Of a stretch of DNA of 64,000 bases, positions 1-64,000 are shown one piece after another; positions within the stretch are counted from its first letter, which is position 1; every line of letters begins with the position of its first letter. This stretch comes from a virus, in the IMG/VR virus record IMGVR_UViG_3300045391_006216, positions 1 to 64,000 of that record. One strand, given 5' to 3'. The notes beneath the pieces are model-generated. The model was not told where the DNA came from and ran no database searches. It saw nothing but the letters and a program-made list of their open reading frames with translations. A program made the position numbers and the translations under genes.

Positions 1-73
1 CTAATCAGCACCTTAATGGCTCGATAGCTTTCTTGTCTATTCCCTCAACTAAAAATTGTCCGGAGTATTGCTG

Positions 74-364
74 TTAATATAATTTGAATCTGAAATTTTT
101 ATTAATATAGTTTTCAATTGCTGTATTAACTGGTAGTTGATAAACGTAAGGCATGTAGGAATGATTGTGCATCCACAAATCCCATTCATCTGATTCGATA
201 TCAGGTTCAGATTCACATCCAACTTCTAATTGTTCTGCTACCCAACCATCATCTTCCTCCACCCATGCATGGGCTTGGGCGTACAATTTTGATTCACAGT
301 AGGGGCACTTGGCTATGTGGAGAGGAATTTCAAAAAGGCAATCGGCAGGTACTAAGATTGTCAT
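74..364 (-). CDS. Hypothetical CxxC (Zn-ribbon-like) phage protein
   Basis: CPYC motif; ATG at 364 preferred because the upstream extension runs into a palindromic repeat. Confidence 0.65.
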   Translation of the reverse strand: MTILVPADCLFEIPLHIAKCPYCESKLYAQAHAWVEEDDGWVAEQLEVGCESEPDIESDEWDLWMHNHSYMPYVYQLPVNTAIENYINKNFRFKLY

Positions 365-389
365 GGAATTTTGACTTAATTTAACGAGA

Positions 390-454
390 GAATCAGGGTT
401 TGAGGGTTGCATCTGGCAACCTAGTTGCCAGATAGGGATCTGAAACCCTCATTC
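390..454. repeat. About 65-bp nested palindromic element, related to the copies at 43317-43457
   Basis: Outer arms GAATCAGGGTTT / AAACCCTCATTC; inner hairpin ATCTGGCAAC-cta-GTTGCCAGAT. Confidence 0.8.
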
Positions 455-1765
455 TTTCGTTCGCCGCATTTGCTCTGCAATATCTGGAGACAGACGAGCT
501 AACCCCTGTTCTAAAACATCTTGCCTATCTGCTTCGGGGTCTAGACCTGGGGCGCGTTGGAAGCTGGGGTCGGCAATGGTTTTTGGGTCGGGGGGGTTGG
601 CGAGGATTTGTGCGCCGATGCGATTAAGTAGGCGCTCATTGGCAGAGAAGAAGGAACAGCGACAGCCAAATGCACAAGCTGGGGTTGCAACTTTCCAAAA
701 AGGGTGATTTGCCGCGATCGCCTTATTATCCAACGCTAAATGATTGGGCCTGGGAACAACAGAATCGCGGTGCTTCCACACCCAGTAAGGGCGACTTTGT
801 AGAATTTCGGGATTAGTAGCTTGTTCGTAGCGGCCAGCAGCGTAAGCGCGGCGGGAATTAGTATCCAGTATGGTGTAGATGCGTTTGTCGTTTGGTTGCC
901 AACCTTTACGCCCAATTAACCTTTTGAATTGGTTTTTAAAGGTTTCATGGTCGTTACCTTCAGATATGGCTTTATCGACCAACCAGCGTACATCTTCAAG
1001 TAAATCTGCTTTAGTTAGTCCAGAGACGGTAAAGGCGAAATCATGGTTTTGGGCGGTGAATTCGTCCCAGCGTTGAGTGGGGATAACGATTTTTTTACGA
1101 AAATATGCGATCGCTTCTTTGAAGGGCTGACTGAGCCATGCTGGGACTTTAGCATCAGTTCTTTGAGTGGCGATCGCTTGTTTTAATTCCTCAGAAGAAA
1201 TGTAGCGAGTCGGCAGTTCCTCAACACCTTCTTTTTTTGCCTTGGAAAGCCTATGCACTCCATCAACTACCGCTATTTTACCTTTGTAGTCAGTAATTAA
1301 AATAGGGGTAGTTACATCTGCTTTTTTTGCCCTTTCTTCGTCTACATCAGTGTGTTTTAAAATCCAATCAAGCTTGTTAATGCCGATGTTGGAAACTGGT
1401 TTTTTGCTGACAAGCTCTAAAACTTTATTTAGATTGTAACGATTGCCGTCGTGGGTAAATTCTGAGTCGATTTCTTCTTGGTAGCAATCGTATCCTTGAG
1501 CAATATAGCTTTCTCCACAAGGCTTACCAGCACTATCAGTCTTTTCTTCTAAAAATTCATCTTCTACCTCTGTCATCCCTGCTAAATAGGAAAGCAATCG
1601 GCACTCTTCAATTACTTGACTGAACAGATTAGTTTTAATTTTTGGATAAAGTTCTGCCGTGCGATCGCGCAAATCTTCTAGTGACGAAAATTGCCCTAAA
1701 TTTTTATAGACAGTGCGAATAATATAATCGAGTGGCAGTTTTTTTGCATATTTTTTAACTATCAA
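449..1765 (-). CDS. Phage head morphogenesis protein (MuF / SPP1 gp7-like) with a Cys tag and an inserted ParB/Srx-like domain
   Basis: AFTVSG..., TNSRRAYAAGRY, RPNHLALD...HPFW...P.CAFGCRC (MuF); PILI...VVDGVHRL.KA (ParB-like); GKPCGESYIAQGYDC. Confidence 0.88.
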   Translation of the reverse strand: MIVKKYAKKLPLDYIIRTVYKNLGQFSSLEDLRDRTAELYPKIKTNLFSQVIEECRLLSYLAGMTEVEDEFLEEKTDSAGKPCGESYIAQGYDCYQEEIDSEFTHDGNRYNLNKVLELVSKKPVSNIGINKLDWILKHTDVDEERAKKADVTTPILITDYKGKIAVVDGVHRLSKAKKEGVEELPTRYISSEELKQAIATQRTDAKVPAWLSQPFKEAIAYFRKKIVIPTQRWDEFTAQNHDFAFTVSGLTKADLLEDVRWLVDKAISEGNDHETFKNQFKRLIGRKGWQPNDKRIYTILDTNSRRAYAAGRYEQATNPEILQSRPYWVWKHRDSVVPRPNHLALDNKAIAANHPFWKVATPACAFGCRCSFFSANERLLNRIGAQILANPPDPKTIADPSFQRAPGLDPEADRQDVLEQGLARLSPDIAEQMRRTKE

Positions 1766-1783
1766 ATCAACAATATCGAAGTC

Positions 1784-1857
1784 AGAAGGAAGAGGAAAGA
1801 CGGAAGAAGGATGAACTTCTCTACCTTCTTCCTCCTTCCTTGTGACTTCTTCCTTCT
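1784..1857. repeat. Imperfect purine/pyrimidine inverted repeat built from GAAGGAA-type units
   Basis: agaaggaagaggaaagacggaagaagg ... ccttcttcctccttcc...cttcttccttct, intergenic. Confidence 0.5.
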
Positions 1858-2142
1858 CTACGCTATCAACTTTTTTTTTACATCATCTTCAAGCACAAGA
1901 GTAATTGGTTTTTTACCATAAACAACGACGGCGTACATTTCTTGAGCGCAAGCCATTGTCATGCCATAAACGTATTCAATTAACTTTAAAATATCAAAAT
2001 AATAAATTCTAGCTCTGGCACATTTAATAATGTCGAACTCGTCTTCATTCAAAGAAATATTTTTATTATCAATAATATCTAAAGTTTCTTTACCTATTTC
2101 GTATTCTGTCATTAATACCACGCGAGTTTGGGCGTCAAGCAT
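1858..2142 (-). CDS. Hypothetical protein
   Basis: 94-aa ORF overlapping the portal stop, likely co-transcribed. Confidence 0.6.
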   Translation of the reverse strand: MLDAQTRVVLMTEYEIGKETLDIIDNKNISLNEDEFDIIKCARARIYYFDILKLIEYVYGMTMACAQEMYAVVVYGKKPITLVLEDDVKKKLIA

Positions 2143-5100
2143 CTTTTAACCATCCCTTTTCTCTAAACACTCTATCAAATTCTGGTTCTATAGTAGACCT
2201 AAATTCAGCTTCGTCCCAGTGACCGTTACCGAATCTACCCCCACCTCTTTTAGATGAAATTCCATATTCATTAATGTACTGCCGGAGGTTTTCATCTCCT
2301 GATTTAATCGCTATATATTGACTGTAGGCTCTTGCAAAAGTTTCGTGGGGCGATAAGAGATATTCACCGTAGGCTTTAATTTGGGGATTGGTTGCGGCGT
2401 CGGTTGTTTGGCGGATTCTGGCTATACCTTGAGAATTTTCTAAGGTTGAAACCAAAGATGTAAGTTGTGGGTCTGCGGTGTTGGGGTTGGTCGTACCGTC
2501 TAGGTTCATGTCTGTAGTAGCAAAGCGATCGCTCGAACTACCCAAAGCTGTTAAATCTAAGGTGTGCCCCATTTCGTGGACAGTGGTTAATCCGACTAGA
2601 CTTTTAGCTTCAGACATGTTTTTACCGCTTGCTAAAGAAGCTTCCAACGCCGCGATGTTGAGATTGAACCCACCGAGTCTGAAAGATTTATTGCCTGTAG
2701 CGTCCGTTCTCCCAATAGACACCATCCCACCATAGTCGCCTGGGTGTTGTTTGTCGTTTTGTAACTCGATGTCGAATTGGGGTAGACCCTCCAAAGAATG
2801 CACCTGCTTGATTGAATTTAAAGCAGTGTCAACCGATTCTGCCATGACATTGATTAAAGCCCCGCGTATTTGGGCTTCTCGTTCGGAATCTGCTTCTAGT
2901 AGGTCGTCTGCGATCGCAAGTCCGGGTCCAGATTCGTCAAATTCTTCTTGGGACTTGACTTTAATTTTATGCTCTACTGGTTCAGGCTTTTGGGCTTCAC
3001 CTTTGCGGAAATATCCACCACCTTTTACCGTTTTGTCATTGACCCAGGTGTAACCGGGTCGCACTGGGTCAGAGTCTTCAACAAAAGAAGAAGCTTGAAT
3101 GTCTTCATTCCTTCTGCCCTCTGCCCTCTGCCTTCTGCCTTCACTATTCAATTCCCGCTTCCAAGAATAGCCACAGTAATTATTTTTAATACCAAACCCA
3201 TAAACGCCAAGTGTCGAATAAAATTCGCCATCAACAGTACCATCGGCTTTATACTTCCAATCGCCCAAACCTAATACCTGTTCGGGGAAAGTGGAGGTAA
3301 CTATGCCTAAAATTTGATGATTGTCTGGGGGATTATTGGTAAGTAATTTACTATCAAAAATTCTGACGCCTGTATTTAACTGGGGTTCGGAAATTGCACA
3401 GTTGTCTTTTCTATAAACTTGCAATTCGCTTGGATTAACTTTTTCAATTCCCCCGAAGCGATCGCGCCCTGCATGATAAGTAAAGCAATCTCTAGCAGAT
3501 GCAGCATCTTCAAATCCAATAAAATATTTATCTTCATCAAGCATCCCTGTTTGGGGGTCAAGTTGCCTGATTTTGAAAACATTGGGGGACTCCAGATTTT
3601 CTCCAAGGTAAAAATCTAGTGCTTTACCATCTGGGGCACTACCATAGCTACGGCGCAAATGCCCATACTCTGCAACCATCGGACGAGCAAGAGGAAATCG
3701 CGTATCTCCAACTTCATGAGTGATGCCAATTGATAGCCCATTCCAATTGACAATTTTTTTGGGTGGGTCGGCAGCATCTTGGTGACACTCTTTGTTACCT
3801 GGAATAAAACCATCGCCACACGGTTTACCACTACCTCCCCCTTTTTTTCCTTGATACAAAGTACTACCGTCGGCGGGAAGTTTTTTATTCCACAAATCTT
3901 TTCTGGCCCAGTAATTTGGGCTAAATGGATCGTTTTTGGTTAAATTGCCGCTTTTATCTTTGATTCCGGCAGAACGAGTGAGGTAATTTTTTTTCGCTTG
4001 CTCTGAGTAGTTGTGCTGATAGCCTTCTGCACCGTAATGAACCAACTTGACGCGATCGCCAACTTTGGCCAGCACCATCCGCTTTTTATCTTGACGGCTA
4101 CTTGCTATCGGTTTATTGGGTTGCCACCACTTACCCAGATAGCGAACCCGTCCTTGTTCGTCCTTTGGTAATTCGGAATACAAGGCATCATACCTTTCTG
4201 AGTCCTGATTTGTTGCTTCTTCGGGTGCTGGTTGTTCGTCTGGTGGTAATTCTTCTTCACCAAACCCTTCAAATCCACCAAATTGTTGCTGCTGTGCTTC
4301 TTGTTGTTTCTTAGAGAAAAGTTTTTCGTCTAAAACAGTTTCAATGGAGTATTTCGACCCGCCAAAACGGGAAGCTCGGACTTCTTCAGGAAGCAGCACA
4401 CCAGTGGCTAGATAAGTGTTATCGATTGAAGATTGGCTAGACCGAGCGCTGACAATTTCAGTCTCAGACTGTTGCAGCAAGGAGGGGAATTCATAATCCC
4501 AATCCTCCGGTTCTTTTCCTGCTGTGGGGCCATCTTTAGCCAAAAAAATGAGTCTTCCAAAGTCTTTTAGTTTAGGCTTCCATTCAGTCTGCTGAAAAGA
4601 AGCGACATCAGAGGCCCAGTTTTTCTCTTCGCTTTCGCCGGTTGCCCCTAATCCACTAGGGGATTCACCAAATAATCGGTCGTGGGGAATGCCAGTTGAG
4701 CCGATGAAAGCGTCTCTGAGTTGAGTGGCAACTTGATCCACGCCTGCAAAGGTGCGGCTAGGAAATTCAATATTTTCACCGTCGGCGTCAGCTGCGAACC
4801 CTCCAAAAACCGAAATCATCATCCGCATCAATCGCAGACGAGATTTAAGGAGCATCTCATCTTGGGCTTTAATCATTTGTGCTAAGCCTTTGAGCTTGTA
4901 CACAAACACCGAGCAATCATGGAGCATCGCGCCGAGCGCTTTTAGTGCAGTTTTCCAATCCCGATAATCTTCCCAAAGTAACTCTAGAACGCTGCCTCCC
5001 CATCCTTCGTTATAGGAAAGCATATCGGGTGTGTACGAAACACCATCAAATCGAATAATTCGAGATGCGTGAATTTTAAAATCTGTACCTTGATTAGGGA

Positions 5101-5650
5101 ACAGTTCATTAAATTTACGCTGCAAAAATTCCGGCAGCAATAACCGATAAAACTCCGGATTTGCTGGATTAATACCTAGACTTAGTTCTGGTTGAATTTT
5201 GTGACGGTCAAGGACTTCTAACGCAGTAATAGTCTTGATTTTTGTTACATCTAAAGGCTCTGAAGCATTTTTACCGTCGTTGACGACGATTACAATCACT
5301 GCACCACCGTAGATATTGGCTTGGATTTGAGCTTCGTGAAAACTTTCTTTGACCTTTAATTTATCGTGATATTTAGTAAATTTAGAAATTATTTTTTGGT
5401 CTGATTTTTCACCGCCCAAAGTTAAATGCCATCCCTTTAGCACGGCGCTATCCGCCCTTGCCCTAACCACTCTCCGGCAAATGGGGACTTTATATAGTTC
5501 TTCTAAATCTTGTTTGGGAATTTTGTAACTTCTACCAACTGTAGTGTGTTCGGAGCGATCGCCACTAGTCCCCATTTGAGTAATCAAATTGACTAAAGCC
5601 GCGTCTAGCCGAATATCGTCGTCTTCAAGTAAAAAAGGATTTGCATTCAT
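2135..5650 (-). CDS. Portal protein (DUF1073-like) with about 700 aa of C-terminal cargo domains
   Basis: Portal motifs IHASRIIRFDG, WGGSVL, GIPHDRLFGESPSGLGATGE; then a HYGA.GY...SPNYWARK.LW domain, a Cys tag, an InPase-like domain (EYG...DGKALDFYLG...DEDK.FIGF) and a zincin (HEMGH at 2564-2578 ... ETFARAYSQY). Confidence 0.88.
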   Translation of the reverse strand: MNANPFLLEDDDIRLDAALVNLITQMGTSGDRSEHTTVGRSYKIPKQDLEELYKVPICRRVVRARADSAVLKGWHLTLGGEKSDQKIISKFTKYHDKLKVKESFHEAQIQANIYGGAVIVIVVNDGKNASEPLDVTKIKTITALEVLDRHKIQPELSLGINPANPEFYRLLLPEFLQRKFNELFPNQGTDFKIHASRIIRFDGVSYTPDMLSYNEGWGGSVLELLWEDYRDWKTALKALGAMLHDCSVFVYKLKGLAQMIKAQDEMLLKSRLRLMRMMISVFGGFAADADGENIEFPSRTFAGVDQVATQLRDAFIGSTGIPHDRLFGESPSGLGATGESEEKNWASDVASFQQTEWKPKLKDFGRLIFLAKDGPTAGKEPEDWDYEFPSLLQQSETEIVSARSSQSSIDNTYLATGVLLPEEVRASRFGGSKYSIETVLDEKLFSKKQQEAQQQQFGGFEGFGEEELPPDEQPAPEEATNQDSERYDALYSELPKDEQGRVRYLGKWWQPNKPIASSRQDKKRMVLAKVGDRVKLVHYGAEGYQHNYSEQAKKNYLTRSAGIKDKSGNLTKNDPFSPNYWARKDLWNKKLPADGSTLYQGKKGGGSGKPCGDGFIPGNKECHQDAADPPKKIVNWNGLSIGITHEVGDTRFPLARPMVAEYGHLRRSYGSAPDGKALDFYLGENLESPNVFKIRQLDPQTGMLDEDKYFIGFEDAASARDCFTYHAGRDRFGGIEKVNPSELQVYRKDNCAISEPQLNTGVRIFDSKLLTNNPPDNHQILGIVTSTFPEQVLGLGDWKYKADGTVDGEFYSTLGVYGFGIKNNYCGYSWKRELNSEGRRQRAEGRRNEDIQASSFVEDSDPVRPGYTWVNDKTVKGGGYFRKGEAQKPEPVEHKIKVKSQEEFDESGPGLAIADDLLEADSEREAQIRGALINVMAESVDTALNSIKQVHSLEGLPQFDIELQNDKQHPGDYGGMVSIGRTDATGNKSFRLGGFNLNIAALEASLASGKNMSEAKSLVGLTTVHEMGHTLDLTALGSSSDRFATTDMNLDGTTNPNTADPQLTSLVSTLENSQGIARIRQTTDAATNPQIKAYGEYLLSPHETFARAYSQYIAIKSGDENLRQYINEYGISSKRGGGRFGNGHWDEAEFRSTIEPEFDRVFREKGWLKDA
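3110..3141. repeat. Heptamer tandem repeat (CTGCCCT/CTGCCTT) in frame inside the portal gene
   Basis: cttctgccctctgccctctgccttctgcctt encodes EGRRQRAEGRR. Confidence 0.7.
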
Positions 5651-5706
5651 AGCATCGATGATGCAAAACCTTCAACTTGAATTCAATAAATTGGACTGCA
5701 TCAATG

Positions 5707-5731
5707 AAGTTTTGCTGAAACAGCAAAACTT
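5707..5731. promoter_or_regulatory. Palindromic operator-like site in a divergent promoter region
   Basis: AAGTTTTGCTG-AAA-CAGCAAAACTT is a perfect 11-bp inverted repeat; the TTTCAGCAAA core recurs at 34045, 46564 and 61583. Confidence 0.55.
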
Positions 5732-5789
5732 TTACTTTTAGCCAAGCAATCAATGAAAATAAAAAGCAGTTTTATCAATTGCATTCATT

Positions 5790-6440
5790 ATGCCAAGTGG
5801 AGTTATTGACTACGACCGCCCAAAAAATACGTCTACCACCCCAACTGAATTAGAGGCAGAATACAGAATTAGTTCTGTTGAAAGCAACAAAATCAAAGTC
5901 GAGTGGTATCTAACTTTAAATCCTGATAACATACCGCAGGTTTCTACTGTTACTATTACTGCTGGTAGCACGGGGGATGAATACGCTGCAAAAGTTACTG
6001 TAGGTAGTAGTGTTTTAACTTATAGGCACAAACAAGTAGCCAGCGAAACAGCTTCATCTATTGCGGCTTTTTTGGCAACTTTGATTAATACTAATCCCAA
6101 CGTCCAAGCTACAAGCACAGGGGCGGTAATTACAATTAAGTCGTTGATACCTGGGCAAGCATTTACACTTGCTAATACCGATTCGACTACAGTGGGCAAT
6201 GTGGTTATAGCCACTACTACTGCCAATTCGGGAACTGCATTGCACAGAAAAATTGCAGAGGCGGAAGTTAGTTTTAGCGCTAGTGAATCTGGGTTTCCAA
6301 AAATCAGTACTTCTGGTAAGTGGTACGATGCTGCATTATCACCAGTACAAAAACAAACCTTTGGCCCGTTAATTGGTACTGGATATGCCACGCTAGATGC
6401 TATACAGACCGCCCAAGGAATTACAAGACCTTCTAGTTAA
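5790..6440 (+). CDS. Putative virion structural protein (Thr/Ser/Ala-rich beta domain)
   Basis: VTIT...Y..KVT......TASSIA..LA..IN...V.A.....ITI resembles the insert in the decoration protein at 31780-32646. Confidence 0.6.
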   Translation: MPSGVIDYDRPKNTSTTPTELEAEYRISSVESNKIKVEWYLTLNPDNIPQVSTVTITAGSTGDEYAAKVTVGSSVLTYRHKQVASETASSIAAFLATLINTNPNVQATSTGAVITIKSLIPGQAFTLANTDSTTVGNVVIATTTANSGTALHRKIAEAEVSFSASESGFPKISTSGKWYDAALSPVQKQTFGPLIGTGYATLDAIQTAQGITRPSS

Positions 6441-6449
6441 TTTGCGGTA

Positions 6450-7118
6450 GTGGAAGTCAAAAAAATTTACCGGGCATGGATAGAGTCAAAGCAAGAAGTC
6501 ATCCAAGCTTTGGCTATACCGCATCTAGTAAAAGTATCTGCCGATAAATTGCAGATGACTTTTAGAACAAAAAATGAATGTAGCGAACTAAATGCCATTG
6601 CATTAGGTTTAGATTATCAAATTGAACACGATGTCCAAACCACAGAATTACTGCAAGCTCATCCAAAATCTCAAAGTAGCAGATTAAAAAATACTTCTGG
6701 TGAAACTAATTTTCAATTAGTCGAATCAGAGCTTAATAATGCTATGGCTTATTACTTAGTTGATTCTGCTCAAAAAACAGGTGAGGGAATTGGACTAGAA
6801 ATTGTTGAACATCCAGATGATGTACTGGATGATGACCAAATCGCTATTAGTCCTGAAGGTAGAATTTACGTCTCTAAAAACGTGAAGGACAAAGTAGTTA
6901 AAGTCCGCACATCTATTGTTTACCCTAGACAAGTGATAGTGATGCAGACTCCTTTAGAACAAATAAATGCTCATTTAGTTTATCTATCAAAAAACGGAAA
7001 TATTGAATATCTGGGTATCAAAGGAGAATTAGAACAAAATAAAGGTGTCTCTACAAAAAATAAATTGTCTACTGTAAAAATAAACATTACTGAAAAAAAA
7101 GTTGAGGACTTAGCTTGA
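6450..7118 (+). CDS. Hypothetical protein, possibly structural
   Basis: 222-aa ORF in the operon. Confidence 0.65.
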   Translation: MEVKKIYRAWIESKQEVIQALAIPHLVKVSADKLQMTFRTKNECSELNAIALGLDYQIEHDVQTTELLQAHPKSQSSRLKNTSGETNFQLVESELNNAMAYYLVDSAQKTGEGIGLEIVEHPDDVLDDDQIAISPEGRIYVSKNVKDKVVKVRTSIVYPRQVIVMQTPLEQINAHLVYLSKNGNIEYLGIKGELEQNKGVSTKNKLSTVKINITEKKVEDLA

Positions 7119-7636
7119 TTTATTTTTTAGACGCTGAATTTATCGAAAACGGTAAAACAATAGATTTAATCGATATTGGTATCACTAACTTAAGTGGTAA
7201 AGAAATTTATTTGTTAAATTGGGATTGTGATTACAGTAAAGCCAGTGATTGGGTAAAAGAAAATGTTTTAGCTGCCTTACCCCCTAAGCCAGATGAACCA
7301 CAAGGTTGGTGGATTAAAAAGCAAGATATGGCATCTATAGTTAAAGATTATATTACACTCAATTCAGATAATAATAAACCAGAATTTTGGGGCGAATGGT
7401 GCAGTTATGACTGGGTAGCTTTTTGTCAAATTTTTGGAACAATGATGGATTTACCTAGCGGTTTTCCCATGTATTGCAACGACATCATTCAATTTAGTGA
7501 AACTCATCTCGGAATCCCTACAAATCAACTACCACCTTCTTTAGAAACGCCAGGAAAACACAACGGATTATTGGGAGCCAGAACAGTCAAAATGCGTTGG
7601 TCGTGGTTAGTTTCTAAGCAATGTGGAAACGCCTAG
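7115..7636 (+). CDS. DEDDh 3'-5' exonuclease (Rv2179c/DUF5051-like)
   Basis: YFLDAEFIE.G.TIDLI, WVKENV, YDWV.FCQIFG.MM.LP.GFP, HNGL. Confidence 0.85.
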   Translation: MIYFLDAEFIENGKTIDLIDIGITNLSGKEIYLLNWDCDYSKASDWVKENVLAALPPKPDEPQGWWIKKQDMASIVKDYITLNSDNNKPEFWGEWCSYDWVAFCQIFGTMMDLPSGFPMYCNDIIQFSETHLGIPTNQLPPSLETPGKHNGLLGARTVKMRWSWLVSKQCGNA

Positions 7637-8274
7637 ATTTTATTGATGGGGATTTTGTTTTACTATTCAAAAGTGATATTCCAGCACATTTGCACTTGCA
7701 AATTCGTGCCTACCACATGGAATTACAGCAAGAATTATCTGGAATACCAGTTTGGCCGGTTGATGAGGTGTCTGCCGTTTTGTACAACAATTTTGGTAAG
7801 TATTTTTGCAAAGTTACTGACCTGCTGAAATTAGACTGCGATCGCCTAACCGATGAGTCCCGGCATTTACTTTTAGTTTGTAGCGCTCCAGTGGGAGAAG
7901 GAGAGAATTTAAGACCTGGGTTGTCTTACTTAGAACAGTTGATGGGTTACTCATTAGAGCAAAAGCCGCAACAATCTGCGCCTTCATCCACACCCCCACC
8001 GACGACTGGAGACTATGTATTAGATGTCAAAGCCGATTTATACCTGATATTTAAACGGCACGCTCCTCAACTTTGGCAGATGCACTCACTAGAAGAGTGC
8101 GCTTTGCTTTGCAAACAGGCATCAGAAAGGATGAAAGACCCAGATGAAAAAGAAGACTCTACAGGATGGGATAAAAAAGCCAAGGTGGTAGACGATGATA
8201 TTTTCTTAGAGAAAAAGTCTGAGGTGATATCTCGGCTTAGCGCAATCGGGGTTAGTGTACCGGAAGAATTTTAA
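7621..8274 (+). CDS. Hypothetical protein
   Basis: 217-aa ORF in the operon. Confidence 0.65.
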   Translation: MWKRLDFIDGDFVLLFKSDIPAHLHLQIRAYHMELQQELSGIPVWPVDEVSAVLYNNFGKYFCKVTDLLKLDCDRLTDESRHLLLVCSAPVGEGENLRPGLSYLEQLMGYSLEQKPQQSAPSSTPPPTTGDYVLDVKADLYLIFKRHAPQLWQMHSLEECALLCKQASERMKDPDEKEDSTGWDKKAKVVDDDIFLEKKSEVISRLSAIGVSVPEEF

Positions 8275-8519
8275 GGTATTATTCCTTCTAATGATTTTTT
8301 CATTTTTTCAATTTGAGCTTTCTTTCTTAATCCTACTTGATACTTTCTTTGATGTCGCGATCGCCTTTTTTGACGTATACCCATGTTTTTATTCGAGGGT
8401 GAATAATTTGTTGAGTAAATCATCTTATAAAGAGTTGACATGTACTGCTGATTAAGCCAAATCATCAAATCTTCGCTTGATAAATTAGTCATGATTTTAT
8501 GCCTAGCCCATATTCTCAA
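8271..8519 (-). CDS. Small basic hypothetical protein
   Basis: Lys/Arg-rich ORF that fills the gap between + strand genes. Confidence 0.35.
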   Translation of the reverse strand: MRIWARHKIMTNLSSEDLMIWLNQQYMSTLYKMIYSTNYSPSNKNMGIRQKRRSRHQRKYQVGLRKKAQIEKMKKSLEGIIP

Positions 8520-8984
8520 TTATGCTCAGATTTCTTTGTTGAACTCAATCAATATTTTGTTAACTATTTTGAACTTGCCCCCACCTACAGGTACGAAGGG
8601 ATTGCTGAAGGCGATCGCTTTGGAATCATTACCTTTAGATCATTGACAGAAGATAATAATAAAGCGGCAGGACGAGCAGTCAGGGGTGGGTTCCAGTTTT
8701 TAAATCTACAAATGGAAATCTTGATGACATTTGGCGCAAGCAATCGTATTGCATCTGAGGCGCTTTCTCTATCAACAGCATTAGATTTACATCACGGCAT
8801 ACCAGCTTTAAAGCAATTTTTTGAAGGACGGTTGATTTATGATTTAATGGTCAGTTCAGAGATTGTTTCTGTGAAAAGACAAACCCTCAAGCCTCCAAAT
8901 AATTGGATTGTAGATATTACTTGTGAAGCAACAGCAAATATGTCAATTTTTGTTGATATTAATGGGCAACATTTAATGAAATAA
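8499..8984 (+). CDS. Hypothetical protein, possibly tail terminator/completion-like
   Basis: 161 aa; the function is guessed from size and alpha/beta pattern only. Confidence 0.55.
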   Translation: MPSPYSQLCSDFFVELNQYFVNYFELAPTYRYEGIAEGDRFGIITFRSLTEDNNKAAGRAVRGGFQFLNLQMEILMTFGASNRIASEALSLSTALDLHHGIPALKQFFEGRLIYDLMVSSEIVSVKRQTLKPPNNWIVDITCEATANMSIFVDINGQHLMK

Positions 8985-9016
8985 GCATAATTGTAATTGA
9001 GTCTAGAGGAGTTAAT

Positions 9017-9235
9017 ATGACAACATCAACAGAGCAAATTTCTGGTGAAACAATTGGTAAGTTAGCTGAATTGGTTCAAAGATTGATTCAGGCTAAAAAC
9101 GTCGCCGAAGAAGAAAGGGACGCAGCAAAACAAGAAGCAGCAGAACTATTAAACCTTGGAGGTAGTAATTTAGAAAAAATAAATCAGTTAATAGATGCGG
9201 CTGCTGCGGCACTTCCTGATGTAACTGCTTTATAG
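9017..9235 (+). CDS. Small coiled-coil hypothetical protein
   Basis: Strong RBS (gaggag) before the ATG. Confidence 0.7.
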   Translation: MTTSTEQISGETIGKLAELVQRLIQAKNVAEEERDAAKQEAAELLNLGGSNLEKINQLIDAAAAALPDVTAL

Positions 9236-9329
9236 GAAGAAATTATACTTTTTTATTCTTCCTTTTTCTAAAGATTAGTAGTTGCCAAAAATTAGACATT
9301 TGGCAACTTTTATTTATAAGCGGGGAAAC

Positions 9330-9854
9330 ATGGAATTTAAAATTCGGGGAAAAGTTTTTGCGATCGCCAACAGTAGCGACACGCTACTGAGTAAAGTAGC
9401 AGCATCTCTGCAAAATGGCATGGTCAACCCAGAAGATGACGCTAGAGTTGCCTATGCGTTAGTCACTGCTTGTCCTACAATTACGCCAGATATTGCTAGT
9501 TACCAAAGTGCATCCAATTTTAAAATGACATTGGATAGCTTAGAAATTAGCAGATTCATGATAGCGTTAAACGTTACTATTTTGGAGCGCTCTAAGGTTC
9601 AAAATGATGCGGATAAAACGCCTTTGAAATATAAAATAATTGAACTCAAAAGAGCGTTGGTAGACTTAGAAAAAGGTTTAACACCAGAACAAGTAAAAAT
9701 TGTCATGAATCAAGTTCAAGTCAATCAAACTGATACAGAATCAGATGGTGAATTGAAGTCAGCAAATCCACCAGATGAATACGAAGAAGCACCGTTAACG
9801 CCAGAGCAACAATCATTAGCAAGGATGTTACTCAAGCAGTATAGCGAGACTTGA
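9330..9854 (+). CDS. Hypothetical protein
   Basis: ATG at 9330 after a ggggaaac RBS-like sequence. Confidence 0.65.
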   Translation: MEFKIRGKVFAIANSSDTLLSKVAASLQNGMVNPEDDARVAYALVTACPTITPDIASYQSASNFKMTLDSLEISRFMIALNVTILERSKVQNDADKTPLKYKIIELKRALVDLEKGLTPEQVKIVMNQVQVNQTDTESDGELKSANPPDEYEEAPLTPEQQSLARMLLKQYSET

Positions 9855-9974
9855 TTAATTGTTGCGATGCTATGGGACAATTAATTATTGTATAGTATCG
9901 CATCTGAAAAAATTCGAGAATTCACCTAAAGATTTAGAAAAATTTGTAGATAATCTTTATTGCTAACTTGTCAT

Positions 9975-10895
9975 ATGCCCAAAGAAACCACTGATTTAAT
10001 TCGTACATATCTTAAAGAAATTGGGAAATATCCCTTACTTTCCACCCAACAAGAAATCGTGTTAGGCAAGCAAGTTCAACAAATGCAAACTGTCAAGCAA
10101 CTGGCACAGCAAATGTGCCCATCAGACAGAGATGCCTATTTATCAAGTCGAGAAATACAAACTATTATTTTCGTAGGAGAGAAGTCCAAAAGACAAATGA
10201 TAACCGCAAATCTAAGATTGGTGGTATCAACGGCAAAAAAATACCAGAATCGCAATATGGAATTCTTAGACCTAATTCAAGAAGGTGGACTAGGTTTATG
10301 CAGGGCTGTAGAAAAGTTCGACCCTACCAAAGGTTATAAGTTTTCTACTTATGCTTATTGGTGGATTAGGCAAGCAATTACTCGCGCCATTTCGGAGAAA
10401 TCCCGTACCATCAGACTACCAATACATATAAATGAAAGATTGACCAAAATCAAGCAAGCGCGGTCAAAACTAAGCCAATCTCTGGGCAGAAATCCAACCA
10501 TTAGAGAAGTTTCTCAGTTATTGGGTATAGATTCTTCTAAAGTCAAAAAATATTTAGAAATTTTACAAGGCCAGCATACTATATCATTAAATATCAGATG
10601 TGGGGAAAGCAAGGAAAATGAATTGGGAGAGCTTTTAGAAAGTGGTGGATTATCAATTGAAGAGTATGTAGACCAAGAGCTTGCCAAAGACCAAGTAACT
10701 AAATTACTTGACCAGTTATCAGAAAAACAAAGGAGGATTATTACATTAAGATATGGATTAGATACCGAGCGTCCTTTGACTTTACGACAAGTATCTCAAA
10801 ACATCAAAGTCAGCAAAGAAAGAACTAGGCAAATTGAATTAGAAGCTATTAAAAAAATGAGGTCTTCCAAGTCTTCAAAACAATTCACAATTTAG
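9975..10895 (+). CDS. RNA polymerase sigma-70 factor, cyanobacterial group-2-like (no region 1.1)
   Basis: DLIRTYLKEIG.YPLL (region 1.2), ANLRLVV..AKKYQNR..LDLIQEG, KFDPTKGYKFSTYAYWWIRQAITR (region 2), VSKERTRQIE (region 4.2). Confidence 0.95.
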   Translation: MPKETTDLIRTYLKEIGKYPLLSTQQEIVLGKQVQQMQTVKQLAQQMCPSDRDAYLSSREIQTIIFVGEKSKRQMITANLRLVVSTAKKYQNRNMEFLDLIQEGGLGLCRAVEKFDPTKGYKFSTYAYWWIRQAITRAISEKSRTIRLPIHINERLTKIKQARSKLSQSLGRNPTIREVSQLLGIDSSKVKKYLEILQGQHTISLNIRCGESKENELGELLESGGLSIEEYVDQELAKDQVTKLLDQLSEKQRRIITLRYGLDTERPLTLRQVSQNIKVSKERTRQIELEAIKKMRSSKSSKQFTI

Positions 10896-11622
10896 TTTCA
10901 TTCTCGTTCTCTAATAATGGAAAATAACCCCTCAAATCGCGTTCAAATCTATAGTTATAATTTCTTTTCAAATTGGATAAAGCTTTTCTCAAACAGTGTT
11001 TATATTTAGTAATATCATTAGGTATAATACAATTTAAATCAGCATAACTGATAAATTCTTTACTTTCATATTTTTTTTTCAAAATCACAATTAATTCAAT
11101 GGTTTTAGTAGGAAAAATAATATCTTTTCGTACTGGGTAATATCCAGTATTGGTTAAAACATCAAATTCATAATTATATTCTTGCTTAAGGATTTCTAAA
11201 GCTTTTTCAATTAAAGAACTACATCGTGATTTATTTCTATTATTTCTAGCTTTATTGAATAAAATTGCTTTTATTTTCCTATCAGTTACAAATTTATTTT
11301 GTTCATAAGCTTCTTTAAATAGAAGAACTAGGTTATCTACAAGAGAAAATGGTTTTTCTATGCATTTTATATAATTAAAATGATATGAATCTCGCAGTGA
11401 AGGAATGTATCTTTTTCCATTTTTTGAATATTCAAAATCGAAAAAATATTGATGTTCTTTTTGTAGATTTTTGAAAATTCTATCTAGTAAATATTTATAA
11501 TTGGATGTAATTTCTGGAACAATTGCTTCCAATTGTTCATAGGTGACAGGGGTGTTATTTTCGTAAGCATTTCTTAAACATATAAATACTAATCTAGTTT
11601 TTAATTTAGGAACTTTAGCCAT
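10885..11622 (-). CDS. Very AT-rich protein with three internal winged-helix-like repeats
   Basis: Three units of L...Y E....[VI][TS]...L..I......L......L.....Y.F.....[GR]Y.P. Confidence 0.6.
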   Translation of the reverse strand: MAKVPKLKTRLVFICLRNAYENNTPVTYEQLEAIVPEITSNYKYLLDRIFKNLQKEHQYFFDFEYSKNGKRYIPSLRDSYHFNYIKCIEKPFSLVDNLVLLFKEAYEQNKFVTDRKIKAILFNKARNNRNKSRCSSLIEKALEILKQEYNYEFDVLTNTGYYPVRKDIIFPTKTIELIVILKKKYESKEFISYADLNCIIPNDITKYKHCLRKALSNLKRNYNYRFERDLRGYFPLLENENETKL

Positions 11623-11674
11623 AAGTAGCTACTAATAACTCCTCCATAGGAATTATAACAGTTACTTGCATTTG

Positions 11675-12097
11675 CTATTGACACAAGTACTGCCAAGACG
11701 CATAGCCAACTGTATTGCTGATTACTGCCTGAGTAGGAGGATTTGGCGTTGATGGAGTGCCGTAATAAACATTGAATAGTATTTTGCTGCTTGCATCATA
11801 GGTAGTATATCGATGCAAAGTTAGAGTTTGCTTATTACAATCGGCAGTGTAACTTGAACTGGATTTAATAGAACCGTTTGTCTGTGTTTGTGCGTATAAA
11901 GTAATTTGAGAAAAATAAACTTTATTTTCACCATAGCGATTTCTTCTTTTAACAGAATCAGATTGTATGTAAATCCGATCTCCATTTTCCCCCTTAGCAA
12001 CTTCTACAAATCTGCTTTCTTGGGAAGGTTGCGCTAAAGCAGCGAGGGGTAAAAAACTGCAAAATGCAATAAAAGGTGCAAGTATTGAAGCTTTCAT
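11675..12097 (-). CDS. Secreted protein, surface-adhesin-E-like
   Basis: Signal peptide ending ...LAALA; IYIQSDSVKR, YTADC, terminal YLC. Confidence 0.7.
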   Translation of the reverse strand: MKASILAPFIAFCSFLPLAALAQPSQESRFVEVAKGENGDRIYIQSDSVKRRNRYGENKVYFSQITLYAQTQTNGSIKSSSSYTADCNKQTLTLHRYTTYDASSKILFNVYYGTPSTPNPPTQAVISNTVGYASWQYLCQ

Positions 12098-12176
12098 TTT
12101 TGGCGAGGTAGAAAAACTGATCTCAGTTTAATATACTTAGTACTACATATTGCATTCGTATAAGTACTATAAATTA

Positions 12177-15100
12177 TTAGTAAGCACCAGCCATTTGTTT
12201 TGCATAATCAAGTACTTTTTCTAAGCTGACGTTACTACCGCTACCTGTGGCAGCAAGATTCTGTGTAGGGGCATCTATTTTAATATTGTAAGTATTATTA
12301 GCTTGATTAGTTAGTGGCTTTAGGTAATCTACTAATTTATCAACGCCTTGTTTGAATAACTTTCCAGAACTTTCTAGAGAAAGGGTTGCGGTTCTTTCAC
12401 TGGGTGCAGGCAATTTTAAAGATGCGTCTTGGACGAGGGAAATTGGTTGGTTTACTTGTCCCAAAATTTGTTGGCTTAAAGATTGCGCTCGCTGCACTTC
12501 CAAAGGCGTTTGCAATGGTGTTTTAGCGATGCCAGTAGTTAAAGCACCCGTGATGTTTGCAGTATTGCCGTATTCTTTATCAAACGTTTTGGTTGCATCA
12601 CCAATTGCTGCCGTTGCTGCCTGCCCTCCTACCATATCTAAGATTCCCCCAAGGTTGGGGCTGATGGCAGCCAAAATATCTGGTGTAGATGAAATGGGGA
12701 ACTCTTTAGCCGCTATTCCTCTAGATTGCGCGATCGCAGCATTGTAAAATTCCCTGATGTTCTTTTGTCCAAATAATTGGGCAATTTCTTGCTGCAATTG
12801 GCGTTGGGACTGCTGTTGTTTGCCTGGGGGTAAGGCGTTGGCAAGTTCAGCGCGAGCTTTGAGGGTGTCGAGGTTTTGCTTGAGATTTAATTGTTCTAGT
12901 TGAGCTTGGGCTTGGGTTTGTTGTCCTTGGAATTTTTGAGATATCAACCCTCCTTCAGCTTGCAAAAAACCCAAAGCATCGACTTCTGACTGCAATTTGA
13001 TTTGTAAAGCTTTAATCTTGGCTTGTCCTGCCACAGATTGATTTCTGGGGTCGGCTTCCATAACCGCGATGTCTGCTTTGACCCCTGCTATATCTGCTAG
13101 TTTTTGTCCCTGGTTGATACGGTTTTGGATAGCCTCTTGTTCTAGGGCTAGTTTATTTTGTTCGAGTTGGTTGAGAAGACTTTGACGCTCATATTCCTGC
13201 TGTTGGCGGAGTGACTGTAGTTTAATGCTGGCAGTAACTTCTGCTAGTTGTTTGCGACGATACTCACTACGTTCAACAGAACTCAATACCTCCAATTCAC
13301 CGAGTACAAAATCAGTCCCAGCTTTGGCTAAATCCCGACTAACTTCTAGTAGTTTGTTGCGTTGTTCTATAGCCTTTGTCAGAATTTGATATAAATCACC
13401 TTGGCGTTTTATAGATTGGTTTTGCTCGTCAATTTGGTTTTTGAGCTTTTGATTTTCAACTTCTAGTTTTTCTTGGCGGGTTTTAATTTCAGCATCTAGT
13501 AAAGCTGTTTTAGCTTTTTCAATCGCTAAAGCCAATTCTATTCTCTTAGATGCATCTCTAGTTTCTAGATTGTATTCCTTCTCTAAAGCAGATACCTTAC
13601 GTCTTGCTAATTCTTCATTGACTTGGGCTTGGGTGACGAGTCCTTTACGCGCTTGAGATTCTAATTGAGTTTCTCTAATATTATCTTCATCTTTGATTTG
13701 GGATTTTATGACTTCAATGTGTTGCTTATATAACGTCAATTCTGCTGATAAAGACTGCTTGACCAAATCTTGAATTTTCAACTGGGAAGCACGAATTTGA
13801 GCGTCAAAATCTGCTGCTTTTTCTTGATTTTTAGGTTTGGGTAGTGCTTGTAAAGCTTTGAGTCTAAGGCGTTCTTGGTTGAGTTGAGCGTCAATGTTTA
13901 CTTTACTTGCCTGAGTCTTCTTTTCCTCAACTTCAGTGCGGTCAAGTAGTCCCTTATTTTCTAATTGTTGAATTTGGATTAAGCGCTCATTTTGAGCTAT
14001 CTGTACAGCATCAAGAGCTTTTTTCTGATTACGTTCTAAAATTTTAATTTGAATTGCAGATTCTTTTTCTGCTGAATCTGCTTGGTTTTTTTGAATATCT
14101 GCATTAATTTTAGTGACTTCAGTTTTGTAATTTTGTTCTAGTAATAACAATGAAGCGGTTTTAGCTTTATTCGAGTTAATTAATTTGGTATTTAATGCTG
14201 AAATATCAGATTGGGCTGCTGCCAATGCTGGAGAATTTGCAGGAGCTTTACTAGCTTCAGATTGTTTTTTAGCAATTTCATCTTCTAGGTATTTAGTTGT
14301 ATTAGCAAAGTCACGTTCAATTATTTTACGGCGTTCTGAATAATTATCGTTAGTGTTACGTAGTTGAGTTTCTAGTTCAACTTTTTTAGCAAAAGTCAAT
14401 TGTTTTTCTGCTGCTAATTCTTGGGAGATGATGCCTTTATTTACTTTAATTCGCAAGTCAGCAGCTACTAAATTAGCTGATATTTCATTTTCAGCAATTT
14501 GAGAACTCAATTCAGAACTAATTCTAGTATTCCTAGTATTTTCTGAAATTAATGCAGCATTCTTATCTTTCTCAATTTGAATAATTTTAGCTTTTAAAGT
14601 TTCTGCTTGGGCTAATGGGGCGGATGCGTCTTGCCCTTGGGCAGATAGCTTAGCCGCTTCATCTTGTTTTTGCTTAAGAAGCGAATTATTAACGAATGTT
14701 TGGTCATCAAATTCTTTTTGAATTTGTTTTAGTTTAGTTTGATGTAACTCATTTTCGGCATCAAGTCGGGATTTCAATAAACTGTTTTGAGCATCCGAAA
14801 TTGCTTTAGCATTTTGTTCATAGTCAACTCTACCCAAAGCTAATTGTGCAGAAATAGCAGATTGCTGAGCCTGAACAATACTAATTCGTTTATCACTTTC
14901 ACGTTTAAATGCTGCGGTAATTCCTTGTTGAGCTTTGTCTTGGAGTTCTTGAGATGCGAAGGCGTTAGTTGCAACTAAATTGTAACGACGGATAGCTTCA
15001 TCAGCACTAATCTGACCTGCTTCTGCTTGTTTTTCAGTGGCAGATAGTAATTCTTCAGCTTTTTGTTTGAAAATAGCAGAATCACCAGAAGATTTGAGAA

Positions 15101-18100
15101 TAGCTTCTTCTGCCCCTGCGGCTTGTTTTGCTAATTGTTCGTAGCCAGAACCGACGCGTTCTAGGTCTTTGGGTTTAATTTTAATGTTACCGACAAAAGA
15201 ATCTATAAGTTTAATTCTGGCATTAAGTTCATCAATTTGCGATTGAATATTAGCTTTATTGGCATCTCCTTTTACAGTTTTCAATTGGTCTTGTAAATCA
15301 GCAAGTTGTGAACTTAGTTGTGTTTTCTGTTCCTTAGCTTGAGCAACTAATTTTTGGTTAGCTTTATACTGTTCATCACTCAGTCTAACGCCACGCTTAT
15401 CGGCATCTGATTGAATATCAGAGGCTTTTTTCAAGTCACGAGCAGTTTTGATTGCTTGTTCTGATAATTTAGCAGTGCGATCGCCAAGTATTTCTGTTGC
15501 TTCGTTGGCATCTTTAAGTTGGAGAGAGTACAGACCAATGCCAATTAAACCAATTGCAGCAGCTAGGGCAATTAGTGGTGCAGCGAGTAATAACAAAGGT
15601 GCGATCGCAGTATAAAGAGCGGTGGCAAAAGTAGCAAGTCCTACGGTTGCACCACCAGTGGCCGCGGTCAACCCAAATAAACTGCTAACAGTAATACCGT
15701 TGGCAGCTAAAAATTGTGCAGACGCAACAGTTCCTTGGGTCATAGCGATGCCCAACGCCCTAACTCCAATGGCGGCACTAGAAGCAGAAGCAGCTAGCCC
15801 TACAAACCCCACAGCACTCAATGTTGTTGCTAGACCTGCTAAGATTCCAGCTAAATTTACTGCCCATCCTGCTAAGGTTGTGCTGATTAATTTAGCAATT
15901 GAGGGGATCAGCCCTACATTGATAGCTATGGTTAATCCAACTACCGCTGTTGTAGCAAGAGCAAAAGGATTACCAAAAGCTATTTTTAGCATGTCTGCTA
16001 AAGAACCCAAACCTTGAATAACACCGTAAAGAATTTCTTTAACGGTTTCATTTTGTAGTACAAATTTATCAAAAGCCAGGAACGCTAAGTATGCGCCACC
16101 AGCAAGTAGCCCAAAAGTGAGGATTTGTCCTGCGATCGCAGTACCAATATTCTTGAGAACAGCAGCAAATTGCTGATTGAGCAACAGCACTCTATCAGTG
16201 GCATTGGCGTATAATCCCACTGCATTAGCGGCTTGGGTAAACAATGGAGCTAACGGGGCAAGGTAAATATTTGATGAAACGAAAGCACCAGCCGCGGTAA
16301 TCAAAGCTGGTGTCAGGGTAAGAAGGTTGCTTAAAAATGCCCCTATTGCCGGAAATAAAGTTATTAGCCCAGCAACTTGAATACCAACACCAGCGACAGT
16401 GGGAATAAACCCAACGAGTAATCCACCTAACGGCCCTAAAGCTACGGTTGCCGCTTCTGCCGCACCTGGTATTTCATTGAGGTATTTACCCAAAATTAAG
16501 AATCCGCCACCACCAGTACCAAGGACTTTAGATAAATTGATGAATTGATTTGCCACACCATTGGTTCGTAAATCCAGGGCAAACATCACTTCACCAAGTC
16601 CCGGAACCAGTTGAGTCAAAGTTCCGAAAACGTCGCCCAAGGTTGTCACGCCTACCGATAAAGCTTTGACTGTGACAAAAGATTGTAAAAATACTCCACC
16701 TAATGGGCCAGATGCCTTGACCAACTCTGTCATGAAACGAATTGCCGGCCCCAAAGCTTCTGCTACAAATTTAATTCCCCCTGCTAACGCTTCTGCTGCA
16801 TTAGCCAAAGATTTAAAAAGATATATGGGTGCTTCTGCAATCAATCCACCAACTGAAGAAAACACGGTTTTAGCGGCGTCTACAACTGCCAAACCAACTC
16901 TTAGTATCTGGTCACTAATTAATCCAAAGTAAGTAACAAATTGCTCTTGATTGGTTTTTAAGTAGTCATAAACACTAGTAACTTGTTCAATTAGGGGGTC
17001 GAGCAATCTTTCCCCTGCCCTTCTGCCAATTTCATCGAATACTTCCTGTATGTTACTAATTACACCTGAAAAAGAAGCGGCAGCTAACGCATTTCCAGCC
17101 CGGAAAGGAGCTAGTTTTTTTCGCAACTCCTCAACTAAACGACCTTGAGATTTCCAGTTGTTGACTTGTTCGTTACTAATGTTTAAGCTTTTGGCTAAAA
17201 CAGAATTTTGGTCGATGGTTCCAGATAAAATACTACCTATTTCTTGTCTTGATTGATACAAGGGAATTTGTAATGTACCTAGACTTGCGGCGAAATCTAA
17301 GGATAGGTCTTTGGCATCTGTAAGTTTCCCACCAATACCCGTAATTTGACCAGCAATTTGTTGGTACAGGGGAACTAAATCTTTACTTGTGACCCCGACT
17401 AAATCTAAAGATTCAAGCCTAAGTTTATCGATCGCGGTTTTGATTGGGTCTTCTAGCGATTGAATAGCAGTTTTAGGGTCGATAATTTGTTGTCCAGTAA
17501 ATCCGCTATAAATTTTTGATGTAGCAACTAAAGAAGATTGGGTCGAAAGTAGTTGCTCTCTTAGTTCTATGTTTTGCCCAATCAAAGTCTTGAAGGGGCC
17601 AGTGGTGGCAAACTGTTGGAGGGATGATAAACCTTGACTAAAAAACGCAACCCGCTCTACTACTGAAGAGATGCCATTAGCAAACCCAGCGATTGTATTT
17701 TGTAAATATCCGAATACTTTTAGTGGCTCATTAAACCCAGCGATCGCACCTGGAAATTGGGCAATGGTGTTAAGCGGGGCAGCTATTTTGCTGGGGAGAG
17801 TCGAGAGGGTATTGTAAATTCTAATGGCTGATTTATCAATCGCATCAATGGCAGGGGATACTCGCTCAAAACCAGCTCCAAAAAATCCGGCGAGGAATGC
17901 TCGATTAGCATTTTGTCCAATTCTGCCGAACAAACTAGAAAAAACTCCACCAAACAAACCGTTAATTCTTTCAGCTAATCCCGGAGGAAGTTCAGTAAAA
18001 TTTAAATCAATTTTCAAAATACTACCGATTATCTTGCCGAGGTTTGTTGCAACTACCCCTGCCACTGAACCGAAAGTCCTTCTAATAAAATTGACGACGT

Positions 18101-21050
18101 TGCCAAAACTTGTTTCTAGCGAAGTAACAACAGTATTAAAAATTGGCGTTAGCTTGGTAACAATTGCCCTAGCACTATCAACGGCTTCATTAAAAAATTT
18201 ACCAAATCCGCCTCTACCATTTGCACCTATGCCGACTAAAGCACTATTAATCAGTCCAGTTAAAGTTCTAACTGCACTAGGCACAACCGTATCTATAGCA
18301 TTGATGGTATTACGCAATCCAACGCTTAATCCAGACTGAATATTCCTTGCAGTGCCACTACTAAAAGCAGAAACCGCAGCGATGGCTCCTTGTAGCTTGT
18401 TACCAAAATCAATAAATAATCCGCTTGAATTTGCTACTTTGGTTTGGATAAACGATAAACTAGTATCTGCAATTAACTTTAAATCTGTAAATCTATCACG
18501 GACAAATTGTATTTGTGTAGCAAAGGTTGTTCCAAAACTAGTAGATGTTTGAAGAGTATTTAAAAACGCATCTATGTTAGAAAATCCTTGCCCTAAAGAA
18601 GTTCTTAAACTACTAATTGAACTAGCAATTTGAGCAACTATACTAGGAATTGCAGATTTAATAGAGTCTATTCCTCTAGACGTAAATATTAATAATGATT
18701 GAATGTTTCTATTTGCAATTGCAACGCCAGAGCTAACAGTGTTAAAAACACTTGTAATACCAAGTTTGATATTAGGAATTATATTTTGAGAAAAATTGTT
18801 AAGCCCTTGCAAGAAGTTACGAACATTATCAATGCCACCAATAGTAAAGCCTAAACTTGTGTTGGCGATCGCTTTGATTTTTGCTTGCAAAAACCCTATT
18901 GCTTGAATAGCTTTTTGAATGCCTTCTTGTAAAGCGTCAATTATGCTATCTCCAATAGTAGTACCTCTCAAGCTTTGAAGTGCAATGGAAGCATCAAGCA
19001 AAGTGTTAACAATATTTGCAGATATTTGGTCAATACCGTAGTTAAAATTCATTACAAAATCAATAGCATCTATTTTTAATCCAGTCAATCCTGCATCTGC
19101 ACTAGTTACTAAAGAATTAATCAACGATTGAGTGTTACCAAGAATATTGGGAATTCCTGCGACTCCACTTTTAAACCCACGTAACAGGGTATCAGTTAAT
19201 TTTAACCCGGCGTTAACATTAGTTTTTAAATTTCCAAGCACTCCATCTAAAGCAGCAAAATTAGATTTTAAATTTGCAGGTTTGAGATTTTCCAACAAAG
19301 CATCAAATACAAATCCCGGCGCTCCACTTTCTAGTAAACTGGTTTTAACAACATTTTTTAAATATCCGGGTAAAAATGCTGTTGCGGCAGAAGCTATAGC
19401 ATTAGCTCCTGCATCCTTGAAACGCTTAGTTACATAGTTGGCAGCACTGTCAACCAAAGGAGCTAAAATTACAGGTAATTGTGTATCAATGGCTTTCCCC
19501 AAACTTGCGGCTACTGCCCTACCTAAAATTGCATCAAGCTGCTTTAATCCAGGGATTTGGCCTTTAATACCTGTAACTTTAAAAAGTTGTTGAATAATGC
19601 CGTCAAAATCCAGCAGTTGATCAACAATTGCGCCAGGTACAGGGACAAAAGAAGTAATCAAATTTTTAATCTGGTCGTTTATAAGCCCTGATAGCACCCC
19701 TCCTCTAGAACTACTTAATAAAGGTAAATTGCTAGTTCCAAGTCCTAGACCTGCGGTAAATTTTGCCCCTACACCATCAAAAGTACTACCCAAAATTTCA
19801 CGGCTTCTTTGATTACGTTTTTTAATTTCTGGGTCGAGTCCATCGAATAATCGATTGGCTAATCTAACTCCTGAATTGTAAGCTACATTTTCTACAGAAG
19901 TATTAGTTAAATTAAATAGATTTCCTAATGGTGCTGATATACCTTTTTGAGTAACTTTTAATAAAGCATCGCTAAAAGAACCATTTAATAAATCTTGAAT
20001 TGAAGAAGAAAGCACACTTTTAACAGCAGAATTTTTCAGAATACTTTTAACCAATCCAGTGGAAACATTGTTACCTAGAACTTGTCCAATTCGCTGATCG
20101 ATTACAAAATTTGCTATTTGAGAATCTAATTTAGCAAAGCCACTAGTTGTCTCAATTTTTAAATTTGCTAGTACTTCTATTTGATTTTTCAATCCACTTT
20201 GGTTTAATAAATCAGCGAGTGGCTTGAATTGTGAACTTTTAATTTGTTGAGAGATATCAAGTAGTAAACTATCAATTGCACCTGCCGTAGAACCAGTAAG
20301 TAAAGATTTAAGAAAAGTAGGAGAATATTGTGCGATCGCTGGGTTAGTAGCAATATTTTTAATAATATCTTGACTTGTACCTTCGCCAATTGCTAACCCA
20401 AAAGTAGCATCAATAATACTTTGTGATAATTGCTTGTCTAATCTCTGAGCTATTTTACCAACAATTTTTAACCCTTCATTGTCAAAAGTTCCCAGAGCAT
20501 TTTTTAAAGGATTAAAAACTTTTTCGCCAATACGTCCAACACCTAGACTAATGCCATCATCTAGTTGTTGAGAAATACTACGAGTATCAAGGTTAAATAA
20601 TTTTTGACTAAACCCAGCACCAATATTAGTCCCAACAGAACTAACTTCTTTAAGTAAACTACTAAGAGGCGCTAATTCTTTGGTCGCTTCTTCAGCAGAT
20701 TGTTGTATTTGCCCAATAAAAGTTTGACCAATTGGCGACTGAATACCTTCTTTAATTTTACCAACTACTGAAGTTAATCCAACAAGTTTAGAGATTGCGC
20801 CTCCCAAAGCGCCAGTAGTTGCTACACCCAATCCAATGATAGCTACACTAGTGTCAGTTACCTTAACTCTAGTTAAATCTGCATAGTTAATGACAAATTG
20901 TAACGCCTGTCCAGTTCCAATTAAAGATTTAGAAAGTATCGCGGTTTCTTTATTTAGATTATTAAAAGAAATACCAGTTTTTTTAATTACATCACTGGCA
21001 ACATCTTTGGCTTCTATAACTACTTGAACTTTATTATTTGATGTTGCCAT
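12177..21050 (-). CDS. Tape-measure-like protein, 2957 aa
   Basis: N-terminal V.VVIEAKD.AS; long A/G/L/I amphipathic region; central tape-measure-like segment (EIGSILSG.IDQNS.LAK.L); hydrophobic segments; C-terminal coiled coil. Confidence 0.8.
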   Translation of the reverse strand: MATSNNKVQVVIEAKDVASDVIKKTGISFNNLNKETAILSKSLIGTGQALQFVINYADLTRVKVTDTSVAIIGLGVATTGALGGAISKLVGLTSVVGKIKEGIQSPIGQTFIGQIQQSAEEATKELAPLSSLLKEVSSVGTNIGAGFSQKLFNLDTRSISQQLDDGISLGVGRIGEKVFNPLKNALGTFDNEGLKIVGKIAQRLDKQLSQSIIDATFGLAIGEGTSQDIIKNIATNPAIAQYSPTFLKSLLTGSTAGAIDSLLLDISQQIKSSQFKPLADLLNQSGLKNQIEVLANLKIETTSGFAKLDSQIANFVIDQRIGQVLGNNVSTGLVKSILKNSAVKSVLSSSIQDLLNGSFSDALLKVTQKGISAPLGNLFNLTNTSVENVAYNSGVRLANRLFDGLDPEIKKRNQRSREILGSTFDGVGAKFTAGLGLGTSNLPLLSSSRGGVLSGLINDQIKNLITSFVPVPGAIVDQLLDFDGIIQQLFKVTGIKGQIPGLKQLDAILGRAVAASLGKAIDTQLPVILAPLVDSAANYVTKRFKDAGANAIASAATAFLPGYLKNVVKTSLLESGAPGFVFDALLENLKPANLKSNFAALDGVLGNLKTNVNAGLKLTDTLLRGFKSGVAGIPNILGNTQSLINSLVTSADAGLTGLKIDAIDFVMNFNYGIDQISANIVNTLLDASIALQSLRGTTIGDSIIDALQEGIQKAIQAIGFLQAKIKAIANTSLGFTIGGIDNVRNFLQGLNNFSQNIIPNIKLGITSVFNTVSSGVAIANRNIQSLLIFTSRGIDSIKSAIPSIVAQIASSISSLRTSLGQGFSNIDAFLNTLQTSTSFGTTFATQIQFVRDRFTDLKLIADTSLSFIQTKVANSSGLFIDFGNKLQGAIAAVSAFSSGTARNIQSGLSVGLRNTINAIDTVVPSAVRTLTGLINSALVGIGANGRGGFGKFFNEAVDSARAIVTKLTPIFNTVVTSLETSFGNVVNFIRRTFGSVAGVVATNLGKIIGSILKIDLNFTELPPGLAERINGLFGGVFSSLFGRIGQNANRAFLAGFFGAGFERVSPAIDAIDKSAIRIYNTLSTLPSKIAAPLNTIAQFPGAIAGFNEPLKVFGYLQNTIAGFANGISSVVERVAFFSQGLSSLQQFATTGPFKTLIGQNIELREQLLSTQSSLVATSKIYSGFTGQQIIDPKTAIQSLEDPIKTAIDKLRLESLDLVGVTSKDLVPLYQQIAGQITGIGGKLTDAKDLSLDFAASLGTLQIPLYQSRQEIGSILSGTIDQNSVLAKSLNISNEQVNNWKSQGRLVEELRKKLAPFRAGNALAAASFSGVISNIQEVFDEIGRRAGERLLDPLIEQVTSVYDYLKTNQEQFVTYFGLISDQILRVGLAVVDAAKTVFSSVGGLIAEAPIYLFKSLANAAEALAGGIKFVAEALGPAIRFMTELVKASGPLGGVFLQSFVTVKALSVGVTTLGDVFGTLTQLVPGLGEVMFALDLRTNGVANQFINLSKVLGTGGGGFLILGKYLNEIPGAAEAATVALGPLGGLLVGFIPTVAGVGIQVAGLITLFPAIGAFLSNLLTLTPALITAAGAFVSSNIYLAPLAPLFTQAANAVGLYANATDRVLLLNQQFAAVLKNIGTAIAGQILTFGLLAGGAYLAFLAFDKFVLQNETVKEILYGVIQGLGSLADMLKIAFGNPFALATTAVVGLTIAINVGLIPSIAKLISTTLAGWAVNLAGILAGLATTLSAVGFVGLAASASSAAIGVRALGIAMTQGTVASAQFLAANGITVSSLFGLTAATGGATVGLATFATALYTAIAPLLLLAAPLIALAAAIGLIGIGLYSLQLKDANEATEILGDRTAKLSEQAIKTARDLKKASDIQSDADKRGVRLSDEQYKANQKLVAQAKEQKTQLSSQLADLQDQLKTVKGDANKANIQSQIDELNARIKLIDSFVGNIKIKPKDLERVGSGYEQLAKQAAGAEEAILKSSGDSAIFKQKAEELLSATEKQAEAGQISADEAIRRYNLVATNAFASQELQDKAQQGITAAFKRESDKRISIVQAQQSAISAQLALGRVDYEQNAKAISDAQNSLLKSRLDAENELHQTKLKQIQKEFDDQTFVNNSLLKQKQDEAAKLSAQGQDASAPLAQAETLKAKIIQIEKDKNAALISENTRNTRISSELSSQIAENEISANLVAADLRIKVNKGIISQELAAEKQLTFAKKVELETQLRNTNDNYSERRKIIERDFANTTKYLEDEIAKKQSEASKAPANSPALAAAQSDISALNTKLINSNKAKTASLLLLEQNYKTEVTKINADIQKNQADSAEKESAIQIKILERNQKKALDAVQIAQNERLIQIQQLENKGLLDRTEVEEKKTQASKVNIDAQLNQERLRLKALQALPKPKNQEKAADFDAQIRASQLKIQDLVKQSLSAELTLYKQHIEVIKSQIKDEDNIRETQLESQARKGLVTQAQVNEELARRKVSALEKEYNLETRDASKRIELALAIEKAKTALLDAEIKTRQEKLEVENQKLKNQIDEQNQSIKRQGDLYQILTKAIEQRNKLLEVSRDLAKAGTDFVLGELEVLSSVERSEYRRKQLAEVTASIKLQSLRQQQEYERQSLLNQLEQNKLALEQEAIQNRINQGQKLADIAGVKADIAVMEADPRNQSVAGQAKIKALQIKLQSEVDALGFLQAEGGLISQKFQGQQTQAQAQLEQLNLKQNLDTLKARAELANALPPGKQQQSQRQLQQEIAQLFGQKNIREFYNAAIAQSRGIAAKEFPISSTPDILAAISPNLGGILDMVGGQAATAAIGDATKTFDKEYGNTANITGALTTGIAKTPLQTPLEVQRAQSLSQQILGQVNQPISLVQDASLKLPAPSERTATLSLESSGKLFKQGVDKLVDYLKPLTNQANNTYNIKIDAPTQNLAATGSGSNVSLEKVLDYAKQMAGAY

Positions 21051-21053
21051 AAA

Positions 21054-24000
21054 TTATTTATTTTTGATTAGATTAGATAAATTTTGTTGAATACTTTTGA
21101 CTGTATCTGATATCTTTTCAGGAGATTCAGCAACAAAATCTGAGAAGTCGATTAATTTTTCATCTACTGTCTTTAAAGTTTTAGAAACTGTACCTTGCCC
21201 TAAAAATACACCTAGCAATTTAGCTTCATGGGCTAGCGTTTCTTTAATCTTTTCTTTACGGGTCAGTTGTTGTTTTTTAGTTAAATTACGATGCCCTTGT
21301 TTAACCAGTCTAGATGTCCTCAGATATGCTCTTTCTAAATCTTGTCCTAATCCACCAATGGTTTGAGACACAGCACCTCTACCAAGTTTTGCAGATATTT
21401 TTCTAGGATCGAATTCTTTAATACGACATTTACGACCAACTGGTAGGCAAATATCACCGCAAGGATTTCCGGTTTTACATTTTTTAATGAAATCAAGATG
21501 TATAAGTTCTTTTTCTAATCTATAAGCTTCTGAGTCTAATTTAGACGTATTCAACTTTTGTTCTAAAACTTGAATCAATTTGTCAGTATTTCTGTAGTTA
21601 TTTTCTATGTTTGTAATTGTTGAATACTTTTTCAATAAATTCCAATCTCCTTTCTCATGCTTGAAATAAGAAATGTACCTACTTTTAATTTCGTCAACAG
21701 TATGTTCGCTGCGGAGTTTTTTAAGAGTTTTTAAGTATTGCGATAAAGCGTTGCGTTCTGACAAACTAATTTGTCCAACATCTAAGTTTTTAAAATTATC
21801 TAGAGTTTTTGAGGATAGGTTTCGCGTAAAAGCTAATCCATTATCTATGCCATTAAATGAATTTGTTCTAGAGTCATATATTAAATTTTCAGACTTCCTA
21901 TCCCAATTGCCAATAAAAGTGTCAAATGCTGCGATTTTAGGTAGGTCTGAATGTTTTGATAAACCTAAAAGCATTGCTGGAGTTAAGCCCGACTGCTGCT
22001 TGATATTAAGATTTTCAAAAGCAGAATTTGAATTAGTTTTTAATTCAGCTAATGTTTTTCCGGGAACGATGGAGTGCAAGGATGCCCCAGCAAATCTTGT
22101 TTTTAATGGAGATTTAAGGTTTGCTGGAATTAAAGAAACTTTATTGATATTAATGCTTGATTTTTGAGCAATATCAGAAGCAGTAGCTTCTGAAGCCGCT
22201 TCTAAAAGGTGGAAGTTGTGCCTCACTTCTTTGAAAACAAATCTTTTGTTGCTAGCATCTTTAACAAATAAAGCCTTACCAATTGCTCCTTGTTTCGGAG
22301 AAGTACCATCTGGTTTTAATTTGTTGAGATATTTTTGATTGACAATTTGTAGCTGATTATCTGCAAGTAACGGAACGTCAAATTTAGTACCTAAATATAT
22401 AGCAGCGATCGCACCTGCACCTCCCACAGTTCCAATTGCTGCTGCCGTCGTTGTACCAGTAATTGCGGCATTTATGTGGCAGGTATTGGCTTTTGGAATA
22501 CAAATTTCGCCGCAGTTTTTAGTATCTGTGGAACATTGCGGAGTTTTATCTGAGTCTTTGCGCTTCCCAATTCTGCGTCTTACTTCTTCAGGGGAGCCTT
22601 GATAATATCCAAAAGCCTCTCGGATGGCATCCCTAACTCTCTCATCGCTCAAATAATCCCTAGCAGAACCGCCTGCAACAGAGCTAATCCATTGTTGCCT
22701 TGCGCCTTCTCCAAAAGTAGGAAGAATTGATATTGGGTCTTGGGGACTAATAATGGTGCGCTGTCGGCGAGATACATTTTCTGCAAATCCAAAATGTGGA
22801 GTTCCTAGATAAACAGCATTTACTTGCTCCATTACTTTTTTCCCGGATGGACTGCCTTTAAGTTCCATACGAGAAAGAATTTCTAGAGCCTCTTTAGTTA
22901 CCAGTCCCCCATTGCAGTGGGCCACTATATTGATTTTTTTGCTTCTGTTGACCAAAGTTTTGCCATCTTGGGGAGAAATGGCGATCGCATGAGCATAGAT
23001 AGAAGCGGCCAAATCAACCGCATCTTGATTGCGCTTGCGAGCAAAATTTTGGATTATGCCACCCACGCCATTAACCACAGTACTGGCGATTCCTGGTTCT
23101 CCGCCTCCTTCAGGTTGGGGTGTACCAAATTCTTTCAAATTAAAAGGAATCACGTAATTGCTATGGGTTAACCAGTAGTCTTTGGCATTGTCCGCGTTCT
23201 TTTCGCGTTGTAGCAACGATTTCATTTCTTCTGCGCCGTAGCCTTTACCAGACCCAATAGCAAAAGTGATGTTGTCTTGGTTGATGCGTGAAGTCATCCT
23301 TGGTTTGCCATTGGGTAACAAACTAGGTTCGCCGTCCCGTTCAAGTGGGTGTTGCAAATTCAGTTTGCTAGCTTGTTCTTCAGCCATCCTTGCCGATTCA
23401 TTAAATCCTTCACGATAACTTTGTTTCGCCTGTTCGTAGCCCTTGATGGTTCTACCGATGAGAAACGCGCCAACAGCAGCTGCGCTCCAAGAAACAGGGG
23501 AAGTGCTTGCAAATTTAGCCAACGCCTCTAGCTTGCGCCAAACGTCGGCAGTATTTTTGAGCGATCGCTTAGTAGAACGCTCTAGCGGCGTACCTCTACC
23601 CGATAATCCGGCAGACGCAATTGCCTTTGTACTGAATCCAGTACGCTTTGAAATACCACGGGTAATTTTGTCCCGTGATTCTGGTTTTTGATCATAGAGT
23701 TGCAATGTACCTTGTAACTCTTTAATAGTCATTGACCCGTAACCATAGATTCTTTTTTCTTGAGCTTGCTTCCTTAATTCGCGGATGGTGTAGGGAATTC
23801 CAGTTTGTGGGTTAACAATGTATTTGGATTTTACTGGTATGTCATTATTTTCAGGATTTTGAGGTATTGACGCGATCGCTTGGTTTTGTTCAAGTTTGAA
23901 TTGAACTATTGATTGTTTGAGTCTAGCTATTTCGTTAGGCGTTGCAATTTGATTAATTGACAACTTACAGGTATCATTAGCTTCGATGCAAGTATCACCA

Positions 24001-27000
24001 CAACTTATGCCCTTACGGCACTTTTTTTTTAAAATTTTTCTATCTTGTCTATAATAACTATCTAATTTAGCAGAATTTCTACTTAATTTATAAGTGAATT
24101 TATTATCTTTAAATGTAAATTCTAGGATTTTACCAAGACTATCTTGAGCTAATCCAATCACATTGTTATCTAGAGTGATTTTTATACCACCGACTTTAAC
24201 AATTGGCTTACCATAACTCCTAGATAATAATATTGAGAATTGATTTTTGATTTGTTGAAGATTATCATCAGATGAATCTTTAGATACGCGAGATGATTCT
24301 ATATTTTTATTTCGATCAAAATGTTTTATCAGAACTTCTTTAACACTTTCATTTGGAACAGATTCATTAAATATATTACTAGAAACTCCTTTCTTCCAAA
24401 CTCCATTTTCATCGTATAATTTATATGGTGTATTGGAAAAATAACCCATGTGTCCAACCACATTTACAGGTACTTTATTAGGCATTGTTGCCCCATAAAT
24501 TTTATCTACAGGGTCTTTTTTGGGGTCAATTAAACTAATTCCAGATGGAGAAGTTAGCCCAAAATATGGACTACCTGCTGTAACAACTCTAATATCTTTA
24601 ACACCTATTTTTTTAAGGATTTCTTCTGCTTCCCTCACTGGCATTCCTCCGCCAGATTGACCAATTAAATTGATAGGTAATCCAGGGTGTTTTTGATGAT
24701 AAGCATAAGCACGAGCAGCAATTCTCACAGCTACTTCACTTCTACCTTTTGTTAGGTTGTCTTTCAACAAAGCCGAGACAACTTTTTTTAAATATCTAGG
24801 ACTAGCAACAGTATCACCTTGAGCAAAAGAAACTTCTTGCTCTGGAGTTTCAATACCTACAACATGATGGTCGGATAACATTTTGGCAACTTGCAATCCC
24901 ATGTGGTCACCTTCAAGTCCATCCACTGCACCTATCCCACCTGCAAAAAAAGTTATTTGGTGTGCTGGTTTTCCTGTGTTTACACTTGTTACATCGGATT
25001 TAATAGAACTACCAGGCAATTGTTGATCGCTTATTGACCTGAATCCGGTAAAAGTAGTATTAGGAACTTTATAGGTCTTGGCTTGTTCTTTGGCTAGCTC
25101 CGCTGAATTTGAAAACCCTGCTTTAAACCTTGCTTTTTGGATTAAATAGGCCGCTGTTGGTATTCCCATAATTGCAGCACCAGCAGCTATTCCAGACCCG
25201 ATAGCTAACTGATTGCTTGGGTTTTGACTTAATTTAAGATTATTATTTTCTACCTTACAAGTAGACGTTTTAGGAATACAAATATCACCGCAATTATGTC
25301 CAATTTTACATTTAGCTTTATCTATTCTAAATACTGAATCTGCCTTTTTCTGCCCAAAAACTAACCTTTGCATTTGCTGTTGATTAGTAACGGATAGTTT
25401 TCTTCTGATAGTTGCATTTTCTCGAATAGCATTGCTTTTTCCGTAAAAAAATCCTCTAGCTTCTTCGTAAGTCTGGTCTAGTTGTCCATATCCTCGATAG
25501 CCTTTTTTGTAATCATCACCCGCAGGATTTTCAAGCCAGTTATGAACGCTAGGAACATTGAGTGGTTGAAAATTTTGTACCGGAAGTACCATCATTTTAT
25601 CAACTGGTAAAACCCGTTTAATCCCTTCATGGAACTCCTGAGATGCAGTTTTTTCATCAGAAGTATCTTTGTCTTTAGATTGCAATTTTTCCCTAGAACC
25701 AATTGTAACCAATTCATCTTTTTTTAATTCTGTCAATCCAAAATAAGGAGTAGCAATCAAAAATCCCTTAGATTTTATATTTTTTTGTTTTAAGATTTCC
25801 ATTGCTTCTGCTGCAACTATACCACCACCAGAATGCCCAATAAAATGAATGTCTTTATCAGGAAATAATCGTTTATACATCATGGCATGAGCCGCAGCAT
25901 CTATAGCATCAGCATTATTTAGTTTTTGTGTAGCATTATCATAGAGCATTTGAAGGTCAGACTTATACCTAATCAATTCCCTAGCTACAGGTTCTATAGA
26001 TTTATATTGTTCTGAAGTCCGGAGTTTATTATCTCTAAAATCGTTCCAATTTTCCTTACCAACTACATTACCCATAAAGTCATCAAATCCACGGCGACTT
26101 AGATATCCCCGCTTAACTTTTCCACCTTTACCATCATCATCTAATTCCTGTGCCATAATGTCATTCATAGGCAACCAAGTCATTTCAGGTGTAATATTAA
26201 CTTTTTTATTAGTTAAAGGAATTAAACTATGATTTGGCAAATCTGAAGCCATTTGATTTGCTAAACCAAATCCTAATTCTCCATAATCATTAAATCCACC
26301 AATAGTAAAGCCAATACTAGGACGTTTGGGGTCTACAGCATAAACACTGCTACGAGTGACGTTACCTTGAGCATCCCATTTATCAGCTTTAACAATTGCT
26401 GTTTTTTGAGTGTTGGTTAACTTTTCAGGAGGAATATTTAATTTTTTGGATATTTCTTCAGTCATTTGTTTCTCTAAAGCAAAACTTTGAATTTCTGCTT
26501 TTTCTGCTGAAGCTTTAAATCCTTCTCTGTATCTATTACGAAATCCTAAATATGCAGATGCCGGAATTCCAATTAACGCTGCTCCTGCGGCTACAGGGGT
26601 TATCAACCCAATTGCCAGTCCAAGTCCTAAGCTTGTTTTGATTTCTTGGTTATCGTTACTGGGAGATTTAATCGACAAATTTAATCCACTACGGCATTTT
26701 AATTTTGCAGATATATATCCTTTGCCACAGGGCTTACCATCAGCTTTATCTCGACGAATAGAACTTAGTCTTTGTTTGATGAATTCGCGGAAACTACTGT
26801 CTGCAAAATAACTATTTTGTCCGTGGTCTAAAACATTATCAAAATTTTTACCATTAACTCCTCGACCAGTAGTCATTTTAAGGATACCGTCGTGTTTGCT
26901 AACAGCAGTTACTAAATCCCCAGTTCCAGGAATTAATCCAACATCCGGAGAGCCAATAGCAGTAGTTCTCATCTTGATTCCTGCTTTGTGCAGTATTTCG

Positions 27001-27707
27001 TGTGCTTCTTGCACAACTAATCCACCGCCAGAATGCCCCATCAATTGATATTGTTTTTCTGGATAAACTTTTTTTGTGGCAATAATTTTAGCAGCAACAG
27101 ATACAGCGACAGGGTTGTAACCTTTCTCAAAAACTGTTTTGATAAATAAATTTTTAGCTTCTTGTTGTGCTTGTTTTTTAGTAGCTTCGTCTACAGGACG
27201 GGTAGGAACATTAAATTCTGCATAAGATTGAGGTTCTACGTAAAGTCCTTTTATCTCCAAAGATTCAATGTTTTTTCTTAAAACTTCACTTTCTGAGTAA
27301 GCATCTTTAGTACCAAATCCACCTACAGTTAAAATAACCGTCTCAACTTCTTTACCTAAAGTAGGCGCTTTAATATTTTTAGATTCAACTTCAGCACGAA
27401 CAGCGCTAACAGCAAAATTCTCTTGATATCTTTTTCTGGCTTGGTACAACGTCGCTGCCCCAAAAACACCCAAGCCGGCTGCGATCGCAGCCGCACCTAA
27501 TGTTGCTCCAATGGCAACACCACCAGTAACATAGCCTGCTTTATTTTCAGTGGTAGTTTTAGGATTTTTTAGTGTGGCAGATTTAGTTGAGCTAATATTG
27601 CATTTATGCTCTTGAGAAATACAGGTTTCACCGCATAATTTACCTGTATTGCATTTAATAGAATCAAAAACTAATTTCTTTGATTCTAGGTATTCAATTG
27701 ATGACAT
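21054..27707 (-). CDS. 2217-aa modular polyprotein: 6 Cys tags, 4 alpha/beta hydrolases, a HipA/PI3K-like kinase and a Rho-N-like helix motif
   Basis: GHSGGG (about 27030), GHSGGG (about 25830), GQSGGG (about 24655), AHCNGG (about 22915); FDTFIGNWDRKSEN...GIDNGLAF kinase motifs; a hydrophobic Gly/Ala helix precedes each enzyme. Confidence 0.85.
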   Translation of the reverse strand: MSSIEYLESKKLVFDSIKCNTGKLCGETCISQEHKCNISSTKSATLKNPKTTTENKAGYVTGGVAIGATLGAAAIAAGLGVFGAATLYQARKRYQENFAVSAVRAEVESKNIKAPTLGKEVETVILTVGGFGTKDAYSESEVLRKNIESLEIKGLYVEPQSYAEFNVPTRPVDEATKKQAQQEAKNLFIKTVFEKGYNPVAVSVAAKIIATKKVYPEKQYQLMGHSGGGLVVQEAHEILHKAGIKMRTTAIGSPDVGLIPGTGDLVTAVSKHDGILKMTTGRGVNGKNFDNVLDHGQNSYFADSSFREFIKQRLSSIRRDKADGKPCGKGYISAKLKCRSGLNLSIKSPSNDNQEIKTSLGLGLAIGLITPVAAGAALIGIPASAYLGFRNRYREGFKASAEKAEIQSFALEKQMTEEISKKLNIPPEKLTNTQKTAIVKADKWDAQGNVTRSSVYAVDPKRPSIGFTIGGFNDYGELGFGLANQMASDLPNHSLIPLTNKKVNITPEMTWLPMNDIMAQELDDDGKGGKVKRGYLSRRGFDDFMGNVVGKENWNDFRDNKLRTSEQYKSIEPVARELIRYKSDLQMLYDNATQKLNNADAIDAAAHAMMYKRLFPDKDIHFIGHSGGGIVAAEAMEILKQKNIKSKGFLIATPYFGLTELKKDELVTIGSREKLQSKDKDTSDEKTASQEFHEGIKRVLPVDKMMVLPVQNFQPLNVPSVHNWLENPAGDDYKKGYRGYGQLDQTYEEARGFFYGKSNAIRENATIRRKLSVTNQQQMQRLVFGQKKADSVFRIDKAKCKIGHNCGDICIPKTSTCKVENNNLKLSQNPSNQLAIGSGIAAGAAIMGIPTAAYLIQKARFKAGFSNSAELAKEQAKTYKVPNTTFTGFRSISDQQLPGSSIKSDVTSVNTGKPAHQITFFAGGIGAVDGLEGDHMGLQVAKMLSDHHVVGIETPEQEVSFAQGDTVASPRYLKKVVSALLKDNLTKGRSEVAVRIAARAYAYHQKHPGLPINLIGQSGGGMPVREAEEILKKIGVKDIRVVTAGSPYFGLTSPSGISLIDPKKDPVDKIYGATMPNKVPVNVVGHMGYFSNTPYKLYDENGVWKKGVSSNIFNESVPNESVKEVLIKHFDRNKNIESSRVSKDSSDDNLQQIKNQFSILLSRSYGKPIVKVGGIKITLDNNVIGLAQDSLGKILEFTFKDNKFTYKLSRNSAKLDSYYRQDRKILKKKCRKGISCGDTCIEANDTCKLSINQIATPNEIARLKQSIVQFKLEQNQAIASIPQNPENNDIPVKSKYIVNPQTGIPYTIRELRKQAQEKRIYGYGSMTIKELQGTLQLYDQKPESRDKITRGISKRTGFSTKAIASAGLSGRGTPLERSTKRSLKNTADVWRKLEALAKFASTSPVSWSAAAVGAFLIGRTIKGYEQAKQSYREGFNESARMAEEQASKLNLQHPLERDGEPSLLPNGKPRMTSRINQDNITFAIGSGKGYGAEEMKSLLQREKNADNAKDYWLTHSNYVIPFNLKEFGTPQPEGGGEPGIASTVVNGVGGIIQNFARKRNQDAVDLAASIYAHAIAISPQDGKTLVNRSKKINIVAHCNGGLVTKEALEILSRMELKGSPSGKKVMEQVNAVYLGTPHFGFAENVSRRQRTIISPQDPISILPTFGEGARQQWISSVAGGSARDYLSDERVRDAIREAFGYYQGSPEEVRRRIGKRKDSDKTPQCSTDTKNCGEICIPKANTCHINAAITGTTTAAAIGTVGGAGAIAAIYLGTKFDVPLLADNQLQIVNQKYLNKLKPDGTSPKQGAIGKALFVKDASNKRFVFKEVRHNFHLLEAASEATASDIAQKSSININKVSLIPANLKSPLKTRFAGASLHSIVPGKTLAELKTNSNSAFENLNIKQQSGLTPAMLLGLSKHSDLPKIAAFDTFIGNWDRKSENLIYDSRTNSFNGIDNGLAFTRNLSSKTLDNFKNLDVGQISLSERNALSQYLKTLKKLRSEHTVDEIKSRYISYFKHEKGDWNLLKKYSTITNIENNYRNTDKLIQVLEQKLNTSKLDSEAYRLEKELIHLDFIKKCKTGNPCGDICLPVGRKCRIKEFDPRKISAKLGRGAVSQTIGGLGQDLERAYLRTSRLVKQGHRNLTKKQQLTRKEKIKETLAHEAKLLGVFLGQGTVSKTLKTVDEKLIDFSDFVAESPEKISDTVKSIQQNLSNLIKNK

Positions 27708-27718
27708 CAGTTTTCTCT

Positions 27719-28669
27719 CTATTTTTTAGGAGGTCTACCACGCTTTGGTTTGGATGAAGTTTTTGCAGGAGGTAAGCTAGGTGGTGGAACTGGCGTAACT
27801 GTAACTTGCCGAGGTTTAGGAGCTTGTTTTTGTGGATTTGGAGGATTTATTGGCGTAGCTTCTGACTGATTAGTAGTCTTTTTACCAAAAAATGTTTCAC
27901 TGATATTTCTAGCTTTTCTTGTAGTAGTCTTAGCACTATTCTTAGCAGTGGTTTTGATATCTTCCCCAGCTGCTTTTAAGTTGCGCCCAATTGCTCTAGA
28001 CGCATTTTCAGCCCCCGCCACCGTAAGTTCTTTAGCAGTTTCAAATCCTGCCTTGAGGCTCATCTTAGCTCCTGATAAACCTGTTTTTAATTCATCACGC
28101 CCTTCTGTCCCTGCACGCTTTAGTCTTTCGGCAACTGCTTTACCACCTCTTGCTAGATTTTTACGGTTTGCATAAGCTAATCCTCCCGCAGCAGTAGCTC
28201 CAGCGGCTAAGGCAACACCACCAGCAACACCACCAGCAAGAGCAAGTCCACTACCACTTTTGAGCTTGCCTGTGCCCCCACTCCCACCACCATGTTTACG
28301 ACAAACAGAACCTTTGGGCAGGCAAATTTTACCGCACGGCGTACCTCCTTTAGTACACCTAACTTGAGCATCAAGATTTAACATGCCAAAAGTGTATTCA
28401 ACAGGGAAATCACTATCTGTCTTTATGCCATACCCGGCAAGTAAACCTTGGGCATATTCATTTAATTCTGCGGTTTCTTCTTCATGATGTAGAACGCCTA
28501 TATTTTCATCATCGAAAGCATAAGTGTAAAAATCTCCAGAACTTAATAAATTTCCATATATCACCCCATTTTCATCTTCATTTGCAGTTAATACTTGTAC
28601 GGGCGCATCAAATTCTTCTACAATAATCTCCCCAATAGCTTTGTTTCTTTCTGCAATTTGATTAACCAT
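27719..28669 (-). CDS. Cys-tag protein with a hydrophobic helix and a basic/Pro-rich tail
   Basis: CTKGGTPCGKICLPKGSVC; GLALAGGVAGGVALAAG; C-terminal KRGRPPKK (AT-hook-like). Confidence 0.8.
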   Translation of the reverse strand: MVNQIAERNKAIGEIIVEEFDAPVQVLTANEDENGVIYGNLLSSGDFYTYAFDDENIGVLHHEEETAELNEYAQGLLAGYGIKTDSDFPVEYTFGMLNLDAQVRCTKGGTPCGKICLPKGSVCRKHGGGSGGTGKLKSGSGLALAGGVAGGVALAAGATAAGGLAYANRKNLARGGKAVAERLKRAGTEGRDELKTGLSGAKMSLKAGFETAKELTVAGAENASRAIGRNLKAAGEDIKTTAKNSAKTTTRKARNISETFFGKKTTNQSEATPINPPNPQKQAPKPRQVTVTPVPPPSLPPAKTSSKPKRGRPPKK

Positions 28670-28676
28670 AAAACTC

Positions 28677-29348
28677 CTAATTGATGACTGTTCGTAAATA
28701 CTGCATCCCTAGTTTTGATGCTGTTCTTTTAATCACTTCGTGGTGATAGTCTGCTTCTGCTTCATCTATTCTTTTTTTACCTGTAATAATTTGTGTTAAA
28801 TATTCTTTATAAACCTGTTTTTCATATTGTTTATAAGTCGGTTTGACACGCGATCGCCAATAATTTTCATTCCATCCAGTTGGAGGTGGCTTGAGTGAAT
28901 GGCGATAACTGCTAGACACTGCCCTAATCTCTGCCATGTTCACTCTACAAGCAACTTCAACATCTGAAGCCGAAAAACTTAACCCCTTGCTTCTAGCGTC
29001 ATTTTCGCTCCACCCTAAATTGGGGTGATTGTGAGTAACAACCGCACCTCGCATTTGTTGTAAATCTTGAGAAGATAAGTAAACACTGGTTGAATCACCT
29101 CCTTTAGAAACAAGTATTTTACCAGTGGTTGGATGAAAAGCAATGGCTTTCTCTTTTGGTAAGTCTTTAATTTGGTTTTCTACTTTCTCAACAAGAGCGT
29201 TTAACTCTTGAGAATTTAAACGGCATTTATGAATTTTGGGAATGCAAGCTTCCCCGCACCGCTTTGATTTGTTGCTGCACTTGGGATTGAGGTTTTTTAT
29301 ATCCTGGCGAACTTGGAGGTAAGTTTTGACTCTTGTTAGTGCTAGCAT
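28677..29348 (-). CDS. Cys-tag protein with a JAB/MPN-like metalloenzyme domain
   Basis: CSNKSKRCGEACIPKIHKC, then E.A...G..L...G...SV...THNHP...SFSASD. Confidence 0.75.
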   Translation of the reverse strand: MLALTRVKTYLQVRQDIKNLNPKCSNKSKRCGEACIPKIHKCRLNSQELNALVEKVENQIKDLPKEKAIAFHPTTGKILVSKGGDSTSVYLSSQDLQQMRGAVVTHNHPNLGWSENDARSKGLSFSASDVEVACRVNMAEIRAVSSSYRHSLKPPPTGWNENYWRSRVKPTYKQYEKQVYKEYLTQIITGKKRIDEAEADYHHEVIKRTASKLGMQYLRTVIN

Positions 29349-29407
29349 TTACATCAGAAAAAATATTACCTTTTAAGTGAGAGTCATCAATAATAAACCC
29401 TTCTTGG

Positions 29408-29800
29408 TTATCCATAAATTTGCTGTTCTCCTAATTTCTGTTCTACCCTTAAGTCCCAAGTTAATGTATTTTCTTTAATATCAATAAGCTGGCAATCAAT
29501 ACCACCTTCTATTTGAAAATCTATAAATTCTGACTCTAGTTGAATACGTTCATATTTCTTACTGACTCCTTTTATTTGAAAAACTTTAGAAGCAGTTTTT
29601 AAACTATTTAAATCTTCAACGTTCTTAAGTTCTAAAGTAATTTCTTCAACCATTGGAGTAGGAAGAACTTCCTCAATTACCAATCCATTATTTTCCCTGC
29701 GGCAAATATAGAATTTTTTCAGGCTACTAATATTAAATGCTGTGGCTACCGGAGGAAGAGAATCTCGTAGAGCAATCATTTGAAAGATGAAATCACTCAT
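29408..29800 (-). CDS. Hypothetical protein at the head-closure position
   Basis: Follows the head-tail adaptor with a 4-bp overlap. Confidence 0.6.
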   Translation of the reverse strand: MSDFIFQMIALRDSLPPVATAFNISSLKKFYICRRENNGLVIEEVLPTPMVEEITLELKNVEDLNSLKTASKVFQIKGVSKKYERIQLESEFIDFQIEGGIDCQLIDIKENTLTWDLRVEQKLGEQQIYG

Positions 29801-30195
29801 AGCGGAAATCCAATGCCAAACTTAGGAGTACCGTTAAAAGCTTCATCTTTCAGTGGTGAGATAGTGCCATCAAACAATCCTTTACGTAAAAAAGTAAACC
29901 TCCTTCCCCATGTGGTCAATTGGAAATCATCTTCTTGAGCAGTGGGAGAACGCCCACCATTCCCTGCCGCAATTGCTGTAGCGGAACCAGCAGTTTCAGA
30001 TGTCTGAAACCATTCCATCTCTAAAAAATGTGCCGCACATAACATAATGCCGTTTTTACGATGCACTCCCCACAAAGATGCCGGGACGTAAGATAAAGCT
30101 GCAAAATCTAACCAAATTTGTATGTTGGCAGGATTAATAGTACTAAATCTGCCAAAACCCTGTGCCAAAAACTCATCAGTAGTTATTAAACTCAT
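29797..30195 (-). CDS. Head-tail adaptor (DUF4054-like)
   Basis: F..F...I..WLDFA...W......G..L.AAHFL...T.WGRRF; located downstream of the capsid gene. Confidence 0.75.
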   Translation of the reverse strand: MSLITTDEFLAQGFGRFSTINPANIQIWLDFAALSYVPASLWGVHRKNGIMLCAAHFLEMEWFQTSETAGSATAIAAGNGGRSPTAQEDDFQLTTWGRRFTFLRKGLFDGTISPLKDEAFNGTPKFGIGFPL

Positions 30196-30212
30196 GACTA
30201 ATTACCTAAACT

Positions 30213-30248
30213 TGCTCCCGCTACACCCGCAAGGGTTAGCGGTGAGAG
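30213..30248. other. Intergenic hairpin
   Basis: ctc-ccgcta-c-accc-gcaa-gggt-tagcgg-t-gag. Confidence 0.45.
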
Positions 30249-30252
30249 GATG

Positions 30253-30744
30253 TCAAGAAAAGGAACTTGCGGCAACTCGTTGCCGCTGACTTGCAATTTC
30301 TTCATTCAAGTCTTTGATGCGCTCGCTGATTAATTTCCGCACATTCAATCGGCGGTCTACATTCAAGCAAAGACCCAACCACTCTAAGTCTTTACTATTT
30401 TCAACCAATTCTTGGACTGTAGATTCTTCAGCAAAATCGGTAGTGTCTTTACCACAGGATTCTGGATTATCTGGGGTGTAAATAGTAATTGCTCTTAATC
30501 TGACTAATCTAGTTAGCTCAGATTCGTTAGATGGATGAATGCTGACTGCTTGCCAAGCTTCAGCATCAATGAAATTAGTACCTTTTTTTAAAACAATTGA
30601 TTCCAATTCAACTTTTTCTTTTTCGCCTTTTTGGGGTTTTGGACGCTCAATTTGATAATAAAATATGCGATCGCCTTTAACGCCAAAAGGTAAACCACTG
30701 GCTTTTTCAAATTCGGGACTGTAGATGATTGCAGTGTAAGACAT
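30253..30744 (-). CDS. Hypothetical head-module protein
   Basis: 163-aa ORF between the capsid and adaptor genes. Confidence 0.7.
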   Translation of the reverse strand: MSYTAIIYSPEFEKASGLPFGVKGDRIFYYQIERPKPQKGEKEKVELESIVLKKGTNFIDAEAWQAVSIHPSNESELTRLVRLRAITIYTPDNPESCGKDTTDFAEESTVQELVENSKDLEWLGLCLNVDRRLNVRKLISERIKDLNEEIASQRQRVAASSFS

Positions 30745-30746
30745 CA

Positions 30747-30836
30747 GGTATTGGGTGTTAGGTATTGGGTGTTAGGTATTGGGTATTAGGTATTGGGTAT
30801 TGGGTGTTGGGTATTGGGTGTTGGGTATTGGGTATT
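30747..30836. repeat. STRR-like heptamer tandem repeat (GGT[A/G]TT[G/A]) of about 13 units
   Basis: Direct reading; typical of filamentous cyanobacteria. Confidence 0.9.
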
Positions 30837-31761
30837 AGATGCCAATCATGACGTGGCAGCTGTAGCGGCGATAAACCACTAAACCAGCAAACTTGAAAGA
30901 ATAGGCACGATACACCTTAAAAGGGCCAACAGGTTGTAGTGGGCGTGGACGAAAAGCATCGGTGATTCTTGCTTTGAAACAATTGGGGTCGCGCTTATAA
31001 AAGATTGCCAAGTCTTCGCCATTGGGGCCAGCTTGTTCCAATTCAGCAAGTGGTTCGATATTCTTGATACTAGGGTTATTCTCTAAGAAAAAACGCAAGA
31101 CACTTTTTTCTTGGAAATCATTGAGTCGCAATTGAGACATTAAAAAGTCGTAGCGGCGCTCGGATAAAAGTAATGTATCGGGAGCCATTACTTTATTGGT
31201 GGCATTCTTCATACCTTGGACGCCAGCATTTAAAGTCGCAAGTATGGAATTGGCAGAAGTAACGCTGCCATCTAATTTATAAGGTGCTATTGAACGCAAC
31301 CAAGCTGGGTGATTAATAAAACCAGGATTGCCAGTTTTTTTGTCGCCAACTAGCAATAGTTTGTTCATTGTCTCAGTGTAAGCTTGCTGAACAAGAGAGA
31401 TTTTTTGTTCCTCAATTGGTATACCACGGTGTAATGTAGCTGCTATTTCATCTTCATCAAAATAATAACCAGAGCGATATCTAAAAGTACGTTGGTAGTA
31501 CTCATCGCCTACCATATCTACATAAGGTAAATTAGTAGTATCCCCAGTATCTAGCTCAAATGAGCCTACTCCGTCAATACTAGTAAAACTAGTAGTTTGT
31601 GCCCAAGGCGCGTTAATTTCTTCTATTTGAAATAACTTTCCTGAAGCTGCCTTATATTCTGGCAGCATTCGTTTCATCACTTCTGTTTCTTTTAATTCTA
31701 GTTGTTGCTCAAATGCCCCTACAGTTGGAGCATCTAAGCGAATTTGCGATGAAATTCCCAT
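30835..31761 (-). CDS. Major capsid protein (DUF2184-like, HK97 fold)
   Basis: 308 aa; LP.VD, Y....EI, N..LL.GD....PG.IN.P, PDTLLL, AG..G.D.AI.Y, AG...YR; synteny with protease and decoration genes. Confidence 0.85.
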   Translation of the reverse strand: MGISSQIRLDAPTVGAFEQQLELKETEVMKRMLPEYKAASGKLFQIEEINAPWAQTTSFTSIDGVGSFELDTGDTTNLPYVDMVGDEYYQRTFRYRSGYYFDEDEIAATLHRGIPIEEQKISLVQQAYTETMNKLLLVGDKKTGNPGFINHPAWLRSIAPYKLDGSVTSANSILATLNAGVQGMKNATNKVMAPDTLLLSERRYDFLMSQLRLNDFQEKSVLRFFLENNPSIKNIEPLAELEQAGPNGEDLAIFYKRDPNCFKARITDAFRPRPLQPVGPFKVYRAYSFKFAGLVVYRRYSCHVMIGI

Positions 31762-31779
31762 TTATTTTTAATTCCTAAA

Positions 31780-32646
31780 TTAAAGTTTAATATCGACTAA
31801 GGCAATATTTCTGCCGAAAGATTGTTGAGCGGCGGAAATGATTTTGATGTTGCTGCCAGCTGCTAAATTTCCGCTAGAAGTTTTGGTAATTTTACCTTCA
31901 TTACCTGCCGCAACTGCAATGTAAGGTGTGTCACCAATCGCTAAATCTGCATCAACTGTTTCTACCCAAACACCTTTATAAGTACCAATATTTTTTAAAA
32001 CATTCATTACAGTATCAAAGGCATATCCGTCTTTAGCAGCAGAAAAACGCCCTACTTTTTGGGTATATTGAGACGAAAGAGTTACACCTAAAACTTCGTA
32101 GCCAGAGGTGGCATCAATTAAAGTTGCTTGACTTACACCTTCTAAAGGATCGCGGGTATAAGTTGATTTCCGTCCTACAAATCGGCCAAAGGGAATAATT
32201 GCATTACTTGAAGTACTGACTGTTTTAGCGATCGCAATATCGTTGGTTGTATCAGCACTATTAGTGGTAACAAGAAGAGGAAGGTCTACAGTGCGTGCAG
32301 TCAGAGTAATAACAGAAGTACCAGTATTTAAGGCAACATCAACCAAACCATAAACAACTGGGTCTTGTTGAATTGCTGCATATAATCCAGAACCCAATTC
32401 CGCAGTTGTGGCGTTAGCATCGGTGATAAAACTGACGGTTGTGCCATTGATGGTAACTTTGTATTCTTTGGAGTTATCTACAGTAGCAGGAGGCGTAATT
32501 GTCACCGTATCAAAAGTTGCCACGCTATTAATGTGTGGCAAAATAGTGCAACTACCAAATCCAGACAACATGCCAGGTAGACCCGTTGGCATGTAGCGAG
32601 AAAAGTTTGTTTGCCCAGTAATGGCGGTATTAGATGAAAATGTCAC
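31780..32646 (-). CDS. Head decoration/cement protein with an inserted beta domain
   Basis: G.PGML, IPFGRFV, VLK..G.VWV; lies between protease and capsid. Confidence 0.75.
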   Translation of the reverse strand: MTFSSNTAITGQTNFSRYMPTGLPGMLSGFGSCTILPHINSVATFDTVTITPPATVDNSKEYKVTINGTTVSFITDANATTAELGSGLYAAIQQDPVVYGLVDVALNTGTSVITLTARTVDLPLLVTTNSADTTNDIAIAKTVSTSSNAIIPFGRFVGRKSTYTRDPLEGVSQATLIDATSGYEVLGVTLSSQYTQKVGRFSAAKDGYAFDTVMNVLKNIGTYKGVWVETVDADLAIGDTPYIAVAAGNEGKITKTSSGNLAAGSNIKIISAAQQSFGRNIALVDIKL

Positions 32647-32655
32647 TTTTTTGAA

Positions 32656-33972
32656 TTACCTACTTAAAGACAAAGGTTCTTGCCAAGCACTAGCTAATGA
32701 TTGAGCGCGTTCGTTTTGACGAGTTTCAGCTATTGAAGCACTTGGAATTCTTGCAATTTTAATCATGTCTTGCAGCGTGCTATCTGTATGTGGTTCTTCT
32801 TCCTCATCTTCTAATGAACTTTGTAAATGCATAGCATCAAAAAGCCCCTCCACCCAACCAGAAGAATAACCACTCAAATCTGTTTCAGGCAATAGTTCTT
32901 GTAAAGTTGAACGCCTGATTAAATCTGCATCTAAACCGTCAGAATCAAATCTTGAATCGTCAAAATTTTCACCTAATAACACTTCGGCTTTTCTTAAGGC
33001 AGAGACAATTTGAGCTACTGAATCAGTTTTTTTAGTTTTGCGTTTGGAAGGGAGTTGCTCTTCTTGTTCTTCTTGATTGTCGTCTTCTTCATCTTCAGGT
33101 TCTTCCTCCCATTCCTCATCAGGCATAGTTTTTTTGGATTTCTTACTTGCTGTAAATTCAGCAGAATCAGAATTCCAGGTATATCCTTGTTCTTCAAGAA
33201 TAGGGATGGCAGAATCAACAACTTCTTGATAAGCATCAGCGCGACCCATGAGGCGATCGCGTTCTTCTTCTAGTTGTTTTATTTGAGATTCAAGACTATC
33301 AAGTTTTAACTTCGCTTTTTCATATTCACTGATTTTTGCCCCAACTACGGAAGCAAAAATTTCTGGAATTTCGTCATAACTAACACTATCAATAGTTACT
33401 CTTGCCATAGGTTTTTTAAATTCTTGAACTTCAAAACCAACATCTTTATCCCCTAAGTCGCTATCAAAATGAATTGCAACTTCTTCACCAGCTCTACCTT
33501 TTCGAGTAATAGCAATGTGGTTAATTTCTAAATCTGTCTGAATTGCGTCGTATTTTTCACCTTTCCATACACCAGGACAATGAATAATATTGCATTTATA
33601 ACCAGCAGAAATTTGTACGGATTCTCTATCGCTAATGCTTTTTACAGTTTCGCTGTCAAGAACCGTAATTACTCCTCTTACGAAACCATTTTCATAAACA
33701 ACTGTGGAATCAGTTAACCCAACAGAATATTGCTTGGCGTTTTGGGAATTGATTAGTTCGCGTGGATGCTCAAAGGAAATTGGCTTTAGCCCAAAACTGG
33801 TTAAAGCTTGCTTGTTTGCTTCGGGAGTTCTCAACTCGCGGCGAATTGTGCCATCGAGATTACGATATTGCAAAACACCGTCTTTAGCAAAAGTTGCTTC
33901 AGCACGAAAATATCCTTCCGGCGTAAACTCATGTTTTTTTGTTGTTGTTCCGGCATCAAACCTAATCGCCAC
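32656..33972 (-). CDS. Prohead protease/scaffold (DUF2213-like)
   Basis: TPEGY, G...Y, LTSF..KP...EHP, ISAGY, G.W.G..YDAIQ....NHIAI..KGRAG; acidic coiled-coil C-terminus. Confidence 0.9.
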   Translation of the reverse strand: MAIRFDAGTTTKKHEFTPEGYFRAEATFAKDGVLQYRNLDGTIRRELRTPEANKQALTSFGLKPISFEHPRELINSQNAKQYSVGLTDSTVVYENGFVRGVITVLDSETVKSISDRESVQISAGYKCNIIHCPGVWKGEKYDAIQTDLEINHIAITRKGRAGEEVAIHFDSDLGDKDVGFEVQEFKKPMARVTIDSVSYDEIPEIFASVVGAKISEYEKAKLKLDSLESQIKQLEEERDRLMGRADAYQEVVDSAIPILEEQGYTWNSDSAEFTASKKSKKTMPDEEWEEEPEDEEDDNQEEQEEQLPSKRKTKKTDSVAQIVSALRKAEVLLGENFDDSRFDSDGLDADLIRRSTLQELLPETDLSGYSSGWVEGLFDAMHLQSSLEDEEEEPHTDSTLQDMIKIARIPSASIAETRQNERAQSLASAWQEPLSLSR

Positions 33973-34090
33973 TTTACGACCAAAAATTTTGTTGGACTTG
34001 CATAGATCCTAATTTCAATTATTAAAGTTTTAAAATTTTTGACGTTTCAGCAAAATATAATGGATTATTTAGTAGTACGAGGAATTAAAA

Positions 34091-34399
34091 ATGCCACAAC
34101 TAGCAGGACTGCCATTGCTTGAAAGCCTAGAAATTTACAGAATTATTGGAGAGAACGTCAAAGAAGTCCGTAAAGAAATACCTATGAGTCAACTGGAATT
34201 TGCCCAATATCTGGGAATTTGTAATGAATCATTATCGAGAATTGAGTCTGGCAAAAATCGTACTGAGTACGCGCTACTTAAAGATATTGCTAATATTTTT
34301 GGCGTTAGCACCGATGATTTAGCAATCAAAAATCAATACACTCAAATCAGAAGCGGGAATATAGAAGCAATTAGACTACGATTGAATATAATCGTCTAA
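34091..34399 (+). CDS. XRE-family HTH regulator
   Basis: IGENVKEVR...MSQ.EFA..LGI....LSRIESG....IA..FGVS.DDL. Confidence 0.9.
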   Translation: MPQLAGLPLLESLEIYRIIGENVKEVRKEIPMSQLEFAQYLGICNESLSRIESGKNRTEYALLKDIANIFGVSTDDLAIKNQYTQIRSGNIEAIRLRLNIIV

Positions 34400-34807
34400 A
34401 ATAGCTGTAATCTCTTCTTTATCATCAGTACCAACACCTAAAAACTCTCGTTTATCAACACCTATTCCCAATTGATGCTTTTTAGCTTTCTCATCATTGA
34501 CTCCTACAATACATTGATTATCACTGACTTGGTAGTTGACACGCGATCGCATTAAACCGGTGCTTTGAAGTATTTTGAGGATTCTACCTTTAGCTTGTTT
34601 TTCACGGAGTGTAAATGGCGCAAGAGGCTTCCAAGGGACACCTTGAGGATCGGTTTCAGTAACAAAGTGCTGATCTGTAGAATAAAGCATGTATTCGCCA
34701 ATATCTTGTAAAGCGGGGCGAAGATTACTAGTTTTAGCCAAAAGACGAGAAAAGCGATCGCTTACTTGTTTGTCAGAGTATGTAATTGAAAATATTAGAT
34801 CTGCCAT
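34376..34807 (-). CDS. Virion morphogenesis protein (Mu gpG / tail-completion S-like)
   Basis: IGEYML.ST..HF..E.DP.G.PW.PL...T, IL..TG.M, HQ.G...REFLG. Confidence 0.88.
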   Translation of the reverse strand: MADLIFSITYSDKQVSDRFSRLLAKTSNLRPALQDIGEYMLYSTDQHFVTETDPQGVPWKPLAPFTLREKQAKGRILKILQSTGLMRSRVNYQVSDNQCIVGVNDEKAKKHQLGIGVDKREFLGVGTDDKEEITAILDDYIQS

Positions 34808-34808
34808 A

Positions 34809-35282
34809 ATGAATGAAGTATATTACCCAAGAATAAATATAGTTGACAAAAGTGGTGAAGTTATTGAGCAGTTTGGTAATGAGGCTAGTAGCGACGATGC
34901 TTCCGCTACTAATCAACAAGCTCAGATTGTTTTAGAAACTGCGATCCGCGATCGACTATCCGGATTAGAACGCCCATTAATTAATGTCGTCTCTTCAACA
35001 GTCAGTAGCAGTGGAGACAATACAATTGTCGCCGCGCCAGGGGTAGGATTATCGATTAATATTGCCTATCTTAAAATCCAGCTTGAGGCAGCTACAGCAA
35101 CTACCGTATTGCTAAAAGGAAGTGGTACTAAAGAAAGGGTGCTTTGCCAAAATCAAGGCGATGGGCTTGCTATTAATTTCACTCAAAATCGAGAGTTAAG
35201 GCTGGATGCAAATACAGCTTTAATTCTTAATTTGTCGGGTGCAAATTCTGTAAACTATACATTTCATTACTTCACATCATGA
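34809..35282 (+). CDS. Putative virion structural protein
   Basis: ATG at 34809; beta-rich C-terminus (TIVAAPG.G..I). Confidence 0.6.
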   Translation: MNEVYYPRINIVDKSGEVIEQFGNEASSDDASATNQQAQIVLETAIRDRLSGLERPLINVVSSTVSSSGDNTIVAAPGVGLSINIAYLKIQLEAATATTVLLKGSGTKERVLCQNQGDGLAINFTQNRELRLDANTALILNLSGANSVNYTFHYFTS

Positions 35283-35737
35283 GTAAAATTACAATTCTTC
35301 AAACCGAACTAGAATCTTCAGAATATACAGTTTTAGTATCAAACCAAGACTATCCCGCGATCGCTAATTTGTTAAACAATAAACCGCTAATTGATAATCC
35401 AGAACCACAGGCAGACGTACCAACGCAGCTTAGCTTATTGGCTTTATTTGAAGCTATTACACCCTTAGAAGGTGCAGAATTTTTTAAAAATTATAACGGT
35501 AGTTTTATCAATAGAATTGAACAAGCTGTCAATGCGAACGACAGACAAAATATTGAAGCTTTGTTCGGTATCGTCAAAACTTTTATTTCTCAAGAAAGCC
35601 AAAATAATGTTACAGCTTTACTTGACCTTACAGAACCCGATCCAAACTGGCAACCTCAAGTCTTAGGACAGTCCAGGGCAGAAGAATTAGATATCTATCC
35701 TGTTAGCGCCCAAGAAGTACAAGAAGCGTTGAATTAA
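35279..35737 (+). CDS. Hypothetical protein
   Basis: Translationally coupled; C-terminal SRAEEL motif. Confidence 0.65.
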   Translation: MSKITILQTELESSEYTVLVSNQDYPAIANLLNNKPLIDNPEPQADVPTQLSLLALFEAITPLEGAEFFKNYNGSFINRIEQAVNANDRQNIEALFGIVKTFISQESQNNVTALLDLTEPDPNWQPQVLGQSRAEELDIYPVSAQEVQEALN

Positions 35738-36558
35738 TGTTGCTACTTAAAGGTAGTTCTCGTGTTCTAAAATCGAATAGCTCGGAAATACAAAGTTTTG
35801 CAAGCAGAATTACCGTCGCTGGGGGAAGTATTTCTAATGCTTCCCTAGAAGCAAATAGAGTTTTTTTGCAAACTTTAAAAAATAATAATATCCGCAGTAA
35901 ATTTTTAGAGATTGGCACTTTTTCAGGAAATAACTTAAATGGTGCTTTAGTAAAACTTATTTATCCTTCGGGCGTACAATCAACACTTACGAATTTTAAT
36001 TTTATTCTTTCTGATTACTCGGAAGTAACAGGATTAGCAGGAGATATAACAGGCACAAAATATTTACTTACAGGATTTATCCCTTCAATTCAATTATCTT
36101 CTTCTTTAAATGCCCATCTTAGTGTTTATGCTAGAAATTCGCTGAGCATTATGGGTGATTCTGTTCCTGCATATTTAGGTTCTAATTCGGGAGGTAATTT
36201 TAGAATAGAAAGAAGTGGAACGACGGTTAGAGGACTTTTAGGTTCTGGGTCTGAAATGGTAGCTTCAGTTACAAACACTACAGTGCCAGGGCATTTAATA
36301 ACTACAAATATAGCGGCAAATCAAGGGTATTTGATTTATAACGGATCTCAAGTCGGATTAGATACATCATTTATTGCTAATAGCTTATCACAAGCACAAG
36401 TAGCTGTTTTCAATAGTTATAGTGGCACTGGTTTTGGTAGAGGTTCTAATCTAATTTGCGGATTTTATTCGATAGGGTATGGATTAACAGTTTCTGAATG
36501 TAGTATTTTTTATAATGCAGTTCAAGTTTTACAAACTGCATTAGGGAGACAAGTCTAA
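35737..36558 (+). CDS. Putative fibre / receptor-binding beta-sandwich protein
   Basis: G/S/T/N-rich; GD...KYL.TG..P; C-terminal IGYGLT..E...FYNAVQ.LQTALGR. Confidence 0.6.
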   Translation: MLLLKGSSRVLKSNSSEIQSFASRITVAGGSISNASLEANRVFLQTLKNNNIRSKFLEIGTFSGNNLNGALVKLIYPSGVQSTLTNFNFILSDYSEVTGLAGDITGTKYLLTGFIPSIQLSSSLNAHLSVYARNSLSIMGDSVPAYLGSNSGGNFRIERSGTTVRGLLGSGSEMVASVTNTTVPGHLITTNIAANQGYLIYNGSQVGLDTSFIANSLSQAQVAVFNSYSGTGFGRGSNLICGFYSIGYGLTVSECSIFYNAVQVLQTALGRQV

Positions 36559-36582
36559 ATCAACAGATTTTACTAAAATAGT

Positions 36583-37254
36583 ATGAACAAATATAAAGTC
36601 GATTTACCTTACCCAATTCCTCAAAGGATATTGTCTTTACCAGTACAAAACGGTTACCCTGTGCCTTGGTTTGTTGCTCAAGTTGACGGAAAATATGATT
36701 TCCGAATCACGGACGGATCGAAACTAAAAAAAGCTGTAAATTTAAAACGGTGCTGGATTTGCGGAGAAAGGTTAGGGAGTCATTTAGCATTTCCTATTGG
36801 GCCGATGTGTGCAATAAACAAGACAATTTCTGAGCCTCCCTCACATACCGAATGTGCTGAATGGTCAATTAAAACTTGTCCTTTTTTAGCGCAAAAACAA
36901 GAGATTCGCAGAGAGACCAATTTACCCGAAGGAATCAAAGAACCAGGTGGGATTGCAATTGCACGACAACCAGGTGTAACTTGCCTTTGGGTAACCAACT
37001 TCTATAAAGTCGTTCAAGTCGCAAATGGAGTAATTTTTAAAATTGGAGATCCCCTAAAAATTAGTTGGTTTAGAGAAGGCAGGGAAGCGACAAGAAAAGA
37101 AGTCATGGAATCGATTGATAGTGGATATCCGATACTTCTTAATATGGCTATCAAAGAAGGGGATTTTGCAGTTAAAAATCTTGAGGCTATGCGACTTGAA
37201 GCTTTGAAGCTACTACCTGCTGACAGTGAGCAAATAGCAGTTTCGCAAAGCTAG
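36583..37254 (+). CDS. Conserved hypothetical phage protein, Cys/His-rich
   Basis: GYPVPWFV, CWICG, EPPSHTECA, CPFL. Confidence 0.75.
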   Translation: MNKYKVDLPYPIPQRILSLPVQNGYPVPWFVAQVDGKYDFRITDGSKLKKAVNLKRCWICGERLGSHLAFPIGPMCAINKTISEPPSHTECAEWSIKTCPFLAQKQEIRRETNLPEGIKEPGGIAIARQPGVTCLWVTNFYKVVQVANGVIFKIGDPLKISWFREGREATRKEVMESIDSGYPILLNMAIKEGDFAVKNLEAMRLEALKLLPADSEQIAVSQS

Positions 37255-39676
37255 GTGGTACAGAATAGCCGATAATCGACCCTGCGGTGGCAACTTCGGA
37301 TGGAAACTGATACCAACTAGGAAACCCTTGCAGGATTGCTGCTGCTTCGATAGTTAGAGACTTCACCATACCATTGGGCAGCCAGATATCGGCGAACTTA
37401 GTACGGTTAGATCCTTTATCGTCAGTGAACTGCGATCGCACTATAGTATTACAAGGTAAATGTCCTGGTTTATATTTGGGTTTTTTACTACGAATTCCAG
37501 TACGCTGGATGAGTAGTGGTTGGGGTGAATTAGAAATTAAAAATTCATCAACCACTTTTTGCTGACTGGTCAGTAGTTTGGAGTCGGGCATAGTGTAGAT
37601 GAGATGAGCAATTGCTTCATACCATCCAACTTGTTTATCTGATGGTGGGGGTAGTGGGATGTGAAAACCTTTTCCTGCCGTAAGTATCAGGCGTTTACGC
37701 GATTGGGGTAGTCCATAGTCTGCAAAGTTGATAATTTCGTAGTTGATTAAATATCCAGCAGATTTTAGGGAATCGAGAATGCTATCAAAGCTTTGACTTT
37801 CTACATAACCAGGAACATTCTCTAAGGTAAATATATTGGGAAGTAGTTCTTTGATTGATTTAGCTACTGCTTGTGCTGCCGATATATCTTCATTAGTTTC
37901 ACCTCGTTGTCCTGCTTTTGCCGTGTGGGATTGGCTAAATCTCGAACAAACTGAAGAATCGTGCAAGTAATCTGGATATAAAGGAAAGTCGATAAAACCA
38001 GACTCAGCAACTTGTTGAACCGTTTGCTGTATAACTTTGCAGTCCGGGAAATTTTGACGATGAACTTTTGTCATCGCACTGCTGAGTTTTGGTTTAGTCG
38101 GGTCGTGTTCCACTGCAATGGCTGGACGAATACCAGCTTCTACCATACCGGCTTCAATACCACCACCACCAGCAAACAGGATGACGGCACTAGGAGCGCT
38201 CTTTGGTAATGAGTTAGGAGTAATGGGTAATGAGTTAGAGGCTTTTTGTTGCTTGGCCCTAACAATGAAATTAACAATTTCTTCTCGACTAACTTTTTGA
38301 AACTGCATTGTGCGGATTTGAGCGATCGCAGTTATAGGTATAGACCCAATACTCCTGCCCTTCCAAGCACCGTTACGTTTCTCCTTCCAGTTAAAGCCCC
38401 AACGCCAATGGCTAGGGTTATTGGAGTCGCGCTCTCCAACAACACGAGGATAAGTGACCATAGATCCGTCATGAAGTTTTTTAGACTCCACATATTGATA
38501 TAGACATCCAACCGATTCGCTTTGATAATCCTCAATAGGTTTATCTATTGATTGTGTTTCTAGTTCATGCGTCTCTCCATTTTTTTGTTTTAATTGATTA
38601 ATTACGCCATTTTTTTGAGCCTGCACGCTGTACCAAAACTCAAATTGTTTATTCAAAGACAGATTCAAGGCCGAATAGCATCCCTGTTGTTGTTCCTCAA
38701 TATTTCTGTTCCCATCGCTCCAAACTGCTTTACAATACCTACTAGCAAGTTTCATCGCATAATTCGCATCCAAGCTAATCACGTTCATCTGAAAATACGC
38801 TAAAGCTTGTTTTTTAGGAGATCCGCCCAATAGATGAACAGGGCGTTCTCCAAACCACCTTGGATTAAGAGGCGTCGATCCATATGTAGAATCAACGCTG
38901 TAACCAAGCCAGTATTTTTCGGGTATGTCAACATCGCATTTAGGTATTATTAAAACCCTTCCTGAATATTGTGCTAGTTCTTCCGCTTGTCTTAAAATTT
39001 CTGGCAATAATTCAGGGCTAGTTACGTCTAACGCCGTTGCAATCAAAGGTTTATTATTTTTCACCATCTCAAGATGTTGATGGTGTTTATAATTTTTATA
39101 ATCATTATCGACCATCATCATGTGGCAATAGTATTTATTTTTACCACTACTGTTGATGCCTAAATTCCATCCAACCTGAAAAGCAATCGCATCGTATTTA
39201 CTTTTTCCACCACCTCCGCAGTAAAACAATAAAGGCAGTTTGATGGAATATCGCCAGTGATTAATGAGGCTTTTCCTGCCTAGTTGTACAGTTTCTAATT
39301 CAAAACCGAGTTTTTGATAAAAATTATTAGCAGATAACTTCTCAGGACATTTGAGAAAAACACTAGTTTTACCTTCTTCAATAGCTCTACAAATTACACG
39401 ATAAATCAAAAGCCGTCCCCATCCTTGGTTTTGATATTGGGATAAAACAGCCAGTTTTCGGATAGTTACTTGCTCATCTTTTCTAATGTGGTAATAACAC
39501 GCTCCTATTCCTTCAATTACCTCTATTTGAGATTCTGATAGTTCAATCGATGATGTGAATCCCCCTAACTCATTCCTAAAGCTGTTAAAAATAATTTGAG
39601 CCTTTGATATTTCAGAACTGATATTTTCGCTTAATTTTAAGACTTCTTCGGTTTTCTCTAAGAATTTATTGGGCAT
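37187..39676 (-). CDS. Fusion of a GNAT acetyltransferase, a DUF6610/TGT-like domain and a C5 cytosine DNA methyltransferase
   Basis: LAV...YQNQGWGRLL and ANNFYQKLGF (GNAT); IIPK...LGYSV...VHLLGGSP..Q...SLD (barrel-like); LFAGGGG, SVC, ENV, YGLPQSRKR, LQGFP, IG.SVPP (Dcm). Confidence 0.8.
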   Translation of the reverse strand: MPNKFLEKTEEVLKLSENISSEISKAQIIFNSFRNELGGFTSSIELSESQIEVIEGIGACYYHIRKDEQVTIRKLAVLSQYQNQGWGRLLIYRVICRAIEEGKTSVFLKCPEKLSANNFYQKLGFELETVQLGRKSLINHWRYSIKLPLLFYCGGGGKSKYDAIAFQVGWNLGINSSGKNKYYCHMMMVDNDYKNYKHHQHLEMVKNNKPLIATALDVTSPELLPEILRQAEELAQYSGRVLIIPKCDVDIPEKYWLGYSVDSTYGSTPLNPRWFGERPVHLLGGSPKKQALAYFQMNVISLDANYAMKLASRYCKAVWSDGNRNIEEQQQGCYSALNLSLNKQFEFWYSVQAQKNGVINQLKQKNGETHELETQSIDKPIEDYQSESVGCLYQYVESKKLHDGSMVTYPRVVGERDSNNPSHWRWGFNWKEKRNGAWKGRSIGSIPITAIAQIRTMQFQKVSREEIVNFIVRAKQQKASNSLPITPNSLPKSAPSAVILFAGGGGIEAGMVEAGIRPAIAVEHDPTKPKLSSAMTKVHRQNFPDCKVIQQTVQQVAESGFIDFPLYPDYLHDSSVCSRFSQSHTAKAGQRGETNEDISAAQAVAKSIKELLPNIFTLENVPGYVESQSFDSILDSLKSAGYLINYEIINFADYGLPQSRKRLILTAGKGFHIPLPPPSDKQVGWYEAIAHLIYTMPDSKLLTSQQKVVDEFLISNSPQPLLIQRTGIRSKKPKYKPGHLPCNTIVRSQFTDDKGSNRTKFADIWLPNGMVKSLTIEAAAILQGFPSWYQFPSEVATAGSIIGYSVPPSFAKLLFAHCQQVVASKLQVA

Positions 39677-39724
39677 AACAAATAGTTCTTTCTTTGGTAG
39701 CTATAAGTATTAGATTGGGCATTT

Positions 39725-40297
39725 TTATACATGTTTACTTTGACGCATCGATATTTTTCTAGCCAAGTCTTTGATTTGTGCTTTTGTTTCTTCTGGCATT
39801 GGTACAAATTCTTCTTGCCGCTCTGGTTTTCGTGGTGATGCAGATGCGGACGGTAAAAAATGAGAATCTTTATCAGAACACTGGCAATAAATTGTGGTGA
39901 AATTTTTTTCCATTTTTTCACGCAGTCTTTCCTCCGCCAAGCTGACCGCGTTTAACCCGCCAATTGCGTTTAGGGCTACTTTACCCCTGGCGGACAAATA
40001 AGCGATCGCTTCTTTCCTCCCAGATGCAGCTGATAGGACATCTTGCCATTCCCTGATTGCTTGTGCCTCTTTGCCACCATTGACAAAAGCAACAAGCTCT
40101 TTAGGAGTCGGCATAAAGCTGGGATGAGGCCTACATTGGATAATGGCTTGCTTGACGGATTGAGTCAATTCATCATCGGTCAAATTATCGCTAAGATATT
40201 CCTGCCAAATAGCTAACGCGCTTTCGGGCTGGATTTGCTTGCTGAAATAAGTTTGCAGCACAGCGATCGCTTTTTCAAATTTTTCTTGGGTAATCAT
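39725..40297 (-). CDS. Helicase loader/inhibitor-like protein (lambda P position, DUF6475-like)
   Basis: W...L.D.L, FMPTPKEL, AIGG...V, F...Y; directly downstream of the initiator. Confidence 0.65.
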   Translation of the reverse strand: MITQEKFEKAIAVLQTYFSKQIQPESALAIWQEYLSDNLTDDELTQSVKQAIIQCRPHPSFMPTPKELVAFVNGGKEAQAIREWQDVLSAASGRKEAIAYLSARGKVALNAIGGLNAVSLAEERLREKMEKNFTTIYCQCSDKDSHFLPSASASPRKPERQEEFVPMPEETKAQIKDLARKISMRQSKHV

Positions 40298-41427
40298 AGT
40301 TCAAATTTTTTGCTACTGGCGCGCCTAATCCGTTCTAGTTCCGATTCTTCACTGATTTGCTGTAAAACCTGCTTGCCGCTTGTGCCATTCGATGACATCT
40401 CTGCCATGCGGACATAGTCCATAAGCTGATTGAAATCCTTGAGTGCATTGACACAGTTTGCATTTCTGATGCCCCTTTCCAAAGAATTGAGGCGATCTTT
40501 GATTTTTTTTAAATTCGTGGTTCCATCCCCAAGCGAATACCACTCAGGATTTGCCGCGAAAACGGCTTTACAGACCTCTGGACTAAATTCCGTGGCATTT
40601 ATCCTCCAAGGAGCAATTGAAGGGTTGTAAGACAATTTTTGGGCTTGTTTTAAAATTTCGTACTCTTGTTCAGAGAGCGACCAATTTACCATCGCTGTCT
40701 CGTTTTCCACAGCAACCAAATTTTTACCTTGGGAGGTAGGAGGGTCTTCTTCTTTGTTTGTATTCTTTGTATTTTCTTTGTATATGAATGTAGATGACCT
40801 TTGGGCAGTTACGTAACTGCCCAAAGGTAAGTTACAGGGTTCCCAAAGGTCATCTACTGTAGATGACCTTTGGGCAGTTACGGTAGATGACCTTTGGGCA
40901 GTTACAGTAGATTCCCTTTGGGCAGTTACGGTAGATTCCTTGCTAGTTGGACGTTTACTAGCTTTTGGCTCGTCTATTTTGATTAACTGCTCAATCAAAT
41001 CATCGACTTTATCATGGTTGCGGAAGTACCAAGTCAGCCCTTTTTGTTTGTCATGATAGCTACAGTAATATTTCTCTTCCCCTTGCTCGTTGATGAAAGG
41101 GTTATCAGCTTGAAGGTAAGCAGTTTTGGAGCTATGCCTAACTCCCAATTGATCGAAGGCTGCTCTGAATTCCTTTTCACTAAAAGCTAATTCTTCAACC
41201 CAGCTATCACCTTCTCGATAATCTGGATGCCCTGGCGTAGGCGCGAGGAATTTATATATTCCATCAGGATAATCGGCAAAATGAAAATCCAATTGCTGAA
41301 TTAAAATAGTTGCGGCAATGCTGCCGACGTGTTTTCGCAGAGATTTTCTATAAGGAATACCCTCCCTTATATCTGCTAAATATTTGTATTTCATGCCCAT
41401 GACTTTGCCTCTTGTAAATTTGAGCAA
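40294..41427 (-). CDS. Phage replication initiator (lambda O-like position) with internal iterons
   Basis: N-terminal wHTH-like region (A.ILIQQL, SW.EEL.FS..E); TAQR[ES]STV repeats; ENT.NT linker. Confidence 0.75.
   Translation of the reverse strand: MLKFTRGKVMGMKYKYLADIREGIPYRKSLRKHVGSIAATILIQQLDFHFADYPDGIYKFLAPTPGHPDYREGDSWVEELAFSEKEFRAAFDQLGVRHSSKTAYLQADNPFINEQGEEKYYCSYHDKQKGLTWYFRNHDKVDDLIEQLIKIDEPKASKRPTSKESTVTAQRESTVTAQRSSTVTAQRSSTVDDLWEPCNLPLGSYVTAQRSSTFIYKENTKNTNKEEDPPTSQGKNLVAVENETAMVNWSLSEQEYEILKQAQKLSYNPSIAPWRINATEFSPEVCKAVFAANPEWYSLGDGTTNLKKIKDRLNSLERGIRNANCVNALKDFNQLMDYVRMAEMSSNGTSGKQVLQQISEESELERIRRASSKKFEL
40790..40941. repeat. Iteron array / candidate replication origin
   Basis: GTAGAT[GA/TC]CCTTTGGGCAGTTAC at 40790, 40859, 40883 and 40907 (24-bp period), partial copy at 40931, inverted partial copies at 40813 and 40842; T-rich tract adjacent. 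Confidence 0.85.
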
Positions 41428-41510
41428 AAGCCATAAACATTAGTCGATTGATTGATGCTATAATAAATCATACAAAGCTTATTTCCATGTCGATAAATTA
41501 TGGTTGCCAG

Positions 41511-41543
41511 TACCGCATTTGTTGGTTCAAATGCGGTATTTTT
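41511..41543 (+). terminator. Intrinsic terminator-like hairpin
   Basis: TACCGCATTTG-ttggtt-CAAATGCGGTA-TTTTT. Confidence 0.6.
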
Positions 41544-41546
41544 ATG

Positions 41547-41747
41547 TCAAATGTGGTTCGTCCAGTAAGAGCGATCGCCAATATTCGCATATAAATAACG
41601 GGATATGCGAATATTGCTAGTTCTTTCATAAAAAGTACATCGTGTTCCAATCTGAATTTGGTTGTCTGGAAGTGAAATCATTCCGCCCCTCAACACACGG
41701 ACAAAGTCTTGAGAAGATAACCAAAAACAAAACAAGGAAGGTTCCAT
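41547..41747 (-). CDS. Small hypothetical protein
   Basis: 1-bp overlap with the upstream stop codon. Confidence 0.5.
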   Translation of the reverse strand: MEPSLFCFWLSSQDFVRVLRGGMISLPDNQIQIGTRCTFYERTSNIRISRYLYANIGDRSYWTNHI

Positions 41748-42256
41748 TAGTTATCCTTTTGATCTCCTAAATAACTATCTAACGTCATTTGTTGGGCTTC
41801 TCGTACACCATTGATATAGTCTTCAAGTTCAGCAATTAAGTTGTTAACTTTATCTAAGAATTCACCCTTAGGGTACATTTCTTCAACACCAGAAATTGCT
41901 ACTGCTTCATCTGACACAACTCTAAGCGTAATCGACAACATTGTGCCCTGCTCTTGTTCTTTGAAGCGAATAGAAGTAATTCGCCCTGCTTGCCATATCT
42001 TCTTATCTAATCCGCAAGCAGTATAAAGGTTGGGCTTTAACTTTTCAAAAGCCTCTATAAACTGTTTTGTGGGACGTTCCTTGCAAAAAAGCTTGACGTT
42101 TTTTCGTTCCGTGTCTTGGGATGGTAGTTCGTAATCAATTTGAATTTCCCAATCGCCCTTGATAACAATTTTGTTGATTGATACTTGGTATTTAGGTTTT
42201 CTTAGAGCATTGATTTGAAGTAGTTCCATGTCTTGATTTCCAGTTAATAAACTCAA
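41747..42256 (-). CDS. Hypothetical protein
   Basis: Operon context; ends EDYING.R..QMTL. Confidence 0.7.
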   Translation of the reverse strand: MSLLTGNQDMELLQINALRKPKYQVSINKIVIKGDWEIQIDYELPSQDTERKNVKLFCKERPTKQFIEAFEKLKPNLYTACGLDKKIWQAGRITSIRFKEQEQGTMLSITLRVVSDEAVAISGVEEMYPKGEFLDKVNNLIAELEDYINGVREAQQMTLDSYLGDQKDN

Positions 42257-42262
42257 ACAGTG

Positions 42263-43963
42263 TTAAATTAAGCGCAACTCGTTTTTAAAATACCTCCTGG
42301 GGCGCTTTTCTTCATCGTGGTTCCAAATCACCATAACTTCATCAGATGAAATCTCCTCTACCACTAGCCCTTCTCTAAGGTAGAGTTCGCTGTAGATATC
42401 GCTGGAGGCGACTGTTTTATCTAATTTGATGGGAGATGAAAGTTGGGTTTCGTGGTTGTGTTTGATTGTCCTGATGAAGTCTTTTTCAGAACTGTCCAAT
42501 TTTGTCCAATACAGTTCTTTTACTTCTTGGTACTTCTCGGCTACTGACCAAAACTGTTCCCAAGTGCATTTTGTTGATATGATTGCGCGGATATCTTCAA
42601 TCGCTTTTTCAATCATTATCCTTTGAGCGATCGCACTTTTGGTAGCCTCACATCCCAAGAGAATTGCCGCTGCTTCCAATGCCTGGGTATTATTGATGGC
42701 TTGGGCTAAGTTCCCCAAAGCCAATCCCATCAATTGCAGGCACAGTACGGCATCTTTGGGAGGTTCAACGGCCAACTGTCTTAAATCAATGGTGTTTGTC
42801 AACGCTTCCTTCACCTCTTGATTCAAGACTTTAGCTGCTGCTTTCGGAATTGGGTTTGCCCATTCCATAGGTTTTTGGGCAACAAGCTTTTCTAGCTCTG
42901 CGTTCCGAGCCTGGAGACGCTGATTTTCTTCCTCCAAAAGCCTCAGTGCCTCTAATTGTTGTATTTTTTGTTGGAGTTTGCTGTTCTCCGTTTTCATCTG
43001 CTGCACAAGGTTCCTGGAGGCTTGCAGCTGTTCTTGTAGTTGACGGGCGGCCAACTCCTCAATTTCTACTTTCCGCCCAATCAAGGCCTCTTCTATGCAT
43101 TTGGTGAGTTCTTCTTCTGTGTAGGTTTTGGCAGTAACAGGTTGTGGATACGGGACGCTACCACTATCTAAGTCTAAGTCCGCGATCGCAACCAATTCAC
43201 TCGGACAATCTGCAAAAGCAACGAACACATGCGTCATGTTTGCTTGACCAGTGATTGTGCCTTCTTGCCCATGCCGAATATGTAATTGTGATGAAACCTT
43301 GACTTTTGCTACATAAGAATCAGGGTTTGATGGTTGTTCATGTCCAGTGGTGGACATGAAGGAGCTAGAATCCTGATTATTAGGTTCTACAAAGGAATCA
43401 GGGTTTGATGGTTGTTCATGTCCACTACTGGACATGAAGGAGCTAGAATCCTGATTCTTCCGTTCAAGAATCTTTCCTTTGCGGGTATGCTTTCTCCTTT
43501 GAAAAAGAAGTATTTTTCCCTCCTTCTCTAATTCCTTCCTGGCTTCCCCAACAGTCGTTGGGCTACATTCGAGAATTCGGCTAATTTCCCTATCGCTCCA
43601 CTCCACAAAAGAAGCATTTTGCAGTAAAAATTGCACAGATTCGCGCTTGTTGGGTATTTTGTGTGCTTCGATTACCTCTAGTGCAAGCGATCGCACATTA
43701 GTAGCCGTGACGGAGGAAAGCAGCATACCTAACCTGATGGAAGCCCTTGGCGTCCATCCGTTCGCTACTTCTTGTTGAAACTCTTGCCAATGGGCTTGCA
43801 GGAGTTCTGAAATTATGTCTGTGCTTACGCCGTAATATTCGGCGACTTTTTCAGTGGATACTGCACCTTTGGGATTATGCCAGATTGCGGAAAATAAGCA
43901 TTCTGCCTTGGTGAGGATTGAATAAGATGCGGTTTCGTTGAAACTATCTGGTAATGTATTCAT
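42263..43963 (-). CDS. HTH- and coiled-coil-containing protein with in-frame repeat insertions
   Basis: STEKVAEYYGVS and WSDREISRILECSPTTV..AR HTH-like motifs. Confidence 0.75.
   Translation of the reverse strand: MNTLPDSFNETASYSILTKAECLFSAIWHNPKGAVSTEKVAEYYGVSTDIISELLQAHWQEFQQEVANGWTPRASIRLGMLLSSVTATNVRSLALEVIEAHKIPNKRESVQFLLQNASFVEWSDREISRILECSPTTVGEARKELEKEGKILLFQRRKHTRKGKILERKNQDSSSFMSSSGHEQPSNPDSFVEPNNQDSSSFMSTTGHEQPSNPDSYVAKVKVSSQLHIRHGQEGTITGQANMTHVFVAFADCPSELVAIADLDLDSGSVPYPQPVTAKTYTEEELTKCIEEALIGRKVEIEELAARQLQEQLQASRNLVQQMKTENSKLQQKIQQLEALRLLEEENQRLQARNAELEKLVAQKPMEWANPIPKAAAKVLNQEVKEALTNTIDLRQLAVEPPKDAVLCLQLMGLALGNLAQAINNTQALEAAAILLGCEATKSAIAQRIMIEKAIEDIRAIISTKCTWEQFWSVAEKYQEVKELYWTKLDSSEKDFIRTIKHNHETQLSSPIKLDKTVASSDIYSELYLREGLVVEEISSDEVMVIWNHDEEKRPRRYFKNELRLI
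43317..43457. repeat. Two 63-bp palindromic elements (78-bp period) inside a CDS
   Basis: GAATCAGGGTTTGATGGTTG-TTCATGTCCA-N4-TGGACATGAA-GGAGCTAGAATCCTGATT, two copies. Confidence 0.9.
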
Positions 43964-44793
43964 ATGTGATTAAGGTAGGCAAGTAAAGGAAGATTATTTG
44001 CGCTGCAACTTGGCGAAATCCATAGCGACTCAACAGCACTAACTTTCTTGCCGTTGACTTGGCTTATCCATTGGATTAGTTGCCAATCTTTATAAAGTTC
44101 TCGGTACAATTCGCAGTTGTATCCGGAGAGGACTACCATCGCTTTGGTCGAATGTAGAGATTCGGCCAATTTTTTATGATCGTCATCCGACATTTCGTAA
44201 AGATAATTGCTTGACTCAGTTCTCGTTGAATGGACGTATGGGGGGTCGCAGTAAATCAGACAATTTGGATTACGCCCATAACGCTCTATAACTGTTATTG
44301 CTGGGTCATTTTCAATTTGCACCTGCTTGAAACGGTTTGCCAAACCCCATAAATGCTCCACTCTATTGAAGTTGGCAACTACATTATTGAAGCCTTCGTG
44401 CTTACGATATTGGAAGCGCCAACCAGATTTCTTGTAAGCGATCGCATCTGCGGAGTAAGATTGCCACGACCTCACATACAATCGCCTGGCTGCCTCTACT
44501 GGGTCATCTGCAATTTCAAAAGACTTCTTCCATTCGCCCCTACTGTAGGGAGTAAGTTCAATTGCGCGAATCAACTCATCTTGGCGATCGCGTAGAACCT
44601 GAAAAAAGTTTGTTACATCGCTGCTGAGGTCGTTGTAAATTTCAAACTCCGCAGGAGTTTTTTGCAGCAAAACAGAAGCTCCTCCGCCAAACACCTCACA
44701 ATATATTTCGTGCGGAGGAAAGTTGCTGATGATTTTAGCGGCGTCCCGATGCTTGCCGCCAAAGTAGCGCAATACGGGCACATTAGCACTCAT
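43960..44793 (-). CDS. DNA adenine methyltransferase (Dam/D12 class)
   Basis: LRYFGGK, Y.EVFGGGASVL, YND, YCDPPY. Confidence 0.95.
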   Translation of the reverse strand: MSANVPVLRYFGGKHRDAAKIISNFPPHEIYCEVFGGGASVLLQKTPAEFEIYNDLSSDVTNFFQVLRDRQDELIRAIELTPYSRGEWKKSFEIADDPVEAARRLYVRSWQSYSADAIAYKKSGWRFQYRKHEGFNNVVANFNRVEHLWGLANRFKQVQIENDPAITVIERYGRNPNCLIYCDPPYVHSTRTESSNYLYEMSDDDHKKLAESLHSTKAMVVLSGYNCELYRELYKDWQLIQWISQVNGKKVSAVESLWISPSCSANNLPLLAYLNHI

Positions 44794-44928
44794 GACTTTT
44801 CCCCAGTTGCAATTTTGGGGCGCAGCCGGCTATATTCATAATTAATGCTCCTAGTAGGTTTTGATTTGATAGGAGTAGCCTTTCCCCAAACTGCTTGCGA
44901 CAGTGTTGGGGATTTTAATTTTAGGGCG

Positions 44929-45093
44929 TCATTGCGATTCTTGCTGATATTGCTCATCAAGCTGACGAGCAAAAGCCAATACCTGTTCTTTAAGCTTTTT
45001 GGGGATTCTAATTGATGTCGTTTCCCCAGATTTCCAAGTCGGTGTTCTGGGTAAAAGCCCCCTATATTGGGGATTATTGCATTTAGTTGGCAT
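44929..45093 (-). CDS. 54-aa ribbon-helix-helix-like protein (not in the ORF track)
   Basis: MPTKCNNPQYRGLLPRTPTWKSGETTSIRIPKKLKEQVLAFARQLDEQYQQESQ; same motif as the helicase N-terminus. Confidence 0.65.
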   Translation of the reverse strand: MPTKCNNPQYRGLLPRTPTWKSGETTSIRIPKKLKEQVLAFARQLDEQYQQESQ

Positions 45094-45473
45094 AAATAAT
45101 TAACAGATCCACTACCAAAATAGTATACACTTATGTTTCGTGAGTGTACAGCTATTTTTAAAAGAAAAAAAAATAAAGAATGTCTGAACATCTTTTTATA
45201 GCAATTAACCAGATAGTGGCGGGATGAAACAGGTGTGCGACTTGTAATCTGTAAGCAATTGTGTAAATGCACAATTTAAATACCCTTGCCAAATGTCCGT
45301 TTATTTTGGTACATATAAATTCCCAATAAAAGTCAGGGCTAGCCCAGCCCTAAAGTTGTTAGGGCCATGCTGCCTTTTTATCATCAGTACATACATGATG
45401 ATACATCAGCATGTTGCTAATAACACGGTTTATTTTTTATATGCAATATTTGTACAAAATCGGGTGTTAGGAC

Positions 45474-45809
45474 GTGGAGAAACAAAAATTAGCCGATATA
45501 GTCAAAGAAATTCGCAGCGAAAGGGGAGACTCGCAAGAGGATCTTGGTATGCGTTTAGGCGTATCACAGACTACAATACGCAATTGGGAGCAAGCTAGAA
45601 CTTGGCCTACTATAGATAATTTGATTGCGATCGCTGAGGTTTGGGGGCAAGGCGATATATTGCAACTTTTAGCAGTGGTCAAAGGCGAACAACAACAACA
45701 GCATCCAAAACCAAAAGTTGCTGAAGACATGCTTAGCAATATCAGATCTCTCGATAAGACAGAGCAGGTAAGGCTACTACATTTGATTGTTGATATTGTT
45801 GCTGGATAG
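45474..45809 (+). CDS. XRE-family repressor-like protein
   Basis: SQEDLG.RLGVSQTTIRNWE....P...NL..IA; divergent from the replication operon. Confidence 0.9.
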   Translation: MEKQKLADIVKEIRSERGDSQEDLGMRLGVSQTTIRNWEQARTWPTIDNLIAIAEVWGQGDILQLLAVVKGEQQQQHPKPKVAEDMLSNIRSLDKTEQVRLLHLIVDIVAG

Positions 45810-46221
45810 CGGTGGCTGCATCTTCAAGCAGCTTAACTGCTGCAATCAAATCTCTTTCTTTGGCATACTTCGTCAGCACGATGACAACTTCGTCGATCGT
45901 GTAGCCATTAGCCTCTACGATGCAAAGAACGTCAACAAACACTGGCGTTAAGGCTTCAATTCGGTTTTCTTGCAGTTGCTCTTGAATTTCGGCCAATTGC
46001 ACTAAATTATGTTTTTGCTGTTGAATTTGCACGACATTAACTGCTTCTTCAAGCAGCTTAACTGCTGCACTTAATTTGCGCTCCTTAGCATACTTGCTTA
46101 ATACAATTAAAACTTCATCTATTCTGTATCCATTAGACTCAACGATACACAGGACATCTGCAATAACTGGCGTCAGCGCTTTGATTCTGCTTTCTTGGAG
46201 TCTTTCGTGTAGCTCGTTCAT
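45742..46221 (-). CDS. Hypothetical protein with a tandem duplication of about 75 aa
   Basis: LQE.RI.ALTPV..DVLCIVE.NGY.IDEV.IVL.KYAKER.L.AAVKLLE occurs twice. Confidence 0.75.
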   Translation of the reverse strand: MNELHERLQESRIKALTPVIADVLCIVESNGYRIDEVLIVLSKYAKERKLSAAVKLLEEAVNVVQIQQQKHNLVQLAEIQEQLQENRIEALTPVFVDVLCIVEANGYTIDEVVIVLTKYAKERDLIAAVKLLEDAATAIQQQYQQSNVVALPALSYREI

Positions 46222-46277
46222 GTTTGTTGCTGCTGATGTTGGATTTGGCTAAATAAAATATTACGGCGGTAAAAAAA

Positions 46278-46538
46278 TTAACTTTTTGATAATTTATCAA
46301 ATTCTTGCTGGAATCCTAAATTAACTTGGAGGGCTTCTTGTACCCTTAATAAAGTTTCTTCCGGTATCACGCCTTGTTCCTTTTCAATGACGTGCCAGTG
46401 ACCCTCTGATATTCCAGCTTCTTTGGCTATTTCTTTGAGTGTTCTTCTATCAAGCTTTCTTGCTGTTCTTATTCTGTTCCCCAATCCTTTAATCTCAATG
46501 TAAGTTGTCCGAGCAATCCGCATAGAATCTCCTATCAA
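46278..46538 (-). CDS. XRE-family HTH regulator
   Basis: LG.RIR.ARK....L.EIA..AGIS...W..IE. Confidence 0.85.
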   Translation of the reverse strand: MIGDSMRIARTTYIEIKGLGNRIRTARKLDRRTLKEIAKEAGISEGHWHVIEKEQGVIPEETLLRVQEALQVNLGFQQEFDKLSKS

Positions 46539-46662
46539 GCTGAATGCTGCATATATTCCAGACTTTCAGCAAATAATATCATATATGAAATGATGAATAT
46601 CACCTACAATATGATATTCTAATTAGTAGAGTTCTAATAAGTCATTCACACATAACTAATAT

Positions 46663-47799
46663 ATGCCTATTTCTGGTCTGACAAACCGTTACGATGCAAA
46701 TTTCAATCCTCTAGGCAGGATAGAGGTATCTGCATTTAAAGGCAGTCGCAAGGTAAAAAATAGGACTGACGGAGGGAAAGAATACGAGGGTTATGGCAAA
46801 GATCTGGGACGTAATATCCGCTTGGTTACTACTAATAGAGAAGCCTCTATCATTTTCTCCAAAAGTTATGGGAATCCCGATGGCAATGGAGATTTTCTGA
46901 TTCAAGCTCTGGATATATATCTGCCTTTTGATGAGGTGGATAGAACTTTCGCGACTTCAATGTCTAGCTATAAAGGGTCAGGGTTGCAATTGGTGTGCGA
47001 TCGCACAAATATCCTTAAAAAATCTGTGACGTTCCAGGACAAAAAAGGGCAGTATCCCAAACTTGTGGATTGTCACGATACGCCTTGTCCCATGCAAGGG
47101 CAATCGTTATCTATGCAGTGTCAGCATGGGTGTAAAGCTGAAGGAAAGTTATATTTCTACGTCAAGGAGTTGCTAGATAACGACTTGATGATTCCTGGGC
47201 AAATGACTCTTCATTCTCTGGAAGACATTAGTTATCTGGATATCAAATTACGAGAATTCAAGGAGATGCTAGGAAGTATTACCAACGCTCCTTTTCCTTG
47301 TTCCCAGTACAAACATAAAGTCCCATTTATTTTGACTAGAACTGAGATTAAAACTAAAGTCCCGATTTTTGAAAATGGTCTGCGTACTGGGAAAAGAGGG
47401 GATAAGACAATTTATGCAATGTCAATTCAGATTGACCCCAACTATATGGCACTGCGTAGGGCTTGGATTGAATTCAACGAGTATCAAGCCCGACAGATTC
47501 CAGTATCTCAGTCTGTGGTGAAGGGTCTGCTTCGGGGAGATGCAAGGGCTATTGATTATATAGATGTCGATGTTCAGGTGGTTGAGCCAGTCAAGATGCT
47601 TGAACCAGCTTCAGAGTGGCATAAGTGGAAAAGTCCCCAAGATGCGATCGCCTGGGCCAAGAAGAAGCTACCACACGCAACAGACGATCAACTGTGGCAA
47701 GAGTTTAATAAGTTGACCCCGATCAACGGTAAAAAAGCTCCTGCTTGGTATGCCTTAATCCAGTCAGTCCGTGATGATAAGAAAAATTATGCAGACTAA
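46663..47799 (+). CDS. Phage recombination-associated protein (Gp3/RDF-like)
   Basis: MPI.GLT start, G.I...KG, CD, CP, CKAEGKL.F; first gene of the early operon. Confidence 0.55.
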   Translation: MPISGLTNRYDANFNPLGRIEVSAFKGSRKVKNRTDGGKEYEGYGKDLGRNIRLVTTNREASIIFSKSYGNPDGNGDFLIQALDIYLPFDEVDRTFATSMSSYKGSGLQLVCDRTNILKKSVTFQDKKGQYPKLVDCHDTPCPMQGQSLSMQCQHGCKAEGKLYFYVKELLDNDLMIPGQMTLHSLEDISYLDIKLREFKEMLGSITNAPFPCSQYKHKVPFILTRTEIKTKVPIFENGLRTGKRGDKTIYAMSIQIDPNYMALRRAWIEFNEYQARQIPVSQSVVKGLLRGDARAIDYIDVDVQVVEPVKMLEPASEWHKWKSPQDAIAWAKKKLPHATDDQLWQEFNKLTPINGKKAPAWYALIQSVRDDKKNYAD

Positions 47800-48205
47800 T
47801 CAAATTTCTCTCGAAACCGAAATGGCTTTAATAGCGATCGCCAAGCAACACTATCCCTACGCCCATTTCAAATTAAATTCAAACGTAGAAGAAAATTGGG
47901 CAAATATTGACTTCGTGGCGTATTTCACCGAGTCTGCGCTGTGTGAAAGACCGTACGCTGACCCATGCCACGAATGGTATTCGATGGATGATTCTAGTTT
48001 TGGAGTTAGTTTTAATCCTCAAAGCACCTTTTTGTTTCTGTTTGGAGATTGGAGGGGCGCTAGTTTAACCCTCCATTACGACGGATGTGAATATCTCTGG
48101 AGCGATGAAGGCAAAGATATTCCACGTCCTTATCCCGATGGGGATAAGTTTGAAGCAATTGCTCAACAGATATATCCAATTTTGATAAAGGCTAGTGAGC
48201 AATGA
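47789..48205 (+). CDS. Hypothetical protein
   Basis: Operon context. Confidence 0.6.
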   Translation: MQTNQISLETEMALIAIAKQHYPYAHFKLNSNVEENWANIDFVAYFTESALCERPYADPCHEWYSMDDSSFGVSFNPQSTFLFLFGDWRGASLTLHYDGCEYLWSDEGKDIPRPYPDGDKFEAIAQQIYPILIKASEQ

Positions 48206-48492
48206 AAAGAAGGTTTTATGGGTTTGGGTCAAACGAAATTGTTTTGCAGCATATCGCCCAGGTCAAAACATTACGGGATTTGTACCAGTTGTCTGACGAT
48301 ATTTATTTGTCTGGAACAAATTTAGTTAAATTTTACCAATCTTCAACTGTAGATGGTATTTGGGAAATCCAAGATTTAACTGAATTAAGTAATACAAAAA
48401 GGCATTTATTTTTTACCAAGGAATCCTGGGAAGAAATAGGGGGATTAAGTGATGAGGAAAAAGCTTTAGCCGCAACCATTACTATTTTATGA
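48202..48492 (+). CDS. Hypothetical protein
   Basis: ATGA overlap with the upstream gene. Confidence 0.6.
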   Translation: MKRRFYGFGSNEIVLQHIAQVKTLRDLYQLSDDIYLSGTNLVKFYQSSTVDGIWEIQDLTELSNTKRHLFFTKESWEEIGGLSDEEKALAATITIL

Positions 48493-48963
48493 AAGAGCGT
48501 CCTTTGTTATTTGCTTTGGGTGCGCGAAACTTGGAGACAGGCGTCATTTGATGATGCTGTATGTTTTGCTTATAAGGCGGATATGTCTTATAAATGCTTC
48601 CCCTCTGTCCCAAAGCTTGAGAAACTTGTAGCAGTAAATAGTGCGTGGAAACCTTCTATCCATATGCCAAAACAAGCCGCTTGTATTTGGCTTAAAATAG
48701 TCAATATCCGAGTAGAAAAGTTGCAGAATATTACTCAAAAAGGTGCGATCGCAGAAGGGGTGAAAAAAGTTTTTAGGGATGCAAGTTATAACCAACCAGC
48801 AAGAGAATTATATAAAGACTATCATTCAGGTGCTTTTGTTTACACACGCGCAAGAACGTCTTTTAAGAGTCTTTGGGAATCGATTAATGGGGCAAATAGC
48901 TGGGTTATAGACCCTTGGATTTGGGTTGTGGAGTTCAAAAAATATGACGACGCAGGGACGTAA
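48489..48963 (+). pseudogene. ASCH/PUA-like phage protein with an apparent internal deletion and frameshift
   Basis: ATG 48489 gives MKERPLLF, out of frame with LWVRETW...WKPSIHMP...RVEKLQ.I...A.AEG...PWIWVVEF. Confidence 0.65.
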
Positions 48964-49492
48964 TGAAAATGGGAAATTTGCGCCTAAATCAAATGAATTA
49001 CGCATAGTCAGAAGTATTCGTACAACAGATTTCACCTGGGAACTATTAGGTGAATTAGCACAAAATGAGGGATTAACTAGAGCAGATTTATTGGAAGAAT
49101 TAGGTACAATTATGATAGCTTCAGAGAAACTTTTTTTGTCAGGACGCGTGCCTCAAGAACTTTGGGAAGCAGTTGATAATAATGCTAAGTTGACTAGTCG
49201 GACGCGTACTCAGGTAATGATTGCCGCAATTACTCAATATCTGAATCTACCAAATTCTGCTGATGATTGTCACTCAAAAGTTGCGGAAATAGAGCAATTA
49301 GAAAACAAGCTTCAACAAGTAGAAGAAAGTTTGGGGCGTCTGACAGAACAAAATGCCCAACTACTTCAAAAATATGAAGATTTAGAAAGCCGCTTATCAA
49401 TAATTGAATCTGTTAAATCTGATAACTCAAAAAAATCTATGTTCCCAGTTGATGATATTTGGAACAAGCATTACGGAAATGGCAAAAAATGA
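48944..49492 (+). CDS. RHH-like / coiled-coil protein
   Basis: RNENGKFAPK; RSIR.T...W..L..LA...G.TRADLLE. Confidence 0.65.
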   Translation: MTTQGRNENGKFAPKSNELRIVRSIRTTDFTWELLGELAQNEGLTRADLLEELGTIMIASEKLFLSGRVPQELWEAVDNNAKLTSRTRTQVMIAAITQYLNLPNSADDCHSKVAEIEQLENKLQQVEESLGRLTEQNAQLLQKYEDLESRLSIIESVKSDNSKKSMFPVDDIWNKHYGNGKK

Positions 49493-49564
49493 GCGGCGCA
49501 AAACAGTATAGAGAAAGGTGCGATCGCTGTAAGAAGTTCGTGAATATTGGGATAAAAGCGTCCA

Positions 49565-50131
49565 ATGACAAAAATGACAATCAATCAGGCTATTAAAATT
49601 TTAGGATTAAAGTCTCCTTTTTCTATGGCAGAGTTAAAAACTGCTTATCGAAAATTATGTTTGCTTACACATCCAGATTGTGGAGGTAAATCTGAAAATT
49701 TTATAGCAGTTGACTCAGCCTATGATTTGCTAAAAACTTATACTAATGATTTTAAAGATATCAATGACGAATACTGGGAGAAATATTGGAATAAGCGAAT
49801 CAAAAACCTTGAAAAAGAATTCGCTAAGTCCTGGAAGCAGACTTTTGAAATTGCTAAATCAGAAAAAAATGGAATGTGGTTTTCTACATGTATAGAGCGT
49901 TTTGCCCGTGCCTACATGCGTCCTAGAGTTGAATGGTTTCAAGGCGTATTGTTTCAAGATGCAACAACCGAAGCCAAGAATTTATATCGAGAACTACTGC
50001 TAGAAATTGCTCCCAATCAACGTTTACGGGAGCAATGGGCAATTAAATATTATCGTTTGGAGTTTGGTTATGAAACTCCATACACGTTCTATTTACCACC
50101 AGCTAAGGAATTATTAAATGCAAGTACTTGA
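49565..50131 (+). CDS. DnaJ (J)-domain protein
   Basis: ILGL...ELK.AYRKL...HPD.GG..E.F..V..AY. Confidence 0.85.
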   Translation: MTKMTINQAIKILGLKSPFSMAELKTAYRKLCLLTHPDCGGKSENFIAVDSAYDLLKTYTNDFKDINDEYWEKYWNKRIKNLEKEFAKSWKQTFEIAKSEKNGMWFSTCIERFARAYMRPRVEWFQGVLFQDATTEAKNLYRELLLEIAPNQRLREQWAIKYYRLEFGYETPYTFYLPPAKELLNAST

Positions 50132-50753
50132 GAGACATCCATTAAACTTTTACGAGTCGCCGTCATGGTTCACGACTGAATTACTGCGCTACGTGAAAAT
50201 TGAAGGAGTAGTGGGAGAACCGTGTGTGGGTGGTGGTGCGATCGCATCTCTGTTAAATGTGTGGCCCCACACCAGAGGCATCTGGACAAATGACATCGAC
50301 CCCAAAAAACAAGCTGATTACCATCTAGATGCAACGCTATCTAAGTCTTGGGAAGAGTTTCCCAATGCCGATTGGATAGTGACCAACCCACCATACTCAG
50401 AATTTGCAGCGCCCATCATTAAAAATGCTTACCAGAGAGCGCGTGTAGGCGTCGCAGCGTTTTTGTTGACTAGTTTTTTGGAACCCTGCGACGATAGGGC
50501 AGAATTCTTAGAGAAAAATCCGCCGAATTTAGTGCTGGTTTTTCCCCGATACTGCTTTCGCAAGGATAAGAGGGGTATTCGGTGGGCTACTGATAACATT
50601 ACTATCTCATGTTTTGTTTGGGATAAGCGATTGACTACACAACGTATTATCGTCCGTTCCAAGCACCAAATCATTGGGTTTTATAAAACTCCTGATGCTG
50701 CTATTAGTCAGGAAAAAGCGGAAGATATTGTAAGAGCGATCGCTGCACAGTAG
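50118..50753 (+). CDS. Amino (N6A/N4C) DNA methyltransferase
   Basis: FYESP, EPC.GGG, DID, IVTNPPY, FLE...R. Confidence 0.85.
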   Translation: MQVLERHPLNFYESPSWFTTELLRYVKIEGVVGEPCVGGGAIASLLNVWPHTRGIWTNDIDPKKQADYHLDATLSKSWEEFPNADWIVTNPPYSEFAAPIIKNAYQRARVGVAAFLLTSFLEPCDDRAEFLEKNPPNLVLVFPRYCFRKDKRGIRWATDNITISCFVWDKRLTTQRIIVRSKHQIIGFYKTPDAAISQEKAEDIVRAIAAQ

Positions 50754-50763
50754 AAGAAAATAA

Positions 50764-51504
50764 ATGCGAAAAATAATTGGTAAGAACCTAAAAGAACTCC
50801 GTGAAATGGCGAAAGAATATAACATTAAAGGTCGCAGCAAAATGAATTATGAATCATTGCAGCGAGAACTATGGAAAGTCGTTTATGGAGAAAATTATAT
50901 CCCTAAAAATAGAGAAGAATCATCTGAATTTTTGCTATTACATCCGAATCATCTGGTTCAAAATATCTCAGATATGTGGATGACGTATGGCGGGAAAAAG
51001 ATTGTTGAAGCCTTAGAAACAGTTAGTAGATGTCATGCCACAACATTGCATGAAAAGTCAAACCAAAATCCTGTTTTTACGATGTCTCAAGCATTGGGAG
51101 ATCAAGCATTGGAAGATATGGTTAAAGCGAATGTAGCAGCAATCTACTCTAACATTTCTTGCTTGTCTGTCGTATTACAAAATATTGAGAATCAGTATTA
51201 TGCTGAAAAATATTTAGAGAAATGGGAGGGAGATGTGCTTTATCTCGTTTCTGAGCAAGGATTTTTATCTGAAAATCAAGCTCCTTTTCAGTTATTTTTC
51301 TACCAATCAGGAAAAACTCGCCCTAACAATACCTCTGGATGGATATTGTTAAAATCTGGGCAAAAAGAATTAGCTAAAAACTTAATTAAGCAACGCTGGG
51401 AATACGATGAAAGTAGTGAATGCTATTGGGTATCAATTTCGGAAGTTGAATCATTAAAAGAATATTTGGATGTTATTGAAGTGAGTGGAGGCATGAATGA
51501 TTAA
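50764..51504 (+). CDS. Protein with an N-terminal Rho-N-like domain
   Basis: LKELREMAKEYNIKGRSKM...L. Confidence 0.7.
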   Translation: MRKIIGKNLKELREMAKEYNIKGRSKMNYESLQRELWKVVYGENYIPKNREESSEFLLLHPNHLVQNISDMWMTYGGKKIVEALETVSRCHATTLHEKSNQNPVFTMSQALGDQALEDMVKANVAAIYSNISCLSVVLQNIENQYYAEKYLEKWEGDVLYLVSEQGFLSENQAPFQLFFYQSGKTRPNNTSGWILLKSGQKELAKNLIKQRWEYDESSECYWVSISEVESLKEYLDVIEVSGGMND

Positions 51505-51918
51505 AGCAATATGACTTTGGGAACCTTGGGCAAGTTTAATCGGTATGGAAGTGAAACGATATGAAACCCGCTCTTGGGGCACAGATTATCGCGGTCGCCT
51601 GCTAATTTGTGCTGCCAAGAAAAAGAGTTCAGAGCAAAAATATGCCTGGACTTATTTAAGAAATAAGCACTTTGCTAACGAGCAAAAAACTTTTGAATCA
51701 TTACCGTTTGGGTGTGCGATCGCACTAGTTAACCTTGTCGATTGCATTCAAATGACCCCCAATTAATTAACCAACAGTCTCAAAGAGAAAGAGATTGTGG
51801 TGATTGGCAAGTAGGGAGATTTGCTTGGAAGTTAGAAATTGTAAGTTTGGTTGAAAATGTTTCTGTAATTGGGAAACAAGGATTGTTTGTAGTTGATATT
51901 GAATTGAATTACAAATGA
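51497..51918 (+). pseudogene. ASCH-domain pseudogene
   Basis: MIKAI*LWEPWASLI (TGA at 51512), ETRSW.T.YRG.LLI.A, a frameshift near 51760, then GDW..GRFAW.L...GKQGLF. Confidence 0.85.
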
Positions 51919-51930
51919 AGGAGGAATTGA

Positions 51931-52273
51931 GTGAAGTATCCATGTAATGATTGTCCATTTAGAAAAAAACGTGAGGTATGTACTTTGCACTGAAAAAGTG
52001 AACAGTATTTTAAATGCAATTACTCACGATGGCGCTTTCCACTGCCACAAAACTTTAGATTATTCCCAATCGTTTGAAGGGAAAGTTACCAAAGATTCAA
52101 AGCTATGTTTTGGGGCAGTATTATTCTTAGAGAATACTGTGCGTGGTGGTTGTCGGTCTAATGTGGCTTTTCGATCTGGATTAAGAGCAAAGGAATTTAC
52201 TCTTACTGATTTACGTCAAGATGCAAACATTTATGATTCTTTTGAAGAGTTTTTAAAAGGAGTTTCGCTGTGA
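51931..52273 (+). pseudogene. Cys-rich phage protein frameshifted at an A7 run (or a sequencing error)
   Basis: GGAGGA RBS and GTG give MKYPCNDCPFRK; one extra A at 51963-51969 shifts it from the frame carrying FHCHKT...C.G. Confidence 0.6.
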
Positions 52274-52327
52274 CTTCCTTGCAAGATAAATCAAGAAACA
52301 GATGACATACCTTTTTGAAAATATAAA

Positions 52328-52519
52328 ATGACGAAACGTTTTTTTGCTCGAAGAGTAAATGGCTTTTACGGAATATTTGATAAAGTTCAAAAAAACTTTC
52401 TTACAAATGAGCAAGGTATCATGTTTGGATTCAAGCGAAAATATGAAGCTTCCGCTTATATTCAAGAGCATGAAAAAGAGATTTTATCCTACATTGCGAA
52501 AACAGGACTTTCATCATGA
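52328..52519 (+). CDS. Small hypothetical protein
   Basis: ATGA coupling to the next gene. Confidence 0.55.
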   Translation: MTKRFFARRVNGFYGIFDKVQKNFLTNEQGIMFGFKRKYEASAYIQEHEKEILSYIAKTGLSS

Positions 52520-53490
52520 GTACTAATATTCAGTGGACAGATGAAACGATTAATCCAATAGTCGGTTGCTCTCGCGTTAGTCCCGGATGTGCAAACTGTT
52601 ATGCATCCACCGCAGCGGCATCAGCAAGACTGCAACAATTCCCCCAATATCAAAAAGTTAAAGATTGGGATGGTACTGTAGAGTTTGTAGAGTCGCAGTT
52701 ACTCAAACCACTTTCGTGGAAGAAACCCAAGCGGATATTTGTCTGCTCAATGTCTGACCTATTCCATGAAAATGTACCCGACGAGTGGCGCGATCGCATT
52801 TTTACAGTAATGGCACTGACTCCGCATCATGCATACCAATTGCTAACTAAGCGTCCTGAGAATGCGCTTCGGTATTTATCTGATTTGAAATTAAGATGGT
52901 ACGCAATTGCTAAACAAGCAATGCAGATTGAAGTATTGAAATCAATTCCTGCTGAATTTTACTTGCCTCTTGATAATGTTTGGGTAGGAACAACGATTGA
53001 AAATCAGGCAATGGCAGATAAGCGCATTCCTGTGCTGCTCCAAATTCCTGCTGCTGTGCGTTGGCTAAGCATCGAGCCACTATTAGAGAAAATAGCTTTG
53101 GATAGGTATACCCACTCCGATGGTGTTGGATGGTTTGGCAATCAAATTCGATGCAGTATATGTGGTAATGCAGGTATCCGCCCAAGGAATAAATCCTATT
53201 CTCGGTGCTGGATTTGCAGTATAGGCAAAATGCAAGAATTTGATTCAGGAATCTCTTGGTGTGTGATTGGAGGTGAATCTGGTAAAGGGGCGCGACCTTG
53301 TCATGTCGAGTGGGTGCGATCGCTTGTTAAGCAGTGCGAATTCGCCAAAGTTCCAGTATTTGTGAAGCAACTGGGAGCAAATCCTATTATCTGTGCTTCT
53401 CAAATGAACTTGTGCGACGCAAAAGGTGGGGATATTGCTGAATTTCCAGAAGATTTACAAATTAGGGAGTTTCCAAATGGGCGAGTCTAA
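52516..53490 (+). CDS. DUF5131 / phage Gp37-Gp68 family protein (radical-SAM-like)
   Basis: T.I.WTD.T.NP..GC..VSPGC.NCYA, FV.SMSDLFH, LTKRP, S.EPLL, W...GGESG..ARP, FVKQ.G. Confidence 0.92.
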   Translation: MSTNIQWTDETINPIVGCSRVSPGCANCYASTAAASARLQQFPQYQKVKDWDGTVEFVESQLLKPLSWKKPKRIFVCSMSDLFHENVPDEWRDRIFTVMALTPHHAYQLLTKRPENALRYLSDLKLRWYAIAKQAMQIEVLKSIPAEFYLPLDNVWVGTTIENQAMADKRIPVLLQIPAAVRWLSIEPLLEKIALDRYTHSDGVGWFGNQIRCSICGNAGIRPRNKSYSRCWICSIGKMQEFDSGISWCVIGGESGKGARPCHVEWVRSLVKQCEFAKVPVFVKQLGANPIICASQMNLCDAKGGDIAEFPEDLQIREFPNGRV

Positions 53491-53845
53491 GCGTAGAAAA
53501 CAAATACTTGGGGATAACTATGGAATTCCCAATATTAACGAACAAGTACAAGCATTTTGGGACTATATAGCTTTTTCAATTGAGAAAGCAAGAATTGATA
53601 AAGCCGACTACTTGATTACTCAATGTACAAACAACGATAGATATTTCCATCCAGATGCGATCGCGCAGGTAAAAAAAGAAATTGAACATTGGAAGTGCGA
53701 TTTACATATCCCAATTATAATTCAAATGTTGCCCCAAGGATTTAGACCTTCTGAAACTAAATTGTTTGATGGGTTTATTACAGTTTGGTGCAATTCTCCT
53801 GATTTTGAAATTTGGAAAGTTTTATTTGAAACTGATATTAAATAA
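53477..53845 (+). CDS. Hypothetical protein with an MGESKRRK N-terminus
   Basis: Start motif typical of small cyanobacterial/phage proteins; GGGAG RBS. Confidence 0.65.
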   Translation: MGESKRRKQILGDNYGIPNINEQVQAFWDYIAFSIEKARIDKADYLITQCTNNDRYFHPDAIAQVKKEIEHWKCDLHIPIIIQMLPQGFRPSETKLFDGFITVWCNSPDFEIWKVLFETDIK

Positions 53846-53849
53846 TAAA

Positions 53850-53876
53850 TAAGCGATGTTTATCAAGCATCGCTTA
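53850..53876. terminator. Hairpin at a convergent gene junction
   Basis: TAAGCGATG-N9-CATCGCTTA. Confidence 0.55.
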
Positions 53877-54058
53877 CTTCCCAAATTTGACTTTTAGCTA
53901 TTTCGCAACCTAAAAGTGGACTCTATCATTTTGCCATAAAAAAGCGATCGCTCCTGATTTATGCGATCGCTTTGTTTATATCCCAAAGATATAGATATGT
54001 CTTGCCACGATAACAACTCAATTAGTATACTTTAAATCACATGATTACCGCAAATTTA

Positions 54059-54424
54059 TTAACCATAATTTCCAAAATCTCCTCCAGAACCATAATCGGA
54101 CATTGTACCGGAATCGCCACCAGAACTATAATCAGATGTTGTGCTGTAATCCGAGCTAATTCCAGAACTAATTGCAGCATTGTTAATGATTTCTGTGCTT
54201 AAATCCGCACTGGTCGTTGTTGGTGAAGAGTAATAAGTACCAGATTGCTTTTTTTCAAATCGTTTACTTCGTTTTACAACTTCATCAGCGATATCAGTAT
54301 TATTATTTGCTAATTTTGTATTTTCCCCGGCACTATCAACACCCATGAATATCATGGTTATAGCAATTGTAAACATTACGATTAAAATTGTAATTACTAA
54401 AGCTGTTACTTCTTGGTAGCTCAT
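54059..54424 (-). CDS. Single-pass membrane protein with a Ser/Gly/Asp-rich tail
   Basis: Hydrophobic N-terminus; SDYSSGGDSG repeats; GAGG RBS. Confidence 0.75.
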   Translation of the reverse strand: MSYQEVTALVITILIVMFTIAITMIFMGVDSAGENTKLANNNTDIADEVVKRSKRFEKKQSGTYYSSPTTTSADLSTEIINNAAISSGISSDYSTTSDYSSGGDSGTMSDYGSGGDFGNYG

Positions 54425-54732
54425 TTTTGATTACCTCATTACTTTTCTCTAAGAAAATCCTCGTAAGCCTCTGTTAGTTTTTGGGTAAAATTCAGATGCG
54501 ATTGCGTTAATCTATCAACAATGCGATCGCACTATATTTATTTATCCAATAAATGAGTTCCCAGAGTACCTTCGGACTCTCTGCGATTCCTGCGAGATCT
54601 ATGTTTTTTATTGTTGGTAGTGATGATGGTTCTGGGTCGAAATACAAAGTCACTATTCAAATTGAAGAAGTTTAGATAAGTTGTCAGGTGCGATGCCTGC
54701 GGCGGGCTATGCCTACGCACTTTCATCCACGC

Positions 54733-55174
54733 TTACCAGCGGCCCAACAACCCACCTTCTATAAAATAATCTCTGAGTTCTTGCTCGGTTCGCCCAGAGA
54801 AAAATAGTTGAATGTCGTTGGAATTGGTAATCTGAGCTTGTGTCTCAAAGCTCCATAGTGGCGTACTCCTCATTTTTTCCATGATGCTTCTAGCAATTGG
54901 AAACACGCTCAATGTTTCTCCAGTTACGCCGTGTTTTTCATTAATAAAGGGTATGCTGCGATCGCTGACTACCGCTTCACCATTTGCGCTAATTTCTTCA
55001 GGTGTTTCAAATTGCCCCAAATATAAAATTAACCCAAATAGTTTGGGATGTCCCGCATACTCAAAACTAAAAAATATTGGTTCGTCGTTAAACTCTAATC
55101 TATTAAGGTTGGATTCTGCTAATCCAAATCCATATAAAGTTCCACCATTTTGCATCTTAGCAGTGAATTTAAGC
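54733..55174 (-). CDS. Hypothetical protein (likely starts at MLKFTAK; the upstream part looks like a separate gene remnant)
   Basis: 3' part of the 219-aa ORF; its 5' end overlaps ORF 55260-55730. Confidence 0.5.
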
Positions 55175-55259
55175 ATATTTTTTACCCAGTATGGATGCTT
55201 GGGAGGAAATTGTACGGGACGAGGATCTTCAGAATTTGTTCTAAACCTGATTCTCAGCA

Positions 55260-55730
55260 TCAATACAACTTCCTGTACAAATCGCCAATTTTTGTTGGGT
55301 CTTGTTGGCTCAAGGGAGTGCCACCAAGTCTTATTTCCAATTCTTTCAACCGAGAAAATGCTTCTTCCGTGCTTACTGATTCCATACAGCAAGGGGATTT
55401 AACTGCGATCGCACCAAAATTCTTCTTTAATATTTCTACAATTTCGTTGCGCGTGTAACCGTGAATTAAATAATTTGAATGCGGGTATTCCAGTGGGGGA
55501 TAACCAAGTTCTTGTCGTATCTTATTAACATTTTGAGCTTTTGGGAAAAACTCCAGTATTTGCAGTATATCCCCTTGGCCCATCAAATTTGAAAACAACA
55601 AATGTAGTGAAATACGACCACCAAGGCAAGCGGGTGGAGTATCTTCACTATGAACTGCCACGCCACTGTTTTCGTTTAACCAGTTAATAGCGTTAGGGTA
55701 ACAATCAAATTTAAAAACTTGGAGTTCCAT
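55260..55730 (-). CDS. Hypothetical protein
   Basis: 156-aa ATG ORF. Confidence 0.6.
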   Translation of the reverse strand: MELQVFKFDCYPNAINWLNENSGVAVHSEDTPPACLGGRISLHLLFSNLMGQGDILQILEFFPKAQNVNKIRQELGYPPLEYPHSNYLIHGYTRNEIVEILKKNFGAIAVKSPCCMESVSTEEAFSRLKELEIRLGGTPLSQQDPTKIGDLYRKLY

Positions 55731-56430
55731 AGGTTTATTCTGAGGGGAAAGATTTTACTTCGTCGGGTTTAACTTGATATTTTAGTGTTTTAATTGTAGA
55801 TGCGAATACTGCGATTGTGTTTCAGAACTAAGCTATTTTCATAGTAAAATGATTATAATGCGACAAGCCTCTGCTGAACACAAATACACTTTAAATCTCA
55901 TACTCTAATTAGTTGGGAATCTCAAATTAAAGAAATAGAAGTGATTGCAAGTAGTGATGCTTCATGAGGCATCATTGTGGATTATTTTTCTTGCAAATAA
56001 GCTTCTTCCTCGTCACACCATTTTTTCAACTCTTCGAGTATTCGCTGTTTAACTCCGCCAGATTTTTCACTTTCTGCTATTCCTCTGCGAATAACTAAAA
56101 TTACTTCCTCTAAATCTTCCTCTGGTACGCTTAAAATCTCATTTGCCATTTATTAAACTCCTAAATTACTATCTTTCTTCACCGGACACCAATTGATAGA
56201 GCCGATATCTTCATATTATCCTTTTCTGGTTCGTAAACTTTATAGTCTTCACCATCCTCGTTCAATTCTGGCAGCTTTTAGCCCATTTTTTCAATTGTTT
56301 AACCGTTGTGTTGTGATTTTCCCATTTGATTACTCCAGTTTAAAATCTGTAATTCGGGTAGATAGCATTTTTGGTGGTTAATTGTGTAGTTAATCTTTAT
56401 AATAGGCTAGCATTGATAGTCACTATTAAC

Positions 56431-57975
56431 ATGAAATTATCTTCTTTACGTAGATCACTTGATAGAGGTAAAAAAGAAGAGCGAGGGGTTTCCACTGTAG
56501 AAAAATTAGAGAAGTTGTGGAAACCCCAAGAGGGGCCGCAGACTCAGGCTTATTATCATCAGGCAGATGAACTCCTGTATGGAGGAATTTTTTTATTTAT
56601 AAATAGATAAATCAGGTATCGAGGAGCGGCAGGAGGTGGAAAAAGCGCGTTACTTTTAATTCTTGGTACTACTGCCCAAAAACGAGCCATCATTTTTAGA
56701 CGCGAATATCCCCGGTTAAAAGACTTAATTGAAAAAGCCCGAAGTTTACTTGCGGGAATTGCCAGATATAACAGCAACGATAAAATCTGGCGTGGCATTC
56801 CAGGCGATCGCACTTTAGAATTTGGTGCAGTACAACACGAACAAAGCGTGGAGGCGTACCGGGGAGTAGAACATGACGGTAAATTCTTCGATGAATTGGG
56901 CGAATTTACCAGAAAACAATATGAATTCCTGATTACCTGGAATCGTTCATCTGACCCATCAGTTAAATGTCGGGTCGTGGCCACTTGCAACCCTCCCAGT
57001 GAAGAATCCGCAATGTGGATTAAAGAGTACTGGGCAGCATGGCTCGACCCCAATCACCCAAACCCAGCTGCTCCAGGCGAAATCAGATGGTACGCCATGA
57101 TAGATGGTGAGGAGAAAGAATTAGAGTCGGGCGAACCATTTGAACACGATGGGGAAATGATTCAACCGCGATCGCGCACCTTTATCCCATCCCGACTAGA
57201 AGATAACGCTTATCTAAGAAACTCGAATTATCGCTCAGTACTGCAAAGATTACCAGAACCACTGCGATCGCAGTTATTGAGAGGTGATTTTGGTACGGTT
57301 GCAAAGGTAGACCATCCTTGGCAAGTCATACCGAGCGCTTGGGTGGATGCCGCTGTTAAACGCTGGACGCCCGTACCCAATGCCCCGCAATCTCATTTGG
57401 GCGTAGACGTAGCTAGGGGAGGACGAGATGAGAGCATAATCATCTCTCGGCATCACTACTGGATAGCTCCAATTATTGCTTTGGCAGGTAAAGAAACGCC
57501 AGATGGCGATTCGTTAGCCGACCAGATAGTGGTAGCAAGGAAGTCAGCAAAAGTTGAAATTAGGGTGGATACGTTGAATGTTGGGTATGCGGTAGTGGAC
57601 GCCCTAAATCGCCGGGGAACAAAATTGGTGTTTGGGTTGAATGGGGGAGGGTCTACAGATGCTTTAGATAAAAGTGGATTGTTGAAGTTTTTTAATTTGC
57701 GATCGCGCTGGTGGTGGCATCTAAGGGAACTCCTCGACCCCGCCAATGGGTATAATGTAGCGCTGCCCAACGACCCAAAACTAATTGCCGACCTCACTGC
57801 CCCCAGATGGAGTCGTACCGGGTCTAGGAATAAGTTTGGTGAGATTCGGGTGGAGAGTAAAGAAGATATTATTAGAAGACTTGGGCGCAGTCCCGACAGA
57901 GGCGACGCTCTCGCTTATAGTTTCGCAGAAGATGTGGACGATGCTAGCAGTTATGATTGGTTGAATCAGTTGTGA
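56431..57975 (+). CDS. terL: Terminase large subunit interrupted by an in-frame 39-nt insert containing a stop codon
   Basis: P.EGPQ...ADELLYGG / AAGGGKS Walker A, IFRR.YP.L, FDELGEF Walker B, TCNP, GVDVARGG.D, SPDRGDA; both halves are in the same frame, TAA at 56608. Confidence 0.9.
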
Positions 57976-58009
57976 CAACCTTGATAGTTGAAATTATGGA
58001 GATAGTAAA

Positions 58010-58450
58010 ATGAGAGAGTTTAAAACTTTTCAGATATACGATGACGGGGATTTGCACCCAAGTGACTCAATGGCTGATGGTGTAATACTTCCGAATGGAC
58101 AAGTTGCACTAGAATGGCGTGGTAACAATCGCACATTCAATCTTTATCCCAGTATTGAAGCACTGCAAGCAATCCAAGATAAGATAGGGAGAAAAATATT
58201 TTTTGGTGGATTTGCACCTGACGGTTATCATCTCACAACTTTTAAATTAGTACGTAAAGAAGATGTGACTGGTGTCAGTGGAACAGGAATTGTTGCTTTT
58301 GGGTGTAATCTTGGGATTGGTGCGGTTTTACAATGGAATGGTGAGATTGCTTCTATTGCCTACTATCCCGAAGGTGTTAGCCAAATAGAAAAACTGCACG
58401 GACATGGAAATAAAACAATAATAGAAGAAGACGTTACACCTTCTTGGTAA
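58010..58450 (+). CDS. Phage protein with two related internal domains
   Basis: F.L.R.EDVTGVSGTG.VA.G ... HGH; a degenerate copy at the N-terminus. Confidence 0.7.
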   Translation: MREFKTFQIYDDGDLHPSDSMADGVILPNGQVALEWRGNNRTFNLYPSIEALQAIQDKIGRKIFFGGFAPDGYHLTTFKLVRKEDVTGVSGTGIVAFGCNLGIGAVLQWNGEIASIAYYPEGVSQIEKLHGHGNKTIIEEDVTPSW

Positions 58451-58535
58451 TCCTGAAGATGGTTGAAATATGAATTTTTTATTTATTACCACTTTCGGAT
58501 TCGCTTTTGCAGCAATGATTCATTAGTCACGTAAG

Positions 58536-59024
58536 TTGGAGAATCAATTGCATGAGCTAGGTTCTAAGATTAAATTCTATGAATTTAAAGAGATGAAAAA
58601 TGGCATTTATCTAGGATTTGAAGATTTACCAACAATACCCGATGCTCATGTGTGGGCTAACGAGTTTATAAAAATAACTCAGCAAAATCCAGCGATCGCA
58701 CTTGACCTGCAAGCTATGGAAGCGTGGTTTGCAAATTCAATCATGGCTGGGTATGATTTAGCTCAAAAGGAATATCAACAACAACGAGATATTGCCCAAT
58801 CCGTAGATAAATTGCTCAAAATAAACAACACAATACAAGCAATACTGTTGGGAATTGAACTTGTAACAAAATATCAAAAAGATGCTCCAATAGATGCACA
58901 GCATGGAATTATTTTTATTGGTAATCATGAAAGAACTCATGCATTAATGTCAGAAGAAGAGCGAGCGTTTATGAACAACTGGGGGTGGTTCCAAAAATAT
59001 AAAGCATGGGCAATTCGCGTTTAA
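58536..59024 (+). CDS. Hypothetical protein
   Basis: DA..WA.EF...WFANSIMAG.D. Confidence 0.6.
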   Translation: MENQLHELGSKIKFYEFKEMKNGIYLGFEDLPTIPDAHVWANEFIKITQQNPAIALDLQAMEAWFANSIMAGYDLAQKEYQQQRDIAQSVDKLLKINNTIQAILLGIELVTKYQKDAPIDAQHGIIFIGNHERTHALMSEEERAFMNNWGWFQKYKAWAIRV

Positions 59025-59040
59025 AATTTTGGACATATCT

Positions 59041-59428
59041 TATGAATTGGGTGAATTTTGAAGAAATAGACATCAAGACTGGCGACATTTTAGAATGCCC
59101 CGCAAATCGCTATGTATTTGTCATTACAGTAGATAGCGAGTTAATTCAAATGCTTTCTTATGTTCCAGAAAATAACTTTGGATACAACTTATTTATTGAA
59201 TCTCTTGCTTTCCCAATTTTATGGGAAAACTATAGGATACTAGCAGGCGAAGAAAAAAATGAGATTACACGTAACATTTTATCTGCGATTTGTTACAAGC
59301 GTAATTTATTATCTGCCGATATGGAATTGTACAAAAACTTGAATGAAGTTGTTGCCATATCTAATACTCTAGATAATTATAAAAATAGAAAAATTCAATT
59401 AGAAGCAACTCGCAATAATCTCATATGA
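59041..59428 (+). CDS. Hypothetical protein
   Basis: Operon context; start uncertain (ORF track 59006, internal ATG about 59042). Confidence 0.5.
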
Positions 59429-59721
59429 ACTATTTATGGATAATAACATTTACATTTGCTTTTTGTGCAATGCTTTTCTTGTCACATAAAATTGAAAAAC
59501 AACTACTCGCACTCAAGCACAAGCAATGCCAAAACTATACTTATAAAGTAGTAAATGAAAATTCTTATTTAATTACACCTTGTCCCGCTAATTATGTAAT
59601 TCTTGAGAATTTATCAAATGTAGTTTGGGTAGCACGCGATAGTGATAATTTGCTGATTAAAGCTGAAAGTCGTCAAGCTATCGAAGATTTAATAATTGCA
59701 CTTAATAGTACTTATTTTTAA
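59425..59721 (+). CDS. Small membrane-anchored hypothetical protein
   Basis: Hydrophobic N-terminus; ATGA overlap. Confidence 0.55.
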   Translation: MNYLWIITFTFAFCAMLFLSHKIEKQLLALKHKQCQNYTYKVVNENSYLITPCPANYVILENLSNVVWVARDSDNLLIKAESRQAIEDLIIALNSTYF

Positions 59722-59722
59722 T

Positions 59723-59917
59723 ATGCTAGAACTACGAGACAGAGTTAGGATTAATCAGTTAGATCAGAAAAAATTCAGCCATCAAATTGCTGCCTACGGC
59801 ATTAGTGAAGGAGTAGTAGAAGGGCTGCATGATTTTATAATTTCGGTTGCTTTTGAGACTACTCAAGGAAAAATACATAGAAAGGATATTCAGCGTATGT
59901 ATTTAGAGAAACTATAA
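59723..59917 (+). CDS. Small hypothetical protein (SH3/KOW-like)
   Basis: MLELRDRVRI...EG.V. Confidence 0.5.
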   Translation: MLELRDRVRINQLDQKKFSHQIAAYGISEGVVEGLHDFIISVAFETTQGKIHRKDIQRMYLEKL

Positions 59918-59919
59918 AA

Positions 59920-60372
59920 TTAAGCGCCGATTTTCCAAATAACTAATTTTTCTAAATATTTGTAATAAGTATCAATTTCTGCGATCGCACTAATTAAACT
60001 TGTCTGTCTAGAAAGTGGGTTAGTAATTTGAGTTAAACATGGAATAACGCTAAATTCCAACACTGGGTAAGGAGCAGAAACCTTTTTCGTGGATAAAATA
60101 TAAGAGCGGAGATTGTTTCTGTCTACTAGGTTATTACATTCTGTTTCCAAAGCTTTAGCTGACTCCAACAACATTGTTTCAAAATCAATTTTTCCATGAC
60201 GCCAATAATTTAAAAACCTCATAATTGTAGGATTTTCTTCAGAAATTGCAAATAATACGTAAGGATTACTCATTTGGATAGTGTAGTAAATTTTGCCAGT
60301 ATAACTAAAATTCAATCTTTGAGTGGTTGTTTGTGTGGTATGGCGATCGCTATGAATTACTAGTACTGCCAA
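59920..60372 (-). CDS. Hypothetical protein
   Basis: ORF; start uncertain. Confidence 0.5.
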   Translation of the reverse strand: MAVLVIHSDRHTTQTTTQRLNFSYTGKIYYTIQMSNPYVLFAISEENPTIMRFLNYWRHGKIDFETMLLESAKALETECNNLVDRNNLRSYILSTKKVSAPYPVLEFSVIPCLTQITNPLSRQTSLISAIAEIDTYYKYLEKLVIWKIGA

Positions 60373-60875
60373 AAAAAATAATACGCACTAGTAGCTCCAC
60401 ACCAACCAGCTAGGACAGCATTGTTAGAAATGTTTTTGAGAACTACTAAGTTATCTTCTTTATTGAGATAGTAAGGTAAAGGTTCAGCGCTTAACCAACC
60501 ATAAGCGATCGCCTGGGAGTCTCGCTCAAAAAAAGTTAAGACTTCTAAACTTTGTTCGTATTTTGAGTAATAGTAAGGTAGATGACAAGATGGATATTCT
60601 CTTAATGATTCGCGATTAACTGTGTGCGATCGCCAGTGGTTCCTACCGCTCTGAACTTTCCAAGAGAGTCGATCGCCTTTGATTTCTTTTGGATTAGCTT
60701 CTAACCAATCGTAAAGTTTCTTAGCTTGCTGCAATGCGTGGTCTGATCCTTCAAAAACGACGTTTGGGGAAAAAATATCACCATCAAAATGCACCGCGAC
60801 TTCAAATAAGTTTTCATCATCCTCATATTCTGCTTTTATTACCTCGATAATTCCATTTTTATATAGTTCTGCCAT
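60360..60875 (-). CDS. Hypothetical protein
   Basis: Downstream of the recombinase. Confidence 0.65.
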   Translation of the reverse strand: MAELYKNGIIEVIKAEYEDDENLFEVAVHFDGDIFSPNVVFEGSDHALQQAKKLYDWLEANPKEIKGDRLSWKVQSGRNHWRSHTVNRESLREYPSCHLPYYYSKYEQSLEVLTFFERDSQAIAYGWLSAEPLPYYLNKEDNLVVLKNISNNAVLAGWCGATSAYYFFWQY

Positions 60876-60881
60876 GTAATT

Positions 60882-61532
60882 TTAAATTGTATTTACGTTG
60901 CGATCGCTAAAATTGGAGATGTCGTCAAACACCCATTTCCCGACATTTTCTTCCACAGGAGAGAGCATTGATAAGGCAGAAGCGGCTCCTAGCACCTGTT
61001 CGTCTGTTACTTCTAAGTAACGCTGCAACTGCTCTAAGCTTTTGTGCCCAGAAATTTCTTGAATCACCCGCAACGGTACGCCGGCGTTGCTCATCTGGGT
61101 CAAGGCAGTGCGGCGAAAACTGTGGGTGCTGGCCCCCAAGATGCCGACTTGCTGGCAAGCCATTCTCAATATCCTAGAAGCTGAATCGTGGCTGATATGC
61201 CCGTCGCTGCGACCGGGGAATAAATACTCACTTCCTGCCAAAGGATGATATTTAATAAGTAATCTTCGCAAGTCTTCAATCACTGGGATGGAGCGAGTTG
61301 CCAGCTTGCCCTTGGTGTTTGCTTTTCTAATGATAAAGTGCGACCTGACTTGCCCTTTGGGGGTGTATATATCAGGGGTTAACAGAGTGCAGGCTTCGCG
61401 GATTCTGGCAGCACTAAATAAACACACGCCAAACAAAGTGCGATCTCTGTCATTTTCTAGACCTGATGCAAAAATTAGCTGTATCTCTTTTTGAGTTAGC
61501 ACTTTAGCTTTGCCATGTCGATTAATTTTCAT
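60882..61532 (-). CDS. Short tyrosine recombinase (catalytic domain only, cyanobacterial type)
   Basis: ARIREA, TKGK, HSFRRT, GH..L..LQRY. Confidence 0.93.
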   Translation of the reverse strand: MKINRHGKAKVLTQKEIQLIFASGLENDRDRTLFGVCLFSAARIREACTLLTPDIYTPKGQVRSHFIIRKANTKGKLATRSIPVIEDLRRLLIKYHPLAGSEYLFPGRSDGHISHDSASRILRMACQQVGILGASTHSFRRTALTQMSNAGVPLRVIQEISGHKSLEQLQRYLEVTDEQVLGAASALSMLSPVEENVGKWVFDDISNFSDRNVNTI

Positions 61533-61718
61533 TGCTGCTGTGTAGTCCCCAATTTAAACACTACAGGAGTTTGATGCAGTCATTTCAGCAAAAATGTTGT
61601 GACTAGATAGCTTTGTTCGTCCTTCAGAAATTCATCATATAGTAGATTTTAATTATTTTATATGCAGTGTACACAGGATATATGGTAAAATTTTTACAAT
61701 AATATCCGACCAAAAACT

Positions 61719-64000
61719 ATGCCTAATCCACATCCTAAGGTTGAGAATTTAGTCAAGCAAAAAACGGTTTGGAAGAACTTACCAACTAAGCCTTTGCGAG
61801 TTCCGGAAATTTATTGCGAAGAAATTGAAAATTATGCGCGATTGCTCGATGCTGGGATGGAGTCTAAATTTTGGGATGGGGAAGATGACGAGCCACCATC
61901 AGCATCGCAGTTAGAATTTGTCCTTAATTCAGTTAGATCTTGGCAACTAGAGGATATCGTCAAGCTTCAGTCAGAGTTACCCGCAATTATTGATGAGAAG
62001 AAAGAGAAGACATCCGATCGCCGACTTGAAAGGGCAATCTGTTATTTGTCATCACAGTGTGATGGTGCTAATTCTTTAGATGGTCAAGGTTTTAATAAAG
62101 CCGACTCAGGCTTTGGGCATTGGTTAGCTGGTCAAATTCGACAGCAAAGGCCACTGCTCCAAGCACACGCTCTAGCTGCATACAACATGATTAAAAAGTA
62201 TAGTAAGCAGATGAGTAAAGCGGGTTTATCGTTACCTTTATGGGATGCGATCGCTCATCAATATCCTGTTAATTCAGCACCAGTAATTGTTACTCAAGAA
62301 GACAAAACCATTACCCCAGAACATAGGGTAGAAGTCAAAGGGGATATGATTGCTGTGTACGCTCCTTATGATTCATCTGGTAAGTTTCAGCGTGATTCTA
62401 AAACTATTGAGGGGTATAAGTTTGAAGGTAGCGATAAATCCTGGCGTTTTCCTCTCTCGAAAATTCAGGAAGTTATAGAAAAGCTGACAAATGACCAATT
62501 TCACCTGACACCAGAGGTTGAGGGAGCAGTAGCACTAGCCCAAAAAGAGCGTGAGGAGGAAGAAGCAGCTAAGAATGCAGCGGCGTTGGTAGCTGCTGAT
62601 GAAATTGTGAAACTGGTAAAACAGGCCAGTTTAGATGCGCCCTTGGCTAATGGCTGGTATCTACGCGATTATCAAAAGCAGGGTGTAGAGTGGCTCCTTG
62701 CACACCGTCGCGGTGGAATTTACACCGGGGGTATTCTCTCAGATCACATGGGATTAGGAAAATCGCTTACAGCGTTGGTCGCAGCAAGGGCAATGCAGCG
62801 TACACACGATTGTCCAATATTTGTGATTGCTCCTGTGTCTGTGATGGATAACTGGGTACGCGAGGCGGAAAGGGCAGAGGTGAAGATTGAGTGTTTCAGT
62901 TGGGCTAAACTTCCAAAACCACTTGAGACTAAGAAATATGTGTTGATAGCTGATGAGTGCTTTCTTTATAGCACAACAATATTGACTAATATCGGTTGGC
63001 TGCCTATTGGGTCTATAGTCGAATTGAAGCTTAATGTGTTCATTGCATCTTTAAACATTGAGCGTAATGTGATAGAGTGGAAGCCTATAAATAGATGGAT
63101 TTCACGTACTAGAAAAAATAACTTGGTAAAAGTTATTCATACTACAGGTGAGTTCATTTGCACTGCAAACCACAAAATTTGGACTGAAGAAAACGGATAT
63201 GTTAAAGCAGAAACGCTCAAATGTGGAGCGAGTTTGCGAATATTGCCAGAGTATTTTTCTGACACCAACCAAAGGCAAGAACACAGCGAGATTTTGCAGT
63301 CGTACTTGTGCAAGCAAGGCAAAATACAGCACATCGGAAGCAAGGGAAAAGCATTCACGGACAACCAGACAACCATTAGTACAGAAAGCTTGTCAGTGGT
63401 GTGGACAGATTTTTCAAATGAGACAGAACAAGAAACTCAATCAGAGGAGGCAGTTTTGCAGCAAGGCTTGTGCGAATACTCACAAAGCCAATCAACCACA
63501 AGAGAAAGAGCGATCGCGTCAATTAGTTCGTCATGCCATCGAATCAAACAAGGGCAGGACGCGACCCGATGCAAGCAAGCGCATGAAGGAAAGAAACCCG
63601 ATGAAAAACCCTGCTACTTTGTTGAGGGTATCTCAAGCCCTCAAGGGCAGGACATTTTTAGCCAGAGGCGGCAACTCAAAAATTACAGAACCTCAGATGA
63701 ATTTAGCTACTGCATTGCTGCTGACAGATTATATGGAATATCCGATATCTACCAGTTCAGTAAAACATTTGTTTCCTTGCCTTCCGCCCTCTTACAAGGT
63801 GGATATAGCTTATCCAGAGAAGAAAATAGCTATCGAGGTAGACGGGAGGACTCACAAGCTAAAGAAACAGAAGTTTTTGGATCAAAGGAAAACAGAGGTT
63901 TTGAATGCTCTAGGGTGGTCAGTGTTGAGGTTTTGGAACGAGGAGATATTGAACGACTTGGAATTAGTTTTACTGAAAGTCAAACAGTTTATAACTTAGA
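61719..64000 (+). CDS. SNF2-family helicase/ATPase containing an intein; runs off the window and is absent from the ORF track
   Basis: Manual translation is open from ATG 61719 to the end: LRDYQKQGVEWL, GILSDHMGLGKS, VIAP.SV..NW..E, VLIADE followed by the intein. Confidence 0.92.
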   Translation, partial: MPNPHPKVENLVKQKTVWKNLPTKPLRVPEIYCEEIENYARLLDAGMESKFWDGEDDEPPSASQLEFVLNSVRSWQLEDIVKLQSELPAIIDEKKEKTSDRRLERAICYLSSQCDGANSLDGQGFNKADSGFGHWLAGQIRQQRPLLQAHALAAYNMIKKYSKQMSKAGLSLPLWDAIAHQYPVNSAPVIVTQEDKTITPEHRVEVKGDMIAVYAPYDSSGKFQRDSKTIEGYKFEGSDKSWRFPLSKIQEVIEKLTNDQFHLTPEVEGAVALAQKEREEEEAAKNAAALVAADEIVKLVKQASLDAPLANGWYLRDYQKQGVEWLLAHRRGGIYTGGILSDHMGLGKSLTALVAARAMQRTHDCPIFVIAPVSVMDNWVREAERAEVKIECFSWAKLPKPLETKKYVLIADECFLYSTTILTNIGWLPIGSIVELKLNVFIASLNIERNVIEWKPINRWISRTRKNNLVKVIHTTGEFICTANHKIWTEENGYVKAETLKCGASLRILPEYFSDTNQRQEHSEILQSYLCKQGKIQHIGSKGKAFTDNQTTISTESLSVVWTDFSNETEQETQSEEAVLQQGLCEYSQSQSTTRERAIASISSSCHRIKQGQDATRCKQAHEGKKPDEKPCYFVEGISSPQGQDIFSQRRQLKNYRTSDEFSYCIAADRLYGISDIYQFSKTFVSLPSALLQGGYSLSREENSYRGRREDSQAKETEVFGSKENRGFECSRVVSVEVLERGDIERLGISFTESQTVYNL
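62958..64000 (+). mobile_element. Intein inserted at helicase Walker B (after DE)
   Basis: Block A CFLYSTTILTNIGWLPIG, block B FICTANHKIW, C-terminal RVVSVEVL...TVYNL (block F); terminal His-Asn lies beyond the window. Confidence 0.9.
63199..63999 (+). CDS. Zn-finger plus Vsr/DUF559-like endonuclease, nested in the +1 frame of the intein
   Basis: CEYCQ..F...FCSRTC and CQWCG..F...FCSKAC; YKVDIA.....IAIEVDG.TH......D.RK...L..LGW.VLRFWN; ATG 63199 (GTG 63148 possible). Confidence 0.9.
   Translation: MLKQKRSNVERVCEYCQSIFLTPTKGKNTARFCSRTCASKAKYSTSEAREKHSRTTRQPLVQKACQWCGQIFQMRQNKKLNQRRQFCSKACANTHKANQPQEKERSRQLVRHAIESNKGRTRPDASKRMKERNPMKNPATLLRVSQALKGRTFLARGGNSKITEPQMNLATALLLTDYMEYPISTSSVKHLFPCLPPSYKVDIAYPEKKIAIEVDGRTHKLKKQKFLDQRKTEVLNALGWSVLRFWNEEILNDLELVLLKVKQFIT

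Follow-up and report, generated by a model that had tools for sequence, protein, structure and literature searches.

A short cysteine motif heads each module of a 2217-aa phage polyprotein and recurs in four further proteins of the head and portal region. The best explanation of the data as a whole is that the motif forms a hairpin heading virion cargo modules, that these are cut apart at an R-x-D site, and that the hairpin acts as a generic stabilising cap. This explanation is tentative and is held with slightly less than even confidence. Sequence comparison and structure models together indicate that the motif, here called the tag, is an autonomous mini-domain of about 22 residues, a predicted beta-hairpin with its turn at an invariant C-G-x-x. 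To judge from the aligned sequences, two separable cysteine pairs would hold it, of which Cys2-Cys4 is constant and Cys1-Cys3 is optional, being replaced by aromatic residues or His in the two-cysteine form. In this cyanosiphophage lineage, the putative repeating unit starts with a hydrophobic-R-x-D site; the hairpin follows, then in many cases a Gly/Ala-rich membrane-type helix, and finally an enzyme.

The window is the whole 64,000-nt stretch of DNA analysed, which belongs to a contig of 100,096 bp. A six-frame regular expression, CG-x2-[CYFWH]-[ILVM]-x4-6-C, was run over both and gave exactly 10 matches in each. All 10 lie on the minus strand, within the open reading frames of the portal, MuF, 223-aa, 316-aa and 2217-aa proteins, with their CG codons at positions 1519, 3820, 21461, 22514, 24002, 25292, 26729, 27635, 28336 and 29258. 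A first-pass annotation of this DNA had named ten copies in these five proteins, and its approximate positions agree with those found here. When the DNA is block-shuffled, the mean is 0.8 matches (maximum 4), and residue-shuffled proteins give 0.001. Seven of the 10 tags have four cysteines, in the form C-x5/6-CG-x2-C-[IL]-x5-C. The other three, in module 2 of the 2217-aa protein, the portal and MuF, read GKPCG-x2-[YF]-I-x5-C and are without Cys1 and Cys3. Every tag opens a module, a position that had been proposed for most of them and that agrees with the layout of Pfam and phrog domains.

The polyprotein and its tags are arranged as follows.

21054..27707, minus strand: open reading frame of the 2217-aa polyprotein (P0001), with six tag-headed modules
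27600..27653, minus strand: tag 1 (4-Cys), heading module 1 (26748-27707)
26694..26738, minus strand: tag 2 (2-Cys, GKPCG form), heading module 2 (25320-26747) and preceded by I-R-R-D
25257..25310, minus strand: tag 3 (4-Cys), heading module 3 (24042-25319) and preceded by F-R-I-D
23967..24020, minus strand: tag 4 (4-Cys), heading module 4 (22554-24041) and preceded by Y-R-Q-D
22479..22535, minus strand: tag 5 (4-Cys), heading module 5 (21492-22553), which has a TM-like helix and a HipA-like kinase
21426..21479, minus strand: tag 6 (4-Cys), heading the C-terminal tail module (21057-21491)

According to Pfam, the six modules comprise four alpha/beta-hydrolases (lipase-like), one HipA-like kinase and a C-terminal tail. 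The DUF676 match (30.7 bits, above the cut-off of 20.3) covers aa 1588-1644 in module 4, and the remaining hydrolase modules fall below the DUF676 threshold. Modules 1-4 combine a profile match with a nucleophile elbow of the G-x-S-x-G type by which alpha/beta-hydrolases are recognised (G-H-S-G-G-G twice, G-Q-S-G-G-G and A-H-C-N-G-G). The kinase is matched by HipA_2 (4e-4) and by phrog_3162 (1e-7, module 5). Tag 1 is followed by a Gly/Ala-rich TM-like helix (aa 57-89) and then by a G-H-S-G-G-G hydrolase; TM-like helices are also found at aa 356-375 in module 2 and aa 834-854 in module 3. Within the protein, 22 of the 23 cysteines are inside tags. The tags delimit interchangeable enzyme modules, as had been suggested.

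The remaining tagged proteins and their head-region neighbours are listed below.

449..1765, minus strand: MuF-like minor head protein, with a 2-Cys tag (1484-1528) after K-T-D, then a phrog_17560 domain and a MuF domain
2135..5650, minus strand: portal with fused cargo (InPase, HExxH/LPD1 region), with a 2-Cys tag (3785-3829) just before InPase
12177..21050, minus strand: 2957-aa tape-measure homologue, directly downstream of the 2217-aa gene
27719..28669, minus strand: 316-aa protein (P0002), with an N-terminal domain, an L-N-L-D site, a tag (28301-28357), a Gly/Ala-rich helix and a basic Pro-rich tail
28677..29348, minus strand: 223-aa protein (P0003), with a 16-aa leader ending V-R-Q-D, a tag (29223-29279) and a JAB/MPN-like domain
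30835..31761, minus strand: major capsid protein (phrog_264, PF09950)
32656..33972, minus strand: DUF2213 head maturation protease/scaffold (phrog_530 3e-72, PF09979 4e-32)

The gene order is head protease, cement protein, major capsid, DUF4054 adaptor, a 130-aa gene, the 223-, 316- and 2217-aa genes and the 2957-aa tape-measure homologue. The placement of the tagged genes in a head operon between adaptor and tape measure, as first annotated, is borne out by Pfam and phrog matches and by homology to Aphanizomenon phage CL131, the closest relative. The tape-measure homologue, 41.5% identical to CL131 gp049 over 2000 aa, has no tag and no cysteine. The portal is recognised by Phage_portal_3 (2e-63) and phrog_220, and its cargo by InPase (1.8e-22) and by LPD1 (1.2e-3, below the cut-off). 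The MuF domain matches PF04233 at 5e-13. The tag copies previously reported in portal and MuF are both present, and both are 2-Cys.

The 223-aa protein has the metal motif of JAB/MPN proteins (H-x-H ... S-x-x-D with an upstream Glu), although H-x-H and S..D are farther apart than is canonical. In 27 homologues, T-H-N-H-P-N, S124, S126 and D129 (S-x-S-x2-D), E57 and E66 show no variation. An AlphaFold model (mean pLDDT 89.9) places a hairpin at aa 28-37. Foldseek with this model gives RadC 2qlc as the top match (E 8.6e-3, probability 0.98), followed by JAMM1, CSN5 and Rpn11, none of them at E<=1e-3. The 316-aa protein is 48% identical to CL131 gp045, and a jackhmmer search with its N-terminal 100 aa matched CL131 gp045 only, so that no general leader domain emerged.

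Evidence that the tagged proteins belong to the virion can be taken from CL131. In this phage, tags occur in gp044, gp045 and gp047 and at five sites in gp048; gp012, gp044, gp045, gp047 and gp048 bear or flank tags. The 223-aa protein is 49% identical to gp044, a virion protein. The 2217-aa protein is 53% identical to gp048 over 571 aa, and its module 4 is 57% identical to module 5 of gp048. LC-MS/MS of CsCl-purified CL131 virions detected ORF012, 044, 045, 046, 047, 048 and 049, with 105 peptides for ORF048 and 123 PSMs for gp045 (PMC6293099 SI Table 5). The earlier proposal that the tagged proteins are virion proteins is thus supported by homology, gp012, gp044, gp045, gp047 and gp048 being among the proteins of purified virions. 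In PaV-LD, another phage of this clade, seven proteins are tagged, and two of these are annotated as virion proteins. A megablast search of the region against phage records gave no match.

The first-pass annotation had read the tag as a Zn-binding signal for packaging into the capsid or for ejection. Such a signal would dock the modules to the portal, scaffold, capsid interior or ejection channel. The location of all 10 copies in head- or portal-region proteins with homologues in virions speaks for this reading, as does the tagging of portal and MuF, both located at the packaging vertex. Viral tag genes, among the matches listed, often adjoin large terminase, head protease and portal genes, with neck and phrog_220 genes also among the neighbours. 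Furthermore, four cysteines within 20 residues and basic flanks are typical of a small metal site. However, a single signal would suffice for one polyprotein, yet the 2217-aa protein has six. The CL131 portal has no tag at the equivalent site, the difference being a clean indel of about 20 aa, and the tag is therefore not needed for incorporation of the portal. Taken with the evidence on cysteine pairing, bacterial occurrence and phage T4 given below, a packaging signal of this kind is unlikely.

The variation of the cysteines bears on how they pair. Cys2, the Gly and Cys4 are invariant across 321 tags, and Cys1 and Cys3 come and go as a pair: 205 tags have all four cysteines, 116 have Cys2 and Cys4 only, and at most one is mixed, but related sequences are not independent, so the counts of covariation and of enrichment overstate significance. 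Because Cys1 and Cys3 change together while Cys2 and Cys4 are fixed, the covariation points to two separate cysteine pairs rather than one Zn site. Two independent AlphaFold models (hairpin pLDDT about 80-90) predict a strand, a two-residue turn and a second strand, with Cys2 as the last residue of strand 1 and Cys3 as the second residue of strand 2. The DSSP register alone suggests that Cys2 and Cys3 would be on opposite faces of the hairpin. A Cys4 zinc ribbon or knuckle has two CxxC knuckles and conserves all four ligands; here the spacing is C-x5/6-C-x3-C-x6-C, and the 116 two-cysteine tags retain only half of the ligands. A single Cys4 Zn site is unlikely. The spacing and the two-cysteine tags also count against a metal-dependent packaging signal. 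A C2H2-like site was also considered, with a His at the Cys3 position and another after Cys4, and was rejected since the two show no correlation.

An HMM of the tag was searched against 1.84e9 representative proteins at E<=1e-3 and gave 342 matches. The variable cargo that had been anticipated behind the tag recurs in many phages. Large tagged phage proteins have 2-7 tags each; in 78 large proteins there are 239 tags at a median spacing of 366 aa, and these tags hold 81% of all cysteines of the proteins. Families found beside tags include kinases, lipases, LRAT, NUDIX, DnaJ, InPase and ART. Some matches are true polyvalent proteins with tags at their Pfam domain borders, and proteins with InPase, ART-PolyVal and PolyA_pol+HD domains are among the matches. 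Not all cargo of this kind is tied to the head genes: some phage kinases headed by a tag, gp162 of S-CBWM1 for one, are encoded outside head modules, a point against the explanation favoured here.

Pattern scans of IMG/VR and GTDB add a second setting; their figures are samples of the matches listed and not a census. The tag starts at median residue 33 in 34 complete viral single-tag proteins among the matches listed. In bacterial genomes, 57 of the 79 tag ORFs among the matches listed are shorter than 150 aa, have a signal peptide or lipobox and are without phage context. Some of these exported proteins consist solely of tags. The neighbours of bacterial 8-Cys tag genes are not conserved, and tblastn of a two-tag exported protein matched no lambdoid phage, so that no link to small secreted four-Cys prophage proteins associated with zinc starvation emerged. 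This abundance in Sec-exported bacterial proteins argues against the tag being a phage-specific packaging signal, which weakens this part of the original proposal. One finding that the first-pass annotation had named as refuting it, a motif located mainly outside phage head modules, is partly borne out by the bacterial ORFs listed.

The tag has no match in Pfam, NCBIfam or the PDB, where a sequence search returned chance matches only. A wide VIA-align search with a 40-aa tag model gave nothing at Z>=2, and the ESM Atlas gave no usable match. A literature search, which included the GKPCG motif and the junctions of polyvalent proteins, found no description of the tag. The initial statement that no description of this arrangement was known agrees with the published and database accounts searched.

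Phage proteins with near-identical tags before unrelated cargo could also have arisen by recombination, with the tag as an evolutionary cassette border for cargo swapping and little biochemical role of its own. For instance, CL131 modules 3 and 4 share 85% identity that is confined to the tag; the cargo spectrum is very broad, and the portals differ by a clean presence or absence of about 20 aa. Against this, synonymous sites vary between the tags of the genome, so that conservation acts at the protein level, and the shared DNA runs of about 10 nt are too short for homologous exchange. Strict cysteine covariation and the invariant Gly indicate selection on a fold, and the domain exists on its own in exported proteins. 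A mere cassette border is very unlikely.

In the phage of the window, CL131 and PaV-LD, nearly every tag is preceded by a hydrophobic-R-x-D site. An [RK]-x-D lies 7-20 aa upstream of Cys2 in 63 of 85 clade tags, compared with 12% of background windows, a contrast whose significance is overstated by relatedness, and 3-12 residues separate the putative cut from the tag that follows. In all three phages, hydrophobic-R-x-D also occurs at the N-termini of capsid, portal and head protease. Here, the DUF2213 protease has V-A-I-R-F-D-A at its N-terminus and the capsid protein has I-R-L-D-A at residues 7-11, a motif kept in the capsid proteins of CL131 and PaV-LD. Because the site is common to the tag junctions and to these N-termini, the polyprotein is probably cut just ahead of each tag. 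The candidate enzyme for these sites is the DUF2213 head protease.

The tag itself might be a processing element that presents the junction to a peptidase, either the head protease, the JAB/MPN-like 223-aa protein or the HExxH domain of the portal. Its position shortly after the putative R-x-D cut and at polyvalent domain borders fits such a role, as does the presence of JAB-like and zincin domains encoded alongside. Polyvalent proteins have also been predicted to be processed by linked metallopeptidases (Iyer et al. 2017, PMC5512222). However, cutting would not depend on the tag, since capsid, portal and protease have R-x-D sites with no subsequent tag. Outside the clade, the positions ahead of the tags show no conserved residue, and exported bacterial proteins made of tags alone do not fit. 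A processing element is quite improbable.

Returning to the stabilising cap, the following sequence of events can be proposed. The 223-, 316- and 2217-aa proteins would be built into the particle alongside portal and MuF, as the virion data for their CL131 homologues suggest. The DUF2213 head protease would cut after the Asp of R-x-D, which the shared N-terminal motif suggests, and the released enzymes would start with the hairpin. At infection, the modules may exit with or ahead of the DNA, and lipase-type modules may enter host membranes via their helix.

The most likely role of the hairpin is to act as a generic stabilising cap, or as a folding nucleus, at protein ends that have to keep their fold outside the reducing cytoplasm, in the virion or periplasm. 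Its frequency in exported bacterial proteins makes a general structural cap probable. A capsid-targeting signal and a classical Cys4 zinc finger are both improbable. Against the cap, phage proteins are synthesised in the reducing cytoplasm, which does not allow disulfides to form. Many of the cargo enzymes (kinases, ARTs, NUDIX) also act there, so that a disulfide would be reduced and metal binding would be the more natural role. Moreover, a cap is a weak functional statement, and it does not account for the recurrence of tags at junctions inside polyvalent proteins that are not cleaved. Alternatively, the hairpin may be a portable handle that delivery requires: a docking or threading element by which any enzyme could be loaded into capsids and ejected, or else a redox-switched cap that times the activity of injected enzymes. 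This is rather doubtful. In the redox version, the hairpin would be in its oxidised form in the virion or periplasm and become reduced upon entry, and it would be shared by Sec-exported bacterial proteins and phage-ejected effectors.

Several known systems resemble parts of this arrangement. In phage T4, the internal proteins IPI-III and Alt have an N-terminal leader that ends in the consensus of the gp21 prohead protease, and the cargo is held in the head and injected. The same protease also trims the capsid protein, and the targeting peptide is upstream of the cut and discarded. The tagged proteins would be similar in that the leader ends at a hydrophobic-R-x-D site, which the capsid protein also has and which the head protease is predicted to cut. 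Unlike the T4 targeting peptide, the conserved hairpin is downstream of the putative cut and would be retained, which also argues against a packaging signal. T4 is not known to have either the cysteine motif or a six-module polyprotein.

Polymorphic toxins have motifs, VENN and the Rhs DPxGL, that mark the border before a variable effector domain on a virion or secretion carrier. In contrast to the tag, the motifs of these and of MuF-fused toxins of temperate phages are not cysteine-based; each protein has a single copy, ahead of a C-terminal toxin, and they are not known from Sec-exported stand-alone proteins. Small disulfide-stapled hairpins and Cys4 knuckles share with the tag four cysteines in about 20 residues and a predicted hairpin, but the tag lacks CxxC knuckles, can dispense with two cysteines as a pair and has no PDB match.

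A further likeness is to the polyvalent proteins of phages and conjugative elements, which have at least two unrelated effector or enzyme domains per polypeptide. The 2217-aa protein and the portal (InPase and the HExxH/LPD1 region) both have this composition. Hallmark domains of the class are found in the portal (InPase, and LPD1 below the cut-off) and in MuF, and none in the 2217-aa protein. The similarities to the published class (PMC5512222) are multi-enzyme polypeptides fused to or beside portal and MuF; InPase, LPD1/zincin, ART, kinase and NUDIX-type domains; and predicted travel in the virion with processing. The difference is that the junction here is a defined hairpin, which in the clade comes with a protease-type site and with a membrane helix. 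Iyer et al. 2017 (PMC5512222) mention neither cysteines, nor junctions, nor a tag-like motif, and none of the Pfam LPD models covers the tag.

The tag is thus a widespread mini-domain without an entry in the domain and structure databases searched, present in phage proteins and also in many exported bacterial proteins. If the hairpin is only a stabilising cap, it is a useful annotation and not a new mechanism. If it is a loading or ejection handle, chosen proteins could be loaded into phage particles. If it reliably marks virion cargo, it would provide a sequence handle for injected effectors, kinases, lipases, ARTs and NUDIX enzymes among them, in the genomes of uncultured phages, and it would give exact module borders for their expression and testing.

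The cysteine hairpin motif (C-x5/6)-CG-x2-[C/Y/F]-[I/L]-x5-C, here called the tag, occurs exactly ten times in the 100-kb genome by six-frame scan. All ten copies lie in five proteins (the 223-aa JAB/MPN-like protein, the 316-aa protein, the 2217-aa polyprotein, the portal and MuF), agreeing in number and position with the first-pass annotation. Chance would give a mean of 0.8 copies (maximum 4) in block-shuffled DNA and 0.001 in residue-shuffled proteins. Seven of the ten read C-x5/6-C-G-x2-C-[IL]-x5-C, a form with four cysteines, Cys1-Cys4. The other three (polyprotein module 2, portal and MuF) read G-K-P-C-G-x2-[YF]-I-x5-C, without the first and third cysteines. Tags hold 22 of the 23 cysteines of the 2217-aa protein. 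Because synonymous positions differ among the ten copies, the tags are kept by protein-level selection and not by recent copying of DNA.

The window makes up the first 64 kb of one contig of 100,096 bp, whose gene content is that of a cyanosiphophage. Among described phages the closest is Aphanizomenon phage vB_AphaS-CL131 (CL131; portal 48% and capsid 65% identity), with Planktothrix phage PaV-LD and Synechococcus phage S-CBS4 next. The minus-strand genes run in the order DUF2213 head protease/scaffold, cement protein, major capsid protein, 163-aa gene, DUF4054 adaptor, 130-aa gene, the 223-aa, 316-aa and 2217-aa proteins, and a 2957-aa tape-measure homologue. The following features are referred to here:

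33972, minus strand: N-terminus of the DUF2213 protease, bearing hydrophobic-R-x-D
31761, minus strand: N-terminus of the capsid protein, bearing hydrophobic-R-x-D
12177-21050, minus strand: tape-measure homologue, 2957 aa, with no cysteine at all
11675-12097, minus strand: immediately follows the tape-measure gene; encodes 140 aa, with a signal peptide and a match to Pfam Adhesin_E (5e-8)
5650-449, minus strand: portal (portal + InPase + HExxH/LPD1) and MuF; the portal N-terminus at 5650 bears hydrophobic-R-x-D

The tape-measure homologue has no Pfam or PHROG match, despite 41.5% identity over 2000 aa to the CL131 tape-measure protein.

Tags stand at the heads of modules. The polyprotein contains four paralogous units, each of which opens with a tag and continues through a linker of about 25-35 aa and a Gly/Ala-rich membrane-type helix to an alpha/beta hydrolase. 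In the unit that follows, tag and helix precede a HipA-like kinase, and the protein ends in a tag with a 135-aa tail. The hydrolase nucleophile elbows are G-H-S-G-G-G, G-Q-S-G-G-G and A-H-C-N-G-G. Modules 1-3 carry serine (G-[HQ]-S-G-G-G), whereas the A-H-C-N-G-G elbow of module 4 carries a cysteine (22914-22916, residue 1598), the only one in the 2217-aa protein outside the tags. The 316-aa protein is made up of an N-terminal domain, a tag, a Gly/Ala helix and a basic tail. In the 223-aa protein, a 16-aa leader and a tag precede a domain with invariant T-H-N-H-P-N and S-x-S-x2-D, whose AlphaFold model (pLDDT 89.9) is closest, with weak resemblance, to RadC/JAMM-type MPN domains. The portal tag directly precedes InPase, and the MuF tag a phrog_17560 domain.

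Tagged proteins are also found in the relatives. CL131 carries tags in gp044, gp045 and gp047, plus five copies in gp048, and PaV-LD has seven proteins with one tag each, of which one has an ART domain and two are annotated virion proteins. In CL131 the portal (gp012) is a portal-InPase-MuF fusion lacking the tag of about 20 aa, whereas in the present phage portal and MuF are separate genes and the portal has a tag (3785-3829) between its DUF5754-like part and InPase. Evidence for a virion location comes from LC-MS/MS of CsCl-purified CL131 particles, in which ORF012 (portal), 044, 045, 046, 047, 048 and 049 were all detected, ORF045 with 123 PSMs and ORF048 with 105 peptides at 55% coverage (PMC6293099 SI Table 5). 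The 223-, 316- and 2217-aa proteins correspond by homology to gp044, gp045 and gp048 (48-53% identity in aligned parts), which supports their being virion components.

The modules are probably released by the head protease. Hydrophobic-R-x-D and then A or S stands 6-17 residues into the capsid protein, the portal and the DUF2213 protease of all three phages (this one, CL131 and PaV-LD), which suggests an Asp-specific head protease. The same hydrophobic-R-x-D lies 3-12 residues upstream of the first cysteine in nearly every tag of these three phages. Of the clade's 85 tags, 63 are preceded by [RK]-x-D at 7-20 aa before Cys2, a motif present in 12% of background windows; as these sequences share ancestry, the counts are not independent and nominal significance is overstated. 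Most of the remaining tags have hydrophobic-x-D. The site before the tags is thus a probable, predicted cut site, at which the protease would divide the polyprotein into modules, each starting with a tag and retaining it. The T4 capsid-targeting peptide is removed by processing; the tag, in contrast, would stay on its cargo.

Tag-delimited, interchangeable cargo, as proposed in the first-pass annotation, extends well beyond this phage. An HMM of the ten copies gave 342 matches (E<=1e-3) among 1.84 billion representative proteins. The best 150 of these include 78 large proteins (400-3641 aa) with 239 tags, spaced at a median of 366 aa (interquartile range 281-460). Tags account for 81% of all cysteines in the large proteins, 50 of the 78 have their first tag in the initial 50 aa, and 89 of the 239 tags are followed by a membrane-type helix. 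Bona fide polyvalent proteins, with InPase, ART-PolyVal, PolyA_pol+HD, DUF3990, GNAT, kinase and NAPRTase domains, have the 2-Cys form at the borders of their Pfam domains. In IMG/VR, a DNA-pattern scan found at least 80 loci with a tag; many of the matches listed are proteins 270-640 aa long that carry one tag, at median residue 33, and exactly four cysteines. Cargo families in 56 tag proteins comprise Pkinase/APH/ABC1/RIO1, DUF676/Lipase_3/PGAP1/Tle3, LRAT, NUDIX, DnaJ, InPase, ART, His_Phos_1, 2'-5' RNA ligase and LPD1. Two genes to each side of viral tag genes, 105 neighbour ORFs include large terminase (11), PhoH (11), tail fibre (8), phrog_220 (4), head protease (3), neck (3) and portal (2).

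A 4-Cys tag also opens gp162, an 'APH-like Ser/Thr kinase' of the isolated cyanomyovirus Synechococcus phage S-CBWM1; the gene sits among psbA-type auxiliary genes, outside the head module.

The tag is not phage-specific. When prokaryotes were scanned for the same pattern, each species represented by one genome, 57 of the 79 tag ORFs among the matches listed encoded proteins of less than 150 aa with a signal peptide or lipobox. The first-pass annotation had named occurrence mainly outside phage head modules as evidence against its reading, and this is partly borne out. Most of these small exported proteins, again among the matches listed, have a C-terminal 8-Cys form, CC-x2-C-x2-GK-x-CG-x2-CI-x5-C-x4-GCAC; the others have one plain tag, or two, immediately behind the signal peptide, or combine a tag with an SH3b-like domain. 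Neighbours of the listed genes are neither conserved nor phage genes. The 8-Cys proteins form a large bacterial set (L124-L203, alignment A7). Their domain matches no Pfam or NCBIfam model, is confidently modelled by AlphaFold (pLDDT ~90 over the motif) and in some cases is joined to an SNase-like nuclease or an SH3b-like domain. Abundance in exported bacterial proteins argues for a general structural role of the hairpin, fitting the oxidising cell exterior.

Across 321 tags, Cys1 and Cys3 are both present in 205, both absent in 116 and mixed in at most one, while Cys2, the next glycine and Cys4 are invariant. Two independent pairs, Cys1-Cys3 and Cys2-Cys4, would explain this covariation. The 2-Cys tags have F, H, Y or W at the Cys3 position, and His there shows no correlation with His after Cys4 in the same set. 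Two independent AlphaFold models, of the 223-aa family (tag pLDDT ~78) and the 8-Cys domain (~90), both give DSSP strings of strand, two-residue turn (G-x) and strand, in which Cys2 ends strand 1 and Cys3 is second in strand 2. By this register, Cys2 and Cys3 would fall on opposite faces of the hairpin. That the pairs form disulfides in the virion or periplasm has about even odds; it speaks against disulfides that phage proteins are made in the reducing cytoplasm, where many cargo enzymes also act. Metal binding of some kind by the tag is a lesser prospect, and other chemistry of its cysteines is unlikelier still. A tetrahedral Cys4 zinc site is unlikely, as it should not keep two ligands invariant once the other two were lost. 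The zinc-binding packaging or ejection tag of the first-pass annotation is not supported, and is partly contradicted by the paired loss of Cys1 and Cys3 and by the exported bacterial proteins.

The tag is matched by no Pfam-A or NCBIfam model, not even where a protein is built only of tags, and searches of the PDB gave no sequence match and no fold match. The polyvalent-protein paper (PMC5512222) does not mention cysteine, junctions or boundaries, and a literature text search found no description of the tag. Taken with the published proteomics on a relative, the comparative evidence makes it a well-supported reading that the virion carries exchangeable enzyme cargo, delimited by tags and probably cut by the head protease. 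The polyvalent or internal-protein cargo strategy is known already, and the cargo system here is a variant of it. What is undescribed is the hairpin itself, widespread and putatively stapled by its cysteines.

What the first reader, a model, noticed from the sequence alone, without database searches (positions are those of the whole stretch)
21560..27600. Four diverged membrane-anchored lipase-like domains plus a HipA-like kinase in one phage protein
Seen: each hydrolase module runs Cys tag, linker, Gly/Ala hydrophobic helix, R/K..Y/F..[GN]F..SA..A helix, then an alpha/beta hydrolase. The nucleophile elbows are GHSGGG, GHSGGG, GQSGGG and AHCNGG, with G.P[DYH].G downstream. The fourth has Cys in place of Ser and no obvious catalytic His (VAGGS), so it may be inactive or altered. 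A fifth module swaps in a kinase (FVFK, EA.A, DRK.EN, IDNG). Inference: these are membrane-targeted lipases/esterases and a kinase acting during DNA entry, in host takeover or in anti-defence.
Basis: partly seen in the sequence, partly recalled or inferred. Interest (0 to 1): 0.78.

Follow-up and report, generated by a model that had tools for sequence, protein, structure and literature searches.

The report
Cyanophage virion cargo protein: lipases plus kinase
A Nostoc-infecting phage encodes, just before its tape-measure gene, a 2217-residue protein made of six cassettes, each opened by a short cysteine tag: three apparently active lipase-like enzymes, one dead copy, an unusual kinase and a conserved tail piece. 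Its relative in phage CL131 is carried in the virus particle, so it is probably delivered into the host at infection.

Summary
Window 21054-27707 (- strand) is one 2217-aa ORF of six modules, five of them opened by a basic C-x5/6-C-G-x2-C-[IL]-x6-C tag and one by a 2-Cys short form.

- **M1-M3** are paralogous alpha/beta hydrolases. The M1 model matches minimal lipases at Z 14.8. The Ser-Asp-His triad is clear in M1 and M3; the acid residue of M2 is unclear.
- **M4** is the most conserved module and is a pseudo-hydrolase. Its nucleophile position is Cys here but Gly in all more distant relatives, and the His is missing here. It also carries a HeH-like motif.
- **K5** is an intact atypical kinase of the CtkA / PI4K-II / HipA kind (Z 14.8-12.4). 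It is not a HipA toxin.

The CL131 homologue gp048 gave the top-scoring protein identification in purified virions. The same tag occurs in this phage only in the portal, MuF and two neighbouring small virion proteins. Each internal tag follows a conserved [KR]-x-D-[SA] site that also sits at the capsid protein N-terminus.

Best reading: a head-packaged, protease-segmented, ejected array of membrane-directed effectors. Relatives swap in J-domain, LRAT and extra kinase modules. Packaging site, cleavage, membrane insertion and substrates are inferred, not shown.

This is a new variant of phage polyvalent or cargo proteins. The scan has already noted tag-punctuated cargo polyproteins in other phages.

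The parts
21054..27707 (-). Whole ORF, 2217 aa (P0001): six-module polyvalent virion protein. It stops 3 nt before the tape-measure start codon.
26748..27707 (-). Module M1 (aa 1-320). Tag aa 19-36, hydrophobic Gly/Ala segment aa 58-90, alpha/beta hydrolase aa 84-317 with S226, D273 and H295.
   Evidence: AF2 core pLDDT about 90. Foldseek gave 170 hits at E<=1e-3; the listed top hits are alpha/beta hydrolases. VIA 6nkc_B Z 14.8. Residues.
25311..26747 (-). Module M2 (aa 321-799). Short 2-Cys tag aa 327-338, hydrophobic segment aa 356-389, hydrolase with S626 and H722. The acid residue is unclear because of a 26-aa insert. This module occurs only in the closest relative (P0005); P0010 has a distant M2-like module.
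   Evidence: weak Pfam Hydrolase_4, DUF900 and Thioesterase matches at aa 587-659
24021..25310 (-). Module M3 (aa 800-1229). Tag aa 800-817, hydrophobic segment aa 834-857, hydrolase with S1018, D1065 and H1086, then a small C-terminal domain (..FTFKD..) ending in KLDS.
22536..24020 (-). Module M4 (aa 1230-1724), the most conserved module. Tag, HeH/Rho_N-like motif around aa 1300-1335, short hydrophobic stretch aa 1405-1420, and a pseudo-hydrolase (C1598 at the nucleophile position, D1657, no His).
   Evidence: Orthologue alignment. Pfam DUF676 30.7 bits against a cut-off of 20.3, at aa 1588-1644. Rho_N hit on the same motif in P0025.
21480..22535 (-). Module K5 (aa 1725-2076). Tag aa 1725-1743, hydrophobic segment aa 1749-1775, atypical kinase with K1826, D1936, N1941 and D1955.
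21057..21479 (-). Module C6 (aa 2077-2217). Tag plus a conserved C-terminal part with no family match, present in 16 of the 17 relatives.
   Evidence: no Pfam or Atlas match
27719..28669 (-). Neighbour P0003 (316 aa). Small acidic N-domain ending KTDS and NLDA, Cys tag, Gly/Ala hydrophobic segment, basic tail with an AT-hook-like KRGRPPKK. Its CL131 homologue gp045 is an abundant virion protein.
28677..29348 (-). Neighbour P0004 (223 aa). Cys tag plus a conserved HNHP...SxSD (JAB/RadC-like) domain. Its CL131 homologue gp044 is in virions.
12177..21050 (-). Tape measure protein (2957 aa, no cysteine, no tag), immediately downstream of the ORF.
2135..5650 (-). Portal with InPase and LPD1 extensions. 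It carries the short tag GKPCGDGFIPGNKEC followed by HQDA (tag at about nt 3820).
449..1765 (-). MuF-like head protein carrying KTDS followed by the short tag GKPCGESYIAQGYDC (tag at about nt 1519).

Best explanation
P0001 is a virion-carried polyvalent cargo protein of a CL131-like Nostoc phage.

Shown:
- It is a string of six cassettes: three alpha/beta-hydrolase modules with an intact nucleophile and His, one conserved pseudo-hydrolase with a HeH-like motif, one intact CtkA/PI4K-II/HipA-type kinase, and a conserved C-terminal part.
- Each cassette opens with a basic Cys tag.
- The homologue in phage CL131 is a major protein of purified virions.

Inferred:
1. The tag marks proteins that are built into the head. 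In this phage it occurs only in the portal, MuF and this gene cluster.
2. The head-maturation protease cuts at the conserved [KR]-x-D|[SA] site a few residues before each tag, so the protein is stored as separate pieces.
3. At infection the pieces leave with or ahead of the DNA.
4. Their Gly/Ala-rich hydrophobic segments hold them on a host membrane (cytoplasmic or thylakoid). There the hydrolases cleave or transfer acyl groups of lipids, and the kinase phosphorylates a membrane-proximal lipid or protein.

The set of cassettes is interchangeable between related phages. This is the hallmark of an effector array under conflict-driven selection.
For: Architecture and paralogy.

Folds:
- M1 model: core pLDDT about 90. 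Foldseek gave 170 hits at E<=1e-3 and the listed top hits are alpha/beta hydrolases. The best VIA match is lipase Lip_vut1 6nkc_B, Z 14.8, rmsd 2.8 over 156 aa.
- K5 model: pLDDT 83. CtkA Z 14.8, PI4KII-alpha 12.9, HipA 12.4, MavQ 12.2.
- 44 of 60 K5 homologues match Pfam HipA_2 and 29 of 60 match PI3_PI4_kinase. The catalytic K, N and D are at least 90% conserved.

Virion presence: CL131 ORF048 scored 453.8 with 54.6% coverage, 105 peptides and 175 PSMs in CsCl-purified particles. ORF044, 045 and 047, which are also tagged, were detected too (PMC6293099).

Head link:
- All 10 tag matches in the 64-kb window lie in MuF, the portal, P0001, P0003 and P0004. The tape measure protein has no cysteine.
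- 5 of the 8 [KRH]xD[SAG] sites in P0001 lie within 30 aa upstream of the 5 internal tags, a zone that is 8% of the protein.
- Under a looser pattern, 61 of 68 tags in relatives have such a site upstream.
- The capsid protein N-terminus IR[LM]DA is conserved in 6 relatives.

Effector character: relatives swap in DnaJ J-domain, LRAT, a second kinase and extra hydrolase cassettes behind the same tag and hydrophobic segment.

Gene order is conserved in five phages.
Against: - No peptide-level data show cleavage, and no experiment places the protein in head rather than tail.
- The gene sits directly before the tape-measure gene, where tail genes usually lie.
- No transmembrane predictor was available. 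The hydrophobic segments are Gly/Ala-rich and were modelled with pLDDT below 50.
- A J-domain behind the same segment in relatives would have to face the cytoplasm. That fits a simple N-in single-pass topology poorly.
- The hydrolases match no specific lipase family above Pfam cut-offs, except DUF676 on the dead module. Esterase, thioesterase or acyltransferase activity on non-lipid substrates is equally allowed by the fold.
- Two of the tags have only 2 Cys, so metal binding cannot be general.
Confidence: 0.58

Rival explanations
1. It is a tail-associated accessory of the tape measure protein. The protein, whole or cut, travels with the tape measure in or at the tail. It inserts into the outer or cytoplasmic membrane from the periplasmic side through its hydrophobic segments. 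Its lipases locally open the envelope for the DNA channel, in the way that muralytic domains on tape measure proteins open the wall.
For: - The gene abuts the tape-measure gene with a 3-nt gap, and this order is conserved in five phages.
- The tape measure protein itself has a block of a dozen or more similar Gly/Ala hydrophobic segments.
- The CL131 record's annotation note for gp047, a stand-alone hydrolase cassette, describes it as similar to a 'tape measure domain protein' of Leptolyngbya.
Against: - Folded 25-30-kDa hydrolase and kinase domains do not fit beside a tape measure in a siphovirus tail lumen. This rests on general knowledge of tail dimensions and was not tested here.
- The tag is shared with the portal and MuF, which are head proteins, and is absent from the tape measure protein.
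- Relatives carry a J-domain cassette, which needs cytoplasmic DnaK.
- P0003 carries an AT-hook-like end and M4 a HeH-like motif. Both point to DNA contact.
Confidence: 0.2
2. It is mainly a structural internal-core protein. The cassettes serve to fill or organise the head or to hold the DNA end, like inner-body proteins of large phages. The enzyme folds are relics with little or no activity in the host.
For: - The best conserved module is the catalytically dead M4. C6 is also nearly universal, whereas the active-looking cassettes come and go.
- Virion abundance is high.
Against: - Ser and His, and the Asp where it can be placed, are conserved in M1/M3-type cassettes across 40-50% identity.
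- The kinase keeps every catalytic residue.
- Gain and loss of enzymatically distinct cassettes (J-domain, LRAT, second kinase) argues for selection on activities.
Confidence: 0.1
3. It has a late intracellular function. The membrane-anchored lipases and kinase would act in the producing cell, for example in membrane breakdown at lysis or lipid scavenging. Their presence in virions would then be incidental.
For: - Lipolytic lysis enzymes exist in other phages, for example mycobacteriophage LysB (general knowledge).
- The gene is in the late operon.
Against: - It gave the top protein score in CsCl-purified CL131 particles, with 54.6% coverage.
- It shares tags and putative protease sites with the portal and MuF.
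- There are no holin or endolysin neighbours.
Confidence: 0.05

Closest known systems
Phage-type polyvalent proteins (Iyer, Burroughs, Anand, de Souza, Aravind 2017, PMC5512222)
   Same: Many unrelated enzymatic domains sit in one polypeptide, encoded among late virion genes. The protein is packaged and thought to be injected and cut into units. The domain sets vary between relatives. This phage's portal is itself such a protein (Phage_portal_3 + InPase + LPD1).
   Different: P0001 has no zincin metallopeptidase and no LPD domain. Its domains are alpha/beta hydrolases, a PI4K/HipA-type kinase and, in relatives, LRAT and J-domains. The paper's text has no occurrence of 'lipase', 'esterase', 'lipid', 'HipA', 'transmembrane' or 'cysteine'. 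Its kinases are a different, truncated Ser/Thr/Tyr-kinase group. The Cys-tag header plus hydrophobic segment in front of each domain is not described there.
Aphanizomenon phage vB_AphaS-CL131 gp048, with gp044, gp045 and gp047 (PMC6293099)
   Same: It is the homologue: 40% identity over the matched parts, the same gene order before the tape measure gene, the same tags, and four hydrolase-type or orphan cassettes plus M4. It was detected in virions by LC-MS/MS.
   Different: It is annotated only as a hypothetical protein. It has no kinase cassette, and no separate C6 segment was delimited. One cassette is a separate gene (gp047). No domain analysis or function was proposed in the paper.
T4 internal proteins IPI-III and Alt, with capsid-targeting sequence and gp21 processing
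   Same: The working model is the same: proteins carry a short address peptide, are loaded into the prohead, trimmed by the head protease and injected with the DNA. This rests on general knowledge. The analogy is also used in earlier notes of this scan.
   Different: Here many cargo units are strung in one gene. The tag is a Cys-rich knuckle that would stay on the cargo rather than being removed. The putative site is after Asp, not Glu. None of this has been tested.
Minimal lipases and acyl-protein thioesterases (Lip_vut1 6nkc, Bacillus LipA 1i6w, APT1 1fj2) and the DUF676/PGAP1 group
   Same: A small lid-less alpha/beta-hydrolase fold, a G-x-S-x-G elbow and a Ser-Asp-His order. The G[ST]PxFG strand after the elbow resembles the DUF676/PGAP1 pattern; that comparison is from memory.
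   Different: Identity is 10-17%. Only M4, the dead module, passes a Pfam cut-off (DUF676). There is an extra N-terminal helix and a tag plus hydrophobic leader. The substrate is unknown.
HipA / HipT toxins, H. pylori CtkA, type II PI4-kinase, Legionella MavQ
   Same: The atypical kinase fold, with a [FL]D..[IG]N.DR...N catalytic loop and an IDxG metal site.
   Different: There is no HipA N-terminal domain and no adjacent antitoxin. The Pfam HipA_2 and PI3_PI4_kinase scores are below their cut-offs (23.8 against 27; 17.4 against 27.1). The kinase is fused behind a tag and hydrophobic segment inside a virion protein.

Membership tests
Alpha/beta-hydrolase fold superfamily (modules M1-M3) | Central parallel beta-sheet flanked by helices | tested here: met
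   Tested on M1 only. Foldseek gave 170 PDB hits at E<=1e-3 and the listed top hits are alpha/beta hydrolases. VIA top 50 are Z 12.1-14.8. M2-M4 are linked to M1 by BLASTP E 2e-19 to 1e-5.
Alpha/beta-hydrolase fold superfamily (modules M1-M3) | Nucleophile elbow G-x-S-x-G, plus an acid and a His in the loops after the last two strands | tested here: met
   M1: S226, D273, H295, in loops after strands 219-225, 264-269 and 286-288 of the model. M3: S1018, D1065, H1086. These residues are conserved in relatives. M2 has S626 and H722, but its acid residue is ambiguous.
Active serine hydrolase (module M4) | Ser nucleophile and catalytic His | tested here: not met
   The sequence is AHCNGG here and in the close clade, and AHG[IMTY][GA]G (Gly) in all other orthologues. 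The His position is Gly here (VAGGS) and His in the Gly-nucleophile clade.
Pfam DUF676 / PGAP1-like lipid esterases | Score above the Pfam gathering cut-off | tested here: inconclusive
   DUF676 scores 30.7 bits against 20.3, but only on M4 (aa 1588-1644). M1-M3 give only sub-threshold Lipase_3, Hydrolase_4, PGAP1, Cutinase and Thioesterase matches.
HipA toxin-antitoxin kinases | HipA_C catalytic core with HipA N-domain, and a cognate HipB/HipS partner gene | tested here: not met
   K5 has no HipA_N or HipA_C hit. HipA_2 scores 23.8 bits, below its cut-off of 27. The neighbouring genes are virion proteins, not an HTH antitoxin. The fold resembles HipA at Z 12.4, no better than CtkA or PI4KII.
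PI3/PI4-kinase-like / HipA_2 atypical kinases (fold level) | Bilobal kinase fold with an ATP-binding Lys, a DRxxxN catalytic loop and a metal-binding Asp | tested here: met
   The model has pLDDT 83. CtkA scores Z 14.8 (rmsd 3.2, 214 aa). K1826, D1936, N1941 and D1955 are present. K, N and the last D are at least 90% conserved in 60 homologues.
Phage polyvalent proteins (Iyer et al. 2017) | Two or more disparate effector domains in one polypeptide, encoded with late virion genes | tested here: met
Phage polyvalent proteins (Iyer et al. 2017) | Packaged in the virion | tested here: met
   Met through the homologue only: CL131 ORF048 in LC-MS/MS of purified particles. Not tested for this phage.
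Phage polyvalent proteins (Iyer et al. 2017) | Zincin-like metallopeptidase or LPD domains typical of the class | tested here: not met
   No such Pfam hit in P0001 at E<=1. LPD1 and InPase occur in the portal gene instead.
Head-protease-processed internal cargo (T4 IP/Alt type) | Cleavage at head-protease sites and location inside the capsid | not testable with these tools
   Indirect evidence only: site and tag co-occurrence, and the RxDA at the capsid protein N-terminus.
Tape measure protein | Very long helical protein whose length sets the tail length | tested here: not met
   P0001 is a chain of globular enzyme folds. The true tape measure is the next gene, homologous to CL131 gp049.

The most novel reading that the evidence does not exclude
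The Cys tag together with the [KR]-x-D|[SA] site may be an undescribed loading-and-cutting header. It would let CL131-like cyanophages pack interchangeable enzyme cassettes into the head. On that reading the lipase, LRAT and PI4K-like kinase cassettes form a lipid-directed injected toolkit that remodels cytoplasmic or thylakoid membranes of Nostocales within moments of DNA entry. No phage is known to do this with virion-borne enzymes.
Probability: 0.3. Interest if true: 0.8.

Novelty: new variant of a known kind. Interest (0 to 1): 0.62.

Why it matters
Virion-delivered proteins are the first weapons a phage uses, and very few are characterised outside T4, P1, N4 and T7. Here a major virion protein of bloom-forming and soil-crust cyanobacterial phages turns out to be an array of membrane-directed enzymes. 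It has a simple, recurring header that could be tested as a packaging and cleavage signal.

If confirmed, this would:
- add lipid attack and a PI4K-like kinase to the repertoire of injected phage effectors;
- give function to the most abundant 'hypothetical' virion proteins of the CL131 group;
- provide a portable tag for loading foreign proteins into phage heads.

Tried and rejected
The context of most homologues could therefore not be fetched, and only four related phage records were read.
- **Stand-alone M1 homologues:** none of 176-560 aa were found at E<=1e-3. The length filter and the huge database make this weak evidence.
- **IMG/VR with the whole protein** found one relative. A degenerate tag pattern found four contigs.
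- **PDB profile searches:** the hydrolase profile gave only marginal hits (cutinase 4psc, E 7e-4). The kinase profile gave nothing. The M4 N-terminal profile gave nothing relevant, so the HeH assignment rests on the motif and one sub-threshold Rho_N hit in a relative.
- **Pfam** found nothing for C6, the M4 N-part, the small domain after M3, or P0003.
- **ESM Atlas** gave nothing usable for C6 and only sub-0.9 leads for P0004.
- **Complex prediction** of the head protease N-half with a linker-plus-tag peptide returned no verdict, score 0.01.
- **Sequencing runs:** no RNA holder is listed. Five soil-metagenome DNA runs hold the stretch.
- **DNA repeats at the tags** are only 63-86% identical over 35-38 nt, so recent duplication or a recombination hot spot is not indicated.
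- **Rejected readings:** that P0001 is a tape measure or a tail chaperone, and that K5 is a HipA toxin.

Full report
**What is there.**

The finding lies in one open reading frame, window 21054-27707 on the - strand. It is 2217 aa long and ends 3 nt before the start of a 2957-aa tape measure gene at 12177-21050. The window is part of a 100-kb IMG/VR virus record. The only isolate with a homologue among 50,697 phage records is Aphanizomenon phage vB_AphaS-CL131. Its gp048 (1811 aa) has the same position before the tape measure gene.

A search of 5.8 billion proteins gave 17 relatives of 1274-2215 aa, from Nostoc assemblies and metagenomes. A scan of 185,579 species genomes with the most conserved module found three loci, all in Nostoc. 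Soil metagenomes hold the stretch.

**Anatomy.**

Of the 23 cysteines, 22 lie in six short tags. Five are full 4-Cys tags and one is a 2-Cys form. The only other cysteine is C1598. The consensus in relatives is C-[KR]-x-G-K-x-C-G-[DE]-[IV]-C-I-P-K-K-x-x-C.

Cutting at the tags gives six modules:

| Module | Residues |
|---|---|
| M1 | 1-320 |
| M2 | 321-799 |
| M3 | 800-1229 |
| M4 | 1230-1724 |
| K5 | 1725-2076 |
| C6 | 2077-2217 |

M1-M4 are paralogues, with BLASTP E 2e-19 to 1e-5 outside the tags. A Gly/Ala-rich hydrophobic stretch (19-aa Kyte-Doolittle 1.57-2.04) follows the tag in M1, M2, M3 and K5, and in most cassettes of relatives. M4 has only a 12-15-aa stretch, about 175 aa after its tag.

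**Hydrolase modules.**

An AlphaFold2 model of M1, built on 15 cassettes from four phages, has a core pLDDT of about 90. Foldseek found 170 PDB matches at E<=1e-3, and the listed top hits are alpha/beta hydrolases. The full VIA scan put the minimal lipase Lip_vut1 first (6nkc_B, Z 14.8, rmsd 2.8, 156 aa). Thioesterases, acyl-protein thioesterases and cutinases followed.

- S226, D273 and H295 sit in the canonical loops of the model. M3 has S1018, D1065 and H1086. These residues are conserved across cassettes that share only 25-50% identity.
- M2 keeps Ser and His, but a 26-aa insert makes its acid residue unclear.
- Sequence-level family assignment is weak. Only DUF676 passes its Pfam cut-off, and it does so on M4.
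- The fold supports 'esterase, lipase or acyltransferase'. It does not identify a substrate.

**M4 is a pseudo-enzyme.**

M4 is the best conserved module in the family. At the nucleophile position the window and its close clade have Cys. All other orthologues have Gly. Where the nucleophile is Gly the catalytic His is kept, and where it is Cys the His is Gly. Neither version has a full triad.

The N-part of M4 carries a strongly conserved NPxTGxxYTIRELRKxA...GYGSM..xEL motif. In relative P0025 the same stretch matches Pfam Rho_N (HeH fold) at E 1.2e-4, just below the cut-off. A PDB profile search gave no support, so this remains a lead.

**Kinase module.**

HMMER against 1.84 billion representatives found 364 homologues of K5. 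Most are about 300-aa stand-alone proteins, and about a dozen of those listed lie inside 700-2100-aa proteins. Of 60 aligned homologues, 44 match HipA_2 and 29 match PI3_PI4_kinase. K5 itself is below both cut-offs. K1826, N1941 and D1955 are at least 90% conserved, and D1936 is the majority residue.

The model (pLDDT 83) is closest to the following:

| Structure | Z |
|---|---|
| H. pylori CtkA | 14.8 |
| actin-fragmin kinase | 13.1 |
| PI4KII-alpha | 12.9 |
| CotH | 12.8 |
| HipA | 12.4 |
| Legionella lipid kinase MavQ | 12.2 |

It is therefore an intact atypical kinase. Whether it acts on protein or lipid is open. It is not a HipA toxin: it has no HipA N-domain and no antitoxin neighbour.

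**Family variation.**

The core architecture in relatives is M1-M3-M4-C6. M2, K5 and extra hydrolase cassettes come and go. Behind the same tag and hydrophobic segment, relatives carry other domains:
- a DnaJ J-domain (E 6e-12);
- LRAT-type domains, in tagged P0030 and P0025 and in untagged P0026 and P0027;
- a second kinase (P0010).

Cassette exchange of this kind is typical of effector arrays. The recurrence of lipid-acting folds suggests a membrane theme. The J-domain argues that at least some cassettes face the cytoplasm.

**Virion link.**

In the CL131 paper, LC-MS/MS of CsCl-purified particles identified ORF048 with the highest score of all 23 proteins (453.8; 54.6% coverage; 105 peptides; 175 PSMs). 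ORF044, 045, 046, 047 and the tape measure protein were also identified (PMC6293099). I find the Cys tag in gp044, gp045, gp047 and gp048. I also find a conserved gene order in the window, in three IMG/VR relatives and in CL131: tagged JAB-like protein, then tagged hydrophobic protein, then tagged polyvalent protein(s), then a cysteine-free tape measure protein. The paper calls these proteins hypothetical and offers no domain analysis.

**Head or tail?**

Within the 64-kb window the tag, in full or short form, occurs ten times. All ten are in MuF, the portal, P0001, P0003 and P0004. The portal and MuF are head proteins. The portal is itself a recognised polyvalent protein (Phage_portal_3 + InPase + LPD1).

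I tested what I could:
- P0001 has 8 such sites, against 4.1 ± 1.9 in shuffles.
- Five of them lie within 30 aa upstream of the five internal tags, a zone that is 8% of the protein.
- Under a looser pattern, 61 of 68 tags in relatives have such a site upstream.
- The capsid protein begins M-x-I-S-x-x-I-R-[LM]-D-A-P-T, conserved in six relatives at 64-98% identity.
- The protease-scaffold protein has eight such sites.

This fits processing in the prohead but does not prove it. An attempt to dock a linker-plus-tag peptide on the protease gave no verdict.

P0003 ends in an AT-hook-like KRGRPPKK in three of five relatives. Together with the HeH-like motif this hints at DNA contact inside the head.

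**Mechanism proposed.**

I give about 0.58 to the following model:
1. The tag addresses the protein to the assembling head.
2. The protease cuts it into six tagged pieces.
3. The pieces are ejected with or before the DNA.
4. The hydrophobic segments hold them on a host membrane, where the hydrolases and the kinase act.
5. M4 and C6 serve assembly or DNA binding.

The main rival, at 0.2, is a tail or tape-measure-associated envelope-breaching role, suggested by gene position. Lesser rivals are a largely structural core protein (0.1) and a late intracellular role (0.05).

**Comparison and novelty.**

The protein works like the phage polyvalent proteins of Iyer et al. 2017 and like the T4 internal proteins and Alt. 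It differs in three ways:
- its domain set is lipid- or membrane-directed. The words lipase, esterase, lipid, HipA, transmembrane and cysteine do not occur in that paper's text;
- it lacks a zincin peptidase and LPD domains;
- each cassette carries a Cys-tag plus hydrophobic-segment header.

Earlier notes of this scan describe other tag-punctuated cargo polyproteins in unrelated phages, and a kinase-bearing 1672-aa protein in a related cyanophage. The general class is therefore not new to the scan. I rate this as a new variant of a known kind, with interest 0.62.

**Limits.**
- Only two structure jobs were available, so M2, M3, M4 and C6 were not modelled.
- No transmembrane predictor was at hand.
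- No peptide-level proteomics could be read.

Noticed in passing
window 28677-29348 (-): A 223-aa protein with a Cys tag followed by a domain with strictly conserved VTHNHPNLGW ... SFSxxD ... DYHHEVIKRTA in five phages (JAB/RadC-like motif). Pfam gives only a weak Tox-MPTase4 hit. Its CL131 homologue gp044 is in virions. It could be a peptidase acting on the cargo or on host conjugates.
   Followed up: partly
window 27719-28669 (-): A 316-aa protein: acidic N-domain, Cys tag, Gly/Ala hydrophobic segment, basic low-complexity tail ending in an AT-hook-like KRGRPPKK. Its CL131 homologue gp045 has 123 PSMs, as many per residue as the capsid protein. It is therefore a very abundant virion component of unknown role.
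   Followed up: partly
window 2135-5650 (-): The portal protein (1171 aa) carries InPase and LPD1 extensions and a short Cys tag (GKPCGDGFIPGNKEC) followed by HQDA. It is a classic polyvalent portal.
   Followed up: partly
window 449-1765 (-): The MuF-like protein has KTDS followed by a short tag (GKPCGESYIAQGYDC) upstream of its MuF core.
   Followed up: no
window 37187-39676 (-): An 829-aa fusion of a GNAT acetyltransferase, DUF6610 and a C5 cytosine methyltransferase. It is probably a DNA-modification enzyme.
   Followed up: no
window 11675-12097 (-): The 140-aa gene just after the tape measure gene matches Pfam Adhesin_E (surface adhesin protein E) at E 5e-8, above the cut-off.
   Followed up: no
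window 27719-34000 and 10885-12177: No recognisable major tail tube protein or tail chaperone lies between the head-completion genes and the tape measure gene, where siphoviruses usually have them. The CL131 authors also failed to find one.
   Followed up: no
L024:10741-11928 (+) and P0019 aa 858-914: Relatives carry a DnaJ J-domain cassette behind the same tag and hydrophobic segment. P0030 and P0025-P0027 carry LRAT-type domains.
   Followed up: partly
window 24021-24410 (-) and 28358-28669 (-): A small domain (..QF..FTFKD.. / ..EEFDAPV..FYTYAFDD..) sits just before a [KR]xDS site and a tag, at the end of M3 and at the start of P0003. It has no Pfam match.
   Followed up: partly

Follow-up and report, generated by a model that had tools for sequence, protein, structure and literature searches.

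The head-maturation protease encoded in this sequence very probably cuts after aspartate, at Arg/Lys/His-x-Asp-Ser/Ala/Gly sites found in the scaffold, the capsid protein, the portal and the packaged enzymes. The window analyzed here is positions 1 to 64,000 of IMGVR_UViG_3300045391_006216 (64,000 nt, one strand), which we read as a cyanophage. The parts of this proposal differ in strength. Asp-specific cleavage of the capsid protein and scaffold is highly likely, and the combined explanation, an Asp-specific protease-scaffold that trims head proteins and also separates fused modules, is probable. For cleavage of the cargo modules the sequence leaves the balance close to even, leaning slightly toward cutting. 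Cleavage in this phage, cargo cleavage included, and the location of the cargo inside the head are what we infer, the cargo part because its evidence is positional only.

The 438-residue product of the protease-scaffold gene matches the Pfam profile HMM of DUF2213 (PF09979) over residues 15-168 with 111.9 bits (cut-off 22), placing it in that family, and matches the head maturation protease family phrog_530 at E 3e-72. Its gene sits immediately upstream of those for cement and capsid; the minus-strand order of protease-scaffold, cement and capsid protein recurs in CL131 and in IMG/VR relatives, consistent with a head module. An AF2 model whose pLDDT exceeds 90 across the protease domain shares the fold of the gp21/assemblin prohead serine proteases: VIA comparison aligned it with T4 gp21 (5jbl) at Z 12.0 and an rmsd of 2.5 Å over 129 residues, and with herpesvirus proteases at Z 8-9.8 (eight entries at Z 8 or more). 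This fold emerged via VIA; Foldseek with the whole 438-residue model gave nothing at E 1e-3 or better, and a PDB sequence search with the protease returned Pa193 gp24 and coiled-coil noise, and nothing else. In an alignment of 74 protease sequences, D6, H69, S122, H152 and D170 are invariant and Arg4 and Asp343 nearly so, and this conservation points to a candidate triad with the His-Ser-His order of assemblin. We read the gene product as a prohead serine protease with the T4 gp21/herpesvirus assemblin fold, joined to a scaffolding domain, and its activity on head proteins is predicted.

Every motif listed in the original prediction is present in the sequence (Table 1). Within the protease-scaffold, [KRH]-x-D-[SA] occurs 8 times against 0.8 expected from shuffles. 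At the N-terminal site, homologues carry a leader of variable length ahead of the motif and accept nearly any residue at P1'; residues 1-10 of the window protein are modelled with low confidence. Two of the scaffold sites (Asp225 and Asp246) fall within a predicted long helix, which counts against reading them as cut sites. One further match, KYDA140, was rejected: it sits within the protease fold, where Y141 and D142 are nearly invariant in a beta-strand, and is probably a fold element.

Table 1. Genes, domains and candidate cleavage sites in the window. The slash marks the predicted cut; numbers after four-letter motifs give the first residue.
Feature	Coordinates	Strand	Remarks
Protease-scaffold fusion gene, 438 aa	32656..33972	(-)	Pfam DUF2213 (PF09979) and phrog_530
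RFD6/A (MAIRFDA), protease N-terminal site	33952..33963	(-)	Asp6 invariant, Arg4 nearly so
Predicted mature protease domain, residues 7-170	33463..33954	(-)	bracketed by invariant Asp6 and Asp170
Candidate triad His69, Ser122, His152	33766-33768, 33607-33609, 33517-33519	(-)	invariant alignment columns
HFD170/S (HFDS168), protease/scaffold junction	33460..33471	(-)	Asp170 invariant; edge of disordered stretch 172-185
Scaffold part, five further sites	32779..33306	(-)	motif matches
KLD225/S (KLDS223)	33295-33306	(-)	scaffold; inside predicted long helix 204-261
RAD246/A (RADA244)	33232-33243	(-)	scaffold; inside predicted long helix 204-261
KTD317/S (KTDS315)	33019-33030	(-)	scaffold; loop or disorder edge
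RFD343/S (RFDS341)	32941-32952	(-)	scaffold; nearly invariant Asp; loop or disorder edge
HTD397/S (HTDS395)	32779-32790	(-)	scaffold; loop or disorder edge
Major capsid protein, 308 aa	30835..31761	(-)	PF09950
Capsid RLD10/A (...IRLDA)	31729-31740	(-)	predicted mature N-terminus Ala11
Portal, 1171 aa, with C-terminal cargo domains	2135..5650	(-)	Phage_portal_3 at 49-410
Portal RLD16/A (...IRLDA)	5600-5611	(-)	N-terminal
Portal RYD488/A (RYDA486)	4184-4195	(-)	domain junction
Portal HQD625/A (HQDA623)	3773-3784	(-)	domain junction, before InPase
MuF, 438 aa	449..1765	(-)	Phage_Mu_F at 258-372
MuF KTD77/S (KTDS75)	1532-1543	(-)	flanks Cys tag and ParB-like insert
MuF RTD204/A (RTDA202)	1151-1162	(-)	other flank of Cys tag and ParB-like insert
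Cargo protein, 2217 aa, six Cys tags	21054..27707	(-)	each tag has a site 3-21 residues upstream
2217-aa VFD/S (VFDS13)	27660-27671	(-)	before Cys tag
2217-aa KAD/G	26736-26747	(-)	before Cys tag
2217-aa KAD/S (KADS788)	25335-25346	(-)	before Cys tag
2217-aa KLD/S (KLDS1214)	24057-24068	(-)	before Cys tag
2217-aa RKD/S (RKDS1716)	22551-22562	(-)	before Cys tag
2217-aa KLD/S (KLDS2056)	21531-21542	(-)	before Cys tag
316-aa protein	27719..28669	(-)	N-terminal leader domain, two sites, then Cys tag
316-aa KTD85/S (KTDS83)	28412-28423	(-)	before Cys tag
316-aa NLD100/A (NLDA98)	28367-28378	(-)	before Cys tag
223-aa protein	28677..29348	(-)	16-residue leader, then Cys tag
223-aa RQD16/I	29298-29309	(-)	leader end; non-canonical P1'

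The motif as originally written is short and loose, with a chance rate of about 1 match per 1000 residues. Its expected excess in head over non-head proteins is nonetheless borne out: the claimed substrates hold 23 matches against 6.6 expected (Poisson p 5e-7), and 15 against 5.8 (p 1e-3) with the scaffold protein removed, versus 13 against 8.6 in the non-virion proteins of the window, which is not significant. The 2957-aa tape-measure-like protein has 5 matches (2.5 expected), and the large cargo proteins taken alone are modestly enriched (5 observed, 2.7 expected).

At 50% identity, a search for the DUF2213-type family gave 9373 representatives. Counts over homologues lack phylogenetic independence; in the scaffold parts of 148 diverse representatives (clusters at 50% identity), [KRH]xD[SA] occurred 775 times against 119 expected (6.5-fold), whereas [KRH]xE[SA] was depleted (70 against 117). 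We rejected a T4-like Glu specificity because of this depletion. The most over-represented dipeptide in these scaffold parts is DS (z 20). Scored without bias, P1 favors Asp (6.6-fold) over Glu (0.3-fold) and P1' favors S (4.4-fold), G (3.3-fold) and A (2.2-fold), with R, H or K at P3 and usually a hydrophobic residue (L/F/M/Y) at P2. The original restriction of P1' to Ser or Ala thus named favored residues but was too narrow, because Gly is favored too and several tag-adjacent Asp sites have K, R, F or I there. P1' is not uniform in capsid homologues either: in many of them the Asp is followed by D, E or T. One short motif therefore stands well above chance in scaffold, capsid and other head proteins, as is characteristic of T4- and phiKZ-type maturation.

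Asp10 of the capsid protein is invariant and Arg8 nearly invariant among 33 homologues, and R-[LMF]-D following leaders of variable length is kept in 46 capsid homologues. Experimentally defined N-termini, all from relatives, fall at the motif. Edman degradation of the mature TLS capsid protein gave ASDMGIW (PMC11447400), a string directly preceded by K-N-D32 in the capsid sequence; the TLS paper infers another junction (PMC11447400), and neither it nor the T1 paper states an Asp rule. The cryo-EM model of the T1 capsid begins at residue 27, Ala27 (PMC11945409), directly after K-Q-D26. Capsid models of E217 and Pa193 begin at residue 66 (PMC10329688, PMC11456595), one residue past S65, the predicted start of the cut product; the PB1 capsid protein, of identical length, reads A-M-D64/S65. 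T1 Asp26, TLS Asp32 and the PB1-type Asp64 share one alignment column with Asp10 of the window capsid. For Pam3, the main text of the paper is silent on where the capsid model begins.

These data bear on whether the motif arose by chance or from sequence composition, for example as a functionless by-product of charged coiled coils. Its shortness and looseness and its modest enrichment in the large cargo would suit such an origin, but an exact coincidence with experimental N-termini already contradicts it, as do the enrichment across 148 diverse scaffolds with depletion of the Glu analogue and the invariance of Asp6, Asp170 and capsid Asp10; we consider it extremely improbable. The first half of the original prediction, a DUF2213-like head protease that cleaves after Asp, is well supported by the fold, the invariant His/Ser/His, the family-wide enrichment with preference for Asp over Glu, and the N-termini of T1, TLS and PB1-like capsid proteins.

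Candidate sites also mark joints between fused domains. The portal carries an InPase domain (631-746), a weak LPD1 match and, at its C-terminus, a HEMGH motif (HExxH zincin). The CL131 portal retains the same three junction sites, which read IRYD/A, YRAD/A and KYD/A there. Three other matches were rejected as cut sites and are probably fold elements: portal RADS65 and RFDG200, both within the portal domain, and MuF HRDS332, which falls in the MuF core and is not retained in L011. Residue 205/206 marks the beginning of the MuF core, and the free-standing MuF of L011 aligns to residues 206-431. The motif is present at the MuF joint in 25 of 25 N-extended homologues, exactly where about 30 free-standing MuFs begin, and a Nostoc relative has both MuF sites in tandem, without the insert.

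Another enzyme might process the cargo, namely the portal zincin, autoproteolysis or a host protease after ejection, with the Asp motif near the tags being unrelated. HEMGH and the weak LPD1 match would fit a zincin, and Iyer et al. propose MPTase (zincin) processing of polyvalent proteins (PMC5512222), but such a model leaves R/K-x-D-A/S in all 25 MuF fusions unexplained. The motif at the cargo joints is, moreover, the one enriched in scaffolds and cut in T1 and TLS capsid proteins, and T1-like and PB1-like phages have it without any zincin. We therefore judge processing by another enzyme to be very unlikely.

The Cys-tagged proteins repeat the pattern. Five of the eight strict matches in the 2217-aa protein lie at most 25 residues upstream of a Cys tag (binomial p 7e-5); SKDS1142, included in the original prediction, has no basic P3 and does not adjoin a tag, and was rejected. 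Among 69 unique Cys tags from the window and related loci, 64 have [KRH]xD within 35 residues upstream, versus 30% of control positions. Relatives of the 316-aa protein show the same double site ahead of the tag, and CL131 gp044 has RAD/F at the position of RQD16/I in the 223-aa protein. Several tag-nearest Asp sites have K, R, F or I at P1'; they may be cut less well or may belong to a recognition element. The leaders ahead of the Cys tags end in R/K-x-D, and their removal by the protease is predicted.

The cargo resembles polyvalent proteins in its portal InPase, zincin and weak LPD1 match, its ParB-like insert in MuF, the hydrolase and HipA-like modules of the 2217-aa protein (weak alpha/beta-hydrolase and HipA-like Pfam matches) and its CL131 virion homologues; packaging in this phage is predicted. 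By mass spectrometry, CL131 ORF045, counterpart of the 316-aa protein, is abundant in virions, and ORF048, counterpart of the 2217-aa protein, is in the virion (a protein-level table that does not distinguish head from tail). The 2217-aa gene adjoins the tape-measure-like gene, a tail-module position that counts against a head location. Mapped against module joints, as the original prediction proposed, the sites fall shortly before the six tags of the 2217-aa protein, at the fusion joint of the 25 N-extended MuF homologues and at the portal junctions conserved in CL131. The predicted release of effectors inside the prohead is accordingly plausible by position, with sites at module, tag and fusion joints; that the cargo is cleaved and that the 2217-aa protein resides in the head are the presumptive parts.

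Alternatively, only the capsid protein and scaffold would be cut after Asp, and R-x-D in the cargo, MuF and portal extensions would be an uncleaved recognition or targeting element of intact polyproteins. It could be a docking element through which the protease-scaffold recruits cargo into the prohead, or it could cap the Cys hairpin at its N-terminal end. In most tags just 3-11 residues separate the Asp from the first Cys, but the Asp-to-tag spacing is variable (3 to 25 residues) and runs through basic linkers of low complexity. The tag-nearest sites often have a non-canonical P1' (K, R, F, I), yet in the 2217-aa protein each of the six tags has a canonical K-x-D-S/G site ahead of it. Phage N4 vRNAP, a polyvalent protein, is packaged unprocessed (PMC5512222). 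Against an uncleaved element, MuF joints carry the motif where free-standing genes start, tag or no tag, and the CL131 portal retains the site before InPase although it has no tag. We regard this alternative as unlikely.

If the protease cuts both head proteins and cargo, it would act inside the assembled prohead, after Asp in [R/K/H]-[L/F/M/Y or other]-D/[S/A/G], trimming itself at Asp6, releasing itself from the scaffold at Asp170 and cutting the scaffold into pieces of 20-70 residues. A 10-residue leader would come off the capsid protein and a 16-residue leader off the portal. MuF would be split into N-domain, tag-ParB insert and core, the domain train on the portal C-terminus would be separated, and in the 316-aa and 2217-aa proteins the leader and the tag-headed enzyme modules would come apart. 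A more far-reaching reading, which we rate at slightly less than even odds, is an RNA-virus-like use of polyproteins, in which effector polyproteins would enter the prohead by means of short leaders, be cut by the capsid-maturation protease at R/K-x-D/[S/A/G] joints into separate Cys-hairpin-capped enzymes and be ejected with the DNA. The cargo would then comprise four lipase-like modules and one kinase-like module (2217-aa protein) and the portal and MuF domain trains. The same motif would be an evolutionary plug-in socket, so that tandem sites could receive new modules between them, as MuF illustrates.

Our literature search found no paper stating an Asp cleavage rule, or a cleavage specificity, for DUF2213-type proteases. 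These protease-scaffolds form a very large, little-studied family, with members in T1-like phages, PB1-like therapeutic Pseudomonas phages and many Vibrio, Klebsiella and Acinetobacter phages, for which the Asp rule is a testable cutting rule. If true, it tells where mature proteins should begin and end, which helps in building structures and in mass spectrometry, recasts Pa193 gp24 as a protease-scaffold and adds Asp as a third P1 specificity, beside Glu and Ala, for the gp21/assemblin fold. The cargo part, if true, would explain by what route phage polyvalent proteins become separate working enzymes and why assembly tolerates the addition of new modules.

T4 gp21 cleaves at [L/I]-x-E sites, and phiKZ gp175 and SPN3US gp245 at S/A/G-x-E. 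In T4 and phiKZ, one short motif serves capsid, scaffold or core, portal-proximal and internal ejected proteins, and N-terminal leaders are clipped. The window protease shares the gp21 fold and the same motif-directed logic, but its P1 is Asp rather than Glu, its P3 is basic, it is fused to its scaffold, and its putative substrates include multi-module polyproteins rather than single small internal proteins. Herpesvirus assemblin cuts between Ala and Ser. It has the same fold and the conserved His...Ser...His order, and a protease N-terminal to its scaffold that frees itself at the junction, in the window the invariant Asp170 (release predicted). The window protease differs in its predicted cut between Asp and Ser, Ala or Gly and in its far more numerous scaffold sites, and the two have no detectable sequence similarity.

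Closer relatives are T1 gp50 and TLS gp33, homologous protease-scaffold fusions (tblastn E 1e-9 to 1e-17) with an N-terminal Q-R-F-D-S and many scaffold K-x-D-[SAG] sites, as in the window. The T1 gp47 and TLS gp36 capsid proteins are homologous to the window capsid, with the mature N-terminus at the aligned Asp, but lose 26-32 residues where the window leader has 10, and T1-like phages have no Cys-tagged cargo polyproteins or portal and MuF domain trains. In the PB1-like phages (PB1 gp22, Pa193 gp24, E217), the family profile recognizes the 'putative scaffolding protein' Pa193 gp24 (E 1.6e-23), and PB1 has A-M-D/S-type sites common to capsid, portal and scaffold, with Ala rather than Arg/Lys/His at P3 and a 64-residue capsid leader. 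The Pa193 and E217 papers mention no protease and leave cleavage of capsid or 'scaffolding' open (PMC10329688, PMC11456595). The cargo also resembles the polyvalent proteins that Iyer, Burroughs, Anand, de Souza and Aravind (2017) described for phages and conjugative elements, being multi-domain, linked to MuF and portal, equipped with InPase, ParB-like, zincin and LPD1 domains and, in the relative CL131, virion-borne. Cys-tag-headed hydrolase modules like those of the window are not among the domains that the 2017 paper lists, and cysteine is unmentioned there (PMC5512222). Where Iyer et al. proposed an internal zincin (MPTase) for these proteins (PMC5512222), the joints in the window carry the motif of the head protease.

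The motif [KRH]-x-D-[SA] marks the predicted cut of the head protease, with Asp at P1 (a slash stands below for the predicted cut and P1' is the residue that follows it), and family-wide sequence counts indicate that this Asp-centred motif is a property of the protease-scaffold family and is specific for Asp. A full scan returned 9373 family representatives at E 1e-3 or better; matches were counted after the protease domain in 148 representatives, each 340 residues or longer and taken from clusters at 50% identity. We observed 775 [KRH]xD[SA] matches in these scaffold parts against 119 expected (median 5 per protein, three or more in 127 of 148 proteins), and [KRH]xE[SA] was depleted (70 observed, 117 expected); the 148 sequences share descent, so these figures are tallies rather than independent trials. 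Apart from the motif, conservation of the scaffold parts is low, with a mean column identity of 24%. DS was their top over-represented dipeptide (635 vs 290, z 20), and FD and LD were enriched too. Without pre-selection, P1' after [RKH]-hydrophobic-D was enriched for Ser (4.4-fold), Gly (3.3-fold) and Ala (2.2-fold), all other residues lying at or below background, and the variable position of [RKH]-hydrophobic-x-[SA] was Asp in 405 of 568 cases (6.6-fold), with Glu at 0.3-fold. On the flanks, P3 favours R, H and K, and P2 favours L, F, M and Y.

The original prediction held that an Asp-specific head protease cuts head and cargo proteins at this motif. The motifs it quoted are all present in the window proteins, and its substrates are indeed enriched over shuffles: 23 matches were observed in the claimed substrates pooled, against 6.6 expected (p 5e-7), compared with 13 against 8.6 in the window's non-virion proteins. 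The protease-scaffold itself held 8 matches (0.8 expected), and the remaining substrates still held 15 (5.8 expected, p 1e-3). No match occurred in the cement protein or the small connector proteins. The window contains ten Cys tags, which read C..CGxxC[IL]..C or have a short form with two Cys. The 2957-aa tape-measure-like protein carries no such tag and is not enriched for the motif (5 observed, 2.5 expected), and is therefore usable as an internal negative control. Among cultured phages, Aphanizomenon phage CL131 and Planktothrix phage PaV-LD stand closest to this cyanophage-like window.

Head, cargo and neighbouring genes of the window, with their Cys tags
Feature	Coordinates	Strand	Cys tags	Remarks
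Protease-scaffold, 438 aa	32656-33972	-		Pfam DUF2213 at residues 15-168 (111.9 bits); phrog_530 'head maturation protease'
Cement protein	31780-32646	-		Follows protease-scaffold in minus-strand order
Major capsid protein	30835-31761	-		PF09950; follows cement gene
Three small connector-like genes		-		Between capsid gene and 223-aa protein gene
223-aa, 316-aa and 2217-aa proteins		-	1, 1 and 6	In that order after connector-like genes
2957-aa protein	12177-21050	-		No Pfam match (E 0.01 or better); in the place of the CL131 tape measure protein (2131 aa)
Portal, 1171 aa	2135-5650		1	Left end of window
MuF, 438 aa	449-1765		1	Left end of window

Published capsid data from relatives bear directly on the predicted cut. 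T1-like records were among the tblastn matches, and gp33 of phage TLS is homologous to the protease-scaffold. Edman sequencing of the mature TLS capsid protein gave ASDMGIW (PMC11447400), which directly follows K-N-D32 in the annotated protein gp36 (TLS locus L003:15072-16061); 32 annotated residues are therefore lost, by a cut after Asp. The TLS paper surmises the removal of 45 residues at a conserved A-Y-E triplet (PMC11447400). The cryo-EM model of the T1 capsid protein gp47 spans residues 27-319 (PMC11945409), and the sequence at its start reads K-Q-D26/A27. Capsid models of E217 and Pa193 begin at residue 66 of 382, their authors being undecided on cleavage of residues 1-65 (PMC10329688, PMC11456595); the PB1 capsid protein, of the same length as these counterparts, reads A-M-D64/S65-N66. 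PB1 also has A-M-D76/S in its portal and R-A-M-D/S, A-A-D/S, A-Q-D/S and other sites in its protease-scaffold. Pa193 gp24, which has been named a putative scaffolding protein without reference to any protease, scores E 1.6e-23 against the family profile.

In a MAFFT alignment, Asp10 of the window capsid protein shares a column with the Asp of CL131, that of four IMG/VR relatives, T1 Asp26 and TLS Asp32. Of the full-length capsid homologues, 44 extend to the N-terminus, and every one of them keeps R/K-x-D behind a leader of 2-10 residues and variable sequence; a 33-sequence alignment has Asp10 invariant and Arg8 nearly so. P1' is D, E or T in many of these homologues. Among the capsid homologues (P0022-P0046), about one third have R-L-D-D or R-L-D-E in place of R-L-D-A, with an acidic P1' of the kind disfavoured at scaffold sites; this may reflect either looser cutting rules at the capsid site or a specificity that differs by lineage.

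The AlphaFold2 model of the protease-scaffold, built on 74 homologues, has a mean pLDDT of 83, rising above 90 over residues 11-170. The modelled N-terminal domain superposes on T4 gp21 (5jbl; Z 12.0, rmsd 2.5 A over 129 residues) and on eight herpesvirus protease entries (Z 8-9.8); T4 gp21 and herpesvirus proteases also come out on top when the whole model is searched with Foldseek, at an E of only about 1e-3. Columns invariant among the 74 homologues are D6, G20, G32, Y36, G41, E46, R48, H69, G85, S122, G124, Y125, G134, Q145, N151, H152, R160, G162 and D170. The succession His69, Ser122, His152 points most readily to a candidate assemblin-like triad, and the invariant Arg48 or Arg160 could be the positively charged residue through which the predicted S1 pocket selects Asp. 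Two invariant Asp, Asp6 (R-F-D/A) and Asp170 (H-F-D/S), exactly bracket the fold of the protease domain, and model confidence is low at residues 1-10 and 172-185, as would be expected of exposed linear sites. Homologues tolerate almost any P1' residue at the N-terminal site, followed by a conserved Gly. Within the modelled scaffold part, Asp317, Asp343 and Asp397 lie at loop or disorder edges, and Asp225 and Asp246 within a long helix (204-261).

The MuF joints provide the strongest positional test of the motif. A free-standing 249-aa MuF (locus L011) aligns with residues 206-431 of the window MuF, that is, after R-T-D204/A205. About 30 of 57 MuF homologues are free-standing, with a Met start at that joint, and [R/K/N]-x-D-[A/S] stands exactly at the joint in 25 of 25 N-extended homologues (extensions of 14 to 529 residues). 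In the window MuF, the tag and ParB-like module are flanked by two sites, as had been proposed; a Nostoc linckia relative has the two sites in tandem, R-G-D/S...R-T-D/A, with no insert. C-extended homologues carry R-T-D/S or R-A-D/R ahead of a tag. Several cyanobacterial homologues (P0310, P0320, P0335 and P0354) have precomputed Hint_2 / Intein_splicing Pfam matches in a long C-terminal extension, which suggests an intein within, or directly after, the MuF core.

The CL131 portal likewise retains I-R-Y-D/A (N-terminal), Y-R-A-D/A (post-portal) and K-Y-D/A (pre-InPase) at the positions of the window sites, although no tag is present there. Portal and MuF are two genes in the window, with a 94-aa ORF between them. 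In CL131 they appear to be fused into a single polypeptide, because the MuF-core motif W-V-H-R-D-S-V-V is found near residue 1063 of portal gp012 (L041:3801-7982; 1393 aa).

Tags in the cargo proteins, whose genes adjoin the tape-measure-like gene, are likewise preceded by sites. Each of the six tags of the 2217-aa protein has one 3-21 residues upstream (VFD/S, KAD/G, KAD/S, KLD/S, RKD/S and KLD/S), and 5 of the protein's 8 strict motif matches fall within these stretches (p 7e-5). Across the window, CL131 and related IMG/VR loci, [KRH]xD occurs within 35 residues upstream of 64 of 69 unique tags, compared with 30% for positions drawn at random from these proteins; P3 is Arg in 57 of the 64, and 3 to 25 residues separate the Asp from the first Cys. 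Several tag-proximal Asp have K, R, F or I at P1'. Sites with such divergent P1' residues, here as in the capsid homologues and at the protease N-terminus, could be slower ones or uncut parts of a recognition element. Many paralogous cargo proteins of a more distant group (capsid 35% identical) are built alike: first comes a leader domain of about 80-120 residues, next R-x-D-S and, some 15 residues on, R-x-D-A, after which follow a basic linker, the tag and an enzyme that varies. The 316-aa protein of the window is organised in this way. The IMG/VR loci L016 and L022 each have at least five paralogous cargo genes of this build downstream of the capsid gene, in which the leader domain is conserved and the C-terminal domain is different each time, and some neighbouring genes begin right at the tag, without a leader. 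LC-MS/MS of CL131 virions detected the portal and counterparts of the 223-aa, 316-aa and 2217-aa proteins in whole virions, head and tail being undistinguished (Table S5, PMC6293099).

To judge by position, the sites seem to serve where the modules of fused proteins meet. The portal also carries an HExxH zincin, and Iyer et al. proposed that domains of this type process polyvalent proteins (PMC5512222). We consider it unlikely that this zincin, and not the head protease, does the processing here, because the motif at the joints is the same one that is tied to the head protease and is also found in phages without a zincin.

No statement of an Asp-cleavage rule was found in the literature searched, subscription journals being outside its scope. 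The window system resembles T4 gp21 and phiKZ gp175 maturation in that a single short motif is common to shell, scaffold and internal proteins, and herpesvirus assemblin in that a scaffold-fused protease is predicted to release itself at the junction. Unlike all three, it has Asp at P1 and a basic P3, its scaffold carries a very high density of sites, and proteins made of several modules apparently use such sites at their joints.
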